DNA of 63,363 bases, counting the filler, from Craspedostauros australis (taxonomy: Eukaryota), in assembly GCA_030167865.1 (NCBI GenBank). It is 9 parts of 9 records of this genome, joined end to end, with 100 filler letters (N's around TTAATTAATTAA, not from the genome) between each part and the next. Parts side by side here need not be neighbours in the genome. Positions count along the whole stretch, not along the records: positions 15,346 to 27,021 come from JALAGF010002165.1; 8 more parts are not named here. One strand, written 5' to 3'. A model generated the notes under the pieces. The model searched no databases and was not told the origin of the DNA. It was given only the letters and a program-made list of their open reading frames with translations. Every line of letters begins with the position of its first letter. Positions within the stretch are counted from its first letter, which is position 1. The position numbers and the translations under genes are program-made. Shown here piece after piece: positions 1 to 63,363 of the stretch.

Positions 1-160
1 ATGAAGTGCATTTAATGCACTTCAAATGCATTTTTTGCACTCCAAATGCATTTAATGCACTCCATTTGCATTTAATGCACTCCATTTGCATTTAATGCAC
101 TTCAAGTGCATTTTTTGAACCCCAAATGCATTAAATGCACTCCAAGTGCATTAAATGCAA
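1..160. repeat. 20-bp tandem repeat, about 8 units (consensus ~TCCAAATGCATTTAATGCAC)
   Basis: Clear 20-nt periodicity. Each unit carries a near-palindromic TGCATTTAATGCA. No unique spacers. Confidence 0.9.
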
Positions 161-1158
161 AAGGAAGCAGGTTCGACGGGACTCGATGACACTTCAACCA
201 AACGGAAGCAATGACTANATTTGTCCGAGTAACACCGATTGATAAAGTGGTAATATCAATGAATCAAACGAAGACGTCGCTGCGACATTGCTTTGTCAAC
301 ATCTCACAAACAACGAAGAAACACAACAAACGACAAAAACCACTTTGGGGTCGTACTAGTCGTAAACTGAAGTATTTGATGCACTTGCCGGGTGTCCCGG
401 GCACGACCCAGCAGCAAGTCAAGCGGGGCTGCTTCCGACTCAACCAGGACTCTACCACACACGTGGGACTACCTAAAATCCAACTCACATTCTTGTTCGC
501 CGAAGGACGGACTGAACAAATGCCAAGTGGTAACGAGAAGGCACGAAACCAGAACCGTTTGTCGGACTAATGTTTGTTCGTTAAATATCGAACATGATGG
601 CTCGTTTGTGGTGGAGTGGACCTGTATGTGTTGAAGAAGGACACACTGAACTGATCTTGATCAAACTGAGGACCCAAAACAAGGACACACCAAACCGTGG
701 AACGAGAAGCATCTTTCGTTCCTTCGCATCACGATGCAGTCGTTCCGTTCCGCCAAACGACAGCTGTGCACAAACAGATGGCGCTGGTGGGTGATGCTTG
801 TTCTGTTGGACGTCACAAAACTGGGACGCTGGAAGAAGAAGAAGGGGATCAGCAGTCGTGGCCGTCGCTTGCTGTGCTGTGTGTGGCAGATGTGGGACCC
901 CTGCGTTCCCTTCTCATCGGTGTCTCTGCGGGAAGGAGGAGGGCGGTTTATCTGTGGCAGCTCGCATTCATCGAGAAGCAAGGACGTACTGACGGCCTCC
1001 ACGCAATCAAGCATCGGCTAGGCATGTTTCGCGTGATTGCATGTCATTAATCTTGCACAGCAATTCCCAGGACAGTCCGCAGAGCAGCTCCGAGACCACT
1101 TCGTCAAAGATCCAAGTGTCAGCCTCCAAACACCAAGGCCTCGAGCTTCCAAGGCCCA

Positions 1159-2088
1159 ATGGTATCCCAATCGTTTCCAACACCGGAGTTGCAATCGCAG
1201 GCCAGCGCAACAGCTTCGCACAAACGCGGAGCCCGTGGGAAGCCCTCTGGCGCATTCTTGCTCTTAGCGTGCCTCCTCTCAGCACCGGCGCCGGCTTCGG
1301 CCGTCGTGCAACAGATCCAACTGATGCAAGCATGGAGCTGCCACGGACGCAACCAGCGTGAGATGGTGAACCGTCTCGTGGAGGCTGCGATCGTCCACAC
1401 ACCTGCCGTGCGGGATGTCATGTACAGCGTGGATCGTGGTGATTACGTGCCCATCAACCCATACATGGACGCCCCGCAAGGCATTGGTCTGGGTCAGACG
1501 ATCTCGGCGCCTCACATGCACGCGCATGCCTTGGAGGAGCTGTATCCCTACCTGGCGCGAACGCCCAAGGATCACTCGGTCAAGATCCTGGATGTCGGGT
1601 GCGGATCGGGCTACCTGACGGCGGCGCTTGGGAGATGGGTCAAGAACAAAACAGTGGACCCGACCAAGTCCATCCGGGAGCAACCGACTATCCTTGGACG
1701 GTGTGGCAAGGTGTTTGGCATCGATGTGAAACCCAATTTGGTGGCGCTCACGCAGGAGAACATGAAGAAGCATGACAGAGACCTGCTGGACACTGGAACC
1801 GTCACGGTTCAGCTCGGAGACGGATGGAAGGGGTTGCCGAATGAAGCACCGTTCGACGCCATCCATGTTGGCGCGGCTGCGGCGAATTTGCCACGCGATC
1901 TGGCGCAGCAGCTCAGGGTTGGTGGCGTGCTCATCATTCCCGTTGGTGGACAGCAGGAAGTGCAAAAGCTGTACAGAGTGGAACGTTTGGATGACACTGG
2001 GCCTGGTTTCGTCGAGGATGATTATCGCATCACGTCGTTGCTTGGTGTGAGATACGTTCCTCTCATCAATTCAAAGGCTTCGCCGTAA
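1159..2088 (+). CDS. PCMT: Protein-L-isoaspartate O-methyltransferase (PIMT/PCMT) with N-terminal extension
   Basis: Motifs QTISAPHMHAHALE, ILDVGCGSGYLTA, GDGWKG..APFDAIHVGAAA, GGVLIIPVG, GVRYVPL. Confidence 0.93.
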   Translation: MVSQSFPTPELQSQASATASHKRGARGKPSGAFLLLACLLSAPAPASAVVQQIQLMQAWSCHGRNQREMVNRLVEAAIVHTPAVRDVMYSVDRGDYVPINPYMDAPQGIGLGQTISAPHMHAHALEELYPYLARTPKDHSVKILDVGCGSGYLTAALGRWVKNKTVDPTKSIREQPTILGRCGKVFGIDVKPNLVALTQENMKKHDRDLLDTGTVTVQLGDGWKGLPNEAPFDAIHVGAAAANLPRDLAQQLRVGGVLIIPVGGQQEVQKLYRVERLDDTGPGFVEDDYRITSLLGVRYVPLINSKASP

Positions 2089-2534
2089 CGCAATGCTCGG
2101 TAGGATGCTGATACGTACATACTGGCGGAGAAGAGGGAACGGAGAAGAGAGGCAGAACTAGTGCATCATCATTCTCCGCGAGTGTGTACTAATGCAAAGT
2201 CCAACTCTTCTCTCGAGAGCAGATCATACCCGAGAACTACATTATTTCATTGACTGTGGAGAGGGATGGTCGTCTCAATTTTGAATGGATGTGTTTCGCT
2301 TCTGCACACAGAGAGCGATGGAAAGAACTGACATTGTTTCTTCTGCGAAAGGGCGGAGCAAACAAGAGCCCATCCATTTCCCATACTAGTACTATACAAG
2401 TATAACATGTGCATCATGGACAATGAGTCTGGGCAAGGCTTCTCCAGTATTGTGTCCAGGAGGGAGATGTTGATGGCACTTCTTCACCCTCTCCACATAC
2501 TCCCTCGCTCGTTCATTCGCTCATTCGTTGCACT

Positions 2535-4124
2535 CTACAACCTCATCATTCCATTGACGAAATCACCGAACTGATCCAAAAAGCCTCCGTTCTTGTTCTC
2601 GTCACGGAGGCCATTCGCAATGTCGTAGATGTCTTCCACTTCTGGGTTGGATGGCAGCATGTCGAGGTTCTGAATGAGCTTGTACCCGCCCGGTGCATCG
2701 TCGTCCTCCTGCCACACCGAGAATGGCTTGGGCCACTCTCTCGTCAACGCGCCCCACTGCAACGTGCGGAGATAGTACGTGTTGACGAGACCATCAATGA
2801 GGCGTTCTCGCAACATGCGTCCCGCCATACCGAATCCCGTGACGCCCATATCCACCAGGTTGGGATTGACGAACACGGCGAGCTTCAAATCATCGGATTC
2901 CGTCTCCGTCTTGAGCAGCAGCTGCTCCACGTACTCCGCCTCCGACGCCTTGGGACAGAAGAAGAGGATGAGCATGTCTTTCTTGATATCGTGCATCTGC
3001 ACGCCTCCGCACGATGCGAACTGCACGCACGGTGGCAGGGGAGCATCGTCGGGCGAGCCGGTGCTGCCCCAATCTCTGCGTGCTAAAGCGGCGCTGCCCT
3101 CGTCGGGGAAGTAGACGCGCACGATGGGTCCCTCCCATGCAGGCTTGGATGGATCGCGGCCTCCATTCTCGAGTATCGACATGAGTTCCTCCTTTCTGGT
3201 CTCGTCCACCGCATCACTGCTGTCCGAGTCCGCGTCGGCATCATCATCATCTCCATCCTGGGCCTGCTTGGCCATGGCACGCAACTCCGCTCTGGCCTCG
3301 GCCACCTTGATCATCTCGGCTTGGCGCTGTTCCTGCAAGCCTGGAATGATGGCGTACGACAAGGCGCTGACGAACTTCTTCATGAATTCTGTGGACGATT
3401 TGAGGAGGGTGTATGTTTCATCGCCGACCGACGTGTCGAAATCCACACGACAACGTCCCAACGATCCGGTGGCCTCGGCGAACGACGCGCATGCAGCTCC
3501 GGCGATCTCCGCGGCGTCGTCGAGCGAGTCTGGAAGTTCTGTGGCCGTATCCGTGCGTCCAGCTAACGTCGATGTTGTTGGAGAGAAGTGAATTGAAGTA
3601 GCGAGATGAGAAAGGAAGTGTTCGCATATTAGTGTAGCAGCGGATGTGTGAGACGATGGCAATGGCAATGGGGCGATCTTGAGTAGAGTCGCCCAAAGCG
3701 AATCGAGCTGACGCAGACTCGATGGGCGTTGCGTTGGACGCAATTGTCTTGCAGCGTGCAGTGCAATGCAACACAACGCAACGCAGTGCGATGTATGGTA
3801 TCGTGCTTGTTCCCTCTTCCACGGCGTGTGAGTATGCCATCGCACTGGAGTATTCGCCAATGCATGACGTCATGACGACTCCGTCGCTTTCCGTGCATCA
3901 TATGTACGGATAAGTCGACCACAGTGGGAGCTCCAAAGGATACTGATCTCAAGCTGACCTCACGCTGACGCTCACGTACTCGATGCGACGTTGAGTTGGA
4001 AGTTCATGCGGGGCTCAACGGTGGTGACAACCGATTGCTTGATCTGCATCACTCCAACAGGAGCGAACGCAGCTGCCCAGCATGGCAGCAACGCCAGATG
4101 CGCCGCGATGAGATGGCCCCTCAT
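2535..4124 (-). CDS. Plastid-targeted DUF1995-family protein; exons 4124-3980 and 3562-2535
   Basis: Exon 1 [22 protein letters not shown] is a signal peptide plus ASAFAP motif. A GT(acgt)...AG intron at 3979-3563 joins in phase 1 to give ...[17 protein letters not shown]1995-like motifs [18 protein letters not shown] and [22 protein letters not shown]. Confidence 0.8.
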
Positions 4125-4720
4125 TCTTCGCTGTCTGTTCTTGTTTGGTTGGTTGCTTGATCGTGTGTTTGTAGGTGTGGGATTGTTGCTGTCCCGATTA
4201 TAGCTGTCCACGATTGCTGGAGAATTGAAGCCTGCAATGTCTTCCAGCCTCGGGGGGTGACCTGTACTTGAGACTCGTTTGTGGGAAGACAGGACAGAGG
4301 GAGCTACACGCATTCTTCTTGTGCTGCAACCTATCCAACCTTCTGGAATGCCACGATCTATTTTTGGCAACAGAGAAAGAGAGATGATGCGGATCTTGTC
4401 GCTTGGGCAGAGGAGGAGTTCGCGAAGTGGCAGATGACGTTGAAGTTGCATTCTCCTGATTGTGGGACTTTGTTAGTGTCATTCTGTCACTCAACACACG
4501 AAGCAATCATGTTCTGACGTTGATGTGGATTGCTCCCGCCGCCATCGGCACATCCAACACAACAAAGATCGCCCAAGAGGACATCAAAGCCACCGAAAGG
4601 TCATCCGCACCATCGGCATCACTGGCACCATCAGCAACACGATACGACTCCAGAGCAATCCGCAACAATCCACAATAACAACGAAACAGCCACAACTGAA
4701 ACTCTTCAAGAGAGACAAGG

Positions 4721-5827
4721 ATGAGACTTGATTTGCAATACGTTCAGCTGGTGTTCTTGGTGGCGCACCAAGCTTCGCAGGTGGCCGGCTTCGCACCACC
4801 AGGATTGATCGGATTCCACCAGGCAACACCCAACACCATCACCAACAATGAACAACAGCAGCACCAGAAGCAACAACAACAGCCACGCTGCGGCTCCACA
4901 CAGCTATCTGCCAAGAAGAAAGGCAAGAAGAAGGGTGGCAAATCCAAGAACAACAAGAAATCAGGGTTCGAATGGGCCGCGTCGTTCACATTGAAACCCT
5001 TCGAGGCCACGGCCGTGCGAGAGCTGGCATCGACCGCCTGCGCATCGTTCGAGGGACGCACGGGGCAGCCTTTATGTGACGAATTGCAGAGCGCGGCCGA
5101 TGTGCCCAAGGCCTTGTGGAATGCGCCGGTCGCCTGTGTGGTCGTGGATATGTACGCGCCGCAGTCAGCAGCCGAAAATGATGAAGAGGCAGCAGCTGTA
5201 GCAGCAGCAGCGGCAGAAAAAGATGATGGTGAAGAACAAGATGACGAACAAGAGCCACCTGCCACCGGCCAGTTCGTGGTGAAGTATGCCAACGTGGCAG
5301 CGCTGGAGACCTTCGGCATCAAGCCTGACCAATTCGACCAGCTCATTGCCATGCCGGACAAGGAAGGGGCGTTGCAGATCCCAACCAGCAAGGTCGCCGC
5401 GGCCATCAGCCTGCCGGCCGAAATGAAGGGCGACAAGAAGTACGAGAGCGGGTACAAGAAGAAGCTGCTGCGGGCCTCGGATTTGGACGCCGACGATGAC
5501 AGCACAAAGGACATTTCCATCACGGACGGAGACAGATGGAGCATCGAGAAGAGCAACTTCGTGGACGGCAAGTTCATCACGCAGACCATCGGCGTCGCGT
5601 ACGCGTGGAAGTCGTGGGTGGAGGGCGAGACGACGGTGTGCCGGCCGGGTGGCGTGCGCGAATTCAACGTCAGCGCCGAAGGTATCGAGGCGCAGATAGC
5701 GGCCAAGGCCGCCGAGATCCGCGAGCTCAAGGAAGTGCAAGGGTTCGGCAACAAGGATCCGGAGGTGATGGACGCCGTCGACGAATTGCTTGAGCTCAAG
5801 GAGATGCTGGCGGAGGTGAAGGAGTGA
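4721..5827 (+). CDS. Plastid-targeted protein with MEKHLA (PAS-like)-like domain and C-terminal WHEP-TRS-like helical hairpin
   Basis: Signal peptide ending VAG-FAP. ALWNAPVACVV...KYANVAALETFG...GVAYAWKSW resembles MEKHLA. IAAKAAEIRELK..NKDPEVMDAVDELLELK resembles WHEP. Confidence 0.7.
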   Translation: MRLDLQYVQLVFLVAHQASQVAGFAPPGLIGFHQATPNTITNNEQQQHQKQQQQPRCGSTQLSAKKKGKKKGGKSKNNKKSGFEWAASFTLKPFEATAVRELASTACASFEGRTGQPLCDELQSAADVPKALWNAPVACVVVDMYAPQSAAENDEEAAAVAAAAAEKDDGEEQDDEQEPPATGQFVVKYANVAALETFGIKPDQFDQLIAMPDKEGALQIPTSKVAAAISLPAEMKGDKKYESGYKKKLLRASDLDADDDSTKDISITDGDRWSIEKSNFVDGKFITQTIGVAYAWKSWVEGETTVCRPGGVREFNVSAEGIEAQIAAKAAEIRELKEVQGFGNKDPEVMDAVDELLELKEMLAEVKE

Positions 5828-6897
5828 GGGATCGTTCCGTTTCATGGCATTTGCTACGGAGCACGCTGGTCCAGCGGCGCTACATGGCAGGAGGACCCAG
5901 CACACAACGCAAACAGCTGGCGCAACACCATATCAACAACATGAGAACAAATTCTTTTTGCAAGCTCTTGTATTAAGACCTTTGTTGGAACCTGTGTGGG
6001 CAGTATCCGCAGCGTTGCAGACATGCAATGTGATCTCCGACGTATTATATTATACTCAATACATGTCTGTCTACGGTGAAAAAAAAAATAGACGTGTTGC
6101 TGTGTTGTTGTTACCATTCATTCACGAATTGGCATGACTGGAGCAATTGGCGGCAAAATATCCGACGATGCACAGACTGCGCGCCAGAAATTGAACTCTG
6201 TTGGCATGAACAAATGTGGCGACAAGAACGCAAGCGCGTGACGGAGCACACGTTGTTGTGCGACAAGAGCCAACACGGAGACCAAGAAAGCGATCACAAC
6301 GCTCCACAGTCTTCGTATCCAAACCAGCCTGTGCCGAAGCTCCGCTGGAAGGTTCCAACACAACAGCGCATCAGCCAAGACACAGCAACAAAGAGAGGGA
6401 GAGAGAGAGGCACACACAGGAACGACGATACAAGAACGACAACCGCAACATCGCAGCAGAGAGGCAAGCCACTGGAAAGAGGATCCAGTACTCACACGAG
6501 ATCTTGCTTCACGGCTTTCATCCAACTTCGGCACTTCTGTTCTCATCATATTCTGGAGTACAATCTACTGCCTCCACTGAAGTTCTGGCCTTGGGATCCT
6601 GCTGTTACCCAGTGCTGACTCCACATTCGGCCTCTGCATATCTCATCATCTCAATCGCCAAAGGAAAGGCAAAGCCATACGCAGTGTGCGTGCTGAACAG
6701 TGGGAGATAGAGAGACAGAGGGACAGCAAGAAACAGGAGGCTCATTCGTCTGTTGGTGCCTTGAAAGCCAACCAAGACAGAATCGCCACACCAAGCAAGA
6801 AAGTCGGGCACTCGCATTTGCAAGATCAAGCAGACAGACACAAACACAAAGCAAGTAAGGAGAAGAAGAAGAAGCGGGAGAAGCAGACGCAACAACC

Positions 6898-9529
6898 ATG
6901 TTCTACTCCCAGCTCGTCGTGAACAAGAGAGAGCCGCTGGCCAAGGTGTGGGTGGCAGCCCACTGGGGCGACAAGAAGTTCGATCGGCAGCAGATCTTCA
7001 AGACGGACATCTCCAAGTCCGTCGACACCATCGTGGAGAAGGAGAGCAAGCTGGCGCTGCGCGTTTCGGGGCATCTCCTGCTCGGCGTCGTGCGCATCTA
7101 CTCGCGCAGGGTCAAGTACGTCCTGCACGACTGCACGGAGGCCATGGTCAAGCTGCAGATGACCTTCTCGCGCAGCGGCGGCGCCACGAGCAAGGACGAG
7201 ACCCTGCTGGAGGTCGTCAAGGCAACGGCCAACCAGGATCCCACCACCATCGCCAACTTTGGGGAGTACCAGCCGCTCAGCGTGGTCGACGGATCCTTCA
7301 TGCTGCCGCTGCCGGACGAGTCGGAATGGATCTTGGCGGACCCCGCGGAGGCGGATGAATGGCAGGAAGCAGACTCGCAGCGGCGTTACCGCATCGGATC
7401 GTCGACGGACGACACGTCCACATCGGGCCGAGGCGGCTTTGGCTCCGCGTCCGGCTTCCACACGCCCTTTGCCGACGATGCCAGCCACTCGCGTCACAGC
7501 ATCGGCAACGCGTCCACGATCCGCGGTCCGCAAGATATCGACTTTGATGATGAGCCGCTGGGTGGGGAATTTGATCCCAACGACGATCTGGATCCAAAGA
7601 ACGAATCCCTCGTGTCCGATGTCGAGGTTGTCCGTGATGCTGGACCGCTCGTTGACCGAAGTTTCGATGTGGTGAGTGCGACGTACTTGTGCCATGATTG
7701 TGTTGTGCCATGATGGGCTTCATGTTGTGATAATTGGTGAGGCGTGTTCAATTGCACTCTGCGCGGTAGGGTCACATGCCCTTGGATGCTCTTCGTGACA
7801 TCCAGTTGAGATACGGAGCTGCAACAGCTTGTCTCGAACGAAATCTTCAACCTTCGGCGTCTCGCCAAGAATTATCAACTCACCATCCTGTTGCAAATTC
7901 TCCTCTACGCCGCCCTCCATTCGTATACCCACGTCCATATCTTTTGCATGTACGTTATGTTCTCTCATCAACAAACAGGGAGGAGCATCAACAGTCGCGG
8001 CAACGCCAATTGGAAAGGAAGGCGAAGCCCGACCTTCTTTCATTCCTGGTGATGCACCCTTTCCAGATGTAGGCGGCGCATACGACGATGATGCCATGCC
8101 GCCACCACTGCCAGGTGACGACGATGACGACGGCATCAACAACGCCAATGTCAATGCCAGAGAGTCCTCCCTCAACGGCAGTTCCATCTCGGGATCCGCC
8201 CGCGGCTCTCTCCGCGCAGCCACCAGCATCGGAGGCCTGGACTCCATCAGCGAAGATGATCATTCGGCAACCAAACCTTCCGCTCCGTCCGCAGGTCAGA
8301 AACGAGCCGCGGCGGCTGCTGAGCGCAGACGCATGAAACGCCGTCAGGTCGTCATCGACAACAACCAAATCGAGCTGTCCAATGCTGAAATAAAAGACAT
8401 GCTCAAGGACTCCAAAGCTCTAGTGCGGACCGTGCCGCATCCTGCCGAATGGGATGAAGACGATGACGAAGGCGACGAACAGGGCGGTGATGCCGACTAC
8501 CTGCGCCACAGTTTGGCAGGCTTCGGCAGCGTGCATCGTGGTTCGTTGTCGCGGCGGGATCCGCACCCCAACGTCGAGGCGTTGCCGTACCACGACAGAC
8601 TCCTACGACCCGGTCTGGCCGATCGTGGCTACTTGCATCCGGAGCTCATGCTGTTGTGGACGTCCAACTTCTACAGTGGCAGAGAGCAGGCACCACCGTA
8701 TGAACGGGTTGCAGGGGATGATGATGATGACGATGACGACGACAGTAGTGACGGCAGCGATGATCGTGATGGCAAGGGCGATGAAGCAGATGCTATGGCT
8801 GCGCAGCGAGCAGAGGACGAAGCAGAGGCCATACGCAAACGCGCCAGATCTGGTGAAGGTGACGACGAGGATTCTGCACAGATCGCAATTGCGGGCGATG
8901 ACGCCAGCGAGGGAGTCGGTGGTGCGCGATCCCAGCAAAGAACCGACGCGGGTGCCGGCTTCGATGATGAGGGCATGCCGCTACCAGCCGATGTCGACGA
9001 CAACAACGACGACGACATGGGCATCGGCATCCAAGCAGGTGAAGATGATTACAATGACGACCACATGTCGCTTGGTTCATTTGGAATGGTGAACGAGTTT
9101 GATCTTGGCGACGATGATGACACGGACGGTGATGGCGAGGCCACTGACGACAACGCTCCATCCGGAGGACAGCGAGTCATGGCGACCACCACAACAGCGG
9201 CTTCCGCGGCAGCGACAGCCGGTGGTGGCGGCGGCGAAGGGAGATCTGGTTCCACGGCACGATGGCACAGACACACGGTACAGGTCCTCGAGTCGTTGCA
9301 GCGCCGCATGGGTAAGGAGGGCGGGCAACGCAGACAGAGCGTTTCACAACTCTCATTCAACCAGCTTAGCAGGCGCCTGTCACGGCACGACGCTGCCAGC
9401 GTGTTCTTTGAGCTGCTCCAGCTCAAGACATGGAACTTCATCGAGGTCGATCAGGACAGTGCCTACGGCGATATCATCATCACACCGGCCGAGCGGTTCG
9501 ACGAATCACCGCCAGGCAAGCAGTCGTAG
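6898..9529 (+). CDS. RAD21: Cohesin kleisin Rad21/Rec8 family; exons 6898-7671 and 7979-9529
   Basis: N-terminal MFYSQLVVNKREPLAKVWVAAHW...LALRVSGHLLLGVVRIYSRRVKY. C-terminal winged helix AASVFFELLQLKT..IEVDQDSAYGDIII. Phase-0 GTGAGT...CAG intron 7672-7978. Separase-like site SDVEVVR. Rad21 vs Rec8 is not resolved. Confidence 0.9.
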
Positions 9530-10125
9530 ACTGTGGTCCGAGTATGGCAGAGCAGATCAAGCCAGAGCCGTCGAGAACAACCAAGAAGGAGACAGGAAAG
9601 GGGGATAGTTTGTGCCCATTACTCAAGTGCTATTGCAATGGGCTACAACATGTGTGACGTGACAAATTGAGAACGACATACCGTATTCTACAAGTATTAC
9701 TCGTACCAGTTCCCACTGCACGGTCTCATGGCTGATCCGATGTTATTGCTGATGCTGTTGCAGTGAGAGGTGTAAGCTGTATGTATATTAGGTTTTGTTG
9801 GTATTCTTATTCTAAGTCGTTCTTGTTGTTCTAATGGAGGAAAGTAGAGTGGAGTGTGGCAGAGCACTCGCAGAGCAGTTGGGTTGCCATTGCCCTCTCT
9901 TCGCTGCCGTGCGTCATGGTTCCAAGAGCGCAAGGAAACAGGAACATGTGCGTTCCTGTGTGGATTTGTGTGCACATTCGTCATGACGCCGAGGATTGGC
10001 GAAGTGCCTCGTTGTGTGAAACCCTGTGATGGAAACCCCACCAGTCGCACAACAGACACCACTCAGCGCAACGCTGCACAGCCTTGGTTGAAGGCCCTCC
10101 GTTCAAGCAATGTGCTGTGCTGTAC

Positions 10126-12732
10126 TCACGATGGCGATGTGCCGCCGGTGTTGACGGCGCGGTTGACGAATTCCCCGTTCACGATTTCGGGGATGCTGCC
10201 ACCGTGCGATTTGGGACTGTTGCCGGCGAAGACATCGGAGGCTTGGATGGCAACGGCCGGGTCAGGATAGCACAGCTGCATCAATCCGATGAGGCATTCT
10301 GGCAACTCGTCGTCTGTGTGGCCTTCGATTGTGAAGCCAAACGTCACAAGCACCTTCTTGAAGTATGTGTCCTTCATGAAGCAGATGCCCTTCTTGGCGA
10401 GGTACGGGAATGGGTGCAACGAGATGTCGAATTCCATGCACGACATCTCCGGATGGCGGTACAGGAAGCCAGTCTGTCCAGCGCGTTTGATGAGGAAGGG
10501 CTTTCCGTTGTAGCTGGAGATCCAGGACGGCAGGCCGATCTCGGCCAGGTTCTGAGCGTTTGGCACGCACTTGAAGCGCGCCATGAACTTCTCGTCCGTC
10601 GGCGCACGGCGGCACCACTCCTCAAACAGCTTCACCGCATTCACGATGCTCTTCTGAGGGTCTTCGGGAGGCGGCTCCTTTGATGGGTCGTAACCCTCCG
10701 CCGTGACGCGACGGAGGATGTCCCTCGTCTCCTGTTTCATGACGAAGTACATGGTGATGGTGAAGCCGCCACCGTCGTTCGAGGACTTCGTCATCTTGGG
10801 TGGATCGGTGGGAAGGGCGACGCTGATGACAAATATGTCAGGTGCGTTCCAAGTCTTCGGCGTTCCGTCTTTATCACCATCGAAGGAGACCTTGGGCAGC
10901 TGCACACGAGACGCCATGTCGGGGTACCTGTTCGGCGATTCGAAAGCGTCTGTGTACACCAGCTTGTACAGCTCCCCGGGTGATGGGATCTTCTTCTTGC
11001 CGTTGGAGATGTATCCCTGCGATCGGATGTGGATGCCGCTGGGTGGAACGCATCGCCATCCAACGAATCTGTGCCCGTCCGCGTTGAGCGCGGTGTCCCT
11101 GGGATTTTCGATCTGCATGGCCGTCGTGCCTGCAAGAGGCTTCGGCAATGCCACGTGCTCGACGCTGTCATGCGAGTCGCTTGACATCGATGGTTCGATG
11201 GCTTGGGATGGATCGCTGGCAGCGTTTGGCTTGGAGGCGGCACGTTTTGGATTCTTCTTTGCGCTGCTCGTTTTCTTGCGTGAGGTTCTTGCCTGTGTGC
11301 TTGCTTCCACTCCCATCTTGTGCTGCGCCGTGGATGGCACTGCCACAGTGACAACCGTCGGCCTCTCTCGTTGCAGGTGGCTGAATAGGAGCATGTTGGC
11401 AAATACGACGACGTACCAAAAGAGTGTCGAAGTGATCGCCGAAGATCTGGTGAAGACCAAGGCGAGGTTGAGCGTGACACCTGCGTAGAACAACGACGAA
11501 TCAGCGATGGTCCATTTGGGGTTCGCTTCGTCCAGTGCATGTGAGCTCGTTCCGGCAGCCATCACGGACACGCTGTGTGGCGAAGCAGTGGAAAGGCTTC
11601 GTGTTTGGTGGCTGGCAGACTTGGCATCATCAACTGCTGCTGCGTGCCCTTCGTCCGCATCATCGATCGAAACGCTGGTTGCTTCCTCCTCGGCCTCGTT
11701 GGACGTGCTGCCGGAGCTGTCATCGATGTGCTGTCCTGTTGGCGCCGGACTGATGAGGTTTCTGACCGTGTAGGGCCCGAGCGACCAGAGCCTGTGCCCT
11801 GAGAAGTCCTTGTGTTTGGAAACCTTCCTTGGGGGTGGAGGCGGCGAATGGCCGCCATTGGCAACGGGTCTGTCCTTGCCGGTCTTGCCGTCGCCTGCGT
11901 TTCCGCCATTCGGCGGTTCGCTGAGCTGCCCCGCGAAGGTGAGGGTTGTATCGACGGTGGGGTCATGGATCTGCAATATCTCCTTGTTGTACGCGTCCAC
12001 GCTGGCCTGCGCGATGATATCGGTGAGAATGGCCAGCCACTGCATGAGGTCTTTGTGGGTGTCGAAGCAGAGCTTCCATTTGGTGATACCGTTGAGCTTG
12101 ATGCTGAGGGCGAATGGCGTCGGCGCGCCGGAATGCCCGAAGCTGGCACCGACGGAAGCCTTTTCCTTGACGATGTCGAGATGTCCTCGGCCCGTGGTTG
12201 CTCCGCTTTCGCCGGGCATGTGCATGCCCAGAGACGCCGAAGCCTTGTTGACGGTCTGCTCCAGCCAGCTGCCCTTGGACTTGGAGGATGACGGGAAGAT
12301 GGATTGGCCCGACAGCAGCGCTGATGCCGTCATGGGATTGGACGTTGCCGGCCCTGTCCCGGTCGCTGACGGAGCATCCGGGATGGGGGACAGCTGTTCG
12401 TCATTGTGCAGCGCCGCCCCCGCATCATCCACAACCAAGGTGCCATCCTTGCACATCTTGTAGTACCAGAGCGTGGTGCCACGCAGAACCAGATACCGGC
12501 GCTCCCACGCCGCGCTGACGGAGTACTTGCCGAAACCGGAACGGCGCTTCCACACTGTCCCCGTCATGCGGATGGCGCCGGCATGGTTGGCGGCATCGGA
12601 CGATGGGAGCTCCGGAACGATGATGTTGCTGTCCCCATGGTGTGTGCGGTGACGCCCGAGCAACGCCTGCGCCATGCGACGCGGACTTGTCGGTGGCGTG
12701 AGCACGGTAAACGCGCCGACCGTGGGTGACAT
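10126..12732 (-). CDS. PH domain + hydrophobic hairpin + DUF1336 (EDR2 C-terminal-like) protein
   Basis: Split PH domain (TGTVWKRRSGFGK..WERRYLVLRGTTLWYY ... WKLCFDTHKDLMQWL). C-terminal IRSQGY..KKKIPS, SYNGKPFLIKR, FGFTIEGHTDDELPECLIG. Confidence 0.85.
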   Translation of the reverse strand: MSPTVGAFTVLTPPTSPRRMAQALLGRHRTHHGDSNIIVPELPSSDAANHAGAIRMTGTVWKRRSGFGKYSVSAAWERRYLVLRGTTLWYYKMCKDGTLVVDDAGAALHNDEQLSPIPDAPSATGTGPATSNPMTASALLSGQSIFPSSSKSKGSWLEQTVNKASASLGMHMPGESGATTGRGHLDIVKEKASVGASFGHSGAPTPFALSIKLNGITKWKLCFDTHKDLMQWLAILTDIIAQASVDAYNKEILQIHDPTVDTTLTFAGQLSEPPNGGNAGDGKTGKDRPVANGGHSPPPPPRKVSKHKDFSGHRLWSLGPYTVRNLISPAPTGQHIDDSSGSTSNEAEEEATSVSIDDADEGHAAAVDDAKSASHQTRSLSTASPHSVSVMAAGTSSHALDEANPKWTIADSSLFYAGVTLNLALVFTRSSAITSTLFWYVVVFANMLLFSHLQRERPTVVTVAVPSTAQHKMGVEASTQARTSRKKTSSAKKNPKRAASKPNAASDPSQAIEPSMSSDSHDSVEHVALPKPLAGTTAMQIENPRDTALNADGHRFVGWRCVPPSGIHIRSQGYISNGKKKIPSPGELYKLVYTDAFESPNRYPDMASRVQLPKVSFDGDKDGTPKTWNAPDIFVISVALPTDPPKMTKSSNDGGGFTITMYFVMKQETRDILRRVTAEGYDPSKEPPPEDPQKSIVNAVKLFEEWCRRAPTDEKFMARFKCVPNAQNLAEIGLPSWISSYNGKPFLIKRAGQTGFLYRHPEMSCMEFDISLHPFPYLAKKGICFMKDTYFKKVLVTFGFTIEGHTDDELPECLIGLMQLCYPDPAVAIQASDVFAGNSPKSHGGSIPEIVNGEFVNRAVNTGGTSPS

Positions 12733-13289
12733 CTGTTGAAACGGTGACGGTAGTTGGGTATGAATAGGGGCGTCTCGAATGTGTGTTGATTTCTATTGTG
12801 TTGATTGACGGATTGTGATCGGTTGGGTTCCTTTTGTTTCGTTGTCGCTTCTTCTCTGTGTGACGCCGTTGTGTCTGTTTCTCTGCCTCCTGCCATCCAC
12901 TTGTTGTCCGCCTGCTGTTCGTGACTCATCCGAGACCTCGTGACTGGTTTCGTTTCAATGACAGTGACGCTTTTATCATGCTCCGAGTGATGCGTGCCCG
13001 TCTTGCCGATGGTCTTGGACCGTGAGGGTGACGATGCTGCGGGGCCAACCTTCGCACTTGCATCGTGTTTCAGTGCTGGTCTTGGCGACAATGACGGCGC
13101 TGACACATGCGAATGGGCATGGGATCCAGGCGTGGCCGACAAAGTGGGCATAGCCAGAGGCGGAGGAGGGCTCTGGATGCCCGTAGAAGCAGATGTTGCG
13201 GTCACGGGTCCCAATTGCTTCCCTGTGGATGAAAGACGAGCAGCGGTGCAGCAACAGCTGAGGTTTGTGGCACGGCAGGCTCCATAACT

Positions 13290-13960
13290 GTGACATCAAC
13301 CACAGTGTCTGTGGTTGCAGTTGCAGTTGCAGTTGCTGGTGTTGGATACCAGCCATGGGTGCGGAGGATGGGATGGACCTGGAGTTGCTGTCTGGTTTGG
13401 CACCAGCCCTGACATCTGTGATGTCATTGGAAGCGTCTGCTGCGGTCTTGTCTGGTTTGGCGGATGTGGGGGAAGCTGCAGCATCGTCCTTGGGCTTTTG
13501 GGTGAGCGCCTTGAGGACGTTGCCCTGCAGCCTGTTCCAAGCCTTGAGCAGATTGTTCTGCTGCTTGGCAAATGCATCCTGGAACTTGGTAGTGTTGAGA
13601 GGGTTGGAGGCAGTTGCCTTGCCTGCACTGCTGGTTGCTGCTCCTGCTGCTCTGCCCATGCTTGCTCTGAAGGTGGGTATGGACACAGAGTATTCCTTGA
13701 GAATGGGCAGGGTGTACTTGTGGATTCCAACAGAGACCCTGGTGGTGCCTGGTTTGCTGGTGCTTGCTTTCGCTTTTGCACCAGGATTTCTCCAGCTGTC
13801 ATTGTTGGTGCTGATGCTGATGGTGCAGCTGATGGTGCAGTTGGTGATGCGGGCTCTGCTGTCTAGTTGTGACCATCAGGCAGCTGGTTCTTGTTCCTCA
13901 CAGGCTGAGCTGTTGCTTGTGATCCTGACATGATGATGGTGATAATGCTGGTGATGGCAA
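13290..13960 (-). other. CpG-depleted low-complexity segment, probably a decayed TE-derived ORF
   Basis: Only 2 CG dinucleotides in 13561-13920. Ala/Thr-rich broken ORFs. Adjacent to a transposase relic. Confidence 0.35.
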
Positions 13961-14099
13961 TGATAACTTGCTACTACCTTCCTCTACCAACACAACGAAT
14001 ATGGTGCTCCGCTCTGTGAGTCTCCAGATCGATGCTTGTGCTTGTGGTCCTACTGGCATCTCGAACACTGCCATGAATGTATTCATATTGGACACAGGA

Positions 14100-14537
14100 A
14101 TCCAATCGAATCTTCCAGAGGAGGTGGCTGCGCCAAACATCTACCTGGCATGGAGAGTCCAAAAATGGTAGCTTGCTTGAGTGCTCTCTGCTCTTGGGTA
14201 TGGTGGCTCATGTTGTTTGTGGCCTGGCCAGAAGATATTCAACGAGCGGCTGGCGCAAAAGCTTGATGACGATGAGAGAGTTGAAGCCGATGAGGGCTGT
14301 GGAGGCCCAAAAGTAAGGAGGCCAAACAACTACATGTCTACTTCTGACAGAGGTCCCAAACAGGAGACAAGAGCAAGGCATGAGTGCATCAATACAAAAT
14401 TCAAGGATTGGGCAATCCTTGGCAGTGCATACCGCTGTGATATCAAGCACCACAAAAAGGTATTCAAATCGATTGCGTACCTCACACAATTTGCAATCAT
14501 GGCTAGCCTTTACACGCCTTTTCAAGTTAAATATTAG
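14100..14537 (+). pseudogene. Degenerate PIF/Harbinger-like (DDE_Tnp_4) transposase fragment
   Basis: WPEDI/FNERLAQKLDDDERVEADEG..., RARHECINTKFKDWAIL...YRCDIKHHKKVFKSIAYLTQ. Frameshifted upstream. Confidence 0.7.
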
Positions 14538-14877
14538 CATAGTAGGAGGCACAATTTGTTTAGAGGACACAAATCTGCACTTGATGGAAACAATTGCCAA
14601 ATGCGTCAGCGATTGTATCCGTGTGTTGGTATTGTTTCTGATGGACTCTATTGTTGTTTTTCACTCATTCTGGTGGTGGCGAATCGAGGGCGTGCCAGAT
14701 TTCTCGTGACAGCCAACTCAACCAGTCTCTTGTGGCACAAGCGCAGTTTGCACCAGCGCTGTGTCACCACGCCCAATAGAGGATTGTCGCATTCAGCTCC
14801 CCCAGTCCCGAGCAGTCCCACAAGGGAGTCATAACCTGATAGAGACACTTTTCGAGGGGTGAGATGCGAACTTCCCC

Positions 14878-14940
14878 CTCCACGAGCTGAATTGATTTCA
14901 GTTCCGACGCTCTGAACTGAAATGATCTCAGCTCGTGGAG
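14878..14940. repeat. Inverted repeat with 27-nt arms and 9-nt loop
   Basis: CTCCACGAGCTGA-attg-ATTTCAGTTC / GAACTGAAAT-gatc-TCAGCTCGTGGAG; 24 of 27 positions pair. Confidence 0.85.
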
Positions 14941-15104
14941 TCCTGGCAAAATTATCACTTACACGCGGAAATAAACTTGTAGCCAATCATGATGCCTTAA
15001 TTCGTATTGATTTTGATCGTTCTTGTCGTCTCCATGGCTCTATTTGTGTGGCTGGGGTGCCTCGTCTGCATTCGATCTGGAACAACGACATCAACGAGAG
15101 ACAC

Positions 15105-15245
15105 CACAGCACGTCGCAGCACAGCACGTTGCAGCACAGCACGTTGCAGCACAGCACGTCACAGCACAGCACATCGCAGCACAGCACATCGCAGCACAGC
15201 ACATCGCAGCACAGCACATCGCAGCACAGCACATCGCAGCACAGC
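15105..15245. repeat. 15-bp tandem repeat (CACAGCACATCGCAG)n running into the contig end
   Basis: About 9 near-identical units. Confidence 0.95.
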
Positions 15246-15345
15246 NNNNNNNNNNNNNNNNNNNNNNNNNNNNNNNNNNNNNNNNNNNNTTAATTAATTA
15301 ANNNNNNNNNNNNNNNNNNNNNNNNNNNNNNNNNNNNNNNNNNNN
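15246..15345. other. Artificial contig spacer; same at 27022-27121, 33900-33999, 35784-35883, 37553-37652, 39194-39293, 46510-46609, 47979-48078
   Basis: Each is exactly 44 N + TTAATTAATTAA (stops in six frames) + 44 N. Confidence 0.98.
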
Positions 15346-17957
15346 TCGGATCGATCTTGGCACTGGCCTTGATGGTGTGGTTGCCTGTGCCCTTGCCCTT
15401 GTTAACCTCGATTCATACATGACACCTTTTGCAACAAGCCGTTCAATCATCTGCAAACCAAATGCCTTGTGCTCCAATTGATGCTCCTTTTCGACCAGCA
15501 TGTTGTGGGCGATCCAGGCATTCACCCTCAGGATGTCCAGCAGGTGAAACATCAGGGGCATCCACACTCGTCGGCATCGGAGATTCGGTCTGTAGTAGGC
15601 GATGAACTGATCGCACTTGTCCACGCCTCCCATCCAGTGATTGTAGTCGTCAATCATCTTCGGTATGCGAATCCTCACGTTCCAATTGCTCCCCCACACT
15701 TGTTTGAGGTGAGGCTTGTTCGTCTGGGTCTCCCTTGGCTTGTGGCAATCCTTCTGCACTGTCTCATTTCCGTAGTGGATGGTGCTGACCATCAAGACAA
15801 CATTGTTGTCGACCCATCTTGTGATGACGTGATCATCAGATTGTGTCCACAGATACAGCGAATTGAAGCGTCCATCCTCAATATCTTTCAGCTCCTTCGG
15901 AGGGAAGCCACGACGATTCCGAGCAGTGCCAACGATTCCCAGCCCCATTCTCCTGGAGTTCTCAATCACAGTCTTTGTTGTGAAAAGATTATCCATCGCC
16001 ACGATGTGCCCCAAATTTGGATCAAGAACAGCCATCAACTCTTGCACTGTTTTGTTGATCTTCGTTGTCTTATCCAGTCTTCCAGCAGGAAGTATATGGT
16101 ACATGAACCCAGATGCAGAGCAGCACAGCGCGAAGAACTTGTATCCTTCTTTGATGGGCTTTTGCTTTATGCGATGGGTTTGGCTTGATCGGCCTTTGAA
16201 GCGTACCATCATCTTGTCAATGGAGCAGGCAAACCCTGGCTTTGCGCACACCTTCTGAGAGACCCGGTTGGTATGGTCCAGCAGAAGTTGGACCTTGGCA
16301 TACCATGAGCGATTGGAAATGATCACAGGGGGTATCGAAGGTGGTGGTGGTGCAGGTTTGCAGGCTGCCCTGCTCTCGGACCCATGTGGGGCAACATTGT
16401 CAGAGAGGTTGGATAGCGTTGATGAAGATGTTGACGCATCAACTGACGTTCCAGAAGTTGTGGCCGTCTGCGATGATGATCTGGTGCCGCGGCTCTGATC
16501 TGTTGGAGAGACATCATCATCCATATTGTCTGCAGATGTATCGCTGCTGTCAATTGAAGAATCTGACTGGCCATCCGATTGTTCAGCCATTGCAGTGAGA
16601 TGGATGTGATTCCAAATGACTTGGTATCGTGCTCTTGTCATGTATGTCATGAGCTCGTGAGAAGGAATGGAAATGGAAGCAGCTCTCCAGTAGTCCCTCT
16701 TTGCAGGGGCGCCGAAGAAGCCCATGTAGAAGTACATTGCAAGGAATATGTACAGTTCACATACTGTCACCAGTTCNGCCTTGGATCGACTGTTTCGAAT
16801 ATGATTGTTGGTGTGAAGCTGGATGCTCTCCACAAGAGTCTCAGGGAAGAAGATTTCCAAGATGCTCTTGATTGTGGTGGCAATATTTGGTAGTCCACGG
16901 AACTTGGGCTTGTGATTGCCCACAGGGAGTGGTGTGTAGTTGTTTCGATGGTTGCTGTTGATGTTGATGGTGTACTGACTGCCATCAACTGTTGCACGGG
17001 TGCCGATGCTTTCCTGGTTCCCAATGCTTCCTTCAGATGGGTCAGCTGTGATTGCAAAGTCAGTTGTGATGGTTTCATTCGATGGGCTGGCATCAGTTTT
17101 GATGCATGCAGTGTTGCTCTGATTGGATGCCGTCTCCATCTGCGTGGCCATACGTGTTGACATGCATGTGGCCATGCGCCCAGCAATGCCAGATGGATTG
17201 CTGACGATGCTCGTTCCATCCACTGCAGGTAGTGTGACAATGCCGGCATCAATTTTGCGATCCACTGCAGGTGGAATGATGATGCTGGCATCAATTTTGC
17301 CCTCCACCGCAGGTGGAACAATGATGCTGCTCTTGCCATTGGTGTGCATGGTGGTTGATGAATGATTGGTTGTTGGCGGGTTGTCGTCGAGGCCCCTGAG
17401 GGTGGTNNNNNNNNNNNNNNNNNNNNNNNNNNNNNNNNNNNNNNNNNNNNNNNNNNNNNNNNNNNNNNAAACCACATGCGGACGAGAGCTGGTGTAGGGG
17501 AGATCAGGCTCTGCGAAGAAGGACGGCTGGCTGCTGGTTGGTGTGGAAGGTGGCTCCTTGCGCTTGGCACTGGTGAACTTGACCATGATGGATGATCAGT
17601 GTGGTGATGTGATGATGTGATGTTGTGATCTTTTGATTTTATGATGTGATGGGAAGGGGAGATGTGACGACAAAATGGGATGGAGAGACCGAAATTGGGA
17701 GGGACGGGCTCGCCGAATCAATTTTTGCGACAGTCCCGCTGGCCAAAAAACGATTCACGAGTAGTTCAGGCTCTGATTGCGACACANNNNNNNNNNNNNN
17801 NNNNNNNNNNNNNNNNNNNNNNNNNNNNNNNNNNNNNNNNNNNNNNNNNNNNNNNNNNNNNNNNNGATATGTTACACGTAAACGTCGACGTCAAAATGGA
17901 GAATCCGTGAAATTTTTTTGCTATTTGGATTCACTATAGGCCCTGGGTCATGAAGGG
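15346..17957 (-). mobile_element. piggyBac-like DNA transposon; transposase ORF 17586 to <15346, gapped and 3' truncated
   Basis: SIDKMMVRFKGR...KPIKEGYKFFALC, VAMDNLFT, GIVGTAR, WVDNNVVLMVST, YNHWMGGVDKCDQ (DDE_Tnp_1_7 motifs). 42-bp tandem repeats near 17210-17335. The outer end near 17957 (CCCTT.. on minus) is tentative. Confidence 0.9.
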
Positions 17958-18603
17958 ATACGTATTTGTGCTGATAAATCTTCGCACTATCCGTGGGTCT
18001 TCTGTTTTACTCGCCGTGTGACAGCCTTTCTAAGCGAGGGCATTGATTGTCCCAGCACCGCTTCCATGCATACATCTATCCACAGGCATCTGTGATCTGC
18101 CTGCTTTATCTGTATGCCTTTGTCCCAATTGCTGGCTCCTGCTCCTTCCACTCTCACTGCCACTGATGCAAATATACCATTGATTGTTGGCAAGTTCCGC
18201 TTACGGTAACCTACGATCGTGGAAGATGGTGTTGGTTGATAGTTGTTCATTTGCTATTTCGTGACTTGGCTACTCTGATCCTCTCAGTGTACACCAGTTC
18301 TCTTGCCTGATGCTCTCGGTGCTTCAATCTGTTTTGTAGATTTGGTCTCCAACTATGAGTTGGTATGCAAGATGCTCTCTCACTCCTCTCTGTACTCTCT
18401 CTCTCTCTCTCTGTCTCAGCATTGTGTACTTCGTGTTACGCAATACTCCGTGTTTGATGCATGCTCTGCATTTGACACTCTGTTCATTCAGTACTGGCTT
18501 CTACTCCATGAGTACTTACCATTTGAAGTTCATCTTCTGTATCCATGATCCTGATGCCCTTCGGTCATCGGATCTTTGTCTCCTGCTCTGACTTGGAGAC
18601 AGA

Positions 18604-18989
18604 TGTCGACATGGTGACACCATGACATCCTGTCGACGTCAGTAGGCATCCTTCTGCTCTCCAGATGTCACGTTCCATTGGTGATGCAGCAGTCTGTCAG
18701 ATGATATTGTCATCTGAGGTTTAGTTGGGAAGTACCTTGAGATTCTCTTGGTACCATTGATGGATGGACGGACGAGATTTCCAATTCTCTCAGAAATCGT
18801 CGACTGCAAATTTCCTCCAGAAAATCTGCTCATTTTCGTGTGTTCCATTTCCACTGTAATTCTGACGAATCACAGCATACTATCGACACGAATGTAGTTG
18901 TACCGTCCAAGTGCATATGAGAGAATAATGGGTGAACGATGCACATACACTCGTACATCTTGACATATTCACGCATGTACATCTCGACA
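18604..18989. repeat. LTR-like fragment; right ~190 bp is the reverse complement of 36771-36963
   Basis: Terminus ...CATCTCGACA at 18989 matches TGTCGAGATG at 36771. TGTCGACATG at 18604 is a 9/10 inverted match. No TSD found. Confidence 0.65.
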
Positions 18990-19939
18990 CTCGTCCTTGT
19001 CGTGCACCTCATCCGGTTGGTCATCCATGTTGATGGCTTGTGTATCACACTGGACCGTCGGTGGTCTTTCTTCCATTCCCTGTTGTGTTCCTTGTCTGTC
19101 TGGTTTAAGTCTCGCGTTTTCTTCGCTCGTCGTTATCAGCATTCGTTGGAGATCCTCCTTCTGTTTCTGCATTGCTGCCATCATCGCTCTTGTCGTCCCT
19201 GTTGTTCGCCCTGTGCTCCCTGACAATGTCGAGGTCACCGACCCTTGCGCTTGTGCCTCCAATATCTTTCCCATCTGTCCCTGTAGGATTGCCAACTTTT
19301 GTCGTCGCGGTCCTGTGGTTTGCCTGCTTCCTCCTGTCAGCAACGACGTCACAGATTCTTCTTCTTCCCTTTTCTTCTGCGCCTTTTGTTGTTGTGCTGC
19401 CTTCGTTTCCCTGATTCTTCTCCATGCTTTCTTGTCTCTCATTGATGGATTGGTATCTTCTTCGCTGTAGTATTTCTCCTTCCTGACTCCGCTCTCGTAT
19501 CATTCCTCCTCCTCGTCACTGGATACCTGCTCTGTTTTGTTTGTCAAGAAATGCATATCCTCATCCATCATCCTTGCTGCTTCCACTTCCTTGTCCTTCT
19601 CCAAGATCATTCTTTTTGTTTTCTCGTCCCATCTCATCGTCTTCGCCTCAACTCGTGCCATCAATGTAAACACTCTTTCTACTTCGTTGCATTAGTCGGC
19701 TGTCAGCTTGACCAGCAATCGTTTTGCTATCATCCTTGCCTTTGCTGTTTTGTCCAGGTGGAACTGAAGCACGTATCCATTACCTCTCCACTGTTTGTCA
19801 ATCAATGCGAAGAGTGGGGTCTTAGTGTTGCCTGTCGTTGACTTGATCTTCATGATCATCTCTTGAAGTGTCAGGTGTGAGCCTTCTGGAATCTCCTGCA
19901 GGCACTCTGGGATGATGTTGTAGGTGGTCATTGCTACTA

Positions 19940-20144
19940 TCAGCACAAAACCGAATAGTGCTAAGAACGTTACTCCCGTAGCCCCCACTATCTATAAATT
20001 TCACTTGTGTTCGGATCAGCAATCGCATCGCCTGTAGCTCAACGGTAGAGCACCAGTAATTCTAACTGAGGTTCCGGGTTCGAATCCCGGCATGGTACTT
20101 TGCTTTTTGCTCTCCCCTTGTGATTTTTCGATAGTGCTCTTTCA
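19940..20144 (+). mobile_element. 205-bp insertion carrying a tRNA-like Pol III cassette, flanked by 7-bp TSD GCTACTA
   Basis: GCTACTA at 19933-19939 and 20145-20151. Removing the insert and one TSD restores the host ORF1 frame EWCLQVVAMTTYNII. Confidence 0.8.
20028..20098 (+). ncRNA. tRNA-like sequence (pseudo-tRNA or SINE-type head)
   Basis: A box TAGCTCAACGGTAGAGC. Perfect T-arm CCGGG-TTCGAAT-CCCGG. Anticodon arm CAGT/ACTG with atypical loop AATTCTA. Imperfect acceptor stem. TATAAA at 19993-19998 and T5 at 20104-20108. Confidence 0.75.
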
Positions 20145-21248
20145 GCTACTACTTGGAGGCACCATTCCATCTACCTTTCTCTCAATTCGAACCATCCCTT
20201 CCTCATGTCCGTGTTTACGATGCCTGAGAGTGGGATGATGATCCTCATTCAGACTCCAAGTGGGAACTTCTTTGACTGCGTGCTATAGTACACTTCCAGA
20301 ATCTTCGATACCAATGCCCTGTCTTCCGTGCTTGACTCCACATGAAGGGATTGGGGATCACTTTTTGTATCCCTGTTTGGGTCATACTTCTCTCTGTCCA
20401 AGATTCGTTTCCATGTGATCGCTACTTGCATCTTTGCTAGCTTGGTAAGCTCTTCCTCCAAGGCTTCTGTGTCGATTTGGCAGGTCGAGTATAGCAGCCA
20501 TCCCAGCATTGTTGTAGATGGTGCTTGAATTTTGGCTACCTCGAACCTACCTCCAATGTGTTGGAAGAAGTCAGTCAGCTCTCCAGTGATTCGGCTGATC
20601 TGCTCTTTTGCCTTTATCTTCACCCTTAGATATCATTTCTCTTGTGCGGCCTTGTAGATTGGTCGTACGCCTTTGAAGAACTTCTTCAGGTTCGTCATGT
20701 CGGTAGGGAATGACTCCATTGCGTGGACGATTGTTTGATCTTTGTAGGGATTCCATGGCAAGAGTTTCGCCATTGTGTTCACTCTCTGTATCGACCATAG
20801 GAACTCCTTGCACCACGCAATGGCTGCATCGATGGCTGTTCCTGCGTTGTTGGCTCCGTCCCCTCCTTCGATCATCATCTGCACGTCGCAGTATCTTGTC
20901 TCCACTGCATTCTCCTTCGTGCACTTCCCCCATTTCACTCTGCTCTCATTGCTGCCTGCTTGTGTGGCTTCGTCACAGTCCATTGCTTGTTCCTTGATTC
21001 CTGGATCCCCTCTTTTCTTTGTGTGCCATCCAGTTGCTGGTGGTTGTGATGATCTCCACTTCTCCTGTTGGTCTTGTTTCATCTTTTCCTTCCATTGCTC
21101 TGGTCATCGCCTTCTCCCCCTCCTTCCCTGATCCTTGCAGGTCCTTCCTGTTGTGTGGTTGTTCCTCTTGCAAAGTGTGTCTTGGGCTTCGGACCGTCCT
21201 CTTCTTGCTCTCTCCTGTCTCCTCTTTCTTCCCCTTGTGTGCCTCGTT

Positions 21249-21995
21249 TGTCAACATCTAGATCGCAATTTAGGCTAACATCACACATGACTGGAACGTG
21301 ATTCGACTCGATTGATAGTATAGTCGAATGAGTCTTGATGATGCGAATGGTGTTCGGGTTCTATTGTCATCAGATATGACGTAGGCACTGACATCAGCGA
21401 ATGACGTCAGAGGATCGTCACTGAGGTCCGAGGAATTAAGAATAAATGTTAGTTATGGTATGTTGACTTGTCTAGTGACGCCAGGTGCATCGGTGAGCAC
21501 GTGGCAACAACAATTAGGAAATAGTCCTGTGATGTCAGGGATGATGCAAGCAATCTACTGATGTCAACAGTTGGGATATATGAATCCTATGGGATTCCAA
21601 GACCAGCCAAGACCGGGCAAGATTAGACAAGATCAGACAGAGATGTAGAAAGACCCAAGAGGAGAAATAACACAAGTCACTGCGCAAAGCAGACAACACC
21701 CTTGGGCAACAAAGTAGAAAATATGCCTGATGTAACATGAAGACATCAAGCAGATCAGTAGGAAGACCTGATGATGAATCAGGCAAGATTGTAGAAATGG
21801 TGCATGAACGCATCAGATTAGGATGAGTGAGATCTTGTGCTCACAATTTCAAACTCAATCATCAATTGACTACAACTAACTTAGAACACAACAAACACCA
21901 AACATCTCCAACTTCACCTGACGGATTGATCACCCAGGCGGTGTCGTAAGTGCAGTGTTTGGTGCCCTTGACTTGTATGCAATTGCTGATTATCA
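21249..21995. mobile_element. Solo LTR (747 bp), TG...CA, 5-bp TSD TCGTT
   Basis: TCGTT at 21244-21248 and 21996-22000. Ends TGTCAAC...ATTATCA. Excision rejoins ORF1 as ATKEGENEAHKGKKE. Confidence 0.85.
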
Positions 21996-23435
21996 TCGTT
22001 CTCTCCTTCCTTTGTTGCTCTCTCCCATTTGTCGGACCATTCAATTTCTTCTTCACTGCTTTCTTCATCGTTGTCTCCTTTTGGGTCCTTCCTGTCTAGT
22101 GTGTTGCTCTCTGCAGTCTTGTTGTCTTCAGCCTTGTCCATTGGTGCAACCTTGCTTGATTGCTCTTCCATCTTGTCTTCTCCCTTCTTGCTTCCTTCTG
22201 CCTCTTTCTGCTCTTCCTTTTCCATGTCTTTGGTGTTTTTCATCTTCCCCTACTTCTTGCTCATCACCTTTCTGATTGCATCTTTGGATGATCCCATGTA
22301 TTGCTGTCCTGTTTTCTCTTCTTTCCCATTGATCCCTTCCTTCTCAATGCACTGCTTGCACACAACTGGGAATCCTCTTGGCATTGTTAGCCCTTCTTCT
22401 GGCTTGATCCACGCTCTACATTCCCTGTGTGCTGGCTCTCCACATGCAGTGCATCTAACTGCCACCACTGCCTTTCCTCATCCTTTGCAGTACTTTCCTG
22501 CTGCACACTCGACCTTGCGCACTCCTTGTCCTTGTTGTCCATCGTTCTTTTCCATTTCCGCACTGTTCTTTCTTCTGCTAAGCCCTCCTTTGGCCTCTCT
22601 CTCCCCTCTGTGTCCTCCTGTGGTTTTGTTGTTGGTTGCTCCTCTGATGTACACTTCTATCAGCATTTGCCCTGACGGTCATGTCATCTTGCTGCTTGGT
22701 GTCGTCATTGTTGGTTCGTTGCTTTACTAGTTAATTTTCTTGTCTGTTGTCTTTCTTTGATTTGTTTATTCGTGTTGTTTTGCTGTGACAATTTCTTCTG
22801 GAATTTTTGTTCCGTTTGGAAATTGTACACTGCTCCACTCATACTCTTTGCAAGGTGCGCGCACATGCTGTTGCGTAGCTACTTGGATCGCGGGTATGTT
22901 ACAACGACTCGTGCGTAGACATGGTACTTTTTCAGGCGTTCAATTGAGAACCACCCATCAACCAAGATCGACTCACCACCACAAACTCAGAAGAAACCAG
23001 AACCCCAACCAAAGAGCGAAGGACATCGAAGAAGAGATCTCATTTGCAACGGGCATGAGTGGATGCGCAAACCGATCTCACATCGACCATGGCCATCCAT
23101 CATTGATTGCTCCAGCAGCAAGGATACAGCGACGAGACACACCCGCACCTGTCAACGACAGCGCACGAGAATCCAAATTCCCAACGGTGCCATCTCGTGC
23201 AAGGGTCCTTTGGGACAACATCTTCGGACAGCTTGTCTGCGCCATCCATTCTTCCGATCCGCGTGAGAATTCTGCTAGAGCTTGGCTCCTGCTCGATTAC
23301 CCCACGCACTCAATCGCAGTACAAGCTATTGTGCGAGAAGGAGTGTTCTACTCTATACTCGTACATCCGATGCGTTTACATCGCAAGAACGCCGGCCGCC
23401 GATCTGCTGGATCCGCAAGGAGGAGATCTGCCTTC

Positions 23436-26384
23436 ATGAGGCGAGGTTCGCTTTCGACCATCAGCGGCTGTGCTGTGTTCGTGGCATCCGTCACGATGAT
23501 GACGAGCATGGCCACCATGGCAAGAAGCGTGGCTGCATGGCAAGGATCGCCGTTGCACACAACAGCAGCACGACGGCATCTCTTCGCCAACAAGATCTCG
23601 ATTCTCCATGGTGCGCAGCATTCCAGGCAGCAAACACTCATTCCTTCAGCTGCTGCTGTTGCTGCTGCTCGTTTGCCGTGGGGTGCGTCCCTCTTCCAAA
23701 CCGGAACCTCTAGCGATGCAGGCGGTGACAATGGAATAGCGGCGGTATCTGCATCTACGACGGCGTCAGGGACGAGCACTGCCACCACGAACCGAGTCCC
23801 GACCAACCAAGAAATCGTGGAGCGTCGGTTGGATGCAATCAAAGAAAAGCGGTTGGCCCGTCAGCAATCTTCGACGCAACGTCGTGAGCGCAACCTGCAT
23901 CTCAAAAGGTTGCTACACACGCAATCAGGTGGTGCTGATTACGCTGTCCCTCCCCTGTACGCCGTCAAGGTGTGGGTCGCAGATGGCTTTCGCGATGAAT
24001 TGAAATTGACGGGACGGGAAAAGCGTGGCAGGGTATTCTTGGAACGCAGCAAGGTCCAGACCTTCCATGATCTCAAGGGTGAGATGCATGCTTTCTTCCG
24101 TGCCTTGCGCAAGGATACGTACCTGCTGGAGGCTAGCTTGCCGGTCGTCACGGAAGAGGGCACCATCCTGTCGCCGTCGGAATATGATGACGATGCGACC
24201 GAATCATGGCCGATTCGTACCGATGCGGACGTCGCGCGGGCGTTCCGGGCAGCAGATGACCTCTTCCAATCGAACACGACCAACTTGGTGCGTCCATCGA
24301 TGGTCATTTCCGTCCTGGAGAATCCGGATGCTCCCAAACCTCCACCGATTCCATCGTATTTGGTGGATCTGCCCGATCCACAAGATGCCGAAACCATGAC
24401 GATGATCTCCTTCTACAGCTTCCCACCGAACGGTGGCATCGACGACCCCGAGCAGTTTGCGGCACAGCTACGCAAGACATGGAAGCCATTCCATGCCCTC
24501 GGACGTGTTTACGTGGCGCACGAAGGCGTCAATGCGCAGATGAGCATCCCATCGAACGTGCTGGACAACTTCATGGAATGCTGCCGATCCATACCGGAGC
24601 TCGAACACATGGAGAATGACATCAACATCGATCCTAAACCATTGACTATGGAAGAGTTCGCAGTGGCTGGCGTTCCCAACCGTGGCAAACCAGCGCCGCC
24701 GTTCCGCAATTTGCACGTTCGGGTGCGTCATCAGGTGGTCGCGGATGGGTTGGACAAGTCTTTGGATTGGCAGTCGGCCGGGTACGATATGCCGCCGCTG
24801 GAGTGGCATGAGACTCTGAAGCAGGCGAGCCAACGCGCGAATGAAAAATCTGGCTCGAATGCAACCGCGAGTGCGGACGCTTTGGACGCCCCGCCCATTG
24901 TGCTGGACTGCCGCAACACGTACGAAACGGATGTCGGTATTTTCGATGGAGCCGAGCCGCTGAACACTGACAACTTCCGAGATTCATGGGATGTCCTGAA
25001 GGAACGGCTGGCGGATACACCGAAAGATGCCCCTATCATGACGTACTGCACGGGCGGCATCCGCTGCGTCAAGGTGGGAGCCTACCTGACGCAGGAGATG
25101 GGCTTCACCAACGTGTCGCGATTGGCGGGTGGCATCATCGCCTACGACCGCACGGTCTCGCAGGAGGTTCCAGACGAAGAATCCATGTTCAAGGGCACGA
25201 ACTTCGTCTTCGATGGTCGGCTGGGCCGCAGCATCACAGATGATTCCCTCGCCGTTTGCATCACATGCGGCGGGCAGACTTCGTTGGTGAGCAACTGTCG
25301 CAATGACAATTGCCACAAGCGCATGGTCCAGTGCGAGCGCTGCCGCACAGACTTCATGGGCACATGCTCCGACGCATGCCGCACCCGCGTCATTAACGGT
25401 GCCATGGCTCCACGTCGTGGGACGCCAGGTGGCGGCGTTTCCGGTGAGGAAGACGATTCGCAAGATCTGGATTCTTCCAGCGGCGAGACAATATCCACAA
25501 CAACGTACGATTCCATCGACGACTACAGCATCGGCCATTCCACGTCTGCGCCATGCTTGTTCTCTGAAATGGAGCTCAACACGAGAGCCTTCTTTCCTTC
25601 GGGTGCCCACATGGTGTCCGGCGAATCGCAAGGACGGTTTCTGACCCAGCTCACCGCCATGGCACGCGAAGGCCGCGTGCTGGAATTGGGAACGTTCAGC
25701 GGATACGCGACGGCGTGCTTTTGGGAAGGTGCGCGCGATGCCGGTGCCGCGATGCAAACCACAGGAAACAAGGATCATGGTCCGTACATTTTGACGATGG
25801 AACGGGATCGACGCGCCTTTCAGCTGGCCCATGCGCAGCTGAAGGTGATTGGTGAGCAGGGCATGGAGGGCGCTGCGAAGGAGATGGCAGCTTTGCGTGA
25901 TGATCCTTCGTCGCTGCCGGAGTTGCAAGACACCAAGATCACGCTGCCGCCGTTGGATGGCGTTGCTGCATGCGATATGTGGCATGTGACGGATGCCCTT
26001 GCCACCGTCGAAGAATTGGCCGCGGGCAAAGGTGGGGATGACCAACCCGCACCATTCGACATTGTCTTTGTCGATGCCGACAAAACGCGGCTGTTGGATT
26101 ACGTCGAGGCCTGCCTGGCCAACGACAACGTGCTGAAGAAGGGTGGCATGATTTTGGTCGACAACGTACTGTGGAAAGGCCTCGTGCTGGAGGCAAGCCA
26201 GGGAAGCTTCACCTCCGTCGCGGACACGCACGATGCCGGGAAGGAAGAGCTGCGCAAGAATCGACGCGCGCGTAAACTGGCAACGCAGATGCATCGATTC
26301 AACGAGGCCATCGCCAAAGATGAACGGGTGGATGTGCAATTGTTTCCCATCCGCGATGGTCTCAGCATGATACGGAAGAAGTAG
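23436..26384 (+). CDS. Fusion of TrhO/UPF0176 rhodanese (tRNA U34 hydroxylase family) and class I cation-dependent O-methyltransferase (CCoAOMT/TrmR-like); putative plastid presequence
   Basis: TrhO motifs ISFYSF, LGRVYVAHEGVNAQMS, LDCRNTYETDVGIFDGA, YCTGGIRC (Cys codon at 25047), FKGTNFVFDGR and a Cys-rich tail. OMT motifs VLELGTFSGY, FDIVFVDADK, GGMILVDNVLWKG, PIRDGL. Start is ATG 23436 or 23370. Hydrophobic leader ends SVAA-W. Confidence 0.88.
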   Translation: MRRGSLSTISGCAVFVASVTMMTSMATMARSVAAWQGSPLHTTAARRHLFANKISILHGAQHSRQQTLIPSAAAVAAARLPWGASLFQTGTSSDAGGDNGIAAVSASTTASGTSTATTNRVPTNQEIVERRLDAIKEKRLARQQSSTQRRERNLHLKRLLHTQSGGADYAVPPLYAVKVWVADGFRDELKLTGREKRGRVFLERSKVQTFHDLKGEMHAFFRALRKDTYLLEASLPVVTEEGTILSPSEYDDDATESWPIRTDADVARAFRAADDLFQSNTTNLVRPSMVISVLENPDAPKPPPIPSYLVDLPDPQDAETMTMISFYSFPPNGGIDDPEQFAAQLRKTWKPFHALGRVYVAHEGVNAQMSIPSNVLDNFMECCRSIPELEHMENDINIDPKPLTMEEFAVAGVPNRGKPAPPFRNLHVRVRHQVVADGLDKSLDWQSAGYDMPPLEWHETLKQASQRANEKSGSNATASADALDAPPIVLDCRNTYETDVGIFDGAEPLNTDNFRDSWDVLKERLADTPKDAPIMTYCTGGIRCVKVGAYLTQEMGFTNVSRLAGGIIAYDRTVSQEVPDEESMFKGTNFVFDGRLGRSITDDSLAVCITCGGQTSLVSNCRNDNCHKRMVQCERCRTDFMGTCSDACRTRVINGAMAPRRGTPGGGVSGEEDDSQDLDSSSGETISTTTYDSIDDYSIGHSTSAPCLFSEMELNTRAFFPSGAHMVSGESQGRFLTQLTAMAREGRVLELGTFSGYATACFWEGARDAGAAMQTTGNKDHGPYILTMERDRRAFQLAHAQLKVIGEQGMEGAAKEMAALRDDPSSLPELQDTKITLPPLDGVAACDMWHVTDALATVEELAAGKGGDDQPAPFDIVFVDADKTRLLDYVEACLANDNVLKKGGMILVDNVLWKGLVLEASQGSFTSVADTHDAGKEELRKNRRARKLATQMHRFNEAIAKDERVDVQLFPIRDGLSMIRKK

Positions 26385-26826
26385 GTTGGCACGGAAGATG
26401 CGACAGTAGGTATTATATAATAATATTTAGTTTAGGCAACATTAGAATTGGTACGTTGAGTTGTTTTGGTTCGTGGCTACACTCGCTCCGTAGATACGAG
26501 TTGAGTGGGCTCGGGCACGTGTCGCGGAAGCGAAGGCAATGACACGAATCCTTCCCATTGGCTGTTGTTGTGATGGTGCAGAATCCGCGCAGAAAAGAAC
26601 GTTCGAGAAGGAACATGGATCCTGGCCCATGATGACACATGAAATGGAAGCAACAGGGACACCCAACATTTTGTCCAGAAGATCCATCTTGAACGTGATT
26701 GAAAGTTTTCGACATGACATTTTCTCTCTTTTGACAGAACTGATCGAGAAAACGATAGTGTTGCTCATTTTTACTAGTTTCCAAAATTTGNNNNNNNNNN
26801 NNNNNNNNNNNNNNNNNNNNNNNNNN

Positions 26827-26965
26827 GAGTGAGACAAAGTTGGACAAAGTCAGACAAAGTTGGACAGAGTGAGACAAAGTTGGACAGAACTCGGCAAAAA
26901 TGGACAATAGCAAATCGACTTTGACAAAATTGGACACAATTGGACAAAGTTGGGCAAAGTCATCC
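26827..26965. repeat. 10-bp tandem repeat (GACAAAGTTG-like), probably subterminal to a non-autonomous DNA transposon
   Basis: gagacaaagt/tggacaaagt/cagacaaagt periodicity next to a gap and a contig end. Confidence 0.75.
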
Positions 26966-27121
26966 AAACACAGACATGAGCCAAGCACACGTGTAAACAA
27001 AAATGACTACGGAGACAAGTGNNNNNNNNNNNNNNNNNNNNNNNNNNNNNNNNNNNNNNNNNNNNTTAATTAATTAANNNNNNNNNNNNNNNNNNNNNNN
27101 NNNNNNNNNNNNNNNNNNNNN

Positions 27122-27233
27122 GCTGTCCTCCTGCTTGTGGTGGTTGCTGTGCTGCCTGTGGTTGTGCAGCTGCTTGTCCTGCAGGTGCGGTTGCGGCTGT
27201 GGCGTTGTTGGGTTGGTTGCCTTGATCCGCCAT
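27122..27233 (-). CDS. N-terminal fragment of an unknown ORF (possibly retroelement gag), truncated by the contig end
   Basis: MADQGNQPNNATAATAPAGQAAAQPQ preceded by a CAA-rich 5' leader. No diagnostic motif. Confidence 0.3.
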
Positions 27234-28019
27234 GGTCGCTCTTCGAGTTTCGTTGTTGTTGTTGTTGGTTTTGGTGCGTGCGACCAAACCAAACGATCAG
27301 AGCGCGTGTTTCACGTTGCGCAGAGGAAGCGTGTGCAGGTTTTTCACGTGACCGGAGGTGTTGGGGGGTGAAACCTGTCTGTTCTGAAAAATTATGACTG
27401 TGCGGAGCGGTCATTTGCTCAACGTGGATCCTACNCGTGGTTTGTGCGGTATCGTCTGTCCATCGACACTCATTGTTCGGATTCGGCCAGATTCGGGAAT
27501 TGGCACTAAATCTGCACACCACTGGGAACGAACGAATCTTCTGTTTGCAATCCACCCGGATCTTCTGGTGATGTATCCGCGCCTTGACGCTTCTGTTGTT
27601 GTTGCTGTTGTTGCATCGATCCTTCGGATACGTGTTTATCTTTGTTTATGATTTTATTAATAGTATGTGCTGTTTGGTTTTCTTTTTTCTTGCTTGGGGG
27701 TTTCTATTCTACATTGATGGTACGGTTGCATGGTATTATATTTGTGGTTTTGACAACATGTTGTGTGATGGGAGCGTTCGAGTTGGTACTCGTATTTGGA
27801 TTGGGAGGAGGGAGCTTGACGAAGCACTTGCTTTGGTGAGATGATGGATGCCACGAAGCAAGTTGGAAAATCGTCCCTGTTTGCTGATCGTGTTCGACTC
27901 CGCTGCATGCCATTCCTGCTTTGGCAATAAGACCCATGAACAGGACGGGGCGTTGCTGGGGATGTTCGGACGTGAATCATGCCCACGCTGCACTGCAGTG
28001 GACGCAGCAACAACAGAGA

Positions 28020-29141
28020 TCATAGGAGAGTTGCCTCATCCTCATCCTCCTGCCCTTGCTGTCTCGCGAGCCTCCGACTGAGGACGGTGTAGGCCCGGTA
28101 CGCCTTGGCGATGAGGTCGGGACTGCGGACACCGGCCTTGCGCAGATACTTCTGCATGGCGAGGGTGATGGCCTGCGACTTGCGCACGCGGATCTTGTGC
28201 TGGCGGTTGAAGATGACGTTCTCCAATCCCCTGGAGCAAAAGTCGTCGTCGTCCGTGAGCCTCTCCCCCACCCCCGTCTTGACGAGGAAGACGGTGTAGT
28301 CGATCGTCTTCTTCGTGCGTTGGATTTCGTGCTGCGACGTCCACATCTTCGACATCTCTTCGCGCGTGAGTTCCGAGTAGTGCGGGATGGCCCGGATCCG
28401 CGTCTTCTTTGCGAAGCTGACCGACTTGTTGACGGCGATCTCAGTGTCCGCGCCAGGAAGCCCTTCAGGGGCTCCACCGGCAGTTGCACTGGCGGAAGTT
28501 GGCTCCGGCGTGTCATTGGACTCGAGAGCTTCGCCATCGTTGTTCTTTGACAGTCCTATCGACGCTGACGTTGATTCTAATGATGGCGATGATGATGTTG
28601 CTGATGGGACATCGATAGCCGCAGGTTTGGAATCGCCATCCATGTCCTCGCACCGACTACCGGTTGAGCTGACGCTGCTGTCTTCTGAGACCACGGCTGC
28701 GGGCGTGGGTAAGCCGCCTTCGCGTTGCCCACGTCCTTGCGATGATGCGTTTTGCGACTGCGGATGGGTCTCGTCGTGTTGGCGATCGCCGTTGGCATCA
28801 TCTTCGTCATCGCCGTCATTGTCAGAAGCATCGTCTTCATCATCATCATCATCCACACAAAAGCGCATCTCCACATCGTTGGATGTTCGGCGCGCCATGG
28901 CGGCCGTCGCTGTGCGTACAAGCGCTTTCGCGGTCTTGACGGTGGTGTAGACAACGTCGTCCATCGGTTCACCGAGGAATAGATCAGCAGCAGCAGCAGC
29001 AGCCACACGCGATGGCAACAAATGCGGCGTGCGGCGCCCGGAGGCGAAGCAATCGTGAAGAATGCCTTCGCCGGTCGTTGCGACTTCGCCGACTGTGCTG
29101 CTGCTGCTGACCGGGGTGGGTGCCATCGTGAGGCTTGTCAT
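28020..29141 (-). CDS. Hypothetical protein of the RVxF/'CxRGLE' type
   Basis: KSVSFAKKTRIRAIPHYSELTREEMSKMW...DDFCSRGLENV. GC3-rich codon pattern. Start inferred at MTSLTMAP. Confidence 0.8.
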   Translation of the reverse strand: MTSLTMAPTPVSSSSTVGEVATTGEGILHDCFASGRRTPHLLPSRVAAAAAADLFLGEPMDDVVYTTVKTAKALVRTATAAMARRTSNDVEMRFCVDDDDDEDDASDNDGDDEDDANGDRQHDETHPQSQNASSQGRGQREGGLPTPAAVVSEDSSVSSTGSRCEDMDGDSKPAAIDVPSATSSSPSLESTSASIGLSKNNDGEALESNDTPEPTSASATAGGAPEGLPGADTEIAVNKSVSFAKKTRIRAIPHYSELTREEMSKMWTSQHEIQRTKKTIDYTVFLVKTGVGERLTDDDDFCSRGLENVIFNRQHKIRVRKSQAITLAMQKYLRKAGVRSPDLIAKAYRAYTVLSRRLARQQGQEDEDEATLL

Positions 29142-31094
29142 GAGTTGGTGGGCATGCGGTCTTTGTTGTTGTTGTTGTTGTTGTTGTTGAGGTATTGTTG
29201 TCGCTGATGTGGGTTTGTCTGTGGGTATGTGTGTGGAGGCGTGATTGTGTTTGTGATTGTATTTGTGATTGTGCCTGTGTTTGGGTGATCGTGGGTCGCA
29301 GTTTGCACAGCTGGTTTTTGGTCTTCGTTGTTCTGTATGACAGGTCTTTGCCTGTTGTGTTGTGCCTCTCTGAGGTCGATTTTGGTGCTGTGTGACCAAC
29401 TGTCTTTGTTGTGAACGTTGTGGACGTTGTTGAGGTTGTTGCGGTTAGGGGTGCTACGAAGACTGTCGGAAGGCTGTTGATCGCGATTGTGGTTGTGATT
29501 GTTGTGGGTGGGGCGTTGTTATGAATGCAACTGCAGCGCTGTTGCTGTTGTGAGTCTGTGACTTTGTGGTGCCTCCAGTTGTGCTGATTTCAGTGTTCTT
29601 GTCGGCGCAATGGATGGATGCAAGGTCTGATACAAGGGATGGCAGGTGGAAGGGATGGATGGTGGTCCTCAGTTCCTCTCCATTGGCATTCTCTTGCGTT
29701 GTGGACTTCCTATTCTGCTTGTCTCTCTCCTCCCTCTTGGCTTGCCTGTTGGGAATGATGCCTCACGTTTCGCACAAGAAACCACCACGCAGAACAAAAA
29801 CAAGAAAACGACGATGGCTGAAGCGGTTCGAGGAAACACGCAGAAGCTTCTGGCGATGCGGCACGAGCTACGAATACGAGTCCAGTACTTGCACAATGGT
29901 GTACTAGGGGCACGCTCCCGCTCTTGTTCAAACATCAATACTCCGCCTCACAGTGCGAATCCCCACCTCGGGCCCAGCACGCTACGCAACACGATAAACT
30001 GTCACTCTTCTCGTTCGGAAACCAGCTGCGGAAGCGCCGGTCAAAACAGGAAGCGCAGATTCCTTCCGCGTTTCTGCGTGTGCTTCGTTCTCTCCACGAC
30101 GCGTGTTTCGAAGCCAAACCGTGGCCGTTATCTCTGCGCCTCACGCATGCAGAAATTCTGATTGACCGAAGGAATCTCCACGCAGAATCTCATTTGACAC
30201 CGCCACAAATGGTCGAGCTCGACTTTTGCATTTCAATCGGAACTCGAACGGCAACGTGGTATCCTCAATCCCGCACGACTACCAAACATCCGGGTATGCA
30301 TTGACTCGTGCATGCAGAACGCATTCGCGTGATTGATCAAACGGGACAAGAAAGGACAAGACACGTTTGGAAACTGACACAATTCATCATTGATAGCGTC
30401 TGACATGCATTACGTTTCTTGGTTTGTTGTGAGACCCGGAGGTTTCGACATGGCGCATCTGGTCTTGATTTTTGTTGTAAACCACAAAAAGCGGCGATTG
30501 TCTCACTCAACGACTCTCCCCATCAACACACACACAAGCCCAAGGAGGCAAACGAGGGAGAATGTTGTAGAGCGGGGTGGAGTAGCTCGCAGAGCATGCC
30601 ACTCTCCAGAATATGTTTGGATGTATTCTATGGATGAGTGTGATGCTGTTGCTGTTGGTGTGATTGGCTGGTCGAAATGAACAACAGATGATGGAGGCGC
30701 GTACATGGATAGAGTGCGTGAGGCAGAGTCGCACTCTACCCTGTTCTGCTCTGCTGAACTCTACTGGTATTGGTGAGTTCCCGCAAGGGATGATGCGGAT
30801 GCTCTATCTGCTATTATCCTACTCTACGAGCCTGCTGGAATGCAAGTGCTCTCTCTCTCTCTTTCTCTGGAGTAGAGAATTTCCACTGGATGCGATGATA
30901 CTACTACAGATGAATTGGAGCTGTCTGTTGCTATTGTTTGCTGTGATTGTGTGTTAAGGTTTAAGGTTTGGAATATGTTGTATAATAGTATGGTTTTGAA
31001 TGATGTGTTGTGTTGTGTTATGATATGTGGAAGCCGACATCCATGCATGTGAATGCACGTGAATGTGCGACGGATAGAGTAGGGTGAGGTGCGC

Positions 31095-31742
31095 TCACTG
31101 CTCCCAGATGGCGCGTACCTCGGCCTCGTCTTCGATAGCGATCTCGACGGCGACCTGATGGGCAACCTCCGACACCTCGGCGAGCCATTCAGCGAGCCTC
31201 TCGCTCAGCACCTCTGGCTCCTCCAGGAGGTCATCGAACTCGTCCTGGATCTGCTGCATGCCTTCGTTCACCTCGCGTCTGTGCTCGTTGTACATGCTGA
31301 CGTACTCCTCGGTGTATGGCTCCAGACCGCGGGTGCAGATGCCGTCCTCCTCCTCGGAGGGGTACATGTCGCAGTCCATCAAGGCCACGATGTCCATGCA
31401 GGCCGTGCGGTTGCGGCGCTCCTCGCAGCGGCTGGACCAGATCTGCGCCTTCTCTTCCTCGCTGTACTCGGAGGCGTGTGGGATCTCGTGGATCTCGGTG
31501 GCGGAAACATCGAACGACACGCGCTTGTAGACGCAGCGCTTGTTGGAGCGGCGGCTGCTGTGGCGGTCCTGCGATGTGGAGGACTCGGCAGCGGAGGTTG
31601 GCGTGGTCACGTCCACCGGGCTCTGCGGGAGGGCCTTTGGCAGGTTCTTCACCAGCGGCGAGTTCGGTGCTGTGGCGAAGAAGGTGGTGACATCGCTGAA
31701 GCTATCGTCATGGTCGCGAATGTATGCTGCTTGTGGAGACAT
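31095..31742 (-). CDS. Hypothetical protein, same family as 28020-29141
   Basis: KRVSFDVSATEIHEIPHASEYSEEEKAQIW...GICTRGLEPY. Start inferred at MSPQAAY. Confidence 0.8.
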   Translation of the reverse strand: MSPQAAYIRDHDDSFSDVTTFFATAPNSPLVKNLPKALPQSPVDVTTPTSAAESSTSQDRHSSRRSNKRCVYKRVSFDVSATEIHEIPHASEYSEEEKAQIWSSRCEERRNRTACMDIVALMDCDMYPSEEEDGICTRGLEPYTEEYVSMYNEHRREVNEGMQQIQDEFDDLLEEPEVLSERLAEWLAEVSEVAHQVAVEIAIEDEAEVRAIWEQ

Positions 31743-33676
31743 GATGAATTGATTGATTGTTGGTTTGGTTGTTGGCTTGATTGGGGTGGATGCTGATTGC
31801 GTTTGTCTTGTGTTGTGTTTTGTCGAGTGATCGAGTTTTGATTTTATGAGGAAAGACAGAGGCGGAGGTTGGTGTTGTTTTCGTGTTGGCGCCACAGCCA
31901 GGTGGTCTCTTGGTGTTGTTTTGTGTTTGTGCTGTGTTCTTTGTCCCACAGAGCCGAACGAGACCAACAAGCACGCTCGGATGAGCGATCGCAAGCCTTT
32001 TCGGTGCCTTCCTCACATAGACCTCTTATTTATCCGCCCTTGCGTTGTGGGCGGGTACTGGTATACGGTACGGCCACAAGCGCCTTGTATGGTAGGCAAC
32101 GCGTCGGAGGAATTTCGTTGCAAAGTGAGCTTTTGGGTTTGACCCAAGAACGAAACCACAAAGCCAGTGGGGGCAGGATAAATAAGTCGCCCATTTGGCA
32201 CGATACGTTAAGTAAGACGCATGTCATGAAGAAATCTGAGGAGGTCTTTGCTGGAAGAATGGTGCTTCCATCGCGCGAACTGAAGTCAGGTACAATGCCA
32301 ACATTTCCCGAAAGGGACCGCTTCAATCCAAGCGATTATGGAGAATTCGTTCCTTTGACAAAGCCGGCTGTTCCGCCGTGATCGAGCGGGCACATTCATC
32401 AGAAAGGTCGAGATCATCACAACACAACATGCAGGCCCTTTGCGAAGGTATTATTTCTGTGCTGCAATGGTCCTGTGGTCATGGCGTACTGGTGGTGGGC
32501 TCGTTGTGCATGTCTTTTGGGAGTCCGCAGAGTGCGGAGTACAGGACAGTGGAGGATGCTGATGTGCCTCTGTTTCACGAATCAAGAACGAGGCACATCT
32601 CCGAACCGTCGTTGCCACCATGTACCTCAGGATCCAGCATTGGCAAGCTACTTTGCCGGCCACGTGAAAACATAGAGTACGTAGAGAGAGAGAGACAGAC
32701 AGACTACCGCGAAGTTGCTCTTCCGATGCAATCTTGCAACACAATGTTCCGAATTGCTCAGGCACTGATGCAAAACAGAAAAAAGAGCCGCGTGGTGTAG
32801 ATAAGACGATTTGGATGGGGAGATCCGTTCTTTTGTAGCACTACACTGGAAGCGAGGCTACTCACTGACTATTGTAAATCGTCAACTCTCCTCGATTCTG
32901 GAACCTTTTCACGCTCTTTGTGCGTTCGTGCGACCACGTGTGTGGGTTGTGGATCATCTTGACGGTTTCGATTGACGTTGTACCTCTGTGGTGGGATCTA
33001 CTTCTGCACATGTGCAGACTTACTCTTGCGATGCGTCGCAACTGACCCCACTCTGCGTACACACTCTTCGTACATCTCTTACCCGAAGATGCGTGGTGTG
33101 CATACCACGCCGTAGAAGAGAGTAGGCGTGGAGTACTTCGCTCTCTGCCCTGCTGGGAGGCGCGGTAATCCCCAGGAATGGCAGCAGTGGCTCCATTGTT
33201 ACATTTTTGGTAAATTTGACAAGGTTGGCCAAGTTGATGTTGGTTTGGATCATTCGTGTAGCTTTCCAAATCGTCTTGGCATTCGCTGCAAGCCCGGAAA
33301 CGGTTGGAGACTCGTTGGCGTTTCACTGAAAAGCACTTTTTCGGGTCACGCATCGATCAGTCACGCCCACTATAGTCAAGCAAGTCATCTCATGCAAACG
33401 CCACGGATAAATAGTACTTCCTTTGTTCCTTTCGAACCTTGCGCGAAGACTCGACAGATTTCTGGGAAATTCGCTTTCGATGAATTGCTTTGGTGCTTCC
33501 GAGTTCGTCCACGCCTCTTTTGCGTCCCGCTCCGGCTTCATGTTCCGTTTTGTGTGTTGTTGCATGATGCATCACAACAACAGGCAGCAGCCTCCTCATC
33601 TCCCTTGCACCACACACATTTACTGTGCATCCTGATGTTGATGCAATCCACGCTATTGAGTTGTCTGTTTGTCTGA

Positions 33677-33783
33677 CTACTAGTAGTAGTATTAGCAGGA
33701 TTATTATGCTTAGTAGTGTATTAGTAGTGGTAGTAGTAGTGCCAGTGGCGGTAGTAGTTGTGGTGGTAGTGATAGTTGTAGTA
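33677..33783. repeat. Degenerate (TAG/TGG)n microsatellite
   Basis: Runs of tagtagtagt. Confidence 0.8.
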
Positions 33784-33999
33784 TGCTTGTCTGTTCAACA
33801 CGACCTCACACACGAGATGATGTCGCGTTGCACGACACGTTTGACGCAAGTGTCAGCAGGAGCGCCTCTGGAACCCAAAAGAAGCCACGCTTCATTCCCN
33901 NNNNNNNNNNNNNNNNNNNNNNNNNNNNNNNNNNNNNNNNNNNTTAATTAATTAANNNNNNNNNNNNNNNNNNNNNNNNNNNNNNNNNNNNNNNNNNNN

Positions 34000-35783
34000 G
34001 ACAGAAAAGGAAGGTCCAAGGCTGGCAGCTACGATGGCGACCTTGGCAGCCTTGGGGATACAAATCCTTCCAGAGTCAGCGGCATGGGCGACTGAGATAG
34101 TCACATTCATGGGAGCAGAGTCAATTCTGGCTCACGCGGCAAGGGCTGGCAAACTCAGAGCGTGCAGTGATGGTCGGTTGCGCTGGGAAACGGGGCGGCC
34201 GGGGCAGGCATGATCAGAGAGCATGAAGGGTTGACAGCGCAAGCCTGGATGGTGTGTCAAGCGCCGTGCGGCAGCGACGTCATGCAGCCACATCAAGCAG
34301 AACTCGCAGGTTTGTACAGCGTGGTGACAACTGTTGCAGTGCTGTGCGCAGCTCACAATGCACTTGAAGGGAAGATCACCATGAGATGCAAAAACATCGG
34401 GGCTCTCAAAGCCCTAGACCCGGAGTGGCAGCTATTGCCACGGTAGTCCGATGCCAATCTTCAACCAGCAGTGCGGAAAAAGTTCAATCAACTGCCATTG
34501 CAAGTAGTGGGCGTCTATGTCAAAGGGCATCAGGACAATGGCAAGGCATGGGAAGATATGGATGAGTGGGCACAGCTCAATGTGGAAGCCGACAAACTGG
34601 CGGGAGCGCACCAGCGCACCATGCAAGGCCAAGCGCCGTACGATGGGATCATAGCAGGAGAGGGGGTGTCCCTCAGGTGGGGCACCAAGACAACCTCTGT
34701 GCGATATTCTCATATCGCGGAGGAAAGTCTGGCCGCGACGATCTCAACGTACTCCGGCAGAGGAAAGCGATACGCGATGCGAAGCAAATCGAGTGGACAA
34801 CGGTGAGTAGGGCAATNGGAGGTCTGGACCGAACGAAGGACACGCTGACTTTAAGTTGGTGGCGGGCGAGGCTGCATTTGGGAGGCGCATGCGCCAGTGG
34901 GGTCATTGGCTGTCCGATACGTGCCCTAGCTGCGGCCACGAAGAAACTGCGGAACACTTTTGGACCTGCAAGGTCGACAGTCGGCGCCAAATCGCGCAAC
35001 AAGGAGTGCAAGGCATGCGGAAATGGATGCTGAAGTACCCCACCAACCCGCGGCTGGCGAGGGCAGTAACATCTCTGCTACGCAGTCAAGCCGACAGCAG
35101 TACATACCTCCTGGTCCCGGACGAAGCGCCATACATAAAGGACCCCACACAACAACAGCTAGCAGCAGGGACGCGGGTACTACAGTTTGGACTATTAAGC
35201 ACGAAGTGGGTGGAACTGCAGGCGCTCTTCCTTGCGTCACAAGGGTCCTGCCGATCGGATGCCAAATGGGCCCCAGAGGTTATACAGAGAATATGGCGCA
35301 TCGCATGGAATCAATGGTTCTCGCGCAATGAAGACATGCATATGAATCAAGCCTCCGCGGAAAGAGCCATGATTTTGGCCATGAAGGAGCGCTCGCAAGC
35401 CATCCTCGGACAGCTACGCCATGACAACAGCGCGCGCAGACATGCCAAATCAATGTATCCAGGCTGCCATGGTCCCGCACCAGGTCTGGAGGTATGGATG
35501 AAGCAGGCAGCAGCCATACTACAGGTGCCCTGTTGCTAGTGGGACATTGTACAAGTGGATAAAGGTGGCCGCGGCCAATGGCTTCCGGACCGCACAGGGG
35601 CGGTCAACGCAGGCGCCAGCACAAAATTAAGGAATGCAGCAGACCCGAGTCCGTGCCCCCTTCGCATGCCACGCGAAGTTAAAAGGAGGCGGAGAAAAGC
35701 GTTGTCAATGCAGCCATAGATAAGGAGCGGTTAATCAGTGGGCTATTTAGTTCTGTACGTTTATCCTCTTCCTGCGATGTATG
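34000..35783 (+). mobile_element. Degenerate non-LTR retrotransposon 3' part (RNase H + zinc knuckle; Ambal-like)
   Basis: LRACSDG, AELAGLYSVV, VKGHQD..AQLNVEADKLA (RNase H). CPSCGHEETAEHFWTC. Frameshifts and stops. Confidence 0.8.
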
Positions 35784-35883
35784 NNNNNNNNNNNNNNNNN
35801 NNNNNNNNNNNNNNNNNNNNNNNNNNNTTAATTAATTAANNNNNNNNNNNNNNNNNNNNNNNNNNNNNNNNNNNNNNNNNNNN

Positions 35884-36770
35884 GTTGAAGATTGGCATCG
35901 GACTACCGTGGCAATAGCTGCCACTCCGGGTCTAGGGCTTTGAGAGCCCCGATGTTTTTGCATCTCATGGTGATCTTCCCTTCAAGTGCATTGTGAGCTG
36001 CGCACAGCACTGCAACAGTTGTCACCACGCTGTACAAACCTGCGAGTTCTGCTTGATGTGGCTGCATGACGTCGCTGCCGCACGGCGCTTGACACACCAT
36101 CCAGGCTTGCGCTGTCAACCCTTCATGCTCTCTGATCATGCCTGCCCCGGCCGCCCCGTTTCCCAGCGCAACCGACCATCACTGCACGCTCTGAGTTTGC
36201 CAGCCCTTGCCGCGTGAGCCAGAATTGACTCTGCTCCCATGAATGTGACTATCTCAGTCGCCCATGCCGCTGACTCTGGAAGGATTTGTATCCCCAAGGC
36301 TGCCAAGGTCGCCATCGTAGCTGCCAGCCTTGGACCTTCCTTTTCTGTCTGTGTCACCACTATTTTCCGTGATATTTGTAGCCGTCCACAAGGTGAGAAC
36401 CCGCCGTCGATAGCTCCTGCACCTCCTGATGCTCCCTCCGCCGTCTTCACCGCAGAGTTCGCCTGTAGTAGACGCCTTCTTGTCCATGGCAGGTGAGCCT
36501 GTCGGTTTCCGGTTCTCACCGGTAGTCTGGTCGGAGCGATGTAAACGTTTGCCACGGTCCCAATGGCGACCACAGTCGCCTCTCTCGCGCCCTTCTCGCC
36601 GGGCATTGCATGATGATCGCTCGCTTCCATTGAGCCCGATCCTGCTGGGTCGGTTGCCCGACTTCCAGCCACTCGATCATGCTGCTTCGCAAGGGGATGA
36701 GTCCAGGACTGGTTGCTTCCTCATGTAATCGATCTCCTTGAACTGATACAATGTCTGACAACCAAACCAC
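35884..36770 (-). mobile_element. Same non-LTR relic; 35884-36349 is the reverse complement of 34000-34465
   Basis: Both 466-bp segments give identical ORF translations, and both abut contig ends. Confidence 0.85.
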
Positions 36771-36963
36771 TGTCGAGATGTACATGCGTGTATATGTCGA
36801 GATGTACGAGTATATGTGCATCGTTCATCCGTTATTCTCTCATACGCACTTGGACGGTATAACTACACTCGTGTCAATAGTATACTGTGATTCGTCAGAA
36901 TTACAGTGGAAATGGAACACACGAAAATGAGCAAGATTTCTGGAGGAAATTTGTAATCGACGA
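36771..36963. repeat. LTR-like terminus shared with ~18797-18989
   Basis: Starts TGTCGAGATGTAC. Colinear reverse-complement similarity over ~190 bp. Confidence 0.75.
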
Positions 36964-37652
36964 ATGATTCTGGCTTGCTTGCGTGCTCAGGACGCGAAGT
37001 GATGCACTCTCAGGCACACAGATGACAGTCTTCTATTGCTTATCTGTTGTTGGTGTATTGCTGATACACTCCGTGTTGTGAACCAGATTGTGACCGCACG
37101 CCATGAATCCAACAAAGACACATGCTCTGTTCGTTTTTTCCCTTTGTGTTGTTTCAGCCACAAACACTCCGCCTCGGTTGCTTATGACTGTACGGTCACA
37201 GAATCTTTGACCAATACGAGCTACACGACTCGTTTGACCCCAAAACTCGCTCTGTCCCCTCGTTGAATTGGCATATGCTGGCTGTATGCCTGACCGCCAT
37301 CTGTGCCTATACAACGCCCCTCATCGTTGTAGTATGCGCGCAGGAAAAACGGCATTTTGCCTCCCAAAAAACCTCGCGCGTTCGCTACCCTTCATGCGAC
37401 TCCCCATGGCTATCTGTTAATACAGAAACCTACACAAAAGCGTCTCCCGTTTTGGGGCCGCCATGGTTTTGGTGAACACATCTGCCAGATTGGTCAGTGT
37501 GTCCTCTTTCGCGACTCTAATGATCCCACTTGCCACAGCTTCCCTGCACCGGNNNNNNNNNNNNNNNNNNNNNNNNNNNNNNNNNNNNNNNNNNNNTTAA
37601 TTAATTAANNNNNNNNNNNNNNNNNNNNNNNNNNNNNNNNNNNNNNNNNNNN

Positions 37653-39193
37653 AAGAAGGGAGAGAATCCGGATCTCTTCTTGACGGACATGGAGGTCCTT
37701 CGCAACCGATTGATCGACCAGGAGGTGATCATCGATGCGGAGCAGTTCAACATGCTCGTGCTCAACGCGCTCTGCCGCGAGTACGAGATGGACGTGAAGC
37801 TGCTCGAACTCAAGTTCCACGGAAAGGAACGAGAGATGACCGTGGGCGACATCCGTGAAGCTGTGAGCCTAACCTACGACCGCCACCATCTCAAACATGG
37901 TTATAAGCGCGCAGGCAACAGCAGCAACGAGGAGCTCGCTCTGTTCGGAGCTGGACAGTTCAAGGGAAACTGTCGCAACTGCGGTGCCTACGGGCACAAG
38001 AAGGCGGACTGTCGTGCGCCAGCCAAGGGAGGCAACAACAAGAGAGGCGGTGGGTCCAAGAAGAAGGGCAACCACGCCGACGCCAAGGGCGGATCCAAGA
38101 AAGGGGGATTCGACGGCAAGTGCAACTACTGCGGAAAGGTAGGGCACAAGATCATCCAATGCTTCAAGCTGAAGGCAGCAATGAAGGAAGCTGAGAGCGC
38201 TAACATGGCGATGGACGGCGACGAAGCGATGGACGATATGGCACTCGTCATCGCAGACGGTAATTTCGTTGAGATTGACGATCTCGACGAGATCGAACTC
38301 GAAAGCGCACTCGAAGAGGATCTCTTTGAAATCATGGAGACGTTCCCTTCGACTGAAGCAGTCGAATCACCAACCAACGAAGGCATCCGCGACCTCATGA
38401 ACGGTGACTTGCTCGAATCAGACGAGAGCATTGGGGACACCGAAATCGCGATGCCAGGCGTCGATATCAACAATGCGCCACCTGCGCAAGATGAGGAAGC
38501 AGCGGGCACTCGGATGAGTAACGCCATCGACTACTTCCTGCGCGACGAAATCGACCGCGTGTGTGAACGCAGCAGGACGGATGCATGGTGTCCAATCTGC
38601 CTCGCGCGTGGAGCGATGTATTCGTGGTGCACAGGATGCACCGAATTCGACGTGCTCAAGATTCGAGCACGTTGGGCGTTCAGAGACATCCCAACAACCA
38701 CGGAACCTGAAAGGATCCGCCGTCGAGCAATCCTGAGCAGGTTCAACTGTTTGGAAGACGCAATCAGAGTCTCTCTATCCAACGTGTTGGCAGCCAACGA
38801 CGTGTGTATCAACGACGCGCTCCTCTGTTTCGATGTGAGGAAGAAGTCCATCGAAGACGGAGCTAACTGCATGGGAGCTCGAGAGCTCTACTATATGCTG
38901 ACTCAAATCGGCTTCAACGGAGCATTCGATGTGTCATGCAAGATTGTGGTCATCAACGAACTGCTCGAAGAGAAAGGGCTACCACTACTTCCCAAACACC
39001 TGATCATGAGGATGAGCAAGATGGCCGCATCAAGGCTCATGTGGATGCACAATTGGGAGGACACCGAAGTACGCGACGGGCTGGAATGTCCAGAACTCCC
39101 CAAGACCAGACCACTTGTGGGAAGTCCTCAACACCAAGTCGAGATGATGGAGCATTTCAATACAGCAAGATTCGGTCACGAGATGGCCATGGT
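37653..39193 (+). mobile_element. Ty1/copia gag fragment with two CCHC knuckles and an extra downstream domain; open at both contig ends
   Basis: GENPDLFLTDMEVLRNRL (gag-like), CRNCGAYGHKKADC and CNYCGKVGHKIIQC, then CPIC..WCTGC. Confidence 0.75.
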
Positions 39194-39293
39194 NNNNNNN
39201 NNNNNNNNNNNNNNNNNNNNNNNNNNNNNNNNNNNNNTTAATTAATTAANNNNNNNNNNNNNNNNNNNNNNNNNNNNNNNNNNNNNNNNNNNN

Positions 39294-39918
39294 TGTCTGC
39301 CTTGGCCTCAGACCGAACAGCGCTGCGACGATCTTGGTCGATGCTGATGTTGGTTGTTGTGTGGATTTTAGGATTGTTGTGCTTGGTTGGTGTTGTGATG
39401 GTGTTTGTGTGTCTTTGCTTGCGCACCTGCATCTCTGTTTGCAGCTGTGTCTGCGGTTGCAAGTTGCGTTGACTGAGATGACCGAGACGCTTCATGATTG
39501 ATCTCATCAACTTGAACTGATTGTTCGCGATGATTAATTCGACGGGTGTTTTGTTGGCGTTGTTTTGGATGTCGATATTGACCTTGGTTGATTCGATGAG
39601 GTACTCGACGCATTCAGACTTGCCGTTGACGCATGCTTTATGAAGGGGAGTGTTGCCAAAGTTGGTTTTGCAGTTGACATCGGCGTTGGTTGATTCGATG
39701 AGGTACTTCACACATTCAGACTTGTCGTAGATGCATGCTATATGAAGGGGAGTGTCGCCATAGTTGTTTTTTACCGTGTTGACATCACGTCCTTCGTTCT
39801 GCTCCTTCCATTCCCTCACCACTGACAGATCACCTGCCTTGGCAGCTCCAAGGAGTTGTTCGTCTGAGACATTCGGCATGTTGGTCGTTGGTTGTTGAGC
39901 TCTTCGCAGAAAACGCAT
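39294..39918 (-). CDS. Ankyrin-repeat protein, 3' truncated by the contig end
   Basis: GDTPLHIAC..ECVKYLIES, GNTPLHKAC..ECVEYLIES (102-bp internal duplication). Possible intron donor CAG/GTGCGC at 39426. Start at 39918 or 39879. Confidence 0.85.
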
Positions 39919-40087
39919 TGCTGGATGATTGCTCAATGTGTTCACGGTACGAGTCGGTCTTATGATGAAGATACTGTCTGTGTTTTTCGATAGTATGAGA
40001 CCCAACCTGCTGCAAGGAACAGGAAGGTCGATGTCTGTCGTTGTCTTGTTCGCACGTTCTGTTTCTCTGTTCCATGATCGCACTCTG

Positions 40088-40340
40088 GGACACTCGGCAA
40101 ATGTATCAACCACGTCAGTATTCGACTAATTCGACCTAATCGCTCTTCTCCTTCAATTCTTCGCTTCGTTCTCCTCTTCGAAGGCCATCGCTGTAAAAAG
40201 TACGTTGGCAAGGATATGTTAAATAATGGCTCTCACTTAAATATCAATGGCATTTCTTCAGGCATACACATGCCGTTTTGATATTTGTTGTTCAAGCTAT
40301 CGAGTCCCGTGAAATATCTCTCCGGAACAAAAAATGGAGG
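40088..40340. repeat. Dispersed non-coding repeat similar to 46610-46860
   Basis: Shared blocks ggacac.cggcaaat, attcgacta, ttgatatttgttgtt.aagctatcgagtcccg, ctctccggaa. Confidence 0.75.
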
Positions 40341-40741
40341 GGTTTGAGTGGCTATGTTTTGGCATGGCCGGCGACTCCAGCCAATCAAATGGCTTGGACT
40401 TTATCATTGGCACGAGCAAGCCATCCCATTGAAGGGTGAATTGAGGGGAGTTTGGGTCATTTCTCCCGAGCTTTGTTGCGCTTGGAGTTCTCATTTGAAA
40501 CCGTGTGACGCAGATGATCTGTTCCGTGTCGGATCGATTCTCGTTGTGGACGCTGACAGAGGCGGCGGGACTGCGTGGTTGGTTTCGCACGAGGATTTGA
40601 ACAACTTTTGTTGGCATACGTACGCAGGACAGACGTCCGCAGCCTCCGCCTCTGAAGAGTGACAACGGAGACAGTCTCCTCCCATAAATCCATCATTAGC
40701 ACACACACACACACACACATCCTCCCGTACAGATACTGACA

Positions 40742-40749
40742 GGTTATGG
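40742..40749 (+). promoter_or_regulatory. Primer-binding site (internal tRNA-iMet type)
   Basis: GGTTATGG directly after the LTR-terminal CA, matching the copia half-tRNA-iMet PBS consensus GGTTATGGG. Confidence 0.65.
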
Positions 40750-40885
40750 CTTGTTTCACGCTTTTGTGACTACATCCTCTCCGTCTCTTCGTGCTCTTCG
40801 TTTCAGGACGTTTCATTCCCTGGCTTCGAGCTGTATGCCCTCTCGTCACCCTCTCTTCGCTCCGCACTTCGTTCCTCTCTCTACC

Positions 40886-42604
40886 ATGGCTTCCGCTGAA
40901 GACAACGCTCCGCCCGCTGCGACGGTGTCCACCGCTCAAACCATCTCTCTCCGCCTCGGGTGGAAGTGGTTCCCGGATGACATGGCCGATCTTCAGGTGC
41001 GCTCGGATGAGGAACTCTACGACCTCCTCTGCGCGCCTGATGATGGCTTCCACGAGTGCCTCTGCGCATGGTCCGCCAAGAGTCCGCTTCATGTGCGACA
41101 CTTGTGGCGGCTCCGCGCGTGGTACCTGAAGACTGGCGAAGACGACGAGCATTGGGCGACCAGCCTCTCGGCGCGCGAGTTCCGTCCATTCATGCGCCTC
41201 GAGAATCCGATCCCTTCCGCCTTCCGCTCCGTGCCCTCGTCGGTGGCCTCCGTCGCTTCGCGCCGTGATGAACGCAGCCCTGGTGCGGACGACGCGGTCG
41301 TTGACATTTCCAAGGTTCGCGATCCTGCTGATGAGCCGCCGCCTGACGATGCTCGTGGGTCTGGCAATGGTGGTGCTCCTGGCGTTGGTGCTCCTTCTAC
41401 TGCACCTGCCGTGGACTCTCGCACTCTACCACCTGCCGATTTCACGACTCCTCGTCTCCCGGCGGAGGACTTCGACTACGTCACTGACTCTGGAGTCGAC
41501 TACTCTGTGGCCAACGCCAGCCCTGCGTTCCGGCGGCACCGTACCTACGAGGTCCCGCCCGCTCTTGAGCGTCTGGACTACGGTGTTCGTCAGGCCTGGG
41601 ACAAGTGGCGCCTGCCCCTCAAGGATGACTCGCCCACCGCGATCTTCAACTGGTATGGCCAGTTCCAGGCTGCTGCTGCACGTGCGGACTTGCACTCTTG
41701 CCCGCTGAGTTCGTTCCAGCCATCCTCTTCTGTCATTCCTCGCAATGCCCACGGTCACCGTGTCTTTGCCATGAATGACCAGCTGGTGGTGAAGCTGCAG
41801 GCCGACGGCGTCATCAACATGGAGCATGCCGCGCTACGCCTGAAGTACACCAGCAGCATCGGCATCATGCCGCACCGGCTTTCCGCGTACGTCTTCATCC
41901 ATACACTGCTCTCCGGCGCGTATGATGCCGTCCAATCGCAGGTCCACAAGGCTCCAGCTTTTCAAGGATCCGTTGCGACGTACGCTGAACAGCTGCTCAG
42001 CTTCCAGCTTGTGGAGGGCCTCGTGTTTCGCCGACACATCTCCCAGCTGGAGCTCACGCGCCACTTCCTTGAGGAACTTCGTGGCCATGGGTACGAACTG
42101 GGGCACTTCCATACTGCCGTCCGTGGCGTTGCCGTGCCCAAGGACCTTCCCATCAATCTACGCGTGGAGCAACTTGGGCAGGAAATTGCGGATCTCCCCC
42201 AGCAGCCTGCTCGAGGTGTCGCGCATCGTGTCAACACGCGCAGTCAAGGACGCGGTGGCGGTGGTGGCCGAGGCCAACGTCCCGAGAGGCGCCAGCACGC
42301 CTTTTCCAAGCCGGTGCCTGGTGCCTTCTGTGAGGCCTGCTGCAACATGGGTCACACCAAGGACACGTGCAAGACTTTTGGGCGCCATGCGCACATGAAC
42401 GCATATGCTGCGTCACATTCGGAATATGCTGACGCCATGCGTGACAAGTTCCGCGGGCACTTCACCAAGCAGACCTTCACGGCCAACGCTCGGGCCATCC
42501 AGCGCTACAGCGGGGATGAACATGAGTCCATTGCCAACCTCGTGGTGTCCGATGAAGTGCTCGAATCCGTTGACCAGGATTTTTGGTCTGCCGGCCAGGA
42601 GTAA
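40886..42604 (+). CDS. gag: Copia Gag
   Basis: Long ORF from accATGG with zinc knuckle CEACCNMGHTKDTC; TAA at 42602-42604. Confidence 0.85.
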   Translation: MASAEDNAPPAATVSTAQTISLRLGWKWFPDDMADLQVRSDEELYDLLCAPDDGFHECLCAWSAKSPLHVRHLWRLRAWYLKTGEDDEHWATSLSAREFRPFMRLENPIPSAFRSVPSSVASVASRRDERSPGADDAVVDISKVRDPADEPPPDDARGSGNGGAPGVGAPSTAPAVDSRTLPPADFTTPRLPAEDFDYVTDSGVDYSVANASPAFRRHRTYEVPPALERLDYGVRQAWDKWRLPLKDDSPTAIFNWYGQFQAAAARADLHSCPLSSFQPSSSVIPRNAHGHRVFAMNDQLVVKLQADGVINMEHAALRLKYTSSIGIMPHRLSAYVFIHTLLSGAYDAVQSQVHKAPAFQGSVATYAEQLLSFQLVEGLVFRRHISQLELTRHFLEELRGHGYELGHFHTAVRGVAVPKDLPINLRVEQLGQEIADLPQQPARGVAHRVNTRSQGRGGGGGRGQRPERRQHAFSKPVPGAFCEACCNMGHTKDTCKTFGRHAHMNAYAASHSEYADAMRDKFRGHFTKQTFTANARAIQRYSGDEHESIANLVVSDEVLESVDQDFWSAGQE

Positions 42605-45600
42605 GCGAACTCTCTGGTGAACGGCCATCTTTCAACAATCGCAACAGCGGGAAACCAGCAGGTCATCACGTTGATGAGGTTTCCGTGCTCGCTCTTCCTG
42701 CTCCCTCCGCCATCCAGCCACATAATCTTATGGGATATGCTGTGGTCAGGGCCTGCCGCGTTCACGCCGCTCGTACTGATGGCCCCAGCATTCGGGCCTG
42801 GAATCCTTATGGCGGTGTGGGTCAATGCGACATTGGTGCCAATGTGAGCGCGACTCCGTACAAGGAGGTCCTGAGGGATTACCAGCCTTTCTCCTCACCT
42901 CTCATGCTGGCGGCAGCTGATGCTCTCGCTGAGTCCATGGTATGCCCGGGTGAAGGCTTCCTGGACGTTCCCACGTGCGAGGGGTCGGCTATCTCCGTCC
43001 GGACTGCACTCTGCCCCAACCTGGCTGAGACGCTCATCTCGCCGCAGTCCATCGTGCGACAGAGTGACAACGCCTTCCAGCGCTTCACATTTACAACCAC
43101 CCTACAAGGCGCCACACTCACGTTCCATGGTGCAAGCGGTGAGTGCTCTGCCTCTATGACCCAGTCCAATGGATTGTACTTCTTCAACGGCGACTCCACG
43201 CGGTCACCCATGGCGTTCGCCATTCAGACTTCGTCACTGGCCTTACAGGCGGAGCTATGGCACTTGCGCCTGGGACACCCTGGCATGTCGCAGTTGGAGA
43301 AGTTGCCTGCGCATGTCACTGGCGTCCCTGGCAAGCTACGGTCCAACGCACACCCGTTGCGACACTGCACGACGTGCAGCCAGGCTCACCGCCAGAAGGC
43401 CGCTCGCGGACCCAACGTGGACGCTGTCGAACCGCATCCAGGCGCTCGGTTCCATGCAGACTTCGGTTTCATGCGTGCCACCAACAAGGCATACGGTGCT
43501 GCAAAGCCGCGCGGTCGCGATGCCAATCGCCGTGTTGTCCTGTCCCTTGAAGGATTCACGTCGTACCTCCTCATCACGGATGCGTACACGCGATACACGT
43601 GGGTGTTTCCGACGAAGGACAGGTCGCCTCCGGTTGAGATATTCTCCAAACTTCTGGGTGATTTTGGCCGACGTTCGGGTCATCGCGCGGTGCGTGTCGA
43701 TACAGGCGGGGAGCTTGCTCGATCTGGAGCTTTCCAAGTGGCCGTCCGCGATGCTGGGTACAATCTCGAGCCCACTGGCGCTGGTTGCTCCTGGATGAAT
43801 GGGAAAGTGGAGCGTCTGAACCGCACTTTCGGCGTCATGACGAGGGCACTGCTGTATTCCGCGGGTCTCAAGCCGCAGTTCTGGGCCCTTGCGCTCGTGC
43901 ATTCGGTATACCTGAAGAACCGGTTGTGGCATGCCTCCATCTCCAAGACTCCCTACGAGCTCCAACATGGGGTCAAGCCAGATCTCGGGCACCTACGTGT
44001 TTTTGGGTCTCGTGTCACTGTCCGGAAGCCAGGGCATCCGCCTGCCAAGCTTGACGTTCACACGTACAATGGCATCTTCGTGGGACACACGGCGACACCG
44101 ACTCTCCACCAATACTACGACCTTGATTCTGGCCGCATCAAAACAGCCGGCAACATCGTCTTCGACGAGGTCCACTTCACATCCAGCAATCGGCCTCCAG
44201 GACCGCAACTTCTGTTCGAGCTGGGATTCCGTGACCCCCGAGGTGATGCAGCATTGGTCCCTACGAAGGACGGCGCGCTCAAGGGTGACAATGCGGATGC
44301 AGGGCGTACACCCGTTGAGACATGCGTTGCGTGTGGTGATTCGGAATTGCACGCAGCCGCTGCCGCATGCTCATCCACACCTCGTCGTTTCGCACGGTCG
44401 CTGGAAATGACAAGTGAACCTTTCGGTTTTCCGTTCGCGCAGGACATTGAGGTGAATGGGTCTGATCCATGCGCTGGGTTGGTGCTGGTGACCGACGATG
44501 CTTGCGGGCGACTGCAGCTGCAGACTTGCAAGCCTGGCACTCCAGCGGCTCGCATTCCCAGGTGGCGGTCGCGGCTACGGTCTGCACATCTGCTTACCCT
44601 CGATGGCGACGACGTGTTGCGTGGTGATGATGTCGTCCGCATCGTTTCGAACGCAAGACAGCGCCAGACGAGTCCAATCATCGCTATCTTCGCTTTCGAT
44701 GAGGCACGCAATGCACTCTCCCAACAAGGTGTTCCACAACTCTACTTCGACCAGCTACGACATGTTAAGGACGTCATCCGGCAGATATCGCCACGCGCTC
44801 GCGCCGTTGCTGCTGCACCCAAACTCACGCGGCGCAAGTTGCTGTTGGGCGATGACTGGGATGAGTGGCAAGCTGCAGAATTCAAGCAGATGGAGCAATA
44901 CCACCATCAAGGGATGTTCGGCGATCCAGTGGAGCCTCCATCTGGCGCGGCTGTGTTCAACTGGGTCTGGGTATATGTCGTGAAAGCCCACGAGAACAAT
45001 CGCAAGAAGGCCCGCGCGGTGTGTGACGGTTCCACCCGAGGCGGCAACGTCCGTGTATTTGGTCACACGTATGCTGCCACTCCCGACCTCACCGAGTTCC
45101 GCATTCTTGTGGCCATCGCGGCTGTCCAGCGCCTGCTCATCTTTGGGGCTGATGTTGCCAATGCATTTGCTGAAGCTCCAGCAAGCGCCCAACGATATTA
45201 CATGAAGGTGGACGATCAGTTCCGTTCGTGGTGGGAGCACAAACATGATGCTACAATTCCGCGTGGCCATGTTGTGCCTGTCCTCAAGAACCTACAGGGT
45301 CACCCTGAGGCGCCTCGGCAGTGGAGTATTCATGTCAATGGAATCATGCGCCGCATGGGCCTGACATCCACCACCCACGCTCCATGTCTCTACACTGGGG
45401 TCGTTCAGAGCGAGCGCGTCTACATCTTGCGACAAGTCGACGATTTCGCCGTGGCAACCGCTCGACAGAGCACCTACATCGCGTTCTGCGATTTACTCGA
45501 CAAGCAGCTCAACCAACCGATCACTCGACATGGGCTCTTCTCACACTACAATGGACTTGATCTCACGCAAGGAAGGTCGCATGTGACGGTACACTGTACT

Positions 45601-46509
45601 ACGTATCTGAACAAAGTGCTGCAAAAGCATGGTTGGAAAGACCTGCGGTCGTCACAACGACTTCCCATGCGTGCTGACAATGGGTACATCAAGCAACTGG
45701 ACAATGCTGAGGTCCCGGCTACTGACGGTGAGCGACGACAGCTACAGTCGGCATTTTTCAATTATCGACAGGCCATCGGCGAGCTGATTTGGGCCATGGT
45801 GTCTTGCCGTCCCGACATTTCGTTCCCGGTGGTGAAGCTCAGCCAGTTCTCTATCAATCCGGCCAAGCTCCATTATGAGGCAGTCAAGTACCTCTTCCGC
45901 TACATCGCTGCCACGCGGGAGCTTGGGATCACCTACTGGCGACCGTCACCACTGCCTGATCTTCCTGATATCCTGGTGCCCGTCCCTCTTTCACCACCGG
46001 AGGACGTTTCGCATAACGTGGATGGTCATACAACGGTCCGGTTCTCCACGGTCTATGGCTACGTGGATGCTGACTGGGGATCCGATATTCGACATCGGCG
46101 CTCTGTCACTGGCATCGTGTTCATGTTCGGCGGCGCTGCCGTCGCATGGAAGACCAGAGTCCAGCCAACTGTGTCCCTCAGCAGCTCCGAAGCCGAATTC
46201 GTTGCTGCCAGCGATGCTGGCCGCATGGCTCTGTGGCTTCGCTCCATCCTCGATGAGATCGGGGTGCCTCAGCAGCACGCAACTCTCATCTTCGAGGACA
46301 ACCGAGGAGCACGCATGATGGCCAATGCAAGTCAGCCTACACGGAATTCGAGACATATTGATATCCGGACCTTCGCAGTCAGTGACTGGGTGGATCGGGA
46401 TCTTATTCTTATCGAGGACGTCGCGTCCGATCTCAACGCTGCAGATGCGTGTACCAAGCAAACGCCTTCGGTTCTCTTCTTCCGCCATACTGACTTGATC
46501 ATGGGTCGC
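42574..46509 (+). CDS. pol: Copia Pol (PR, integrase, PDZ-like, RT, RNase H), in the -1 frame relative to gag
   Basis: CDIGAN, ELWHLRLGH..CTTC, HADFG/DAYTRY/DTGGE/NGKVERLNRT, KARAVCDG, ADVANAF, RQVDDF, YVDADWG, SSSEAEF, EDNRGA, RHIDIR. Confidence 0.93.
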
Positions 46510-46609
46510 NNNNNNNNNNNNNNNNNNNNNNNNNNNNNNNNNNNNNNNNNNNNTTAATTAATTAANNNNNNNNNNNNNNNNNNNNNNNNNNNNNNNNNNN
46601 NNNNNNNNN

Positions 46610-46860
46610 GGGACACCCGGCAAATACATCAAACAAGCATACATTCGACTAGTGCGACCTCATCGCGCTTCTTCTTCAGTCTCAGCGTCTCGTGATCATT
46701 TTGAAGTTCCACCACTGCAGAAGTGCGTTGGGAATGATAGGTTAAGTAGTGGGTAACATCGAAATGCCAATGATATTTAATCAAACACATTCAAGGCACA
46801 TTGATATTTGTTGTTGAAGCTATCGAGTCCCGCCCAACACCTCTCCGGAAAGAAAAATGA
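46610..46860. repeat. Second copy of the dispersed repeat at 40088-40340
   Basis: Colinear similarity by eye. Confidence 0.75.
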
Positions 46861-47653
46861 AAAGGACAATAAAAAATGGTTTTCATATTCTCATTAATGA
46901 AAAGCCAGTCCCGAAAATGTAAAATAAAATGGTAAATGAAAACGCGTTTCTCATTAATGAGTTTCGCTCCAAAAAATGAAGAGTTATTGGGCCCAGCGCA
47001 GTTCTATTGGAGCAGCCTCAATCACTCGTGAATAAGACCCCGGTCAGTGAAAATGATACACCTTTCTCGGGAACGTCGTTTCTATGCTAAAACTAACTGC
47101 ACAGACCTATTCTCCTACATCGGATACATCATGTGGCAAGAACTAGAATTGTTCCGTCCAATCATTTTATAGTTATGGAGGGCTAAAACTCATGGGAAAG
47201 CTACCTATTAGGTGAATAACGCACAGACGCTGCGGTGCTCGTTGACGCTTCAATTGAGTCGCAGTGGTCATTCGTCCCAAAACGTTCTTTTTTCTTCCGT
47301 CGTTTGGGACTTGTTCGCGATTCTTGAATTTCCAAAGCGTGACTCTACCTTGTGCTCGCACAGAATCGTTGGTGTGGACACAAAACTCTTGTTGTGTGGA
47401 GAGTGATGTGATGTATTGTGATGTAATGTGATGCGGGGCGATGTGCCATGGGCCGTCAACCAGGATGGTAAGCACGGTCCTTGTTCCTCTTCCTCCTGTC
47501 TGGTATGTCAGAGTGGTAGCAAGGGGGATGCACGGGCTGCAATGCACGAGACGCATACGATGCAAGTTGCGCAGCGCTGAATTGGACGATGTGAATTGCT
47601 GGTGCCAAGATGGAAATGGATAGCGCCCTTGCCACAGTCCTGTAGGCAGTGGC

Positions 47654-47940
47654 AACCCCAACCCACACATCTCTGACCCTAACCCAGGTCTTGGCCCTCT
47701 GGACCCCCAACCCTAACCCCAGTCCAAACCCTAACATTGAGTAACTTCCTGGCTCTGTGTGAGTATTGTCAGCCGCACGCAGTTGCCTCCCTCGTCTCTC
47801 CCAAGTTGCCGAAACCCCAGCCGGAACCCCAACCCCAACCCTAACTCTAGCCCTGAGCAACTGCTTCCCTCCTCCCAAACCCTAACCCTAACCATAACCC
47901 AAGCCAGAACCCCAGCCCTAACTCTAACCCTGAGCAACCT
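47654..47940. repeat. Degenerate telomere-like (CCCTAA)n patches
   Basis: aaccctaaccctaaccataaccc, aaccccaaccctaactctagccct and similar. Confidence 0.75.
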
Positions 47941-50396
47941 CATGACTCTGTCTGAACAACGTCATCCGCACACAGTTANNNNNNNNNNNNNNNNNNNNNN
48001 NNNNNNNNNNNNNNNNNNNNNNTTAATTAATTAANNNNNNNNNNNNNNNNNNNNNNNNNNNNNNNNNNNNNNNNNNNNGCCACCACCCACGTCATACCAT
48101 CCGAATGCGTTGAAGTACGACTAACGCAGAACCTCCTCGTGTCTGGCCATCGGCATCGGCATCACTGATCGCAGGTATCACACGTGTATGCGTATCGCAG
48201 CAGCACACACTGTCACACACGGCAAGCCCGCCGTGACACCAGCCAGTTGCGTGCGGGCTTGTGCACAAGTCGCGTCATCACGTTGTGCACTGCAGTGATA
48301 CGTGAACAATCATGTCATCGCAACCATACCAGTACAATACAAGCCAAGATGAGCAGTACTATTCGAATGACAATCATCTTGCTATTGCAACAGACAAGTG
48401 CAGAAGTGTCTGTACAATACACCACATCAATGGCAACTGGTTTGTGACCTGAATAGAGTGCGAGCAGAGCAGGGTGGAGTAGAGTATTGGAGGAGGAGAG
48501 GAGTAGCTATCAGTGCGACAATGCACGAATGTGCCAACAACAACAGTTCACTTCCATTTTGTGACGACAGCGGCAGCATGTTTGTGTGGTTCTGCTCGCA
48601 TGGCACATTGTGTGTTGTGTTCTTTGGCGCACACTGAGATGGACAAACTCGCACCACGCAGAACACATGCCCTCCTCGAAATCGAAGAACACTTTTCGCG
48701 ACCAAAGGGTTTGCGTGAGAGGAGNATTAGTTGNAGTTCGCCGGACATTGTTGTCACCGCAAAATGGACTGCAACCTGGCATGGCAAATGACACAGAAAC
48801 GAGACAGCAAGCGCGCGCTTGTGAGTTCACAGAAGGATGACCAGGAACCACGAGCAGTCGATTCCTCTATTTGTGTTGGCGATTTGCATGCATGGAACAG
48901 AGACACCGAATGCATGACTGTGGGTGTCGCGCCCGTCGGATGACAACGAAAGCAGGTCCAACGCCGAGAAACACTCGGTGCTGTGTGAAGGACATGAACG
49001 ACGCAGAAACCAACGCAGAACCAAACGACCACACCAGTCACCACCAAAACCAAGGAGCACAAACGCCAACAACAACTCCCATTGGAGTACTATCGATACC
49101 ACTTGCGTTGTTTTGCATTGTCCTGACAGCATTGGTCGTATCAGTCTGATGCGGGGAAATGCTCGTGAACAAGTGCATAAAAACAGCCTTTTGTTTTGAG
49201 CGACGAATATTTCCCCTGCTCCCTGCTGATTGGACAAGAAGGTTGCAAAATATAATGGTATGAACACCATCCGCATGCCGGAATGGGGACAGCGCATGTC
49301 GTGTCAGCGCAAAGCCAGCTATCGTGCGTCTACGGTCTCAAGTTTGATAATCAACGCACCAGTTGATGTGTCGAGTTGGGGCTTCAGCACACGTCGCTGC
49401 ATTGTGTTTGCAGCAATGTCGCATGAGAATAGAAACTAAATTCAGGCAGCTGCAAACGGCAAAGCGGGAGCAACTGTTCATGTCTACACCTGCGAGGACA
49501 TCTCTGTTGTCATGGCCATTGCCATTGTGACCGCATGGTTGCTCCAGCCTCCTCGTATCTCACACATCCGACCGTTCCCTTTCTGTGAACAGCTCAACAT
49601 ACTTGCTCTACTCGTACCTATTGTACTGCGTGTCTAGAGTTCACTCGTTCTTTGCTTGTTGGCGACAAAGAAGTCAGCAAAAAACAATAGCAAGCAAGCA
49701 AGCAAGCAAATGGAATGTAGCCCCTGACGTTCTGTGTGATATACCACACATTGTATTCTATTCCATAATAGAATAATATTATAGAATATGCTATATGGAA
49801 TCATCCACTACGCACGAGTAGTCCACCATGAACAAACACGTCAAGCGTTCGTAGAGTGTTGCATAGTACAATATGTATAATAGAAGACTACCACAGCATG
49901 GGAGCACGAGAGTAAAATAGGAACAAGAATACCCGTCGAGTGGACCCTCTCTGGAGAGTCCAGTGGAGTACGACTACGAGGTAGGAACAGCCAAACAGAT
50001 ACGCAGATTCGCGCTGCGCGGATACACCTCCACGTGCGCACAAAGACTACGTAGGCAAGTCAGGGACGAAGATGCACAGTTGCGAGGATTTTGTCGAGGT
50101 GACTGACCACCTTGTCTGTTCATGTTCGTTCGATCTGTCCCACAAGTATCAGTACCAGCCGTTCGTGCAATGTGCTGTTTTGGCATTTATTTTCCTCTGA
50201 CACGGCCCACATTTTGTCATCCGCGCTGCAATGAAGGGGAGAACCACAGTCGAGAAGTAACAGCCACCAGAGAAATTGCTGAGGTCACCACGGCCATCAA
50301 ATCATCAACTCCGCTCCAACAGCATCAACGGCAGCATCAGCATCGGCATCTGCAGCAACAATAGCATCCGCAGCAATCGTCCACAACTGAAGCGAG

Positions 50397-52589
50397 ATGA
50401 ATCAGGTAAACAGCGATGCGATCGGACAGCAGCAGAGAGAAGTCGATGATTCCATTCTCAGCCAGCCCGACCATCAAGAACCAGCAATCCCTCAACAAAA
50501 CGCCCGCTCGAGAATGGATGAAGACCAAGATCCCCTGTCAGCAGGAGGTTCACCGCCATCATCACCGCAAGCATCAGCAGCGTCATCCACAGTAGCATTG
50601 GATGCATCTGCATCGGCCTCAATGGATGGCATGTCACCTTCACGCAGACCGGCGAACAAAACCACGCGCACAACACCGAAGTCGATACGGACTACGTCAG
50701 GGAAAAATACAGCGAAGCAACCTGCCACTGGTAACAGTGGGGGAGGTGCAAAAGCAAAGGCAACAACGGCCACAAAATCAAGCACAAAGTCAAGCACACT
50801 GACGGGGGCAACAGGCAAGACAAGTGCAAAGCTCAAGATGAAACGAGCCAGGAGGCTGCCGTTGGGCAAGAGCCTGAGTGAAGCATCTCGTACTGGTCTT
50901 GGTGCAACAGCAAAAGCAACAGCAACTTCGGGTTCTGACAACGCCAAACGGGCACCGTCAAAATCAAAGGCATATCGAATGGCATCTTCGGATACTCAGT
51001 CGTCGGGGGATGACGAGACTGAACACACGGGGGATGGCAAGAAGCAGACGAACAAACGGCAAAGGCGCGAACTTTCCGAGGTGGAGCTGGAGATGAAGAG
51101 GTTGTCGAATCGGCTGAGCTCTCGCCGCAGCCAGGAAAGGAAGAGGCAGCAGTTGTCATACCTGCAGGAGAAGAAGGATGAGTTGCAAGAGGCCAACGAT
51201 GATCTGAAAGCAACGAACATCAAATTGAAGCAGGCCATCAGCGAAATGAGATCATCGATCGGCAAGCAAGGCCACCAACTCGCAGCTGCCACCAATGCTG
51301 CCGTAGCACTTGTCAATTCGCCGTCACGCGCCCGGCTCCGTTCTCAACAAAGCCCACAAACACTTGCCAACACACCGACGTCTGGTCGCATGTTGGACGC
51401 TCCGGACCACGAAAGCACGAGCACAGGCTCAGCGTTGGGGAAGCGCGAGTCAAGCGTCACAAGTCCGGTCGACGGACTGCAGGGGCAGCCAGCACCACAG
51501 TCGCAACCACAGCAACCACAGCAATCACACCGACACGCGCAGTTGCCACAGGCCAATGCTGCGCAGCAACCGCTGCAAGGTCTTTCAGCAGACGCATCGC
51601 AGCTGGGCTTGGTGCAAGAAGCGCTGCTGCTGCAGCAGCTATCGAATGCCAGGCGTAGCGCTAGCAGCAGCGTCAGCGTCAGCAGCGGGGGAGCTGCTGG
51701 TGGTGGCGGTGTTCTTGGTGGTGCCGTCCATGGCATCAGCTCCAATTCAATTGCGTCACTCCTTGCCTCACAGGCGCACGCTGCAGCACTGACCCCGCTA
51801 CAGATCCTCAGAGCGCAGCGACTCGAACTCTTGCAACGGCAGCAAGACGACCACAATCAGCAGCTCATTGGTCGCACGCTGGCCCAGGCTGACCTGCCGA
51901 TGGGAGCGCAGCAATCACAGGCGCGTCAGCAGTGGGCGCAGCATCAGCGCTCCTTGCTCCTATCACGCAACGAGGCTGCGATGATGGCAGATCCCACTTC
52001 AGCGCTGCAGGGTGCACTGGCAGATACGACCAGCTCCGCTGACAGCATAGCAAGACTGACCAGGGCTAGACTCGCGACACCCTACTACCAAGGGCTCCCA
52101 CAACTGCACCCTGCGCAGCACACAGCAGCGGCCATGTCGGCTGCTCTGCCTTCCACCCTGCCGCCCTGGGATGGCAACGCCACGATGACCTCCGCACTGC
52201 GCCTGCTCGCCATGCAGGATCAAGAGCGCCAACTCGCGCAGCAGGCCTTGGAAGCAACGAGCATTGCTCATCGGGCGCACCATCAGAGCATGCTGCAAGG
52301 CAGAGAGGATACGGCCGGGTTGCTAGGGCTGCTGGCACGAAGGCAGACGCAGATGCATGCTCGTGGCCTGCAACCTCCACAAGACCCATTCCGAATGAGC
52401 CAGGATATGCTCGTGCATTCCGCAATGCTCAATTCCAGGTTGCGGGCTGCAGGGTTGCCAGTGCATCAGGGTCAGGCTAGCGCTAGTGCCAGCGCCGGAG
52501 GCGACAGCGCAAGCACCAATGCCAACACGACGACGACGACGAACCAGTTTGACCCGCAGAACGATTCCGGAAGAGAGAACCAAACTTAG
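50397..52589 (+). CDS. bZIP transcription factor
   Basis: Basic region KRLSNRLSSRRSQERKR followed by heptad leucines LSYLQEKKDELQEANDDLKATNIKL. Q/A-rich C-terminus. Confidence 0.88.
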   Translation: MNQVNSDAIGQQQREVDDSILSQPDHQEPAIPQQNARSRMDEDQDPLSAGGSPPSSPQASAASSTVALDASASASMDGMSPSRRPANKTTRTTPKSIRTTSGKNTAKQPATGNSGGGAKAKATTATKSSTKSSTLTGATGKTSAKLKMKRARRLPLGKSLSEASRTGLGATAKATATSGSDNAKRAPSKSKAYRMASSDTQSSGDDETEHTGDGKKQTNKRQRRELSEVELEMKRLSNRLSSRRSQERKRQQLSYLQEKKDELQEANDDLKATNIKLKQAISEMRSSIGKQGHQLAAATNAAVALVNSPSRARLRSQQSPQTLANTPTSGRMLDAPDHESTSTGSALGKRESSVTSPVDGLQGQPAPQSQPQQPQQSHRHAQLPQANAAQQPLQGLSADASQLGLVQEALLLQQLSNARRSASSSVSVSSGGAAGGGGVLGGAVHGISSNSIASLLASQAHAAALTPLQILRAQRLELLQRQQDDHNQQLIGRTLAQADLPMGAQQSQARQQWAQHQRSLLLSRNEAAMMADPTSALQGALADTTSSADSIARLTRARLATPYYQGLPQLHPAQHTAAAMSAALPSTLPPWDGNATMTSALRLLAMQDQERQLAQQALEATSIAHRAHHQSMLQGREDTAGLLGLLARRQTQMHARGLQPPQDPFRMSQDMLVHSAMLNSRLRAAGLPVHQGQASASASAGGDSASTNANTTTTTNQFDPQNDSGRENQT

Positions 52590-53142
52590 AGTTTTGAAAG
52601 CCTATCGATTCAATTGAACACATCCAAGCGGCAGCTATGAACGCATCTGATGATGTGCTACGCGAGCTGCGAGTTGCAAGTTACCACCCCTGTTGCATCG
52701 CACCACACGTACGGGTAGATGCTTGCCGTCGTTTCTCTTTGATCTTGTGGTGCATTGCGATGAACAGGGCTTTTTAATCCAGAAACACGCCCAGTTAGAC
52801 CCACAAACTTGACAAATTTGGTCTGGGTTCGTGGCTCGTGCATACAAGCATTCCAAGTACGAGACATGAGCTTCACTCTCGAGGAGATCCGCACCTCGAC
52901 AGTAGTCGTACATGCACATGTACCATGGGATGGGTAAAGGTGTAACACAGGCAACAACCTTTGTATCAGCCCCACACGTGAAGGACGAAACGAACAGACG
53001 GGTGTGCGCCGCTGTACTCGTGAAAGACGGAGTCGATTTTTTCATGCTCAACTCCGCTCCACTCTGCTCTATTCATACCGGTTGAAAGCTGGAGAAGAAT
53101 TCGTGCGTGCGAACATTCTTCACACAAGAGAAGGAGGGTGGC

Positions 53143-53240
53143 ATGATGATAGTGATGATGGCGATGATGATGATGATGATGATGATGATGAATTCATCTG
53201 TAACAACTATTCTACAACAACAACAACAACAACCACGAAC
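53143..53240. repeat. (GAT)n and (ACA)n microsatellites
   Basis: Directly visible. Confidence 0.9.
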
Positions 53241-53858
53241 ACAAGAAGGACAAGAAAATCGAGCAGGCGTCGCGTGGACCGTCGCGCAATCGCGTTCCCA
53301 ACGCATTCAACACAGAATGCTGAAATTGTGAGGAATATGCCTGTACGTAGAAATGACTACTGGTGTCGAAAAGTCACAATGAACGCGAAGGATGCCAGCT
53401 CAGAACACAAACGTGCCATTTCAGAGAATGTGGAACAATTCTTCCGCTGTTGGCGAAGCCCACAGGTGGCGCGAGCAAAACGCGGGACTGGTCCTTCGGA
53501 GAAATACAAACGAGATACTCGAACGAGTCGGACGTCAGTCATGACATGTGTCGACTCAAACGACGCAATCTGCGAAACAAGACCAAAAGAGGAACCAACA
53601 AGAACACCACGAAACAACGAAAAAGCACAAATCACACCACAGCAATCACAGGTCGCAAGGCAAGACAACACAACGCAACGAACTCTGCCACACACACACG
53701 TCAACAACATCCAGGCCCTCCGTCACTTTGCCTTGCTTCACATTCTCGCACAACAAGTGTACATCTGTCCTTGGACTCGACTTGTGATTCATCTATTCCT
53801 CCGTTCATCCATTTCGATTTGATCTCTCCGCGTCGAGGATCCACAATCAGCTAAAGAA

Positions 53859-54702
53859 ATGACGGACTTCGAGGTACGCCGTCTCAATCGATTCCCATGT
53901 TGATCGATGAATCATTCCTCCTGGATTCCAATGATGCAAGAAGAAGCAACGGCCACAAAAGCAGCTGATGGTTGCATCTCATCGGTTGCGTGCTTTCGTT
54001 TGCCGTTCACTCACGCATCCCTCGCCATCGATTATACATTCGAATACACAATCAACTGCGCTCTCATACATTCTATTATATGAATGTCAATGCAATTGCA
54101 CGGATGCACCAAATCTCACCACCTTCGTGTAATATTATTCTCGCCCCGCAATGATGATGTCTGTTGGGCCACAATGCTGCAACGCACGACAGTTCCCTGA
54201 ATTCTACTCCTTCCCTCCATTCTTCACGGTCCAGCCGGTGCTGAGCACGAGGGAGAAGCAGATGGCGCTGTGGCGAGAGCTGATACTGAAGTACTACACG
54301 CAGCGCAAATTGAAGACGTTGGTCGTGCACGAATGCCCGCTGTGGAAGAACAAGGACATTGATCGGCAGCTGTCGGCGGAAGGCATAGAGGACGTGATGG
54401 CGGATCTTGTGAAGATGGGACACGGAGAATGGCTGGATGAGCAGAAGACGCGATGTCGCATCCTGTGGCGCAAGCCGGAGCAGCTTGCGAGCGATATTTA
54501 CGAATGGGCCATCGCGAACGGCAACATCGGCAGCGTGTGCACAGTGTACGAGCTGCACAGCGGTGAGGACGTGAACGGCATGTCCTTTCAGGGTGTCGAC
54601 GAGGATCTGCTGCGGCGCGCATTGTCCATCCTGGAAGACGAAGGACGTTGCGCCCTCTTCAAGGGCGACACATCCGACGAAGATGGCATTAAGTTTTTGT
54701 AG
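53859..54702 (+). CDS. VPS25: ESCRT-II subunit VPS25; exons 53859-53873 and 54193-54702
   Basis: MTDFE|FPEFYSFPPFFTVQP..KQMALWRELIL..IDRQLS..VCTVYELHSG..GIKF. Phase-0 GT..AG intron 53874-54192. Confidence 0.93.
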
Positions 54703-55746
54703 AGAATGGTACTCTTATATACATACAGACGAGTTGTGTGTATGGTTTCGTTTGGTTTGGTACGATGTATAATAGGTACAATACGTGGTATGGCGCAATA
54801 GATGCAAAGGAGCTTGGGGGAGAAGTGCGGAGTCGAAGCAAGTAACAATCAACCTCGAACTTCGTGATGATGAAGTCGTGGCTGTTGACTGAAGAAAGCA
54901 ATCGAGTTGTTCGAATCTTGCGAAAATCGAACACCAAAGAACTTTTCGGATGAGAACCGCAAGACGGACGTGTCCGAAGTTGAGCAGATGGCATGAGGAG
55001 AAAAGAAGAACACTTTGCACAGAACGCAGAACTTCCATCGCGTTGGCAACAGAGATGACAGGTGGTGGTGCACACGCAACGTCGACATCGACAAGGGGTG
55101 TCGCAAAGCGAAGATGTTCGCCTTCTGCACATGACAGAAGAAAGCAGGCAAGTGAGCAGACAGGGACTCCGCTCTCCGTCCCATCAGATGCCTCTTGTGT
55201 CGGTTTCTTCTTGATGTGCTCAAAACACTGCATCTGACTGATGGAGGCGATCGAAGGAGGTGAGGACTACCCATGGACCATGGAGGTGATATGAACGGCG
55301 GCCGAATGAGGAGACATGGGATCATGGCGGTGGCATCTTTGTTGTCTTGGAATTTGCGGTGCTCCACACCTTTGTGACGGTGAAGATGGCTTCACGTGGG
55401 TCTGACTCGATCATCGTCGTCAGCAGCAGAATGACTCCTCACCAACGTGGGTCTGTTTGCACCAGCACATGTCCTTTGCTGTTGCTTTGGACTTCGCTTT
55501 CATGAGACGGCCCACTCACCAGCTTTGCTGGGATCCCCCTTGATTTGCTCGTTGTCATCGTCACCATCCTGCATCAAACCCGACATTCCGGACACAAGTT
55601 GGGCTGTTCCAAGAATTCCAAACGCTGGAACTGCTGTACTCACTCAAATATTATATGTGCGAGTGCACCACGCGACATCTCTGACCATTGTTCACATCAA
55701 CATTCAAGCACAACAACCAAAAGCAAGAGCAAGAACAACAACGCCA

Positions 55747-57927
55747 ATGACGACGACGCCGAAAGCACAGCAAAAGATGCTTTGCATTGTGACCATCACG
55801 TTACTTTCTTCGATGTGCGTGACATCGTGGTCACCTCATACGTTGAGCAGGCCTTTTGCAAGGAGAACCGGGCCCGCAAACGTCAACATTGCCGCAAGCG
55901 CACGCGGGTTGCGTTATGCCGCAAGCGATGATCACGACGATGACGAACATGGGGCATTGTCGGAACGCATGGCCAACATCCGCGCCTTGCAGAAGGCATT
56001 CTACTCGCCTGCCGTAGGTGAAGCGGACGGCCTCATCATCGACAATCAAACGCAGACGCAGGCCGACAGTCAAACACAAGCTGAACAATCTGCGGAGAGA
56101 CCTCTGCGAAGTGGAGGGACCAACCCACGTCTGGATGAAACGAGCGGGATACTCCACAATGTTCCAATCTGGGATGCGATCGATACGACTAGTTTGGATG
56201 CATCCGCCATCAACGACATCATAGCTGGAGGTTTGGGAGCTCAGAGTTCCAATGATGCATCAAACCTGGCGAGCAGCAGCAGCCGCAGTGCAGATAATGG
56301 CAAACAACACAGTGGCGCATGGACACCAATCCCTGGTAGGTCCCACGTCTTGGCGATTGACTCGGCCATCAACACGCATATTCTGGAAACCATGATCCGC
56401 ACCAGCACCGACAAGAACGCGTGGTATATTGGTCACATCCCTCCCAGCGATCCGCGAAAGACCGATGCTCAAGACCAGAAAGCATCGTCATCGTCGCGCG
56501 GGCAGAGTCATGACAGCTCACTGGGCTGTCTGTTGCGCATCGCGGATTATCGACGCATGATGGACGGCCGAATCATTGTCCTCATCCATGCCCTCGATCG
56601 CTTCGTCGTCGATTCCGTCACTCAGACGCTGCCGTACCACGTCGCCGACATCCAGCTGATCCCAGATCTGGAAGAATTGGATCCGTACCTTACGCAGGAA
56701 GGTCTCATGAGGGAGACAGAATCCACCATGTCCTGCGCCCGCGCCATGGCCATATCCGAGTCCATGTCGTACTACCAGGAATACGAATTCGATTCTACGC
56801 ACACGCTTCCATTGCCGTGCGGCGCTGACAACGATCAGTGGGAGACTACTGCTCACAGCAACGGCGACGGTAATGGCAGCGCGAATCCTGCCAACGATGT
56901 CTCCTATGGAAACCTATCCAACGGCACCCCGTCCTCGCTCGGCAAAGCCTCGAGCACAGCGGATGCTGACGCAAACGTGGAAGAGTGCTATCTAGAAGAC
57001 GATGATCTTAGCTCGAAGATGGGCCGCGTCCTGCCGTTCTCACCGTACGCGAAGGGCATGCAGCCACCGACGCCCGATCAAGTCTCATCCATGATGATCG
57101 AAAGCGGCAGCTTCAACGAATGCGACATCTTTGACGATCTCATCATCGATGATGATGATCAAACCGCATCACGCACACCACAGAGTAGTGAACCACATTC
57201 CGAACTTTCAACACCAAATCAACGCAGACATCCGCGTCGTCCCTTGGAGTATCAACTGCTCAAGGACAACATCCTCGACACGCCGCATGCCATCAAATCG
57301 TCCTGGGCCGCGACGGGACTTTCGGCCAGCGAACTAGAGGTCGAGCTGTGGCTGGCAATCAACGAATACCTGGGGAAGACACGCACGCCGGTCTCGCCCA
57401 TCCTCCTGGGCCTCATCCCGCCACGCGTTCGCTGGCCATCCAACTTCAAGCTCAACAGCATCGGATCTGGGTTGAAGAACTTGGAGTCTCTGCTGTCGCG
57501 GAAGTTGTCACGCTCTGTTGAGCGAAGTGAGACGGTGACATCGCGTCAATCAATTCCATCCTTTCAGGAGGATCGATCGCCATCCAACAGCACGGCAATT
57601 GAAGCACCAAAAGCGGACGATTCCCTTTCCAGCGCATCCGAGATGAGGCCAGCAATGAAGGCAACGACGACGCAGGCCGCCGCACCGTCGATACGTCGGA
57701 AGATCACGCACGATTTCGTCGCGTTGTCGCGAGATTACCCAGAACATCGACGCCAAAAGCGCCTGAGCTACTCCGCAGCTCAGCTCCTCGAAACGGCAAT
57801 GGAGGATGAGCACGAGATCGAGATGTTGAGACAGCAGCTGCTGAGGATCCCGAGCACGAAGCATCGGATGGCGTTCGTGTTGGAGCAGTTTCACATCCTC
57901 CTCATGACCAGCGATGTGGAGATGTGA
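55747..57927 (+). CDS. LON N-terminal (substrate-binding)-like domain protein, probably plastid-targeted, without AAA+ or protease domains
   Basis: Leader ...LCIVTITLLSSMCVTS-WSP. GCLLRIADYRRMMDGRIIVLIHALDRFVV..TLPYHVAD. RQQLLRIPSTKHRM. Confidence 0.7.
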   Translation: MTTTPKAQQKMLCIVTITLLSSMCVTSWSPHTLSRPFARRTGPANVNIAASARGLRYAASDDHDDDEHGALSERMANIRALQKAFYSPAVGEADGLIIDNQTQTQADSQTQAEQSAERPLRSGGTNPRLDETSGILHNVPIWDAIDTTSLDASAINDIIAGGLGAQSSNDASNLASSSSRSADNGKQHSGAWTPIPGRSHVLAIDSAINTHILETMIRTSTDKNAWYIGHIPPSDPRKTDAQDQKASSSSRGQSHDSSLGCLLRIADYRRMMDGRIIVLIHALDRFVVDSVTQTLPYHVADIQLIPDLEELDPYLTQEGLMRETESTMSCARAMAISESMSYYQEYEFDSTHTLPLPCGADNDQWETTAHSNGDGNGSANPANDVSYGNLSNGTPSSLGKASSTADADANVEECYLEDDDLSSKMGRVLPFSPYAKGMQPPTPDQVSSMMIESGSFNECDIFDDLIIDDDDQTASRTPQSSEPHSELSTPNQRRHPRRPLEYQLLKDNILDTPHAIKSSWAATGLSASELEVELWLAINEYLGKTRTPVSPILLGLIPPRVRWPSNFKLNSIGSGLKNLESLLSRKLSRSVERSETVTSRQSIPSFQEDRSPSNSTAIEAPKADDSLSSASEMRPAMKATTTQAAAPSIRRKITHDFVALSRDYPEHRRQKRLSYSAAQLLETAMEDEHEIEMLRQQLLRIPSTKHRMAFVLEQFHILLMTSDVEM

Positions 57928-58166
57928 TTTTCATGGCATGATCGCAACTTTGCGAGGGATGATGTTGGGCATGTCCATTATACAACGGGTGTAGAGTAGA
58001 GCCATTTCGTTTTACTCCCCTCCATTCATCATGCTGCGTATGGTAGTGCGTGTCTAGCCTGTAGTGGCGTACACTCATCACCCGAGGGGCTCCCCAACCC
58101 AACATGCTTGTGCATGCTGTCATCGTCAAGGCCTTGACGATCCGTTGGTGAGCCCTCGCCCTCATT

Positions 58167-59690
58167 CTATTGATGCATGAAACCGCAACACTGCTTCCAT
58201 CGAGTCATCTGTGTGCGCACGGCTTCGACCAGAACGTGAGCCGGTGCGCACAATTGGGCCGCGCGCGCAGTTCGTTTCATTTTCCCAGTTTTCATCTTGG
58301 CCTTCTCTTCGGCTATGTCTGTGCCCAGATAGACGAAGGTGTGATTGACTCCGGATAGTGCCGCCATCGTTCCATAGAACCCTGGGTAGCCATATGAATG
58401 CGTCAACACCTCGATTAATGCGCTGCATCGATTCATGAACACGATGCCTGTGAGATGCGCCCCGTGCGGTGTTACCAAGATATCCACATTGGTGAATGCC
58501 TCCACTTGCTCCGCGAATGTCAGGCCCTCGAAGTAGAGCAATGGAGGGATGTACGACAGATTCATTTCTTTTTGCAGAAGTAATGCTATGTCGAATGCTC
58601 CGATCAGCGTCCTGCTACGTTGTCGGTCGGCGACGACAATGCGAGGTTCGTCGGGCTGCCCGCTTGTGAAGATAGCATTGCGTCTCGAGGCGGCGGCGGT
58701 GGCGGTGTCGTCCCTGGAAGCCGGAGTTGCCGCAGCTGTAGCATTCGCATGGTTGGCCGAACAGTACACTTCTTGGTATTGACCCAACCCAAGCGTGGTC
58801 AACGTGCTGCGTCTCCAACTCCTCATGTCATCTTCTTGGACAACCAAATAGCCTTCTTCCATGCTACTTCTCGCTACTGCATGCACCGCATCTGGTTGTC
58901 CTGTTACATACCTGCCCACGAAGTCCTGCGGCGGCATTTGAACGATCGAGACGCCGCTGGCCTGCAACACTTGCAGTATCCCCCTGCTGAACGCGGACGA
59001 GTTCGTGAACTCATCGTACCGATCCTTGCTGAGGATGAAGACATGCCGTGCGTTCGGAAAGTGCCGCCACAGCGACCAGCATGTCAGCACGTGCTGCATC
59101 TGATGTGGAAAATGGTACGTAACCCAGTACTTCACAACAGAACAAGCGGCTGTCTTTATCTCAGGACTGTTGGCCGGAGGCTGCGCTGTCGTAGAAGTAT
59201 TCACAGGTGCAGGTATATGCGCTTCAGTTGTCGCGGACAGATCTGCGTCTGTATTTGTTCTATCGTGGTCTCGCCATGCTTGTTCAAAGTTAGCTGACAT
59301 GCGGGCGAACACGTCAGTGATATCATTCGAAGTTGGGTGATTGGTCGTGGCGACAATGTGTGGCATGCTGGTGTTGTGGATGTTACATTTGTAACCCTTT
59401 GCGGTCATGATGCGTTTACTTTTCGATGGAGCCTTCCATTGCCGCATGAAGGCCGGGAATTCCGTGATGTTGGGTGCTGGTGATGCAACTGCTGACGCTG
59501 TTCCGACTCGTACGGATGCTGTCTCTGGTACCGTTCCGTTTTCGCCATCGCGTGGCCCTTCTGGCTGATAGGAATGCGCTTGGTCGTCATCACTTCGTGA
59601 TCCTGGTTTGTATGGGCTCGTGAAGATCGCCGCGATGAGGATGATGATGGCGATGTACAGTGACGCCCGAACAGGCACCCGAGCGGCCAT
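58167..59690 (-). CDS. GT61/DUF563-family glycosyltransferase, type II membrane
   Basis: N-terminal TM. HFPHQMQH. YFEGLTFAEQVEAFTNVDILVTPHGAHLTGIVFM..LIEVL. Confidence 0.85.
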   Translation of the reverse strand: MAARVPVRASLYIAIIILIAAIFTSPYKPGSRSDDDQAHSYQPEGPRDGENGTVPETASVRVGTASAVASPAPNITEFPAFMRQWKAPSKSKRIMTAKGYKCNIHNTSMPHIVATTNHPTSNDITDVFARMSANFEQAWRDHDRTNTDADLSATTEAHIPAPVNTSTTAQPPANSPEIKTAACSVVKYWVTYHFPHQMQHVLTCWSLWRHFPNARHVFILSKDRYDEFTNSSAFSRGILQVLQASGVSIVQMPPQDFVGRYVTGQPDAVHAVARSSMEEGYLVVQEDDMRSWRRSTLTTLGLGQYQEVYCSANHANATAAATPASRDDTATAAASRRNAIFTSGQPDEPRIVVADRQRSRTLIGAFDIALLLQKEMNLSYIPPLLYFEGLTFAEQVEAFTNVDILVTPHGAHLTGIVFMNRCSALIEVLTHSYGYPGFYGTMAALSGVNHTFVYLGTDIAEEKAKMKTGKMKRTARAAQLCAPAHVLVEAVRTQMTRWKQCCGFMHQ

Positions 59691-60463
59691 GGTTGGGAGT
59701 GATTAACGCGTTTTGTGTCTTGTTGTGAAATGGCTCGGCTTGACTTTCTTGAGTTGCTGTGCCTGGGCGGCGATGAATAATCGATGGTACCGTTATGGAT
59801 GATATGGAGCTCGAGCCCATCGCATTGAGTACAATGCGGTATCGTCAATGCTTGTCCTACTCCTCAGGCAGGGAGATCTGCCAATGACGACAGCGGAGTA
59901 TTGTGGCTTGTGTTTTTCTGTTTTCGGTTGTTCGAGAAGAGGCACACAAAATGAGGTTGGTGGTGACCGTTGAGATTGGCCTTGGTTAAGGCAAATTGCC
60001 GCAACTCCAGACCAGTTCCAACCAATCGATCAGAAATGGAAACAAATGATCTAGACTTCGTTTGTATGGGCTGCAACATAGCGTGCTAGAGGAGAGTAGA
60101 GTGTGCGTTTTGCAATTCTTGTGACTCTCGCTGGACTAGATCGTAGTCGTATGTGTCAGAAGGATGATGTACCTTACAAAGATGTCAGCCAGGACCAACT
60201 GTTTGCAGGTTCGCACAGTTGGATCTTAGGGGGCAGATCCCTTGCGGAGGATGCAAACCCACGGATGAACACAATGGTGGCTTGGACAGACTCGGTGAGA
60301 AGACTCAGCACGCTCCCGATCTCATCAACTGCACGTCAGCGCTGTGCCTATTGTGGATGGAATAGTGCGTGCACGCGTCACCCACGAGGCTGTCCAGAAG
60401 CTTCGTACTCGTGGAGTATATTTGAATCGATTGTCGATCCCTTGCTAATCCAACACCTCCATT

Positions 60464-61948
60464 CTACTCAGACGTGAAACCACAGCACTGCCTCCATCGA
60501 GCGATCTGCGTGCGTGTGGCTTCGACCAGAACGTGAGCCGGTGGGCACATTGGGGCCCTACTCGCTGCAAGTCTCGCTGTCTCATTTCTCGGATCGATAT
60601 TCTCCTCGTCGATGTTCGTGCCAAGATACACGTAGGAGTGATTGACTCCGGATAGCGCCGCCATCGTTCCAAAGAACGTTGGGTATCCATACCCATGCGG
60701 CAACACCTCGATCAATGAGCTGCATCGATTCATGAACACGAGGCCCGCGAGATGTGCACCATGTGCAGTCACAAGGATATCTGCGTTGGCGAATGCCTCC
60801 ACCTGTTGTGCGAAGGTGAGATCCTCGAAGTAGACGACTGGGGGCACGTAAGAGAGACCCATTTCTTTTTGCAGAAGGAAGGCGATGTCGTATGCGCCGA
60901 TCAACGTCCTGCTTGTTTCACGGTCGATGATGACAATGCGAGGTTCCTTGCGTGGCGCTGGAGCAGCGACGATTTCGTCCTTGGCGTCATTCGCGTGGTT
61001 GGCGGAGCAGTACACTTGTTGGTATTGATCCAATCCCATCGCGGCCAACGCGCTGCTTCTCAAACTCCTCACAGCGTCTTGATGAGTTGCCTTGTAACCG
61101 ATGAAATTGTCGACCGGCGGCGTTGCGGACACCACCTCTGGTTTCCCGTATACGTGGTTGTCAAAATATTGGTCGGGCTTCATGACAACGATTGAGACGC
61201 CACTGGCCTCCAGCACGTCCCGCACTCCCCTGCTGAATGTCGAAGAGTTTGTGAAATGGGCGGCGCGGCCTTTGTGGAGGTTGAGAACACGCTTCGCATT
61301 CGGAAAATGATGCCAGAAGGACCAGCACGGCAAGATGTGTTGCATCTGATGTGGGAAATGGGACGTGATCCAGTACCTCACGATTGAGCACACCGCAACC
61401 TTGACCTCAGAACTGTTGGTTGGAGACTGCGGCGTCGTAGAAGTATTCACAGATGCAGTGAGGTGCGCACCTGGACGAGCGAGGCGTGGCATGGACTGGC
61501 CTGCATATCTGTTCGTCGTGTCGTGGTCTCGCCACGCTTGTTCAAAGTTTTCGGACACGGTCCTGAAGACGTCGGTGAGGTTGTACGAAGTTGGATGATT
61601 GGTCGTGACGTAAAGATGTGGAATGCTGGTGTCGTGGATGTTACAGTTTTCCCCCTTTGCGATCATGATGCGCTCGCTTTTCGATGGAGGCTTCCATTGC
61701 CGCATGAAGGCCGGGAATTCGATGGCTGCGGATGCGGGTGATGCAACTGCTGACGATTCTTCCACAGTTGCTGGTACTGTCTCTCTCAAAGACCTGCTTT
61801 CGTCGTCGCGAGGCGTTGTTGACTGATAGGAATACCCTTCGCCGTCCTGCTGTCGTGTTGGCCGGCTGTATGGGTTCGTGAAGATTGTTGCGACGAGCAG
61901 GACTATGGCGGCGTACACCGACATGCGCCCGGGCGCACGAGTGGTCAT
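60464..61948 (-). CDS. GT61/DUF563-family glycosyltransferase, tandem paralogue
   Basis: Colinear with 58167-59690. YFEDLTFAQQVEAFANADILVTAHGAHLAGLVFM. Start inferred at MTTRAPG. Confidence 0.85.
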   Translation of the reverse strand: MTTRAPGRMSVYAAIVLLVATIFTNPYSRPTRQQDGEGYSYQSTTPRDDESRSLRETVPATVEESSAVASPASAAIEFPAFMRQWKPPSKSERIMIAKGENCNIHDTSIPHLYVTTNHPTSYNLTDVFRTVSENFEQAWRDHDTTNRYAGQSMPRLARPGAHLTASVNTSTTPQSPTNSSEVKVAVCSIVRYWITSHFPHQMQHILPCWSFWHHFPNAKRVLNLHKGRAAHFTNSSTFSRGVRDVLEASGVSIVVMKPDQYFDNHVYGKPEVVSATPPVDNFIGYKATHQDAVRSLRSSALAAMGLDQYQQVYCSANHANDAKDEIVAAPAPRKEPRIVIIDRETSRTLIGAYDIAFLLQKEMGLSYVPPVVYFEDLTFAQQVEAFANADILVTAHGAHLAGLVFMNRCSSLIEVLPHGYGYPTFFGTMAALSGVNHSYVYLGTNIDEENIDPRNETARLAASRAPMCPPAHVLVEATRTQIARWRQCCGFTSE

Positions 61949-62899
61949 GATTAGGAGCGAAGAGTGCGTTGTGTGTTGTGAGTTGAGGCTTGCGGCGTGG
62001 CTCGGCCTTGGCTTGCTTGAGTTGTGTTGTTGATGCTGTCGTATGAATATGAGCAGTTGCCGGTGTTCAATCCTAAATCTCAAGCAACGTATGCCGATGG
62101 CAACTTGGCATTGGTGCTGTGCAGGGCATCAGCGTCGCGGGAGGCAAAATCGTTTCGCCAGAAATTTGTGAGGGGGTGGGTGTTGTCTTGTTGCGCGTTT
62201 GTATGTCTTGTCTGATCGTGTTTGGTGGGCAAGGGCCTCCTTGGCGGGTGTTTTTTGCCAATCGTGATGGTCACGTCAATGAGAAAGTTGGAGTTCCACA
62301 ACACGACAACCAGTCATTGCGACGGGCTGGATTCCATGACGTGGTGTGACAAATGCGCGAGCGCGTTTTTCTACCGAGAGATCCATAAAACCGCCCGTCT
62401 CCAGAATCTTGGCGCACGTTCGCGCAGTCCTTCACGGCGCCTTTTCCTCTCCGCTTTGAGCAAAATTCTTGGAGCTGTTTGGTGTTCGCTGGTTCAGAAG
62501 GTTGATGCGCGCAGATTCCTGGCCACTCCGAGGTGGATCGCGGGGAAGACATTGCACGAAATGACCCGTGACTGCGAAAAGCTGAAGAACAAGGCGGCGG
62601 ATTCGAAGTTTGTCTTGTGAGATTGCGTCTGTCCATCGACAGGGTCAATTGATGGCTGCCAATGACTCGGGATTGGATGGCATACCACTTTGCTTTCTTT
62701 CCTGTCAGTTTTGTCAGGGAAAACTGTTTCAATCCTCTGCTCGAGTGTCACATCACATAGCATGCTTGTGCTTGACGAAGGCGCTGGGTGCCTAGAGTAC
62801 ATGGGGTACTTCATTGTCAGAATGGCTACGCCCATCCCAGGCAAGCCCTTGCCAACGCATCGATCCTGTTCTATTCTCCTCTACTCTGTTTTGTCTGTC

Positions 62900-63209
62900 C
62901 TACTGGCCCTGGAGTTCACAGCACTCCTGCAACCGAGCGATCTGCGAACGCACAGCTGCCACCAGAACGGTAGCTGGTGCGCACCATGGATCCTGTGTGC
63001 ATTTCGTCTCGGCGCGTATGTATTCATGATGGCATTGTCTTCGGTCATGTTCGTGCCGAGATGTAGCACACGCAGGAGTGATTGTCACCAGACAGTGCGG
63101 CGAGAGTTTCAAACAATGTTTGGTGGCAGCACCTCGATGACCGCGCTACACCGACTCGTGAACGCAAGGCCTGTGAGATATGTGCTGCGTGTGTTGTCAC
63201 GAGGATATC
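62900..63209 (-). pseudogene. Frameshifted 3' relic of a third GT61 paralogue
   Basis: DILVTTHAAH / TGLAFTSRCSAVIEVL / FETLAALSGDNHS / CAPATVLVAAVRSQIARLQECC, spread over different frames. Confidence 0.8.
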
Positions 63210-63244
63210 CCTAATGATTTTGGCCTGGTACTGGCCTACGTACC

Positions 63245-63317
63245 TTGTGTCCGGACGCAAATTGGAGGTGCAATTTGCTTCCCCACGCAAATTGGGCCAA
63301 TTTGCGTCCGGACGCAA
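63245..63317. repeat. Nested palindromes, probably the end of a DNA transposon or MITE
   Basis: 63245-63265 vs 63297-63317 inverted match 20/21. Perfect 11-bp hairpin at 63285-63307. 16-bp palindrome at 63302-63317. Confidence 0.75.
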
Positions 63318-63363
63318 GCGGCGACTCAACGGACTCGCCCAAATACGCTTTACGAGAAGCCGT

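Follow-up and report, generated by a model that had tools for sequence, protein, structure and literature searches.

Non-autonomous LTR retrotransposons with tRNA-like LTRs were described in 2024 under the name Helenus (Kojima, PMC10886601), and together with Cassandra and Ajax they form the group TRIMp3 (PMC10886601). The sections of that paper on which we draw here give a length of about 311-1263 bp for the whole element, with no coding capacity, and name as hosts fungi, six animal phyla and Selaginella, with no stramenopile among them (PMC10886601). Duplications at Helenus insertions are 5 bp long in fungi and in the plant and 4 bp long in animals; in the fungal families, solo LTRs flanked by 5-bp duplications occur frequently and an apparent dependence on Copia is seen (PMC10886601). 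The same sections link both fungal and plant Helenus to Copia helpers, which also make 5-bp duplications, and hold that the group arose several times, kinship in sequence not being required (PMC10886601). Cassandra, a plant TRIM with a 5S rRNA-derived module, and Ajax, its 5S counterpart from a nemertean, share the logic of the locus considered here, namely a Pol III promoter from a small-RNA gene placed inside the LTR of a miniature element; they differ from it in that the module of this locus is derived from a tRNA and not from 5S rRNA.

In diatoms, no report of Helenus, of TRIMp3 or of tRNA-like LTRs was found in the open-access literature, and the occurrence there of this kind of element, known since 2024, is apparently unreported so far. 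The Copia elements of diatoms known as CoDi are a likely source of reverse transcriptase and integrase, and Copia pieces are present in the DNA analyzed here; no CoDi LTR with a tRNA-like part was found in the parts of two diatom studies that were drawn on (PMC2806351, PMC5859163). The first of these mentions, in the part used, one element with a four-letter duplication, TTCC (Maumus 2009, PMC2806351), and a table of the second, the repeat annotation of P. tricornutum, contains 13 copies of 'putative SINE', 27 of 'putative TRIM/LARD' and no LINE (Rastogi 2018, PMC5859163, Table 2).

The DNA analyzed here is a stretch of 63,363 nucleotides from the pennate diatom Craspedostauros australis, referred to below as the window. 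It consists of contigs joined by linkers of 44 N, TTAATTAATTAA and 44 N, and the insert under study is located within the contig at 15346-27021. The original prediction had been of a small mobile cassette with a complete Pol III unit, for which three options were offered: a DNA-level element, a solo LTR with an internal Pol III promoter, or a new non-autonomous family. Among these, the evidence favours the solo LTR. The insert is probably, though by no means certainly, a solo LTR (19938-20144, TA...CA, with the 5-bp duplication GCTAC) left by a parent LTR retrotransposon whose LTRs contain a Pol III unit derived from a tRNA, that is, by an element of the Helenus/TRIMp3 architecture.

An insert in a decayed reading frame

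The features of the insert and of its immediate surroundings are the following.

19695-19937, minus strand: downstream piece of the interrupted open reading frame, a decayed member of an uncharacterized protein family, which aligns to homologues of the upstream piece
19933-19939, no strand: left copy of the direct repeat GCTACTA (read off the sequence, and in the direct-repeat listing)
19938-20144, plus strand: mobile element, proposed solo LTR, 207 bp as TA...CA, or 205 bp if its start is at 19940
19993-19998, plus strand: TATAAA, 30 nt 5' of position 1 of the tRNA-like segment, in the proposed U3 and putatively functional
20020: CAA (read off the sequence)
20028-20098, plus strand: segment derived from a tRNA, its acceptor stem degenerate and its loop, AATTCTA, non-canonical; it is the proposed core of R
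20035-20045, plus strand: A-box-like TAGCTCAACGG (read off the sequence)
20077-20087, plus strand: perfect B box GGTTCGAATCC (from the sequence and the Rfam alignment)
20104-20108, plus strand: T5 run resembling a Pol III terminator (read off the sequence)
20124-20128, plus strand: second T5 run, in the proposed U5 (read off the sequence)
20145-20151, no strand: right copy of GCTACTA (read off the sequence, and in the direct-repeat listing)
20152-20632, minus strand: upstream piece of the interrupted open reading frame, with two in-frame stops near 20150-20251

Both copies of GCTACTA are perfect, and 205 bp (19940-20144) are found between them. The repeat can also be parsed as a 5-bp duplication, GCTAC (19933-19937 and 20145-20149), followed on the left by TA (19938-19939) as the element's own start. 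Within the insert the direct-repeat listing contains ATAGTGCT twice (19955 and 20131), AGCAC is found at 19942 and GTGCT at 19958, and the 3' end of the element reads ...GATAGTGCTCTTTCA, a stretch in which no A-rich or simple-repeat tail was seen. All of the sequence features originally described (GCTACTA, TATAAA, CAA, the two boxes, AATTCTA, T5, ATAGTGCT and AGCAC/GTGCT) were thus present on reading. No second copy of the insert was found within the 63-kb window. A search for terminal inverted repeats was likewise negative, as none of six inverted pairs had arms at both ends of the element and the best pairs were internal; the inverted ends of a MITE or cut-and-paste DNA transposon are thus absent, and the MITE reading was rejected.

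To place the insert relative to the coding sequence around it, the part of the open reading frame at 20252-20632 (minus strand), which has 80 relatives at E <= 0.001 in a representative protein library, served as a starting point. The best 20 of these relatives (P0121-P0140) were compared by tblastn with the region both intact and with 212 nt removed in silico. With the insert in place, 15 of the 20 homologues were split into two pieces lying in different frames and abutting the insert, one piece stopping at 20141-20153 and the other beginning at 19934-19946, while the homologue residues themselves were contiguous (686/685 in P0122, for example). After removal of the 212 nt, the same 15 homologues aligned as one piece in one frame across the site. 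The spacing in P0122 is exact: the 34 residues between its aligned pieces correspond to 34 codons in the window after the removal. The remaining five homologues are short proteins which end before the insertion site. The splitting of 15 of 20 homologues by the insert, and their rejoining once 212 nt are taken out, demonstrate a true insertion; a mobile sequence has inserted cleanly here, and the repeat is not a product of chance.

The earlier claim that excision of a 205-bp insert restores the host frame was therefore borne out as far as the homologues are concerned, 15/20 of which are rejoined in one frame; the reading frame itself is decayed and retains in-frame stops even without the insert. 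Its description as a host retroelement found no such backing. None of six homologues of the open reading frame matched a Pfam family at E <= 0.001; of the host pieces in the window, four gave nothing and two gave matches below the cut-off only (Mso1_Sec1_bdg, and C1/PHD-like fingers, the latter as weak, sub-threshold PHD/C1-like fingers at 22253-22477). With no Pfam family in 6/6 homologues and only sub-threshold matches in the pieces from the window, the reading of the interrupted frame as a retroelement is not supported.

The tRNA-derived segment

In Rfam, positions 20033-20092 (plus strand) matched the tRNA family with 35.4 bits, where the gathering score is 29; the alignment is local (positions 6-65 of the 71 in the model). 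This was the sole Rfam family above threshold, and the one tRNA hit of that level, in the whole window, and in the insert tRNA was the only family matched, with no match to 5S rRNA that would point to a 5S-derived promoter. The A box was called with the standard box consensus and with section 3.5 of PMC10886601. ARAGORN called no tRNA in the insert, only four of the seven pairs of the acceptor stem are possible by our own count, and the 7-nt loop AATTCTA is carried on a 4-bp stem. The centroid fold is cloverleaf-like, and its stability does not exceed that of shuffled sequences (z = -0.1). Taken together, the local Rfam match, the lack of an ARAGORN call, the 4/7 acceptor pairs and the z-score indicate that the segment at 20028-20098 is tRNA-derived, with intact A and B boxes, and is not a working tRNA gene. 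The covariance check of the originally noted cloverleaf thus gave a positive score for tRNA ancestry, but over part of the model only, and with neither an ARAGORN call nor a fold more stable than shuffles; a working tRNA gene was ruled out as a candidate on the latter two results. A scan for promoters and terminators of the bacterial type returned nothing, and is irrelevant for a eukaryote.

Further copies and their flanks in run X1

Other copies of the insert were found in one public sequencing run, X1, kept as contigs; it was the one run listed as sharing words with the region, a small share of them, and no RNA run was listed. The comparison covered 17866-26790, a range of which the contigs of X1 span hardly more than the insert. 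One of them matches 19938-20087 and continues leftward for 76 letters unlike the window, and another matches 20089-20145 and continues rightward for 168 letters that are again unlike it. At least five X1 contigs differ from one another over 20058-20145; the listed variants include positions 20015, 20088 and 20104. As the contigs match only 19938-20145 and then enter different flanks on both sides, the insert belongs to a repeat family, with one or more other copies that have the same two ends within 1-2 nt and different neighbours. The upstream part, 19938-20027, is included in the X1 copy, which stops at the same left point. The claim that some 90 bp upstream had moved along with the tRNA-like part is thereby upheld, and so is the claim that the element is no ordinary SINE, given a further copy with the same ends and the same upstream part.

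An X1 contig of 565 nt is identical to 25872-26436, which indicates that the run contains the same or a very close organism. Two further features of X1 carry no weight here: cover is absent at the host flanks 18164-19653 and 20250-25613, and contig depth, a measure of neither expression nor copy number, is greater over 20058-20140 than in the leader. At the T run at 20104 most of the X1 depth (326.9 of 429.2) has one T fewer, that is, T4. In metagenome contigs neither a 26-mer taken from the leader nor a 22-mer from the anticodon region had an exact match, and exact-match scans of viral contigs and of prokaryote genome contigs gave no copy of the insert; the organism may be absent from each of these collections. 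The element has an open frame of 41 residues; used as a protein query for reading frames that run into the flanks, it yielded no candidate.

The letters that adjoin the repeat in X1 were then compared with the inner junctions of an LTR element. These readings rest on 30 letters of each flank, and since the contigs are graph contigs the two flanks may come from different elements. The left flank ends ...GTAGGGGAG immediately before the start of the element, TATCAGCAC, and the seven letters next to that start are all purines (AGGGGAG). On the right the sequence reads CA, the end of the element, and then GAG TGGTAGGATGCTGTC..., so that TGG starts 3 nt past the terminal CA (GAG-TGGTAGG...); the putative primer-binding site is TGGTAGGATGC.... 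The orientation fits a tRNA-like part in the sense direction, with the purine run before the LTR and the putative primer-binding site after it. At none of the 4-, 5- and 7-bp readings do the two flanks form a duplication, as expected for internal sequence and not for target DNA. The chance of finding both flank features was put at about 1 in 1000, a rough estimate made post hoc. Judged by these letters, the two X1 flanks resemble what borders the LTRs of an element on their inner sides, a polypurine tract on the left and a primer-binding site on the right. In the window, a 28-mer and a 30-mer from the flanks had no match with up to three mismatches, and a 13-mer had two weak matches, against 1.46 expected by chance.

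The X1 match also bears on the length of the duplication. It starts at 19938, two bases before 19940, and the X1 copy has the same TA start as the window's copy, the only one for which both flanks are available. This suggests that TA is part of the element, and hence favours a 5-bp duplication, GCTAC. The 5-bp reading requires a coincidence of 2 nt (1 in 16); once the X1 match is considered, the same price has to be paid for 7 bp. The 7-bp target-site duplication originally proposed accordingly stands as a perfect repeat of GCTACTA, but not as the only parse of it.

Readings of the insert

The likenesses to Helenus are several. As in the Helenus elements of the sections consulted, a tRNA-derived part in the sense direction, with conserved A and B boxes and unlikely to be a working tRNA, is located in a short repeat (100-320 bp in Helenus). 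The Helenus consensus LTRs that were seen likewise have a leader of some tens of bases, a tRNA-like part, and a short tail that bears T4 and closes with CA; next to the LTR comes a primer-binding site, and internal parts end in G-rich purine runs, to be compared with the X1 flanks. There are differences as well. Eight of eight Helenus LTR starts in the part of the file used are TGT, whereas the insert starts with TAT, its 3' CA being present; the insert is flanked by a perfect 7-bp repeat; and its host is a diatom. Most fungal Helenus, as far as the sections consulted go, pair with the anticodon loop of a tRNA, whereas the putative primer-binding site here starts with TGG, suggestive of pairing to the 3' end of a tRNA. 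Six 12-mers taken from beyond the tRNA part were all absent from the Helenus consensus file, a count which would miss matches spanning line breaks, and the D-arm 18-mer TAGCTCAACGGTAGAGCA occurred in two families, which reflects tRNA ancestry only. Since LTRs of this design are on record from 2024 (PMC10886601, in the sections used), the suggestion of a new kind of element is not supported.

The gag and pol pieces of Copia type found in the same window (RVT_2, gag_pre-integrs, zf-CCHC) are consistent with an LTR origin. Several observations speak against it: the 5' end is TA and not TG, the flanking repeat of 7 bp is perfect, the window has one copy and the sequence examined contained no full-length element, second LTR or internal part, two T5 runs are located between the tRNA-like part and the end of the LTR, and the absent 12-mers give no kinship in sequence with Helenus as backing. 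We nevertheless infer an LTR with a 5-bp duplication, and of the three options originally offered it is the solo LTR that gains from the X1 flanks, whereas the DNA-level element is weakened by the lack of terminal inverted repeats.

For such an element we infer the limits of U3, R and U5, Pol III activity and a Copia helper along the following lines. U3 would extend from 19938 to about 20019 and include TATAAA; R would begin near 20020, about 8-15 nt 5' of the A box, and end at a T run (20104-20108 or 20124-20128); and U5 would be the remainder up to the terminal CA. By analogy with the described elements, the full-length parent would consist of an LTR, a primer-binding site, a short internal part, a polypurine tract and a second LTR. 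It would be transcribed from the LTR, with partial read-through of weak T runs as far as the primer-binding site, and proteins of an autonomous Copia element would carry out reverse transcription and integration in trans, again by analogy. Integration would create the 5-bp duplication GCTAC, and recombination between the two LTRs would then leave the solo LTR inside the decayed open reading frame. A cycle driven purely by Pol III is difficult to reconcile with the T5 runs, which would stop much of the transcription before the primer-binding site. On this difficulty it may be mentioned that the first run is mostly T4 in X1, and that the Helenus consensus LTRs seen carry T4 as well (PMC10886601).

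One alternative, which we regard as unlikely, is that the insert is the LTR of an autonomous Copia-type element transcribed by Pol II from TATAAA, with the tRNA-like part as a captured passenger (an old SINE or tRNA insertion in U3 or R, for example). The position of TATAAA, from which 30 nt lead to the tRNA-like part, would agree with this, the T5 runs hinder Pol III and not Pol II, and Copia, of which pieces are present in the window, predominates in the P. tricornutum repeat table as far as it was used (PMC5859163, Table 2). It leaves unexplained that the A and B boxes are intact despite the loss of tRNA function, which suggests selection on the promoter, and no Copia in the window has this LTR or a primer-binding site of the X1 type (the two weak matches against 1.46 expected).

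Quite unlikely, in our estimate, is a stand-alone, non-autonomous element of 205 bp (19940-20144) that moves at the DNA level, mobilized by a transposase making 7-bp duplications and with the Pol III unit as cargo. The perfect 7-bp direct repeat and the short length are what such an element would be expected to have, and a DNA transposon is found nearby, in the form of a piggyBac transposase reading frame at 15301-17595. PiggyBac duplications are TTAA, however, and not 7 bp long, terminal inverted repeats are absent, the best inverted pairs being internal, the TA ahead of 19940 lies within the X1 match, and what flanks that match resembles a polypurine tract and a primer-binding site. We hold it to be very unlikely that the 7-bp duplication is real and that there is no LTR parent; the insert would then be a 205-bp cassette without inverted ends that has an upstream TATA of its own together with a full Pol III unit. 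Machinery as yet linked to no described superfamily would move it, as DNA or by some other route.

SINE2 elements, like the insert, are short, are flanked by a duplication and contain A and B boxes in a head derived from a tRNA; they differ from it in that here about 90 bp upstream of the head belong to the element, internal T5 runs are present and no A-rich or LINE-derived tail is seen. LINE-mediated insertions have duplications in a range that includes 7 bp. An unusual SINE, moved by a LINE via an RNA whose start lies some 90 nt ahead of the tRNA-like head, could account for the duplication and the boxes, but is extremely improbable in view of another copy that includes the whole upstream region and has the same left limit, of the missing A-rich or simple-repeat tail and the two T5 runs, of the likeness of the X1 flanks to a polypurine tract and primer-binding site, and of the P. 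tricornutum repeat table, in the part used, containing no LINE for that one species (PMC5859163).

If the solo-LTR reading is confirmed, LTR elements driven by a Pol III promoter of tRNA origin (TRIMp3) would be present in stramenopiles too, as a further independent origin of the design. Such LTRs could underlie tRNA-like 'putative SINEs' in diatom genomes, which is offered as a suggestion and not as a result; they would also raise the numbers of predicted tRNAs and SINEs and place potential Pol III units at many points within genes. As to the genomic setting, the neighbouring open reading frame at 24201-26381 has its best named relatives in raphid pennate diatoms, with 60-67% identity; these relatives come from Cylindrotheca, Nitzschia, Seminavis, Pseudo-nitzschia, Amphora and Fistulifera.

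The interrupted host ORF and its neighbours

The open reading frame that is split by the insert, a mobile element with a tRNA-like segment, lies in a region that also carries one copy of a short repeat and is followed by a long open frame:

18970-22480, minus strand, host ORF region
22761-26384, plus strand, open frame of 1207 codons
18797-18989 (plus) and 36771-36963 (minus), two copies of a ~190-bp repeat, 92% identical

As judged from its sequence, the host ORF is a decayed member of a protein family of 600-990 residues, with 80 relatives at E ≤ 0.001. No Pfam domain was detected in this family in any of six homologues at the same threshold, and a weak match to a PHD/C1-like finger was observed near 22253-22477 in the host ORF region. 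The host ORF may represent either a gene-family protein or a transposon protein.

The product of the 1207-codon frame consists of a UPF0176/rhodanese (TrhO-like) part fused to an O-methyltransferase, a fusion which is kept across diatoms at 50-67% identity. The first copy of the ~190-bp repeat is located within the decayed host ORF region and the second in a different contig; this repeat is possibly another small mobile element.

Linkers and tandem repeats

The window contains eight identical linkers, each composed of 44 N, TTAATTAATTAA and a further 44 N, the sequence of which introduces stop codons in all six frames. The window is thus a series of separate contigs, and adjacency across a linker carries no meaning.

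15246-15345, 27022-27121, 33900-33999, 35784-35883, 37553-37652, 39194-39293, 46510-46609 and 47979-48078, linkers
7-179 (start of the window), tandem array with 20-nt units resembling TGCATTTAATGCACTCCAAA
15072-15245, tandem array of a 15-nt unit (CAGCACAGCACRTYG-like), adjoining a linker
58134-61792, tandem duplication of ~2.3 kb, 69-77% identity

Two Glyco_transf_61 ORFs, both on the minus strand (58170-59702 and 60467-62128), were found at the tandem duplication.

Transposon pieces

15301-17595, minus strand, long piggyBac-type transposase ORF (DDE_Tnp_1_7, E = 5.8e-48)
37653-39193 and 42574-46509, both plus strand, Copia-type retrotransposon pieces

The piggyBac-type ORF, which is broken up by N runs, shares one contig with the insert. 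Both Copia-type pieces are truncated by contig ends; they encode gag, which contains a zinc knuckle, and pol, in which the domains gag_pre-integrs, SH3_retrovirus and RVT_2 were recognised. Segments 40198-40336 and 46721-46859, at 74% identity, are a possible LTR pair.

Follow-up and report, generated by a model that had tools for sequence, protein, structure and literature searches.

In the diatom Craspedostauros australis a TrhO module and an O-methyltransferase (OMT) of the CCoAOMT family are truly fused within one reading frame. The fusion gene lies in the window, by which we mean the whole stretch of DNA that was analysed (63,363 nucleotides). To the following reading we give a probability of about 0.55: the gene is nuclear and its product is an organelle-targeted enzyme of several domains that modifies tRNA, most likely in the plastid, and would turn U34 first into 5-hydroxyuridine (ho5U) and then into 5-methoxyuridine (mo5U). 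As far as sequence comparison can tell, the fusion is a real gene of an already known kind, its eukaryotic product being predicted. What is added to existing knowledge is two small things: a conserved, predicted beta-grasp domain, and the breadth of the distribution of the fusion.

One reading frame

The plus strand is open and uninterrupted at 22785..26384, and from the ATG at 23436 the raw DNA translates into 982 residues without a stop. Four Pfam domains stand in this frame, those of TrhO before that of the OMT, in the order that an earlier note on this DNA had described. The motifs quoted there are all found in the translation: CTGGIRC (538-544), ELGTFSG, DADK, DNVLW, an acidic linker, and SVAA followed by W. 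The features are:

23436..26384, + strand: whole coding sequence, 982 codons and a stop, intronless; aligned end to end with 17 diatom homologues, including transcript-derived ones
23436..23555, + strand: N-terminal leader, candidate signal peptide with a diatom-type cleavage motif (basic start, hydrophobic residues 9-19, SVAA then W at residue 35)
23556..23804, + strand: Ala/Ser/Thr-rich stretch, poorly conserved with no conserved columns; candidate transit-peptide-like region, judged by its composition
23805..23942, + strand: conserved basic helical segment with a motif of the type NQ..V..R.., residues ~124-169 (from the consensus; R131 near-invariant, helix at model residues 2-16)
23943..24335, + strand: predicted beta-grasp domain (PB1/ubiquitin-like fold) with an inserted loop, residues ~170-300, from predicted structure and fold comparison
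24399..24737, + strand: UPF0176_N, the TrhO N-terminal acylphosphatase-like domain, residues 322-434 (Pfam PF17773, E 2.7e-17)
24876..25145, + strand: Rhodanese, residues 481-570 (Pfam PF00581, E 3.1e-8), with the loop CTGGIRC at 25047-25067
25191..25382, + strand: Rhodanese_C, the Cys-rich TrhO tail with invariant Cys/His, residues 586-649 (Pfam PF12368, E 4.9e-15)
25383..25508, + strand: acidic linker rich in Ser, Gly, Asp and Glu, from the translation; variable among diatom homologues
25509..26381, + strand: class I SAM-dependent O-methyltransferase of the cation-dependent type, from about residue 692 to 982 (Pfam Methyltransf_3, PF01596)

In-frame ATGs are also found upstream, at 23370 (22 codons upstream), 23055 and 22896. 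The third-position G+C is about 0.4-0.53 upstream and reaches 0.6-0.7 only from about 23415 onward, and the homologues have N-extensions similar in length to that of the C. australis protein. On these two grounds 23436 and 23370 are reasonable candidate translation starts.

The genes around the fusion gene include Rad21/Rec8, PCMT, a PiggyBac-type transposase and a copia-type retroelement. With such neighbours the gene belongs to nuclear DNA and not to the plastid genome, so the earlier placing of the pathway in a diatom plastid holds only for the predicted destination of the protein.

It is very improbable that the fusion is an artefact of assembly or annotation, with two adjacent genes read as one. 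Such an error could be argued from the lack of C. australis RNA reads across the TrhO-OMT junction, but the raw DNA between the modules contains neither a stop nor a frame shift, the linker is short and in frame, and the same joined order is repeated in seven complete MMETSP transcripts and many independent genomes. One sequencing run gave a single contig of 565 bases, identical to 25872-26436, which stops short of the module junction and is silent on expression.

The TrhO module

The domain order is that of TrhO, an acylphosphatase-like N-terminal domain followed by rhodanese and the Cys-rich Rhodanese_C, all above the Pfam cut-offs. Together they span 24399-25382, in agreement with the complete module placed earlier at ~24400-25380. 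E. coli TrhO aligns with 34% identity over 331 residues (E 6e-51). Among PDB entries this part matches 9j5o best, a solved "tRNA uridine(34) hydroxylase" (E 7.7e-27), aligned through the Cys-rich tail. The score with the NCBIfam equivalog NF001133 is 158.6 bits (E 1.7e-46), just short of its cut-off, 170; this is a bacterial model, and the match is broken by eukaryotic inserts.

Invariance was judged in an alignment of 18 diatom sequences (C. australis and 17 homologues). The active-site loop CTGGIR (538-543) is identical to that of E. coli TrhO and invariant, CTGGIRC matching E. coli residues 200-206. Further, in UPF0176_N, R429 aligns with E. coli K112, a conservative change, and R431 with R114, both being invariant; in E. 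coli these basic residues stand on the sheet next to the active site. Mutagenesis has shown C200, T201, G203, R205, K112 and R114 to be essential in E. coli TrhO (PMC6599085). Judged by this alignment, every TrhO residue known to be essential in E. coli is conserved in the C. australis protein.

The O-methyltransferase domain

The Methyltransf_3 match covers residues 850-982 (E 1.5e-25), while the N-terminal half of the methyltransferase fold can be followed from about residue 692 on; diatom-specific inserts lie between it and the C-terminal half. There are two of these, and in addition an Arg-rich insert (residues 941-947) ahead of the last helix. Twelve positions are invariant in the 18 diatom sequences: E750, G752, E789, R790, D880, D882, K883, D909, N910, R943, R944 and R946. 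By coordinate arithmetic the SAM-motif glycines, the acid ending strand 2, DADK and DN correspond to TrmR G62/S68, E85, D133/K136 and D159/N160. With both halves of the fold present, the SAM- and metal-site residues kept and the catalytic residues intact, the class I OMT is complete, as the earlier note had it.

TrmR residues were taken from PMC6158493. The three TrmR-specific arginines, R86, R90 and R178, were placed by coordinate arithmetic; the coordinates come from a 66-residue segment of the Vitrella fusion, from the C-terminal 58 residues set on 5zw3 positions, and from an alignment with 2gpy. A 32-residue query, meant to reach TrmR, gave a chance match only. TrmR Arg-86, a TrmR-specific residue that contacts the U33 phosphate and SAM (PMC6158493), has its counterpart in R790: comparing 5zw3 57-90 with the Vitrella segment puts E85-R86 on an E-R pair, which here is E789-R790. 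Arg-90 falls on Ala794, invariant in the 18 diatom sequences, next to a residue 793 that is Arg, Lys or Gln. Arg-178 falls at about R944, within the invariant R943/R944/R946, when anchored from the end (chain 216 as the last residue; 2gpy 173-211 gapless).

When the OMT profile is compared with solved structures, 3tr6 (7e-54) and 3cbg (2e-52) come at the top. The solved TrmRs 8k1f (2.7e-32) and 5zw3 (4.2e-32) rank 37th-38th, below the plant CCoAOMT 1sui (8.5e-39); by this ranking the fusion OMT is not closer to TrmR than to other subgroups of PF01596. The TrmR-like character proposed earlier is thus borne out by the PF01596 fold, the SAM and metal sites and the R86 counterpart, but not by the R90 counterpart or by the profile ranking. 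On these last two counts the OMT domain is not a strict orthologue of Bacillus TrmR.

When the OMT domain by itself served as query in a homologue search, all the matches were pieces of diatom fusion proteins, without any named stand-alone relative. For the phylogeny that the earlier note had suggested, a tree of 111 rows was built by a quick tree search, with 31 hand-chosen eukaryotic rows and with the Bacillus TrmR sequence absent. In this tree OMTs adjacent to dehydroquinate-synthase-like genes form a well-supported clade of their own, apart from the fusion domains (99 SH-aLRT). The backbone is without resolution, and therefore the tree points to no donor lineage.

In bacteria, two of the 80 closest OMT loci have a TrhO gene that begins immediately behind the OMT gene. 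We scanned the 68 flanking ORFs of loci L001-L040 for neighbours; the flanks of L041-L080 were checked for TrhO only, by tblastn. The neighbourhoods of L001-L040 are very mixed: 4/40 adjoin dehydroquinate-synthase-like genes and 1/40 adjoins TrhO. Among the same 68 ORFs there is no peptidase U32 (TrhP). An OMT beside a dehydroquinate-synthase-like gene is the arrangement known from mycosporine clusters. Since some close bacterial OMTs adjoin such genes, membership of the OMT family leaves the substrate unfixed.

The N-terminal region

Diatom plastid proteins carry a bipartite presequence, in which a hydrophobic signal-peptide core comes before a cleavage site whose +1 residue is F, W, Y or L (the ASAFind rule). 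We judged the leader by hydropathy, motif counts and shuffled tails, the start codon being presumed at 23436. Its core, residues 9-19, has a Kyte-Doolittle mean of 2.18 over 11 residues, and AA then W35 follows. A hydrophobic stretch of this kind is seen in 39 of the 73 full-length homologues, a count that should be read with the fact that many homologue gene models are metagenome-derived and may have wrong starts. Further downstream, 26 of those 39 have a small residue followed by F; over 200 shuffles of the tails this count averaged 13.7 and never exceeded 21. The leader resembles a diatom bipartite presequence, as had been noted before, and plastid targeting of the fusion protein, as predicted from the leader, is plausible.

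Residues ~170-300 are predicted to have a beta-grasp fold. The AlphaFold2 model of this region has a mean pLDDT of 88.9 and a pTM of 0.77. In a fold comparison the top matches are PB1 domains (1wmh_B: Z 9.8, rmsd 2.1 A, 82 residues aligned), and all seven chains with Z>=8 are PB1. Foldseek gave no E-value better than 2.7e-3, at 13% identity. Pfam has no match for residues 1-321, which include this region, at E up to 10, and a Protein Atlas search with the N-terminal part gave no usable match. An HMM of the region matches 15 of the 43 non-diatom-like representatives. This domain was overlooked in the earlier note, which was made from the sequence only.

Distribution and earlier description

The same architecture (PF01596 plus TrhO-type domains) is found in 119/120 homologues among the matches listed, mostly from diatoms; seven of these 119 are MMETSP transcripts marked complete. 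Among more distant representatives 41/43 are fused, including a red alga, a chromerid, a coccidian, an oomycete and an amoebozoan, and the other two lack the OMT. Kept in both sets, the fusion is under long-term selection.

The earlier note knew of no description of the fusion in a eukaryote, but Sakai et al. (2019) already list yceA as encoded in a trmR fusion in Phytophthora sojae, P. ramorum and Phaeodactylum tricornutum (PMC6599085). It was from this fusion that they picked yceA as the TrhO candidate, and the fused domain was treated as trmR (PMC6599085). The organisms that bear the fusion are mislabelled as bacterial species in that paper (PMC6599085). Beyond it, we found no mention of the fusion in the freely readable literature covered. 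The architecture is already in print, and the value of the C. australis gene is therefore that of one more orthologue.

Proposed function

We infer the tRNA substrate, the mo5U product, the compartment and the role of the beta-grasp domain as follows. The protein would be imported, most likely into the plastid, where the TrhO module would use O2 to hydroxylate U34 in tRNAs of four-codon boxes, giving ho5U. The attached SAM-dependent OMT would then methylate that hydroxyl to mo5U on the same bound anticodon loop, and holding the tRNA or a partner protein is probably aided by the beta-grasp domain and the basic helix that lie upstream. Given that diatom plastid genomes have only 27 tRNAs in common (PMC3971590), single U34 tRNAs would have to read whole boxes. 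It is established that TrmR makes mo5U from ho5U (PMC6158493), and that the fusion couples ho5U formation to its methylation is the most economical reading.

A different substrate for the OMT is an improbable explanation, though one with several observations behind it. The methyl group could go to a small catechol-like molecule, to some other position in RNA or to a protein; alternatively, ho5U could be the end product with the OMT acting separately. In either case the two domains would not be sequential on U34. The best solved relatives are family-3 OMTs, either non-tRNA or uncharacterised, with TrmR ranked lower, and several of them have reportedly been assayed on hydroxycinnamates. The R90 counterpart is missing, an invariant Ala standing in its place, and the bacterial neighbourhoods are mixed, with dehydroquinate-synthase-like genes at 4 and TrhO at only 1 of the 40 loci scanned. 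In plant tRNA surveys a listed mass is assigned to ho5U and not to mo5U. Two further points count against the main reading as a whole: the sub-cut-off NF001133 score, and a review according to which mass spectrometry detected no xo5U derivatives in Chlamydomonas. A bioRxiv preprint on Arabidopsis chloroplast tRNAs contains no xo5U terms. The freely readable literature covered gave no biochemical or RNA data on the fusion gene or its eukaryotic orthologues. Against a different substrate, the OMTs adjacent to dehydroquinate-synthase-like genes are a separate clade, and coordinate mapping gives an R86 counterpart and an invariant Arg cluster at the expected place of R178. A shared pathway is further argued by the conservation of the TrhO fusion across very distant eukaryotes and by the existence of bacterial OMT-TrhO gene pairs.

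The same chemistry might also take place in mitochondria, or in mitochondria and plastid, rather than in the plastid alone, which we find rather unlikely. Fused orthologues in the plastid-less oomycete Lagenidium and the amoebozoan Protostelium count for this and against mo5U in the plastid, as does Phytophthora among the fusion bearers of Sakai et al. (PMC6599085). Moreover, a strong hydrophobic leader is seen in only 39/73 full-length homologues, and the nearest bacterial OMT-TrhO gene pairs are from one alphaproteobacterium and one gammaproteobacterium. However, the OMT tree does not group the eukaryotic domains with this proteobacterial pair, the C. australis leader has a signal-peptide-like hydrophobic stretch and then AA-W, and many diatom homologues have the textbook small-residue-F motif, typical of plastid and not of mitochondrial import.

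Beyond the reading of a plastid enzyme making ho5U and then mo5U, a wider proposal can be made, tentatively and at somewhat less than even odds. The mo5U wobble modification, considered a bacterial one, may arise in organelles of many eukaryotes (diatoms, other ochrophytes, red algae, chromerids, coccidian parasites, oomycetes and some amoebozoans) by an ancient protein of beta-grasp, TrhO and OMT domains. With mo5U, one U34 tRNA in a minimal organellar set could serve a whole four-codon box, and the beta-grasp domain would be a new accessory, specific to the eukaryotic enzyme, for binding tRNA or a partner. If the enzyme works as proposed, diatom plastids, and possibly the organelles of many other protists, would decode family boxes by bacterial-type xo5U and not by an unmodified "superwobble" uridine, which bears on how minimal organellar tRNA sets work. 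In eukaryotes it would also be the first xo5U pathway defined at the level of its enzyme; Sakai et al. went no further than suggesting that a eukaryotic modification of the xo5U kind might exist (PMC6599085).

Comparison with known systems

Closest are the yceA-trmR fusions of Phaeodactylum and Phytophthora, with the same two enzymatic modules in one gene of stramenopiles, including a diatom. They are known from their mention in PMC6599085, where localisation, product and N-terminal domain are absent. C. australis is another diatom, and its protein shares the Pfam architecture of diatom proteins that carry names; the best among the matches listed is 69% identical over residues 320-982.

With E. 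coli TrhO (YceA), the O2-dependent tRNA U34 hydroxylase, it shares the three-domain module (at the 34% identity given above), CTGGIR and the basic sheet pair; it differs by loop insertions, a sub-cut-off equivalog score and the flanking beta-grasp and OMT domains. Bacillus subtilis TrmR (YrrM, 5zw3/5zw4) is alike in PF01596, in the SAM and metal residues and, by coordinate mapping, in the R86 counterpart and an Arg cluster at about the place expected for R178. In contrast, the diatom domain has Ala for R90, three inserts, and a profile match to TrmR (4e-32) below those to many family-3 OMTs.

The stand-alone bacterial OMTs 3tr6, 3cbg, 3r3h and 2hnk, which we take to be from Coxiella, Synechocystis, Legionella and Leptospira, match the OMT profile better than any other solved structures do (7e-54 to 6e-48, full length), but are not fused to TrhO. 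Coxiella and Legionella were scored as TrhO-positive and TrmR-positive, without CmoA/CmoB (Sakai Supplementary Data 2, PMC6599085). Finally, human TSTD2 and plant rhodanese-like protein 7, the latter predicted to be chloroplastic in a coconut survey, have a TrhO-type module as well, but no fused methyltransferase.

Structure of the fusion gene

The gene that joins TrhO and O-methyltransferase (OMT) modules lies in a plus-strand frame that is stop-free from 22785 to 26384 in the ORF scan. In-frame ATGs are found at 22896, 23055, 23370 and 23436, and translation from the last of these gives a protein of 982 residues, to which all residue numbers refer. Before about 23400 the third-position G+C of the frame ranges over 0.33-0.60; from 23415 on it lies at 0.6-0.7, and in the bona fide coding part of the gene it is 0.70.

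Domains of the fusion protein (window 23436-26384, all on the plus strand)
Residues ~124-169: conserved basic helix (alignment of diatom homologues)
Residues ~170-300, window 23943-24335: predicted beta-grasp (PB1-like fold) domain (conservation, AlphaFold2)
Residues 322-434: UPF0176_N (Pfam)
Residues 481-570: Rhodanese (Pfam)
Residues 586-649: Rhodanese_C (Pfam)
Residues 850-982: Methyltransf_3 (Pfam)

The earlier note described a single uninterrupted ORF, and this is confirmed: its 982 codons carry Pfam domains of both halves in one frame, and all the motifs quoted in that note are found in the translation. Further, 17 diatom homologues align with the protein from end to end with no frame breaks, and no sign of introns was seen. 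Both halves are also present in seven MMETSP transcript-derived homologues, all marked complete, which together with the continuous frame argues for a single transcript.

Opposite the OMT/TrhO coding region there is an antisense open frame of 451 codons (24984-26339, minus strand) with no Pfam match; it probably arises simply because the coding strand is rich in G+C. Just 3' of the gene, at about 26700-27600, stretches of N show up as X in the ORF translations, so its 3' flank is an assembly gap region.

The window is nuclear eukaryotic DNA, and ARAGORN finds no tRNA genes in its 63,363 nt. Its other features are as follows.

Other features of the window
1159-2088: PCMT (long frame)
8096-9529: Rad21/Rec8 C-terminal region (long frame)
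10126-12732, minus: EDR2_C protein (long frame)
15298-17586, minus: PiggyBac-type DDE transposase (DDE_Tnp_1_7, E 8.5e-48)
42730-46557, plus: copia-type retroelement polyprotein (gag_pre-integrase, SH3-like and RVT_2 domains)
58167-59690, minus: Glyco_transf_61 (GT61) gene 1, tandem neighbour of gene 2
60464-61948, minus: Glyco_transf_61 (GT61) gene 2, tandem neighbour of gene 1

The TrhO half and the region upstream of it

TrhO (YceA) is the hydroxylase that converts tRNA U34 to ho5U. Among NCBIfam models the TrhO equivalog matches the fusion protein best, with 158.6 bits, below its cut-off of 170; the best solved-structure match of this half is 9j5o, deposited as tRNA uridine(34) hydroxylase (E 7.7e-27). 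Aligned with the TrhO of the annotated E. coli K-12 record, the protein is 34% identical over 331 residues (E 6e-51). In the mutagenesis of Sakai et al. 2019 (PMC6599085), TrhO activity depended on four CTGGIR-loop residues (C200, T201, G203 and R205) and on two from a basic sheet (K112 and R114). In the alignment the loop is identical at residues 538-543, while R429 and R431 occupy the two basic positions; the loop and both arginines are invariant among 18 aligned diatom sequences. The proposal of a complete TrhO/UPF0176 module thus holds, given the three Pfam domains, the identity to the E. coli enzyme and the intact essential residues, and as judged from sequence the N-terminal enzymatic half is a TrhO family member.

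The basic helix and the domain at residues ~170-300 were absent from the earlier account. The latter region has no Pfam match, and its AlphaFold2 model, built on a 33-row alignment, reaches a pLDDT of 88.9. When this predicted model is compared with representative structures, PB1 domains give the highest scores: the best has Z 9.8 and an rmsd of 2.1 A over 82 aligned residues, and the seven chains that reach Z>=8 are PB1 domains without exception. Foldseek support is marginal only. By its model the region is a beta-grasp fold. An HMM of the diatom domain matches 15 of 43 distant non-diatom-like representatives, upstream of their TrhO module.

The methyltransferase half

That the OMT is a complete class I enzyme is also borne out. 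In a solved-structure search with residues 690-982 the N-terminal half of the fold is found as well, the two halves being separated by inserts, and the residues of the SAM motif and the metal site in the CCoAOMT/TrmR fold (E750, G752, E789, D880, K883, D909 and N910) do not vary across the 18 diatom sequences.

TrmR (YrrM) methylates ho5U34 to mo5U, and Ryu et al. 2018 (PMC6158493) describe R86, R90 and R178 as specific to TrmR, being conserved among its orthologues and lacking in other PF01596 members. We mapped these positions by coordinate arithmetic, using the 5zw3 and 2gpy chain coordinates and the fusion-OMT domain alignment: the invariant R790 takes the place of R86 and the invariant Ala794 that of R90, and R178 falls at about R944, inside an invariant Arg cluster. 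A profile built from eight fusion OMT domains matches 3tr6, 3cbg, 3r3h and 2hnk best (7e-54 to 6e-48); plant CCoAOMT 1sui reaches 8.5e-39, and the two solved TrmRs only about 3-4e-32. Because of the alanine at the R90 position and this ranking, with the solved TrmRs below both 3tr6 and 1sui, we regard the domain as a family-3 OMT that probably works like TrmR, and not as TrmR's strict orthologue. We take 3tr6 and 3r3h to come from Coxiella and Legionella; if this is right, the top-scoring solved structures may be of the very OMTs that partner TrhO in these two bacteria. Supplementary Data 2 of PMC6599085 scores Coxiella and Legionella as positive for TrhO and TrmR, without CmoA/CmoB.

Searching one genome per prokaryote species gave 598 pattern matches, 590 of them confirmed, and the best 80 of these (31-44% identity) were retained. 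A TrhO gene starts directly after the OMT gene in two of the 80 loci, one alphaproteobacterial and one gammaproteobacterial. Among 68 ORFs scanned in the flanks of the first 40 loci, other neighbours occur too: M16 peptidases (5 loci), aminoacyl-tRNA synthetase genes (3), NUDIX upstream with poly(A) polymerase downstream (2), and, directly upstream of the OMT, a dehydroquinate-synthase-like gene (4 loci, L021, L022, L025 and L036, at ~2500-4600 in each). No U32 peptidase is found among them. In L021 an ATP-grasp ligase gene follows the OMT. A dehydroquinate-synthase-like gene upstream of an OMT gene is the arrangement of mycosporine-like amino acid clusters. A quick maximum-likelihood tree was built from 111 OMT domains, and its backbone is unresolved. 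In it the dehydroquinate-synthase-adjacent OMTs form a separate clade (99 SH-aLRT), the two TrhO-adjacent ones cluster with a Pelagibacteraceae sequence (support 84), and the main bacterial cluster excludes 30 of the 31 domains from eukaryotic fusions.

In two gammaproteobacterial loci, L023 and L030, the OMT gene is immediately followed by a pcnB-type poly(A) polymerase gene. The model of P0270, a Lagenidium giganteum homologue flagged as low quality by its source, combines a mitochondrial-type poly(A) polymerase domain, two TrhO modules and the OMT. The recurrence of poly(A) polymerase may be a coincidence.

Distribution of the fusion

The best homologues of the fusion protein are diatom proteins. 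The earlier note had suggested an architecture search; among the 120 homologues listed for query residues 320-982, 119 combine PF01596 with TrhO-type domains, and the named ones are diatoms except one labelled Alexandrium. This protein (P0082, labelled by its source as the dinoflagellate Alexandrium tamarense) is 56% identical to the query, within the centric-diatom range, and may reflect either contamination of the Alexandrium assembly or a gene of diatom origin.

Cluster representatives, searched exhaustively, yielded 5099 matches at E<=1e-3; of 43 longer, more distant ones that we chose from these, 41 are fusions. Organism names were looked up for 20 and obtained for 8: Chattonella, Vitrella, Lagenidium, Rhodosorus, Protostelium, Cyclospora, Mallomonas and Phaeothamnion. 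By this distribution among listed homologues and distant representatives, the TrhO-OMT fusion is old and widespread, plastid-less organisms included.

Targeting, function and relation to the published fusion

A diatom plastid import signal has a hydrophobic signal-peptide core, then a small-residue/F-type site. In the leader of the fusion protein, residues 9-19 form a hydrophobic core, and residue 35 is a W preceded by AA. A Met start together with a long N-extension is found in 73 homologues, and a hydrophobic core of comparable kind in 39 of them. In 26 of these 39 a small residue then F comes within 8-30 residues; 200 shuffles of the tails averaged 13.7 and never exceeded 21. The leader fits a plastid import signal, as predicted from these features.

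Diatom plastid genomes have 27 tRNAs in common (PMC3971590), so single tRNAs must read whole boxes. According to a review, xo5U derivatives (the class of ho5U and mo5U) were not found by mass spectrometry in Chlamydomonas; a mass assigned to ho5U is listed in two plant tRNA surveys, and a plant TrhO homologue is predicted to be chloroplastic.

The most likely reading, to which we give a probability of roughly 55%, is that the fusion protein carries out both steps, ho5U and then mo5U formation, on organellar tRNAs, probably in the plastid. The TrhO half would make ho5U, and the OMT half would convert it to mo5U.

The earlier note knew of no such fusion in a eukaryote. This does not stand: Sakai et al. 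2019 (PMC6599085) name a yceA-trmR fusion in Phaeodactylum and Phytophthora, which they call 'bacterial species' (section 8, Fig. 3b legend), and used it as a reason to test yceA. The Discussion of Sakai et al. states that eukaryotic TrhO homologues suggest xo5U-type modification in eukaryotes. In their Supplementary Data 2, Phaeodactylum and Thalassiosira pseudonana are given a 1 for TrhO and a 0 for TrmR; apparently the fused OMT went uncounted. No subsequent publication on the fusion turned up in literature searches. The architecture is thus already known from Sakai et al., and the gene in the window is a real gene, an orthologue of the published fusion.
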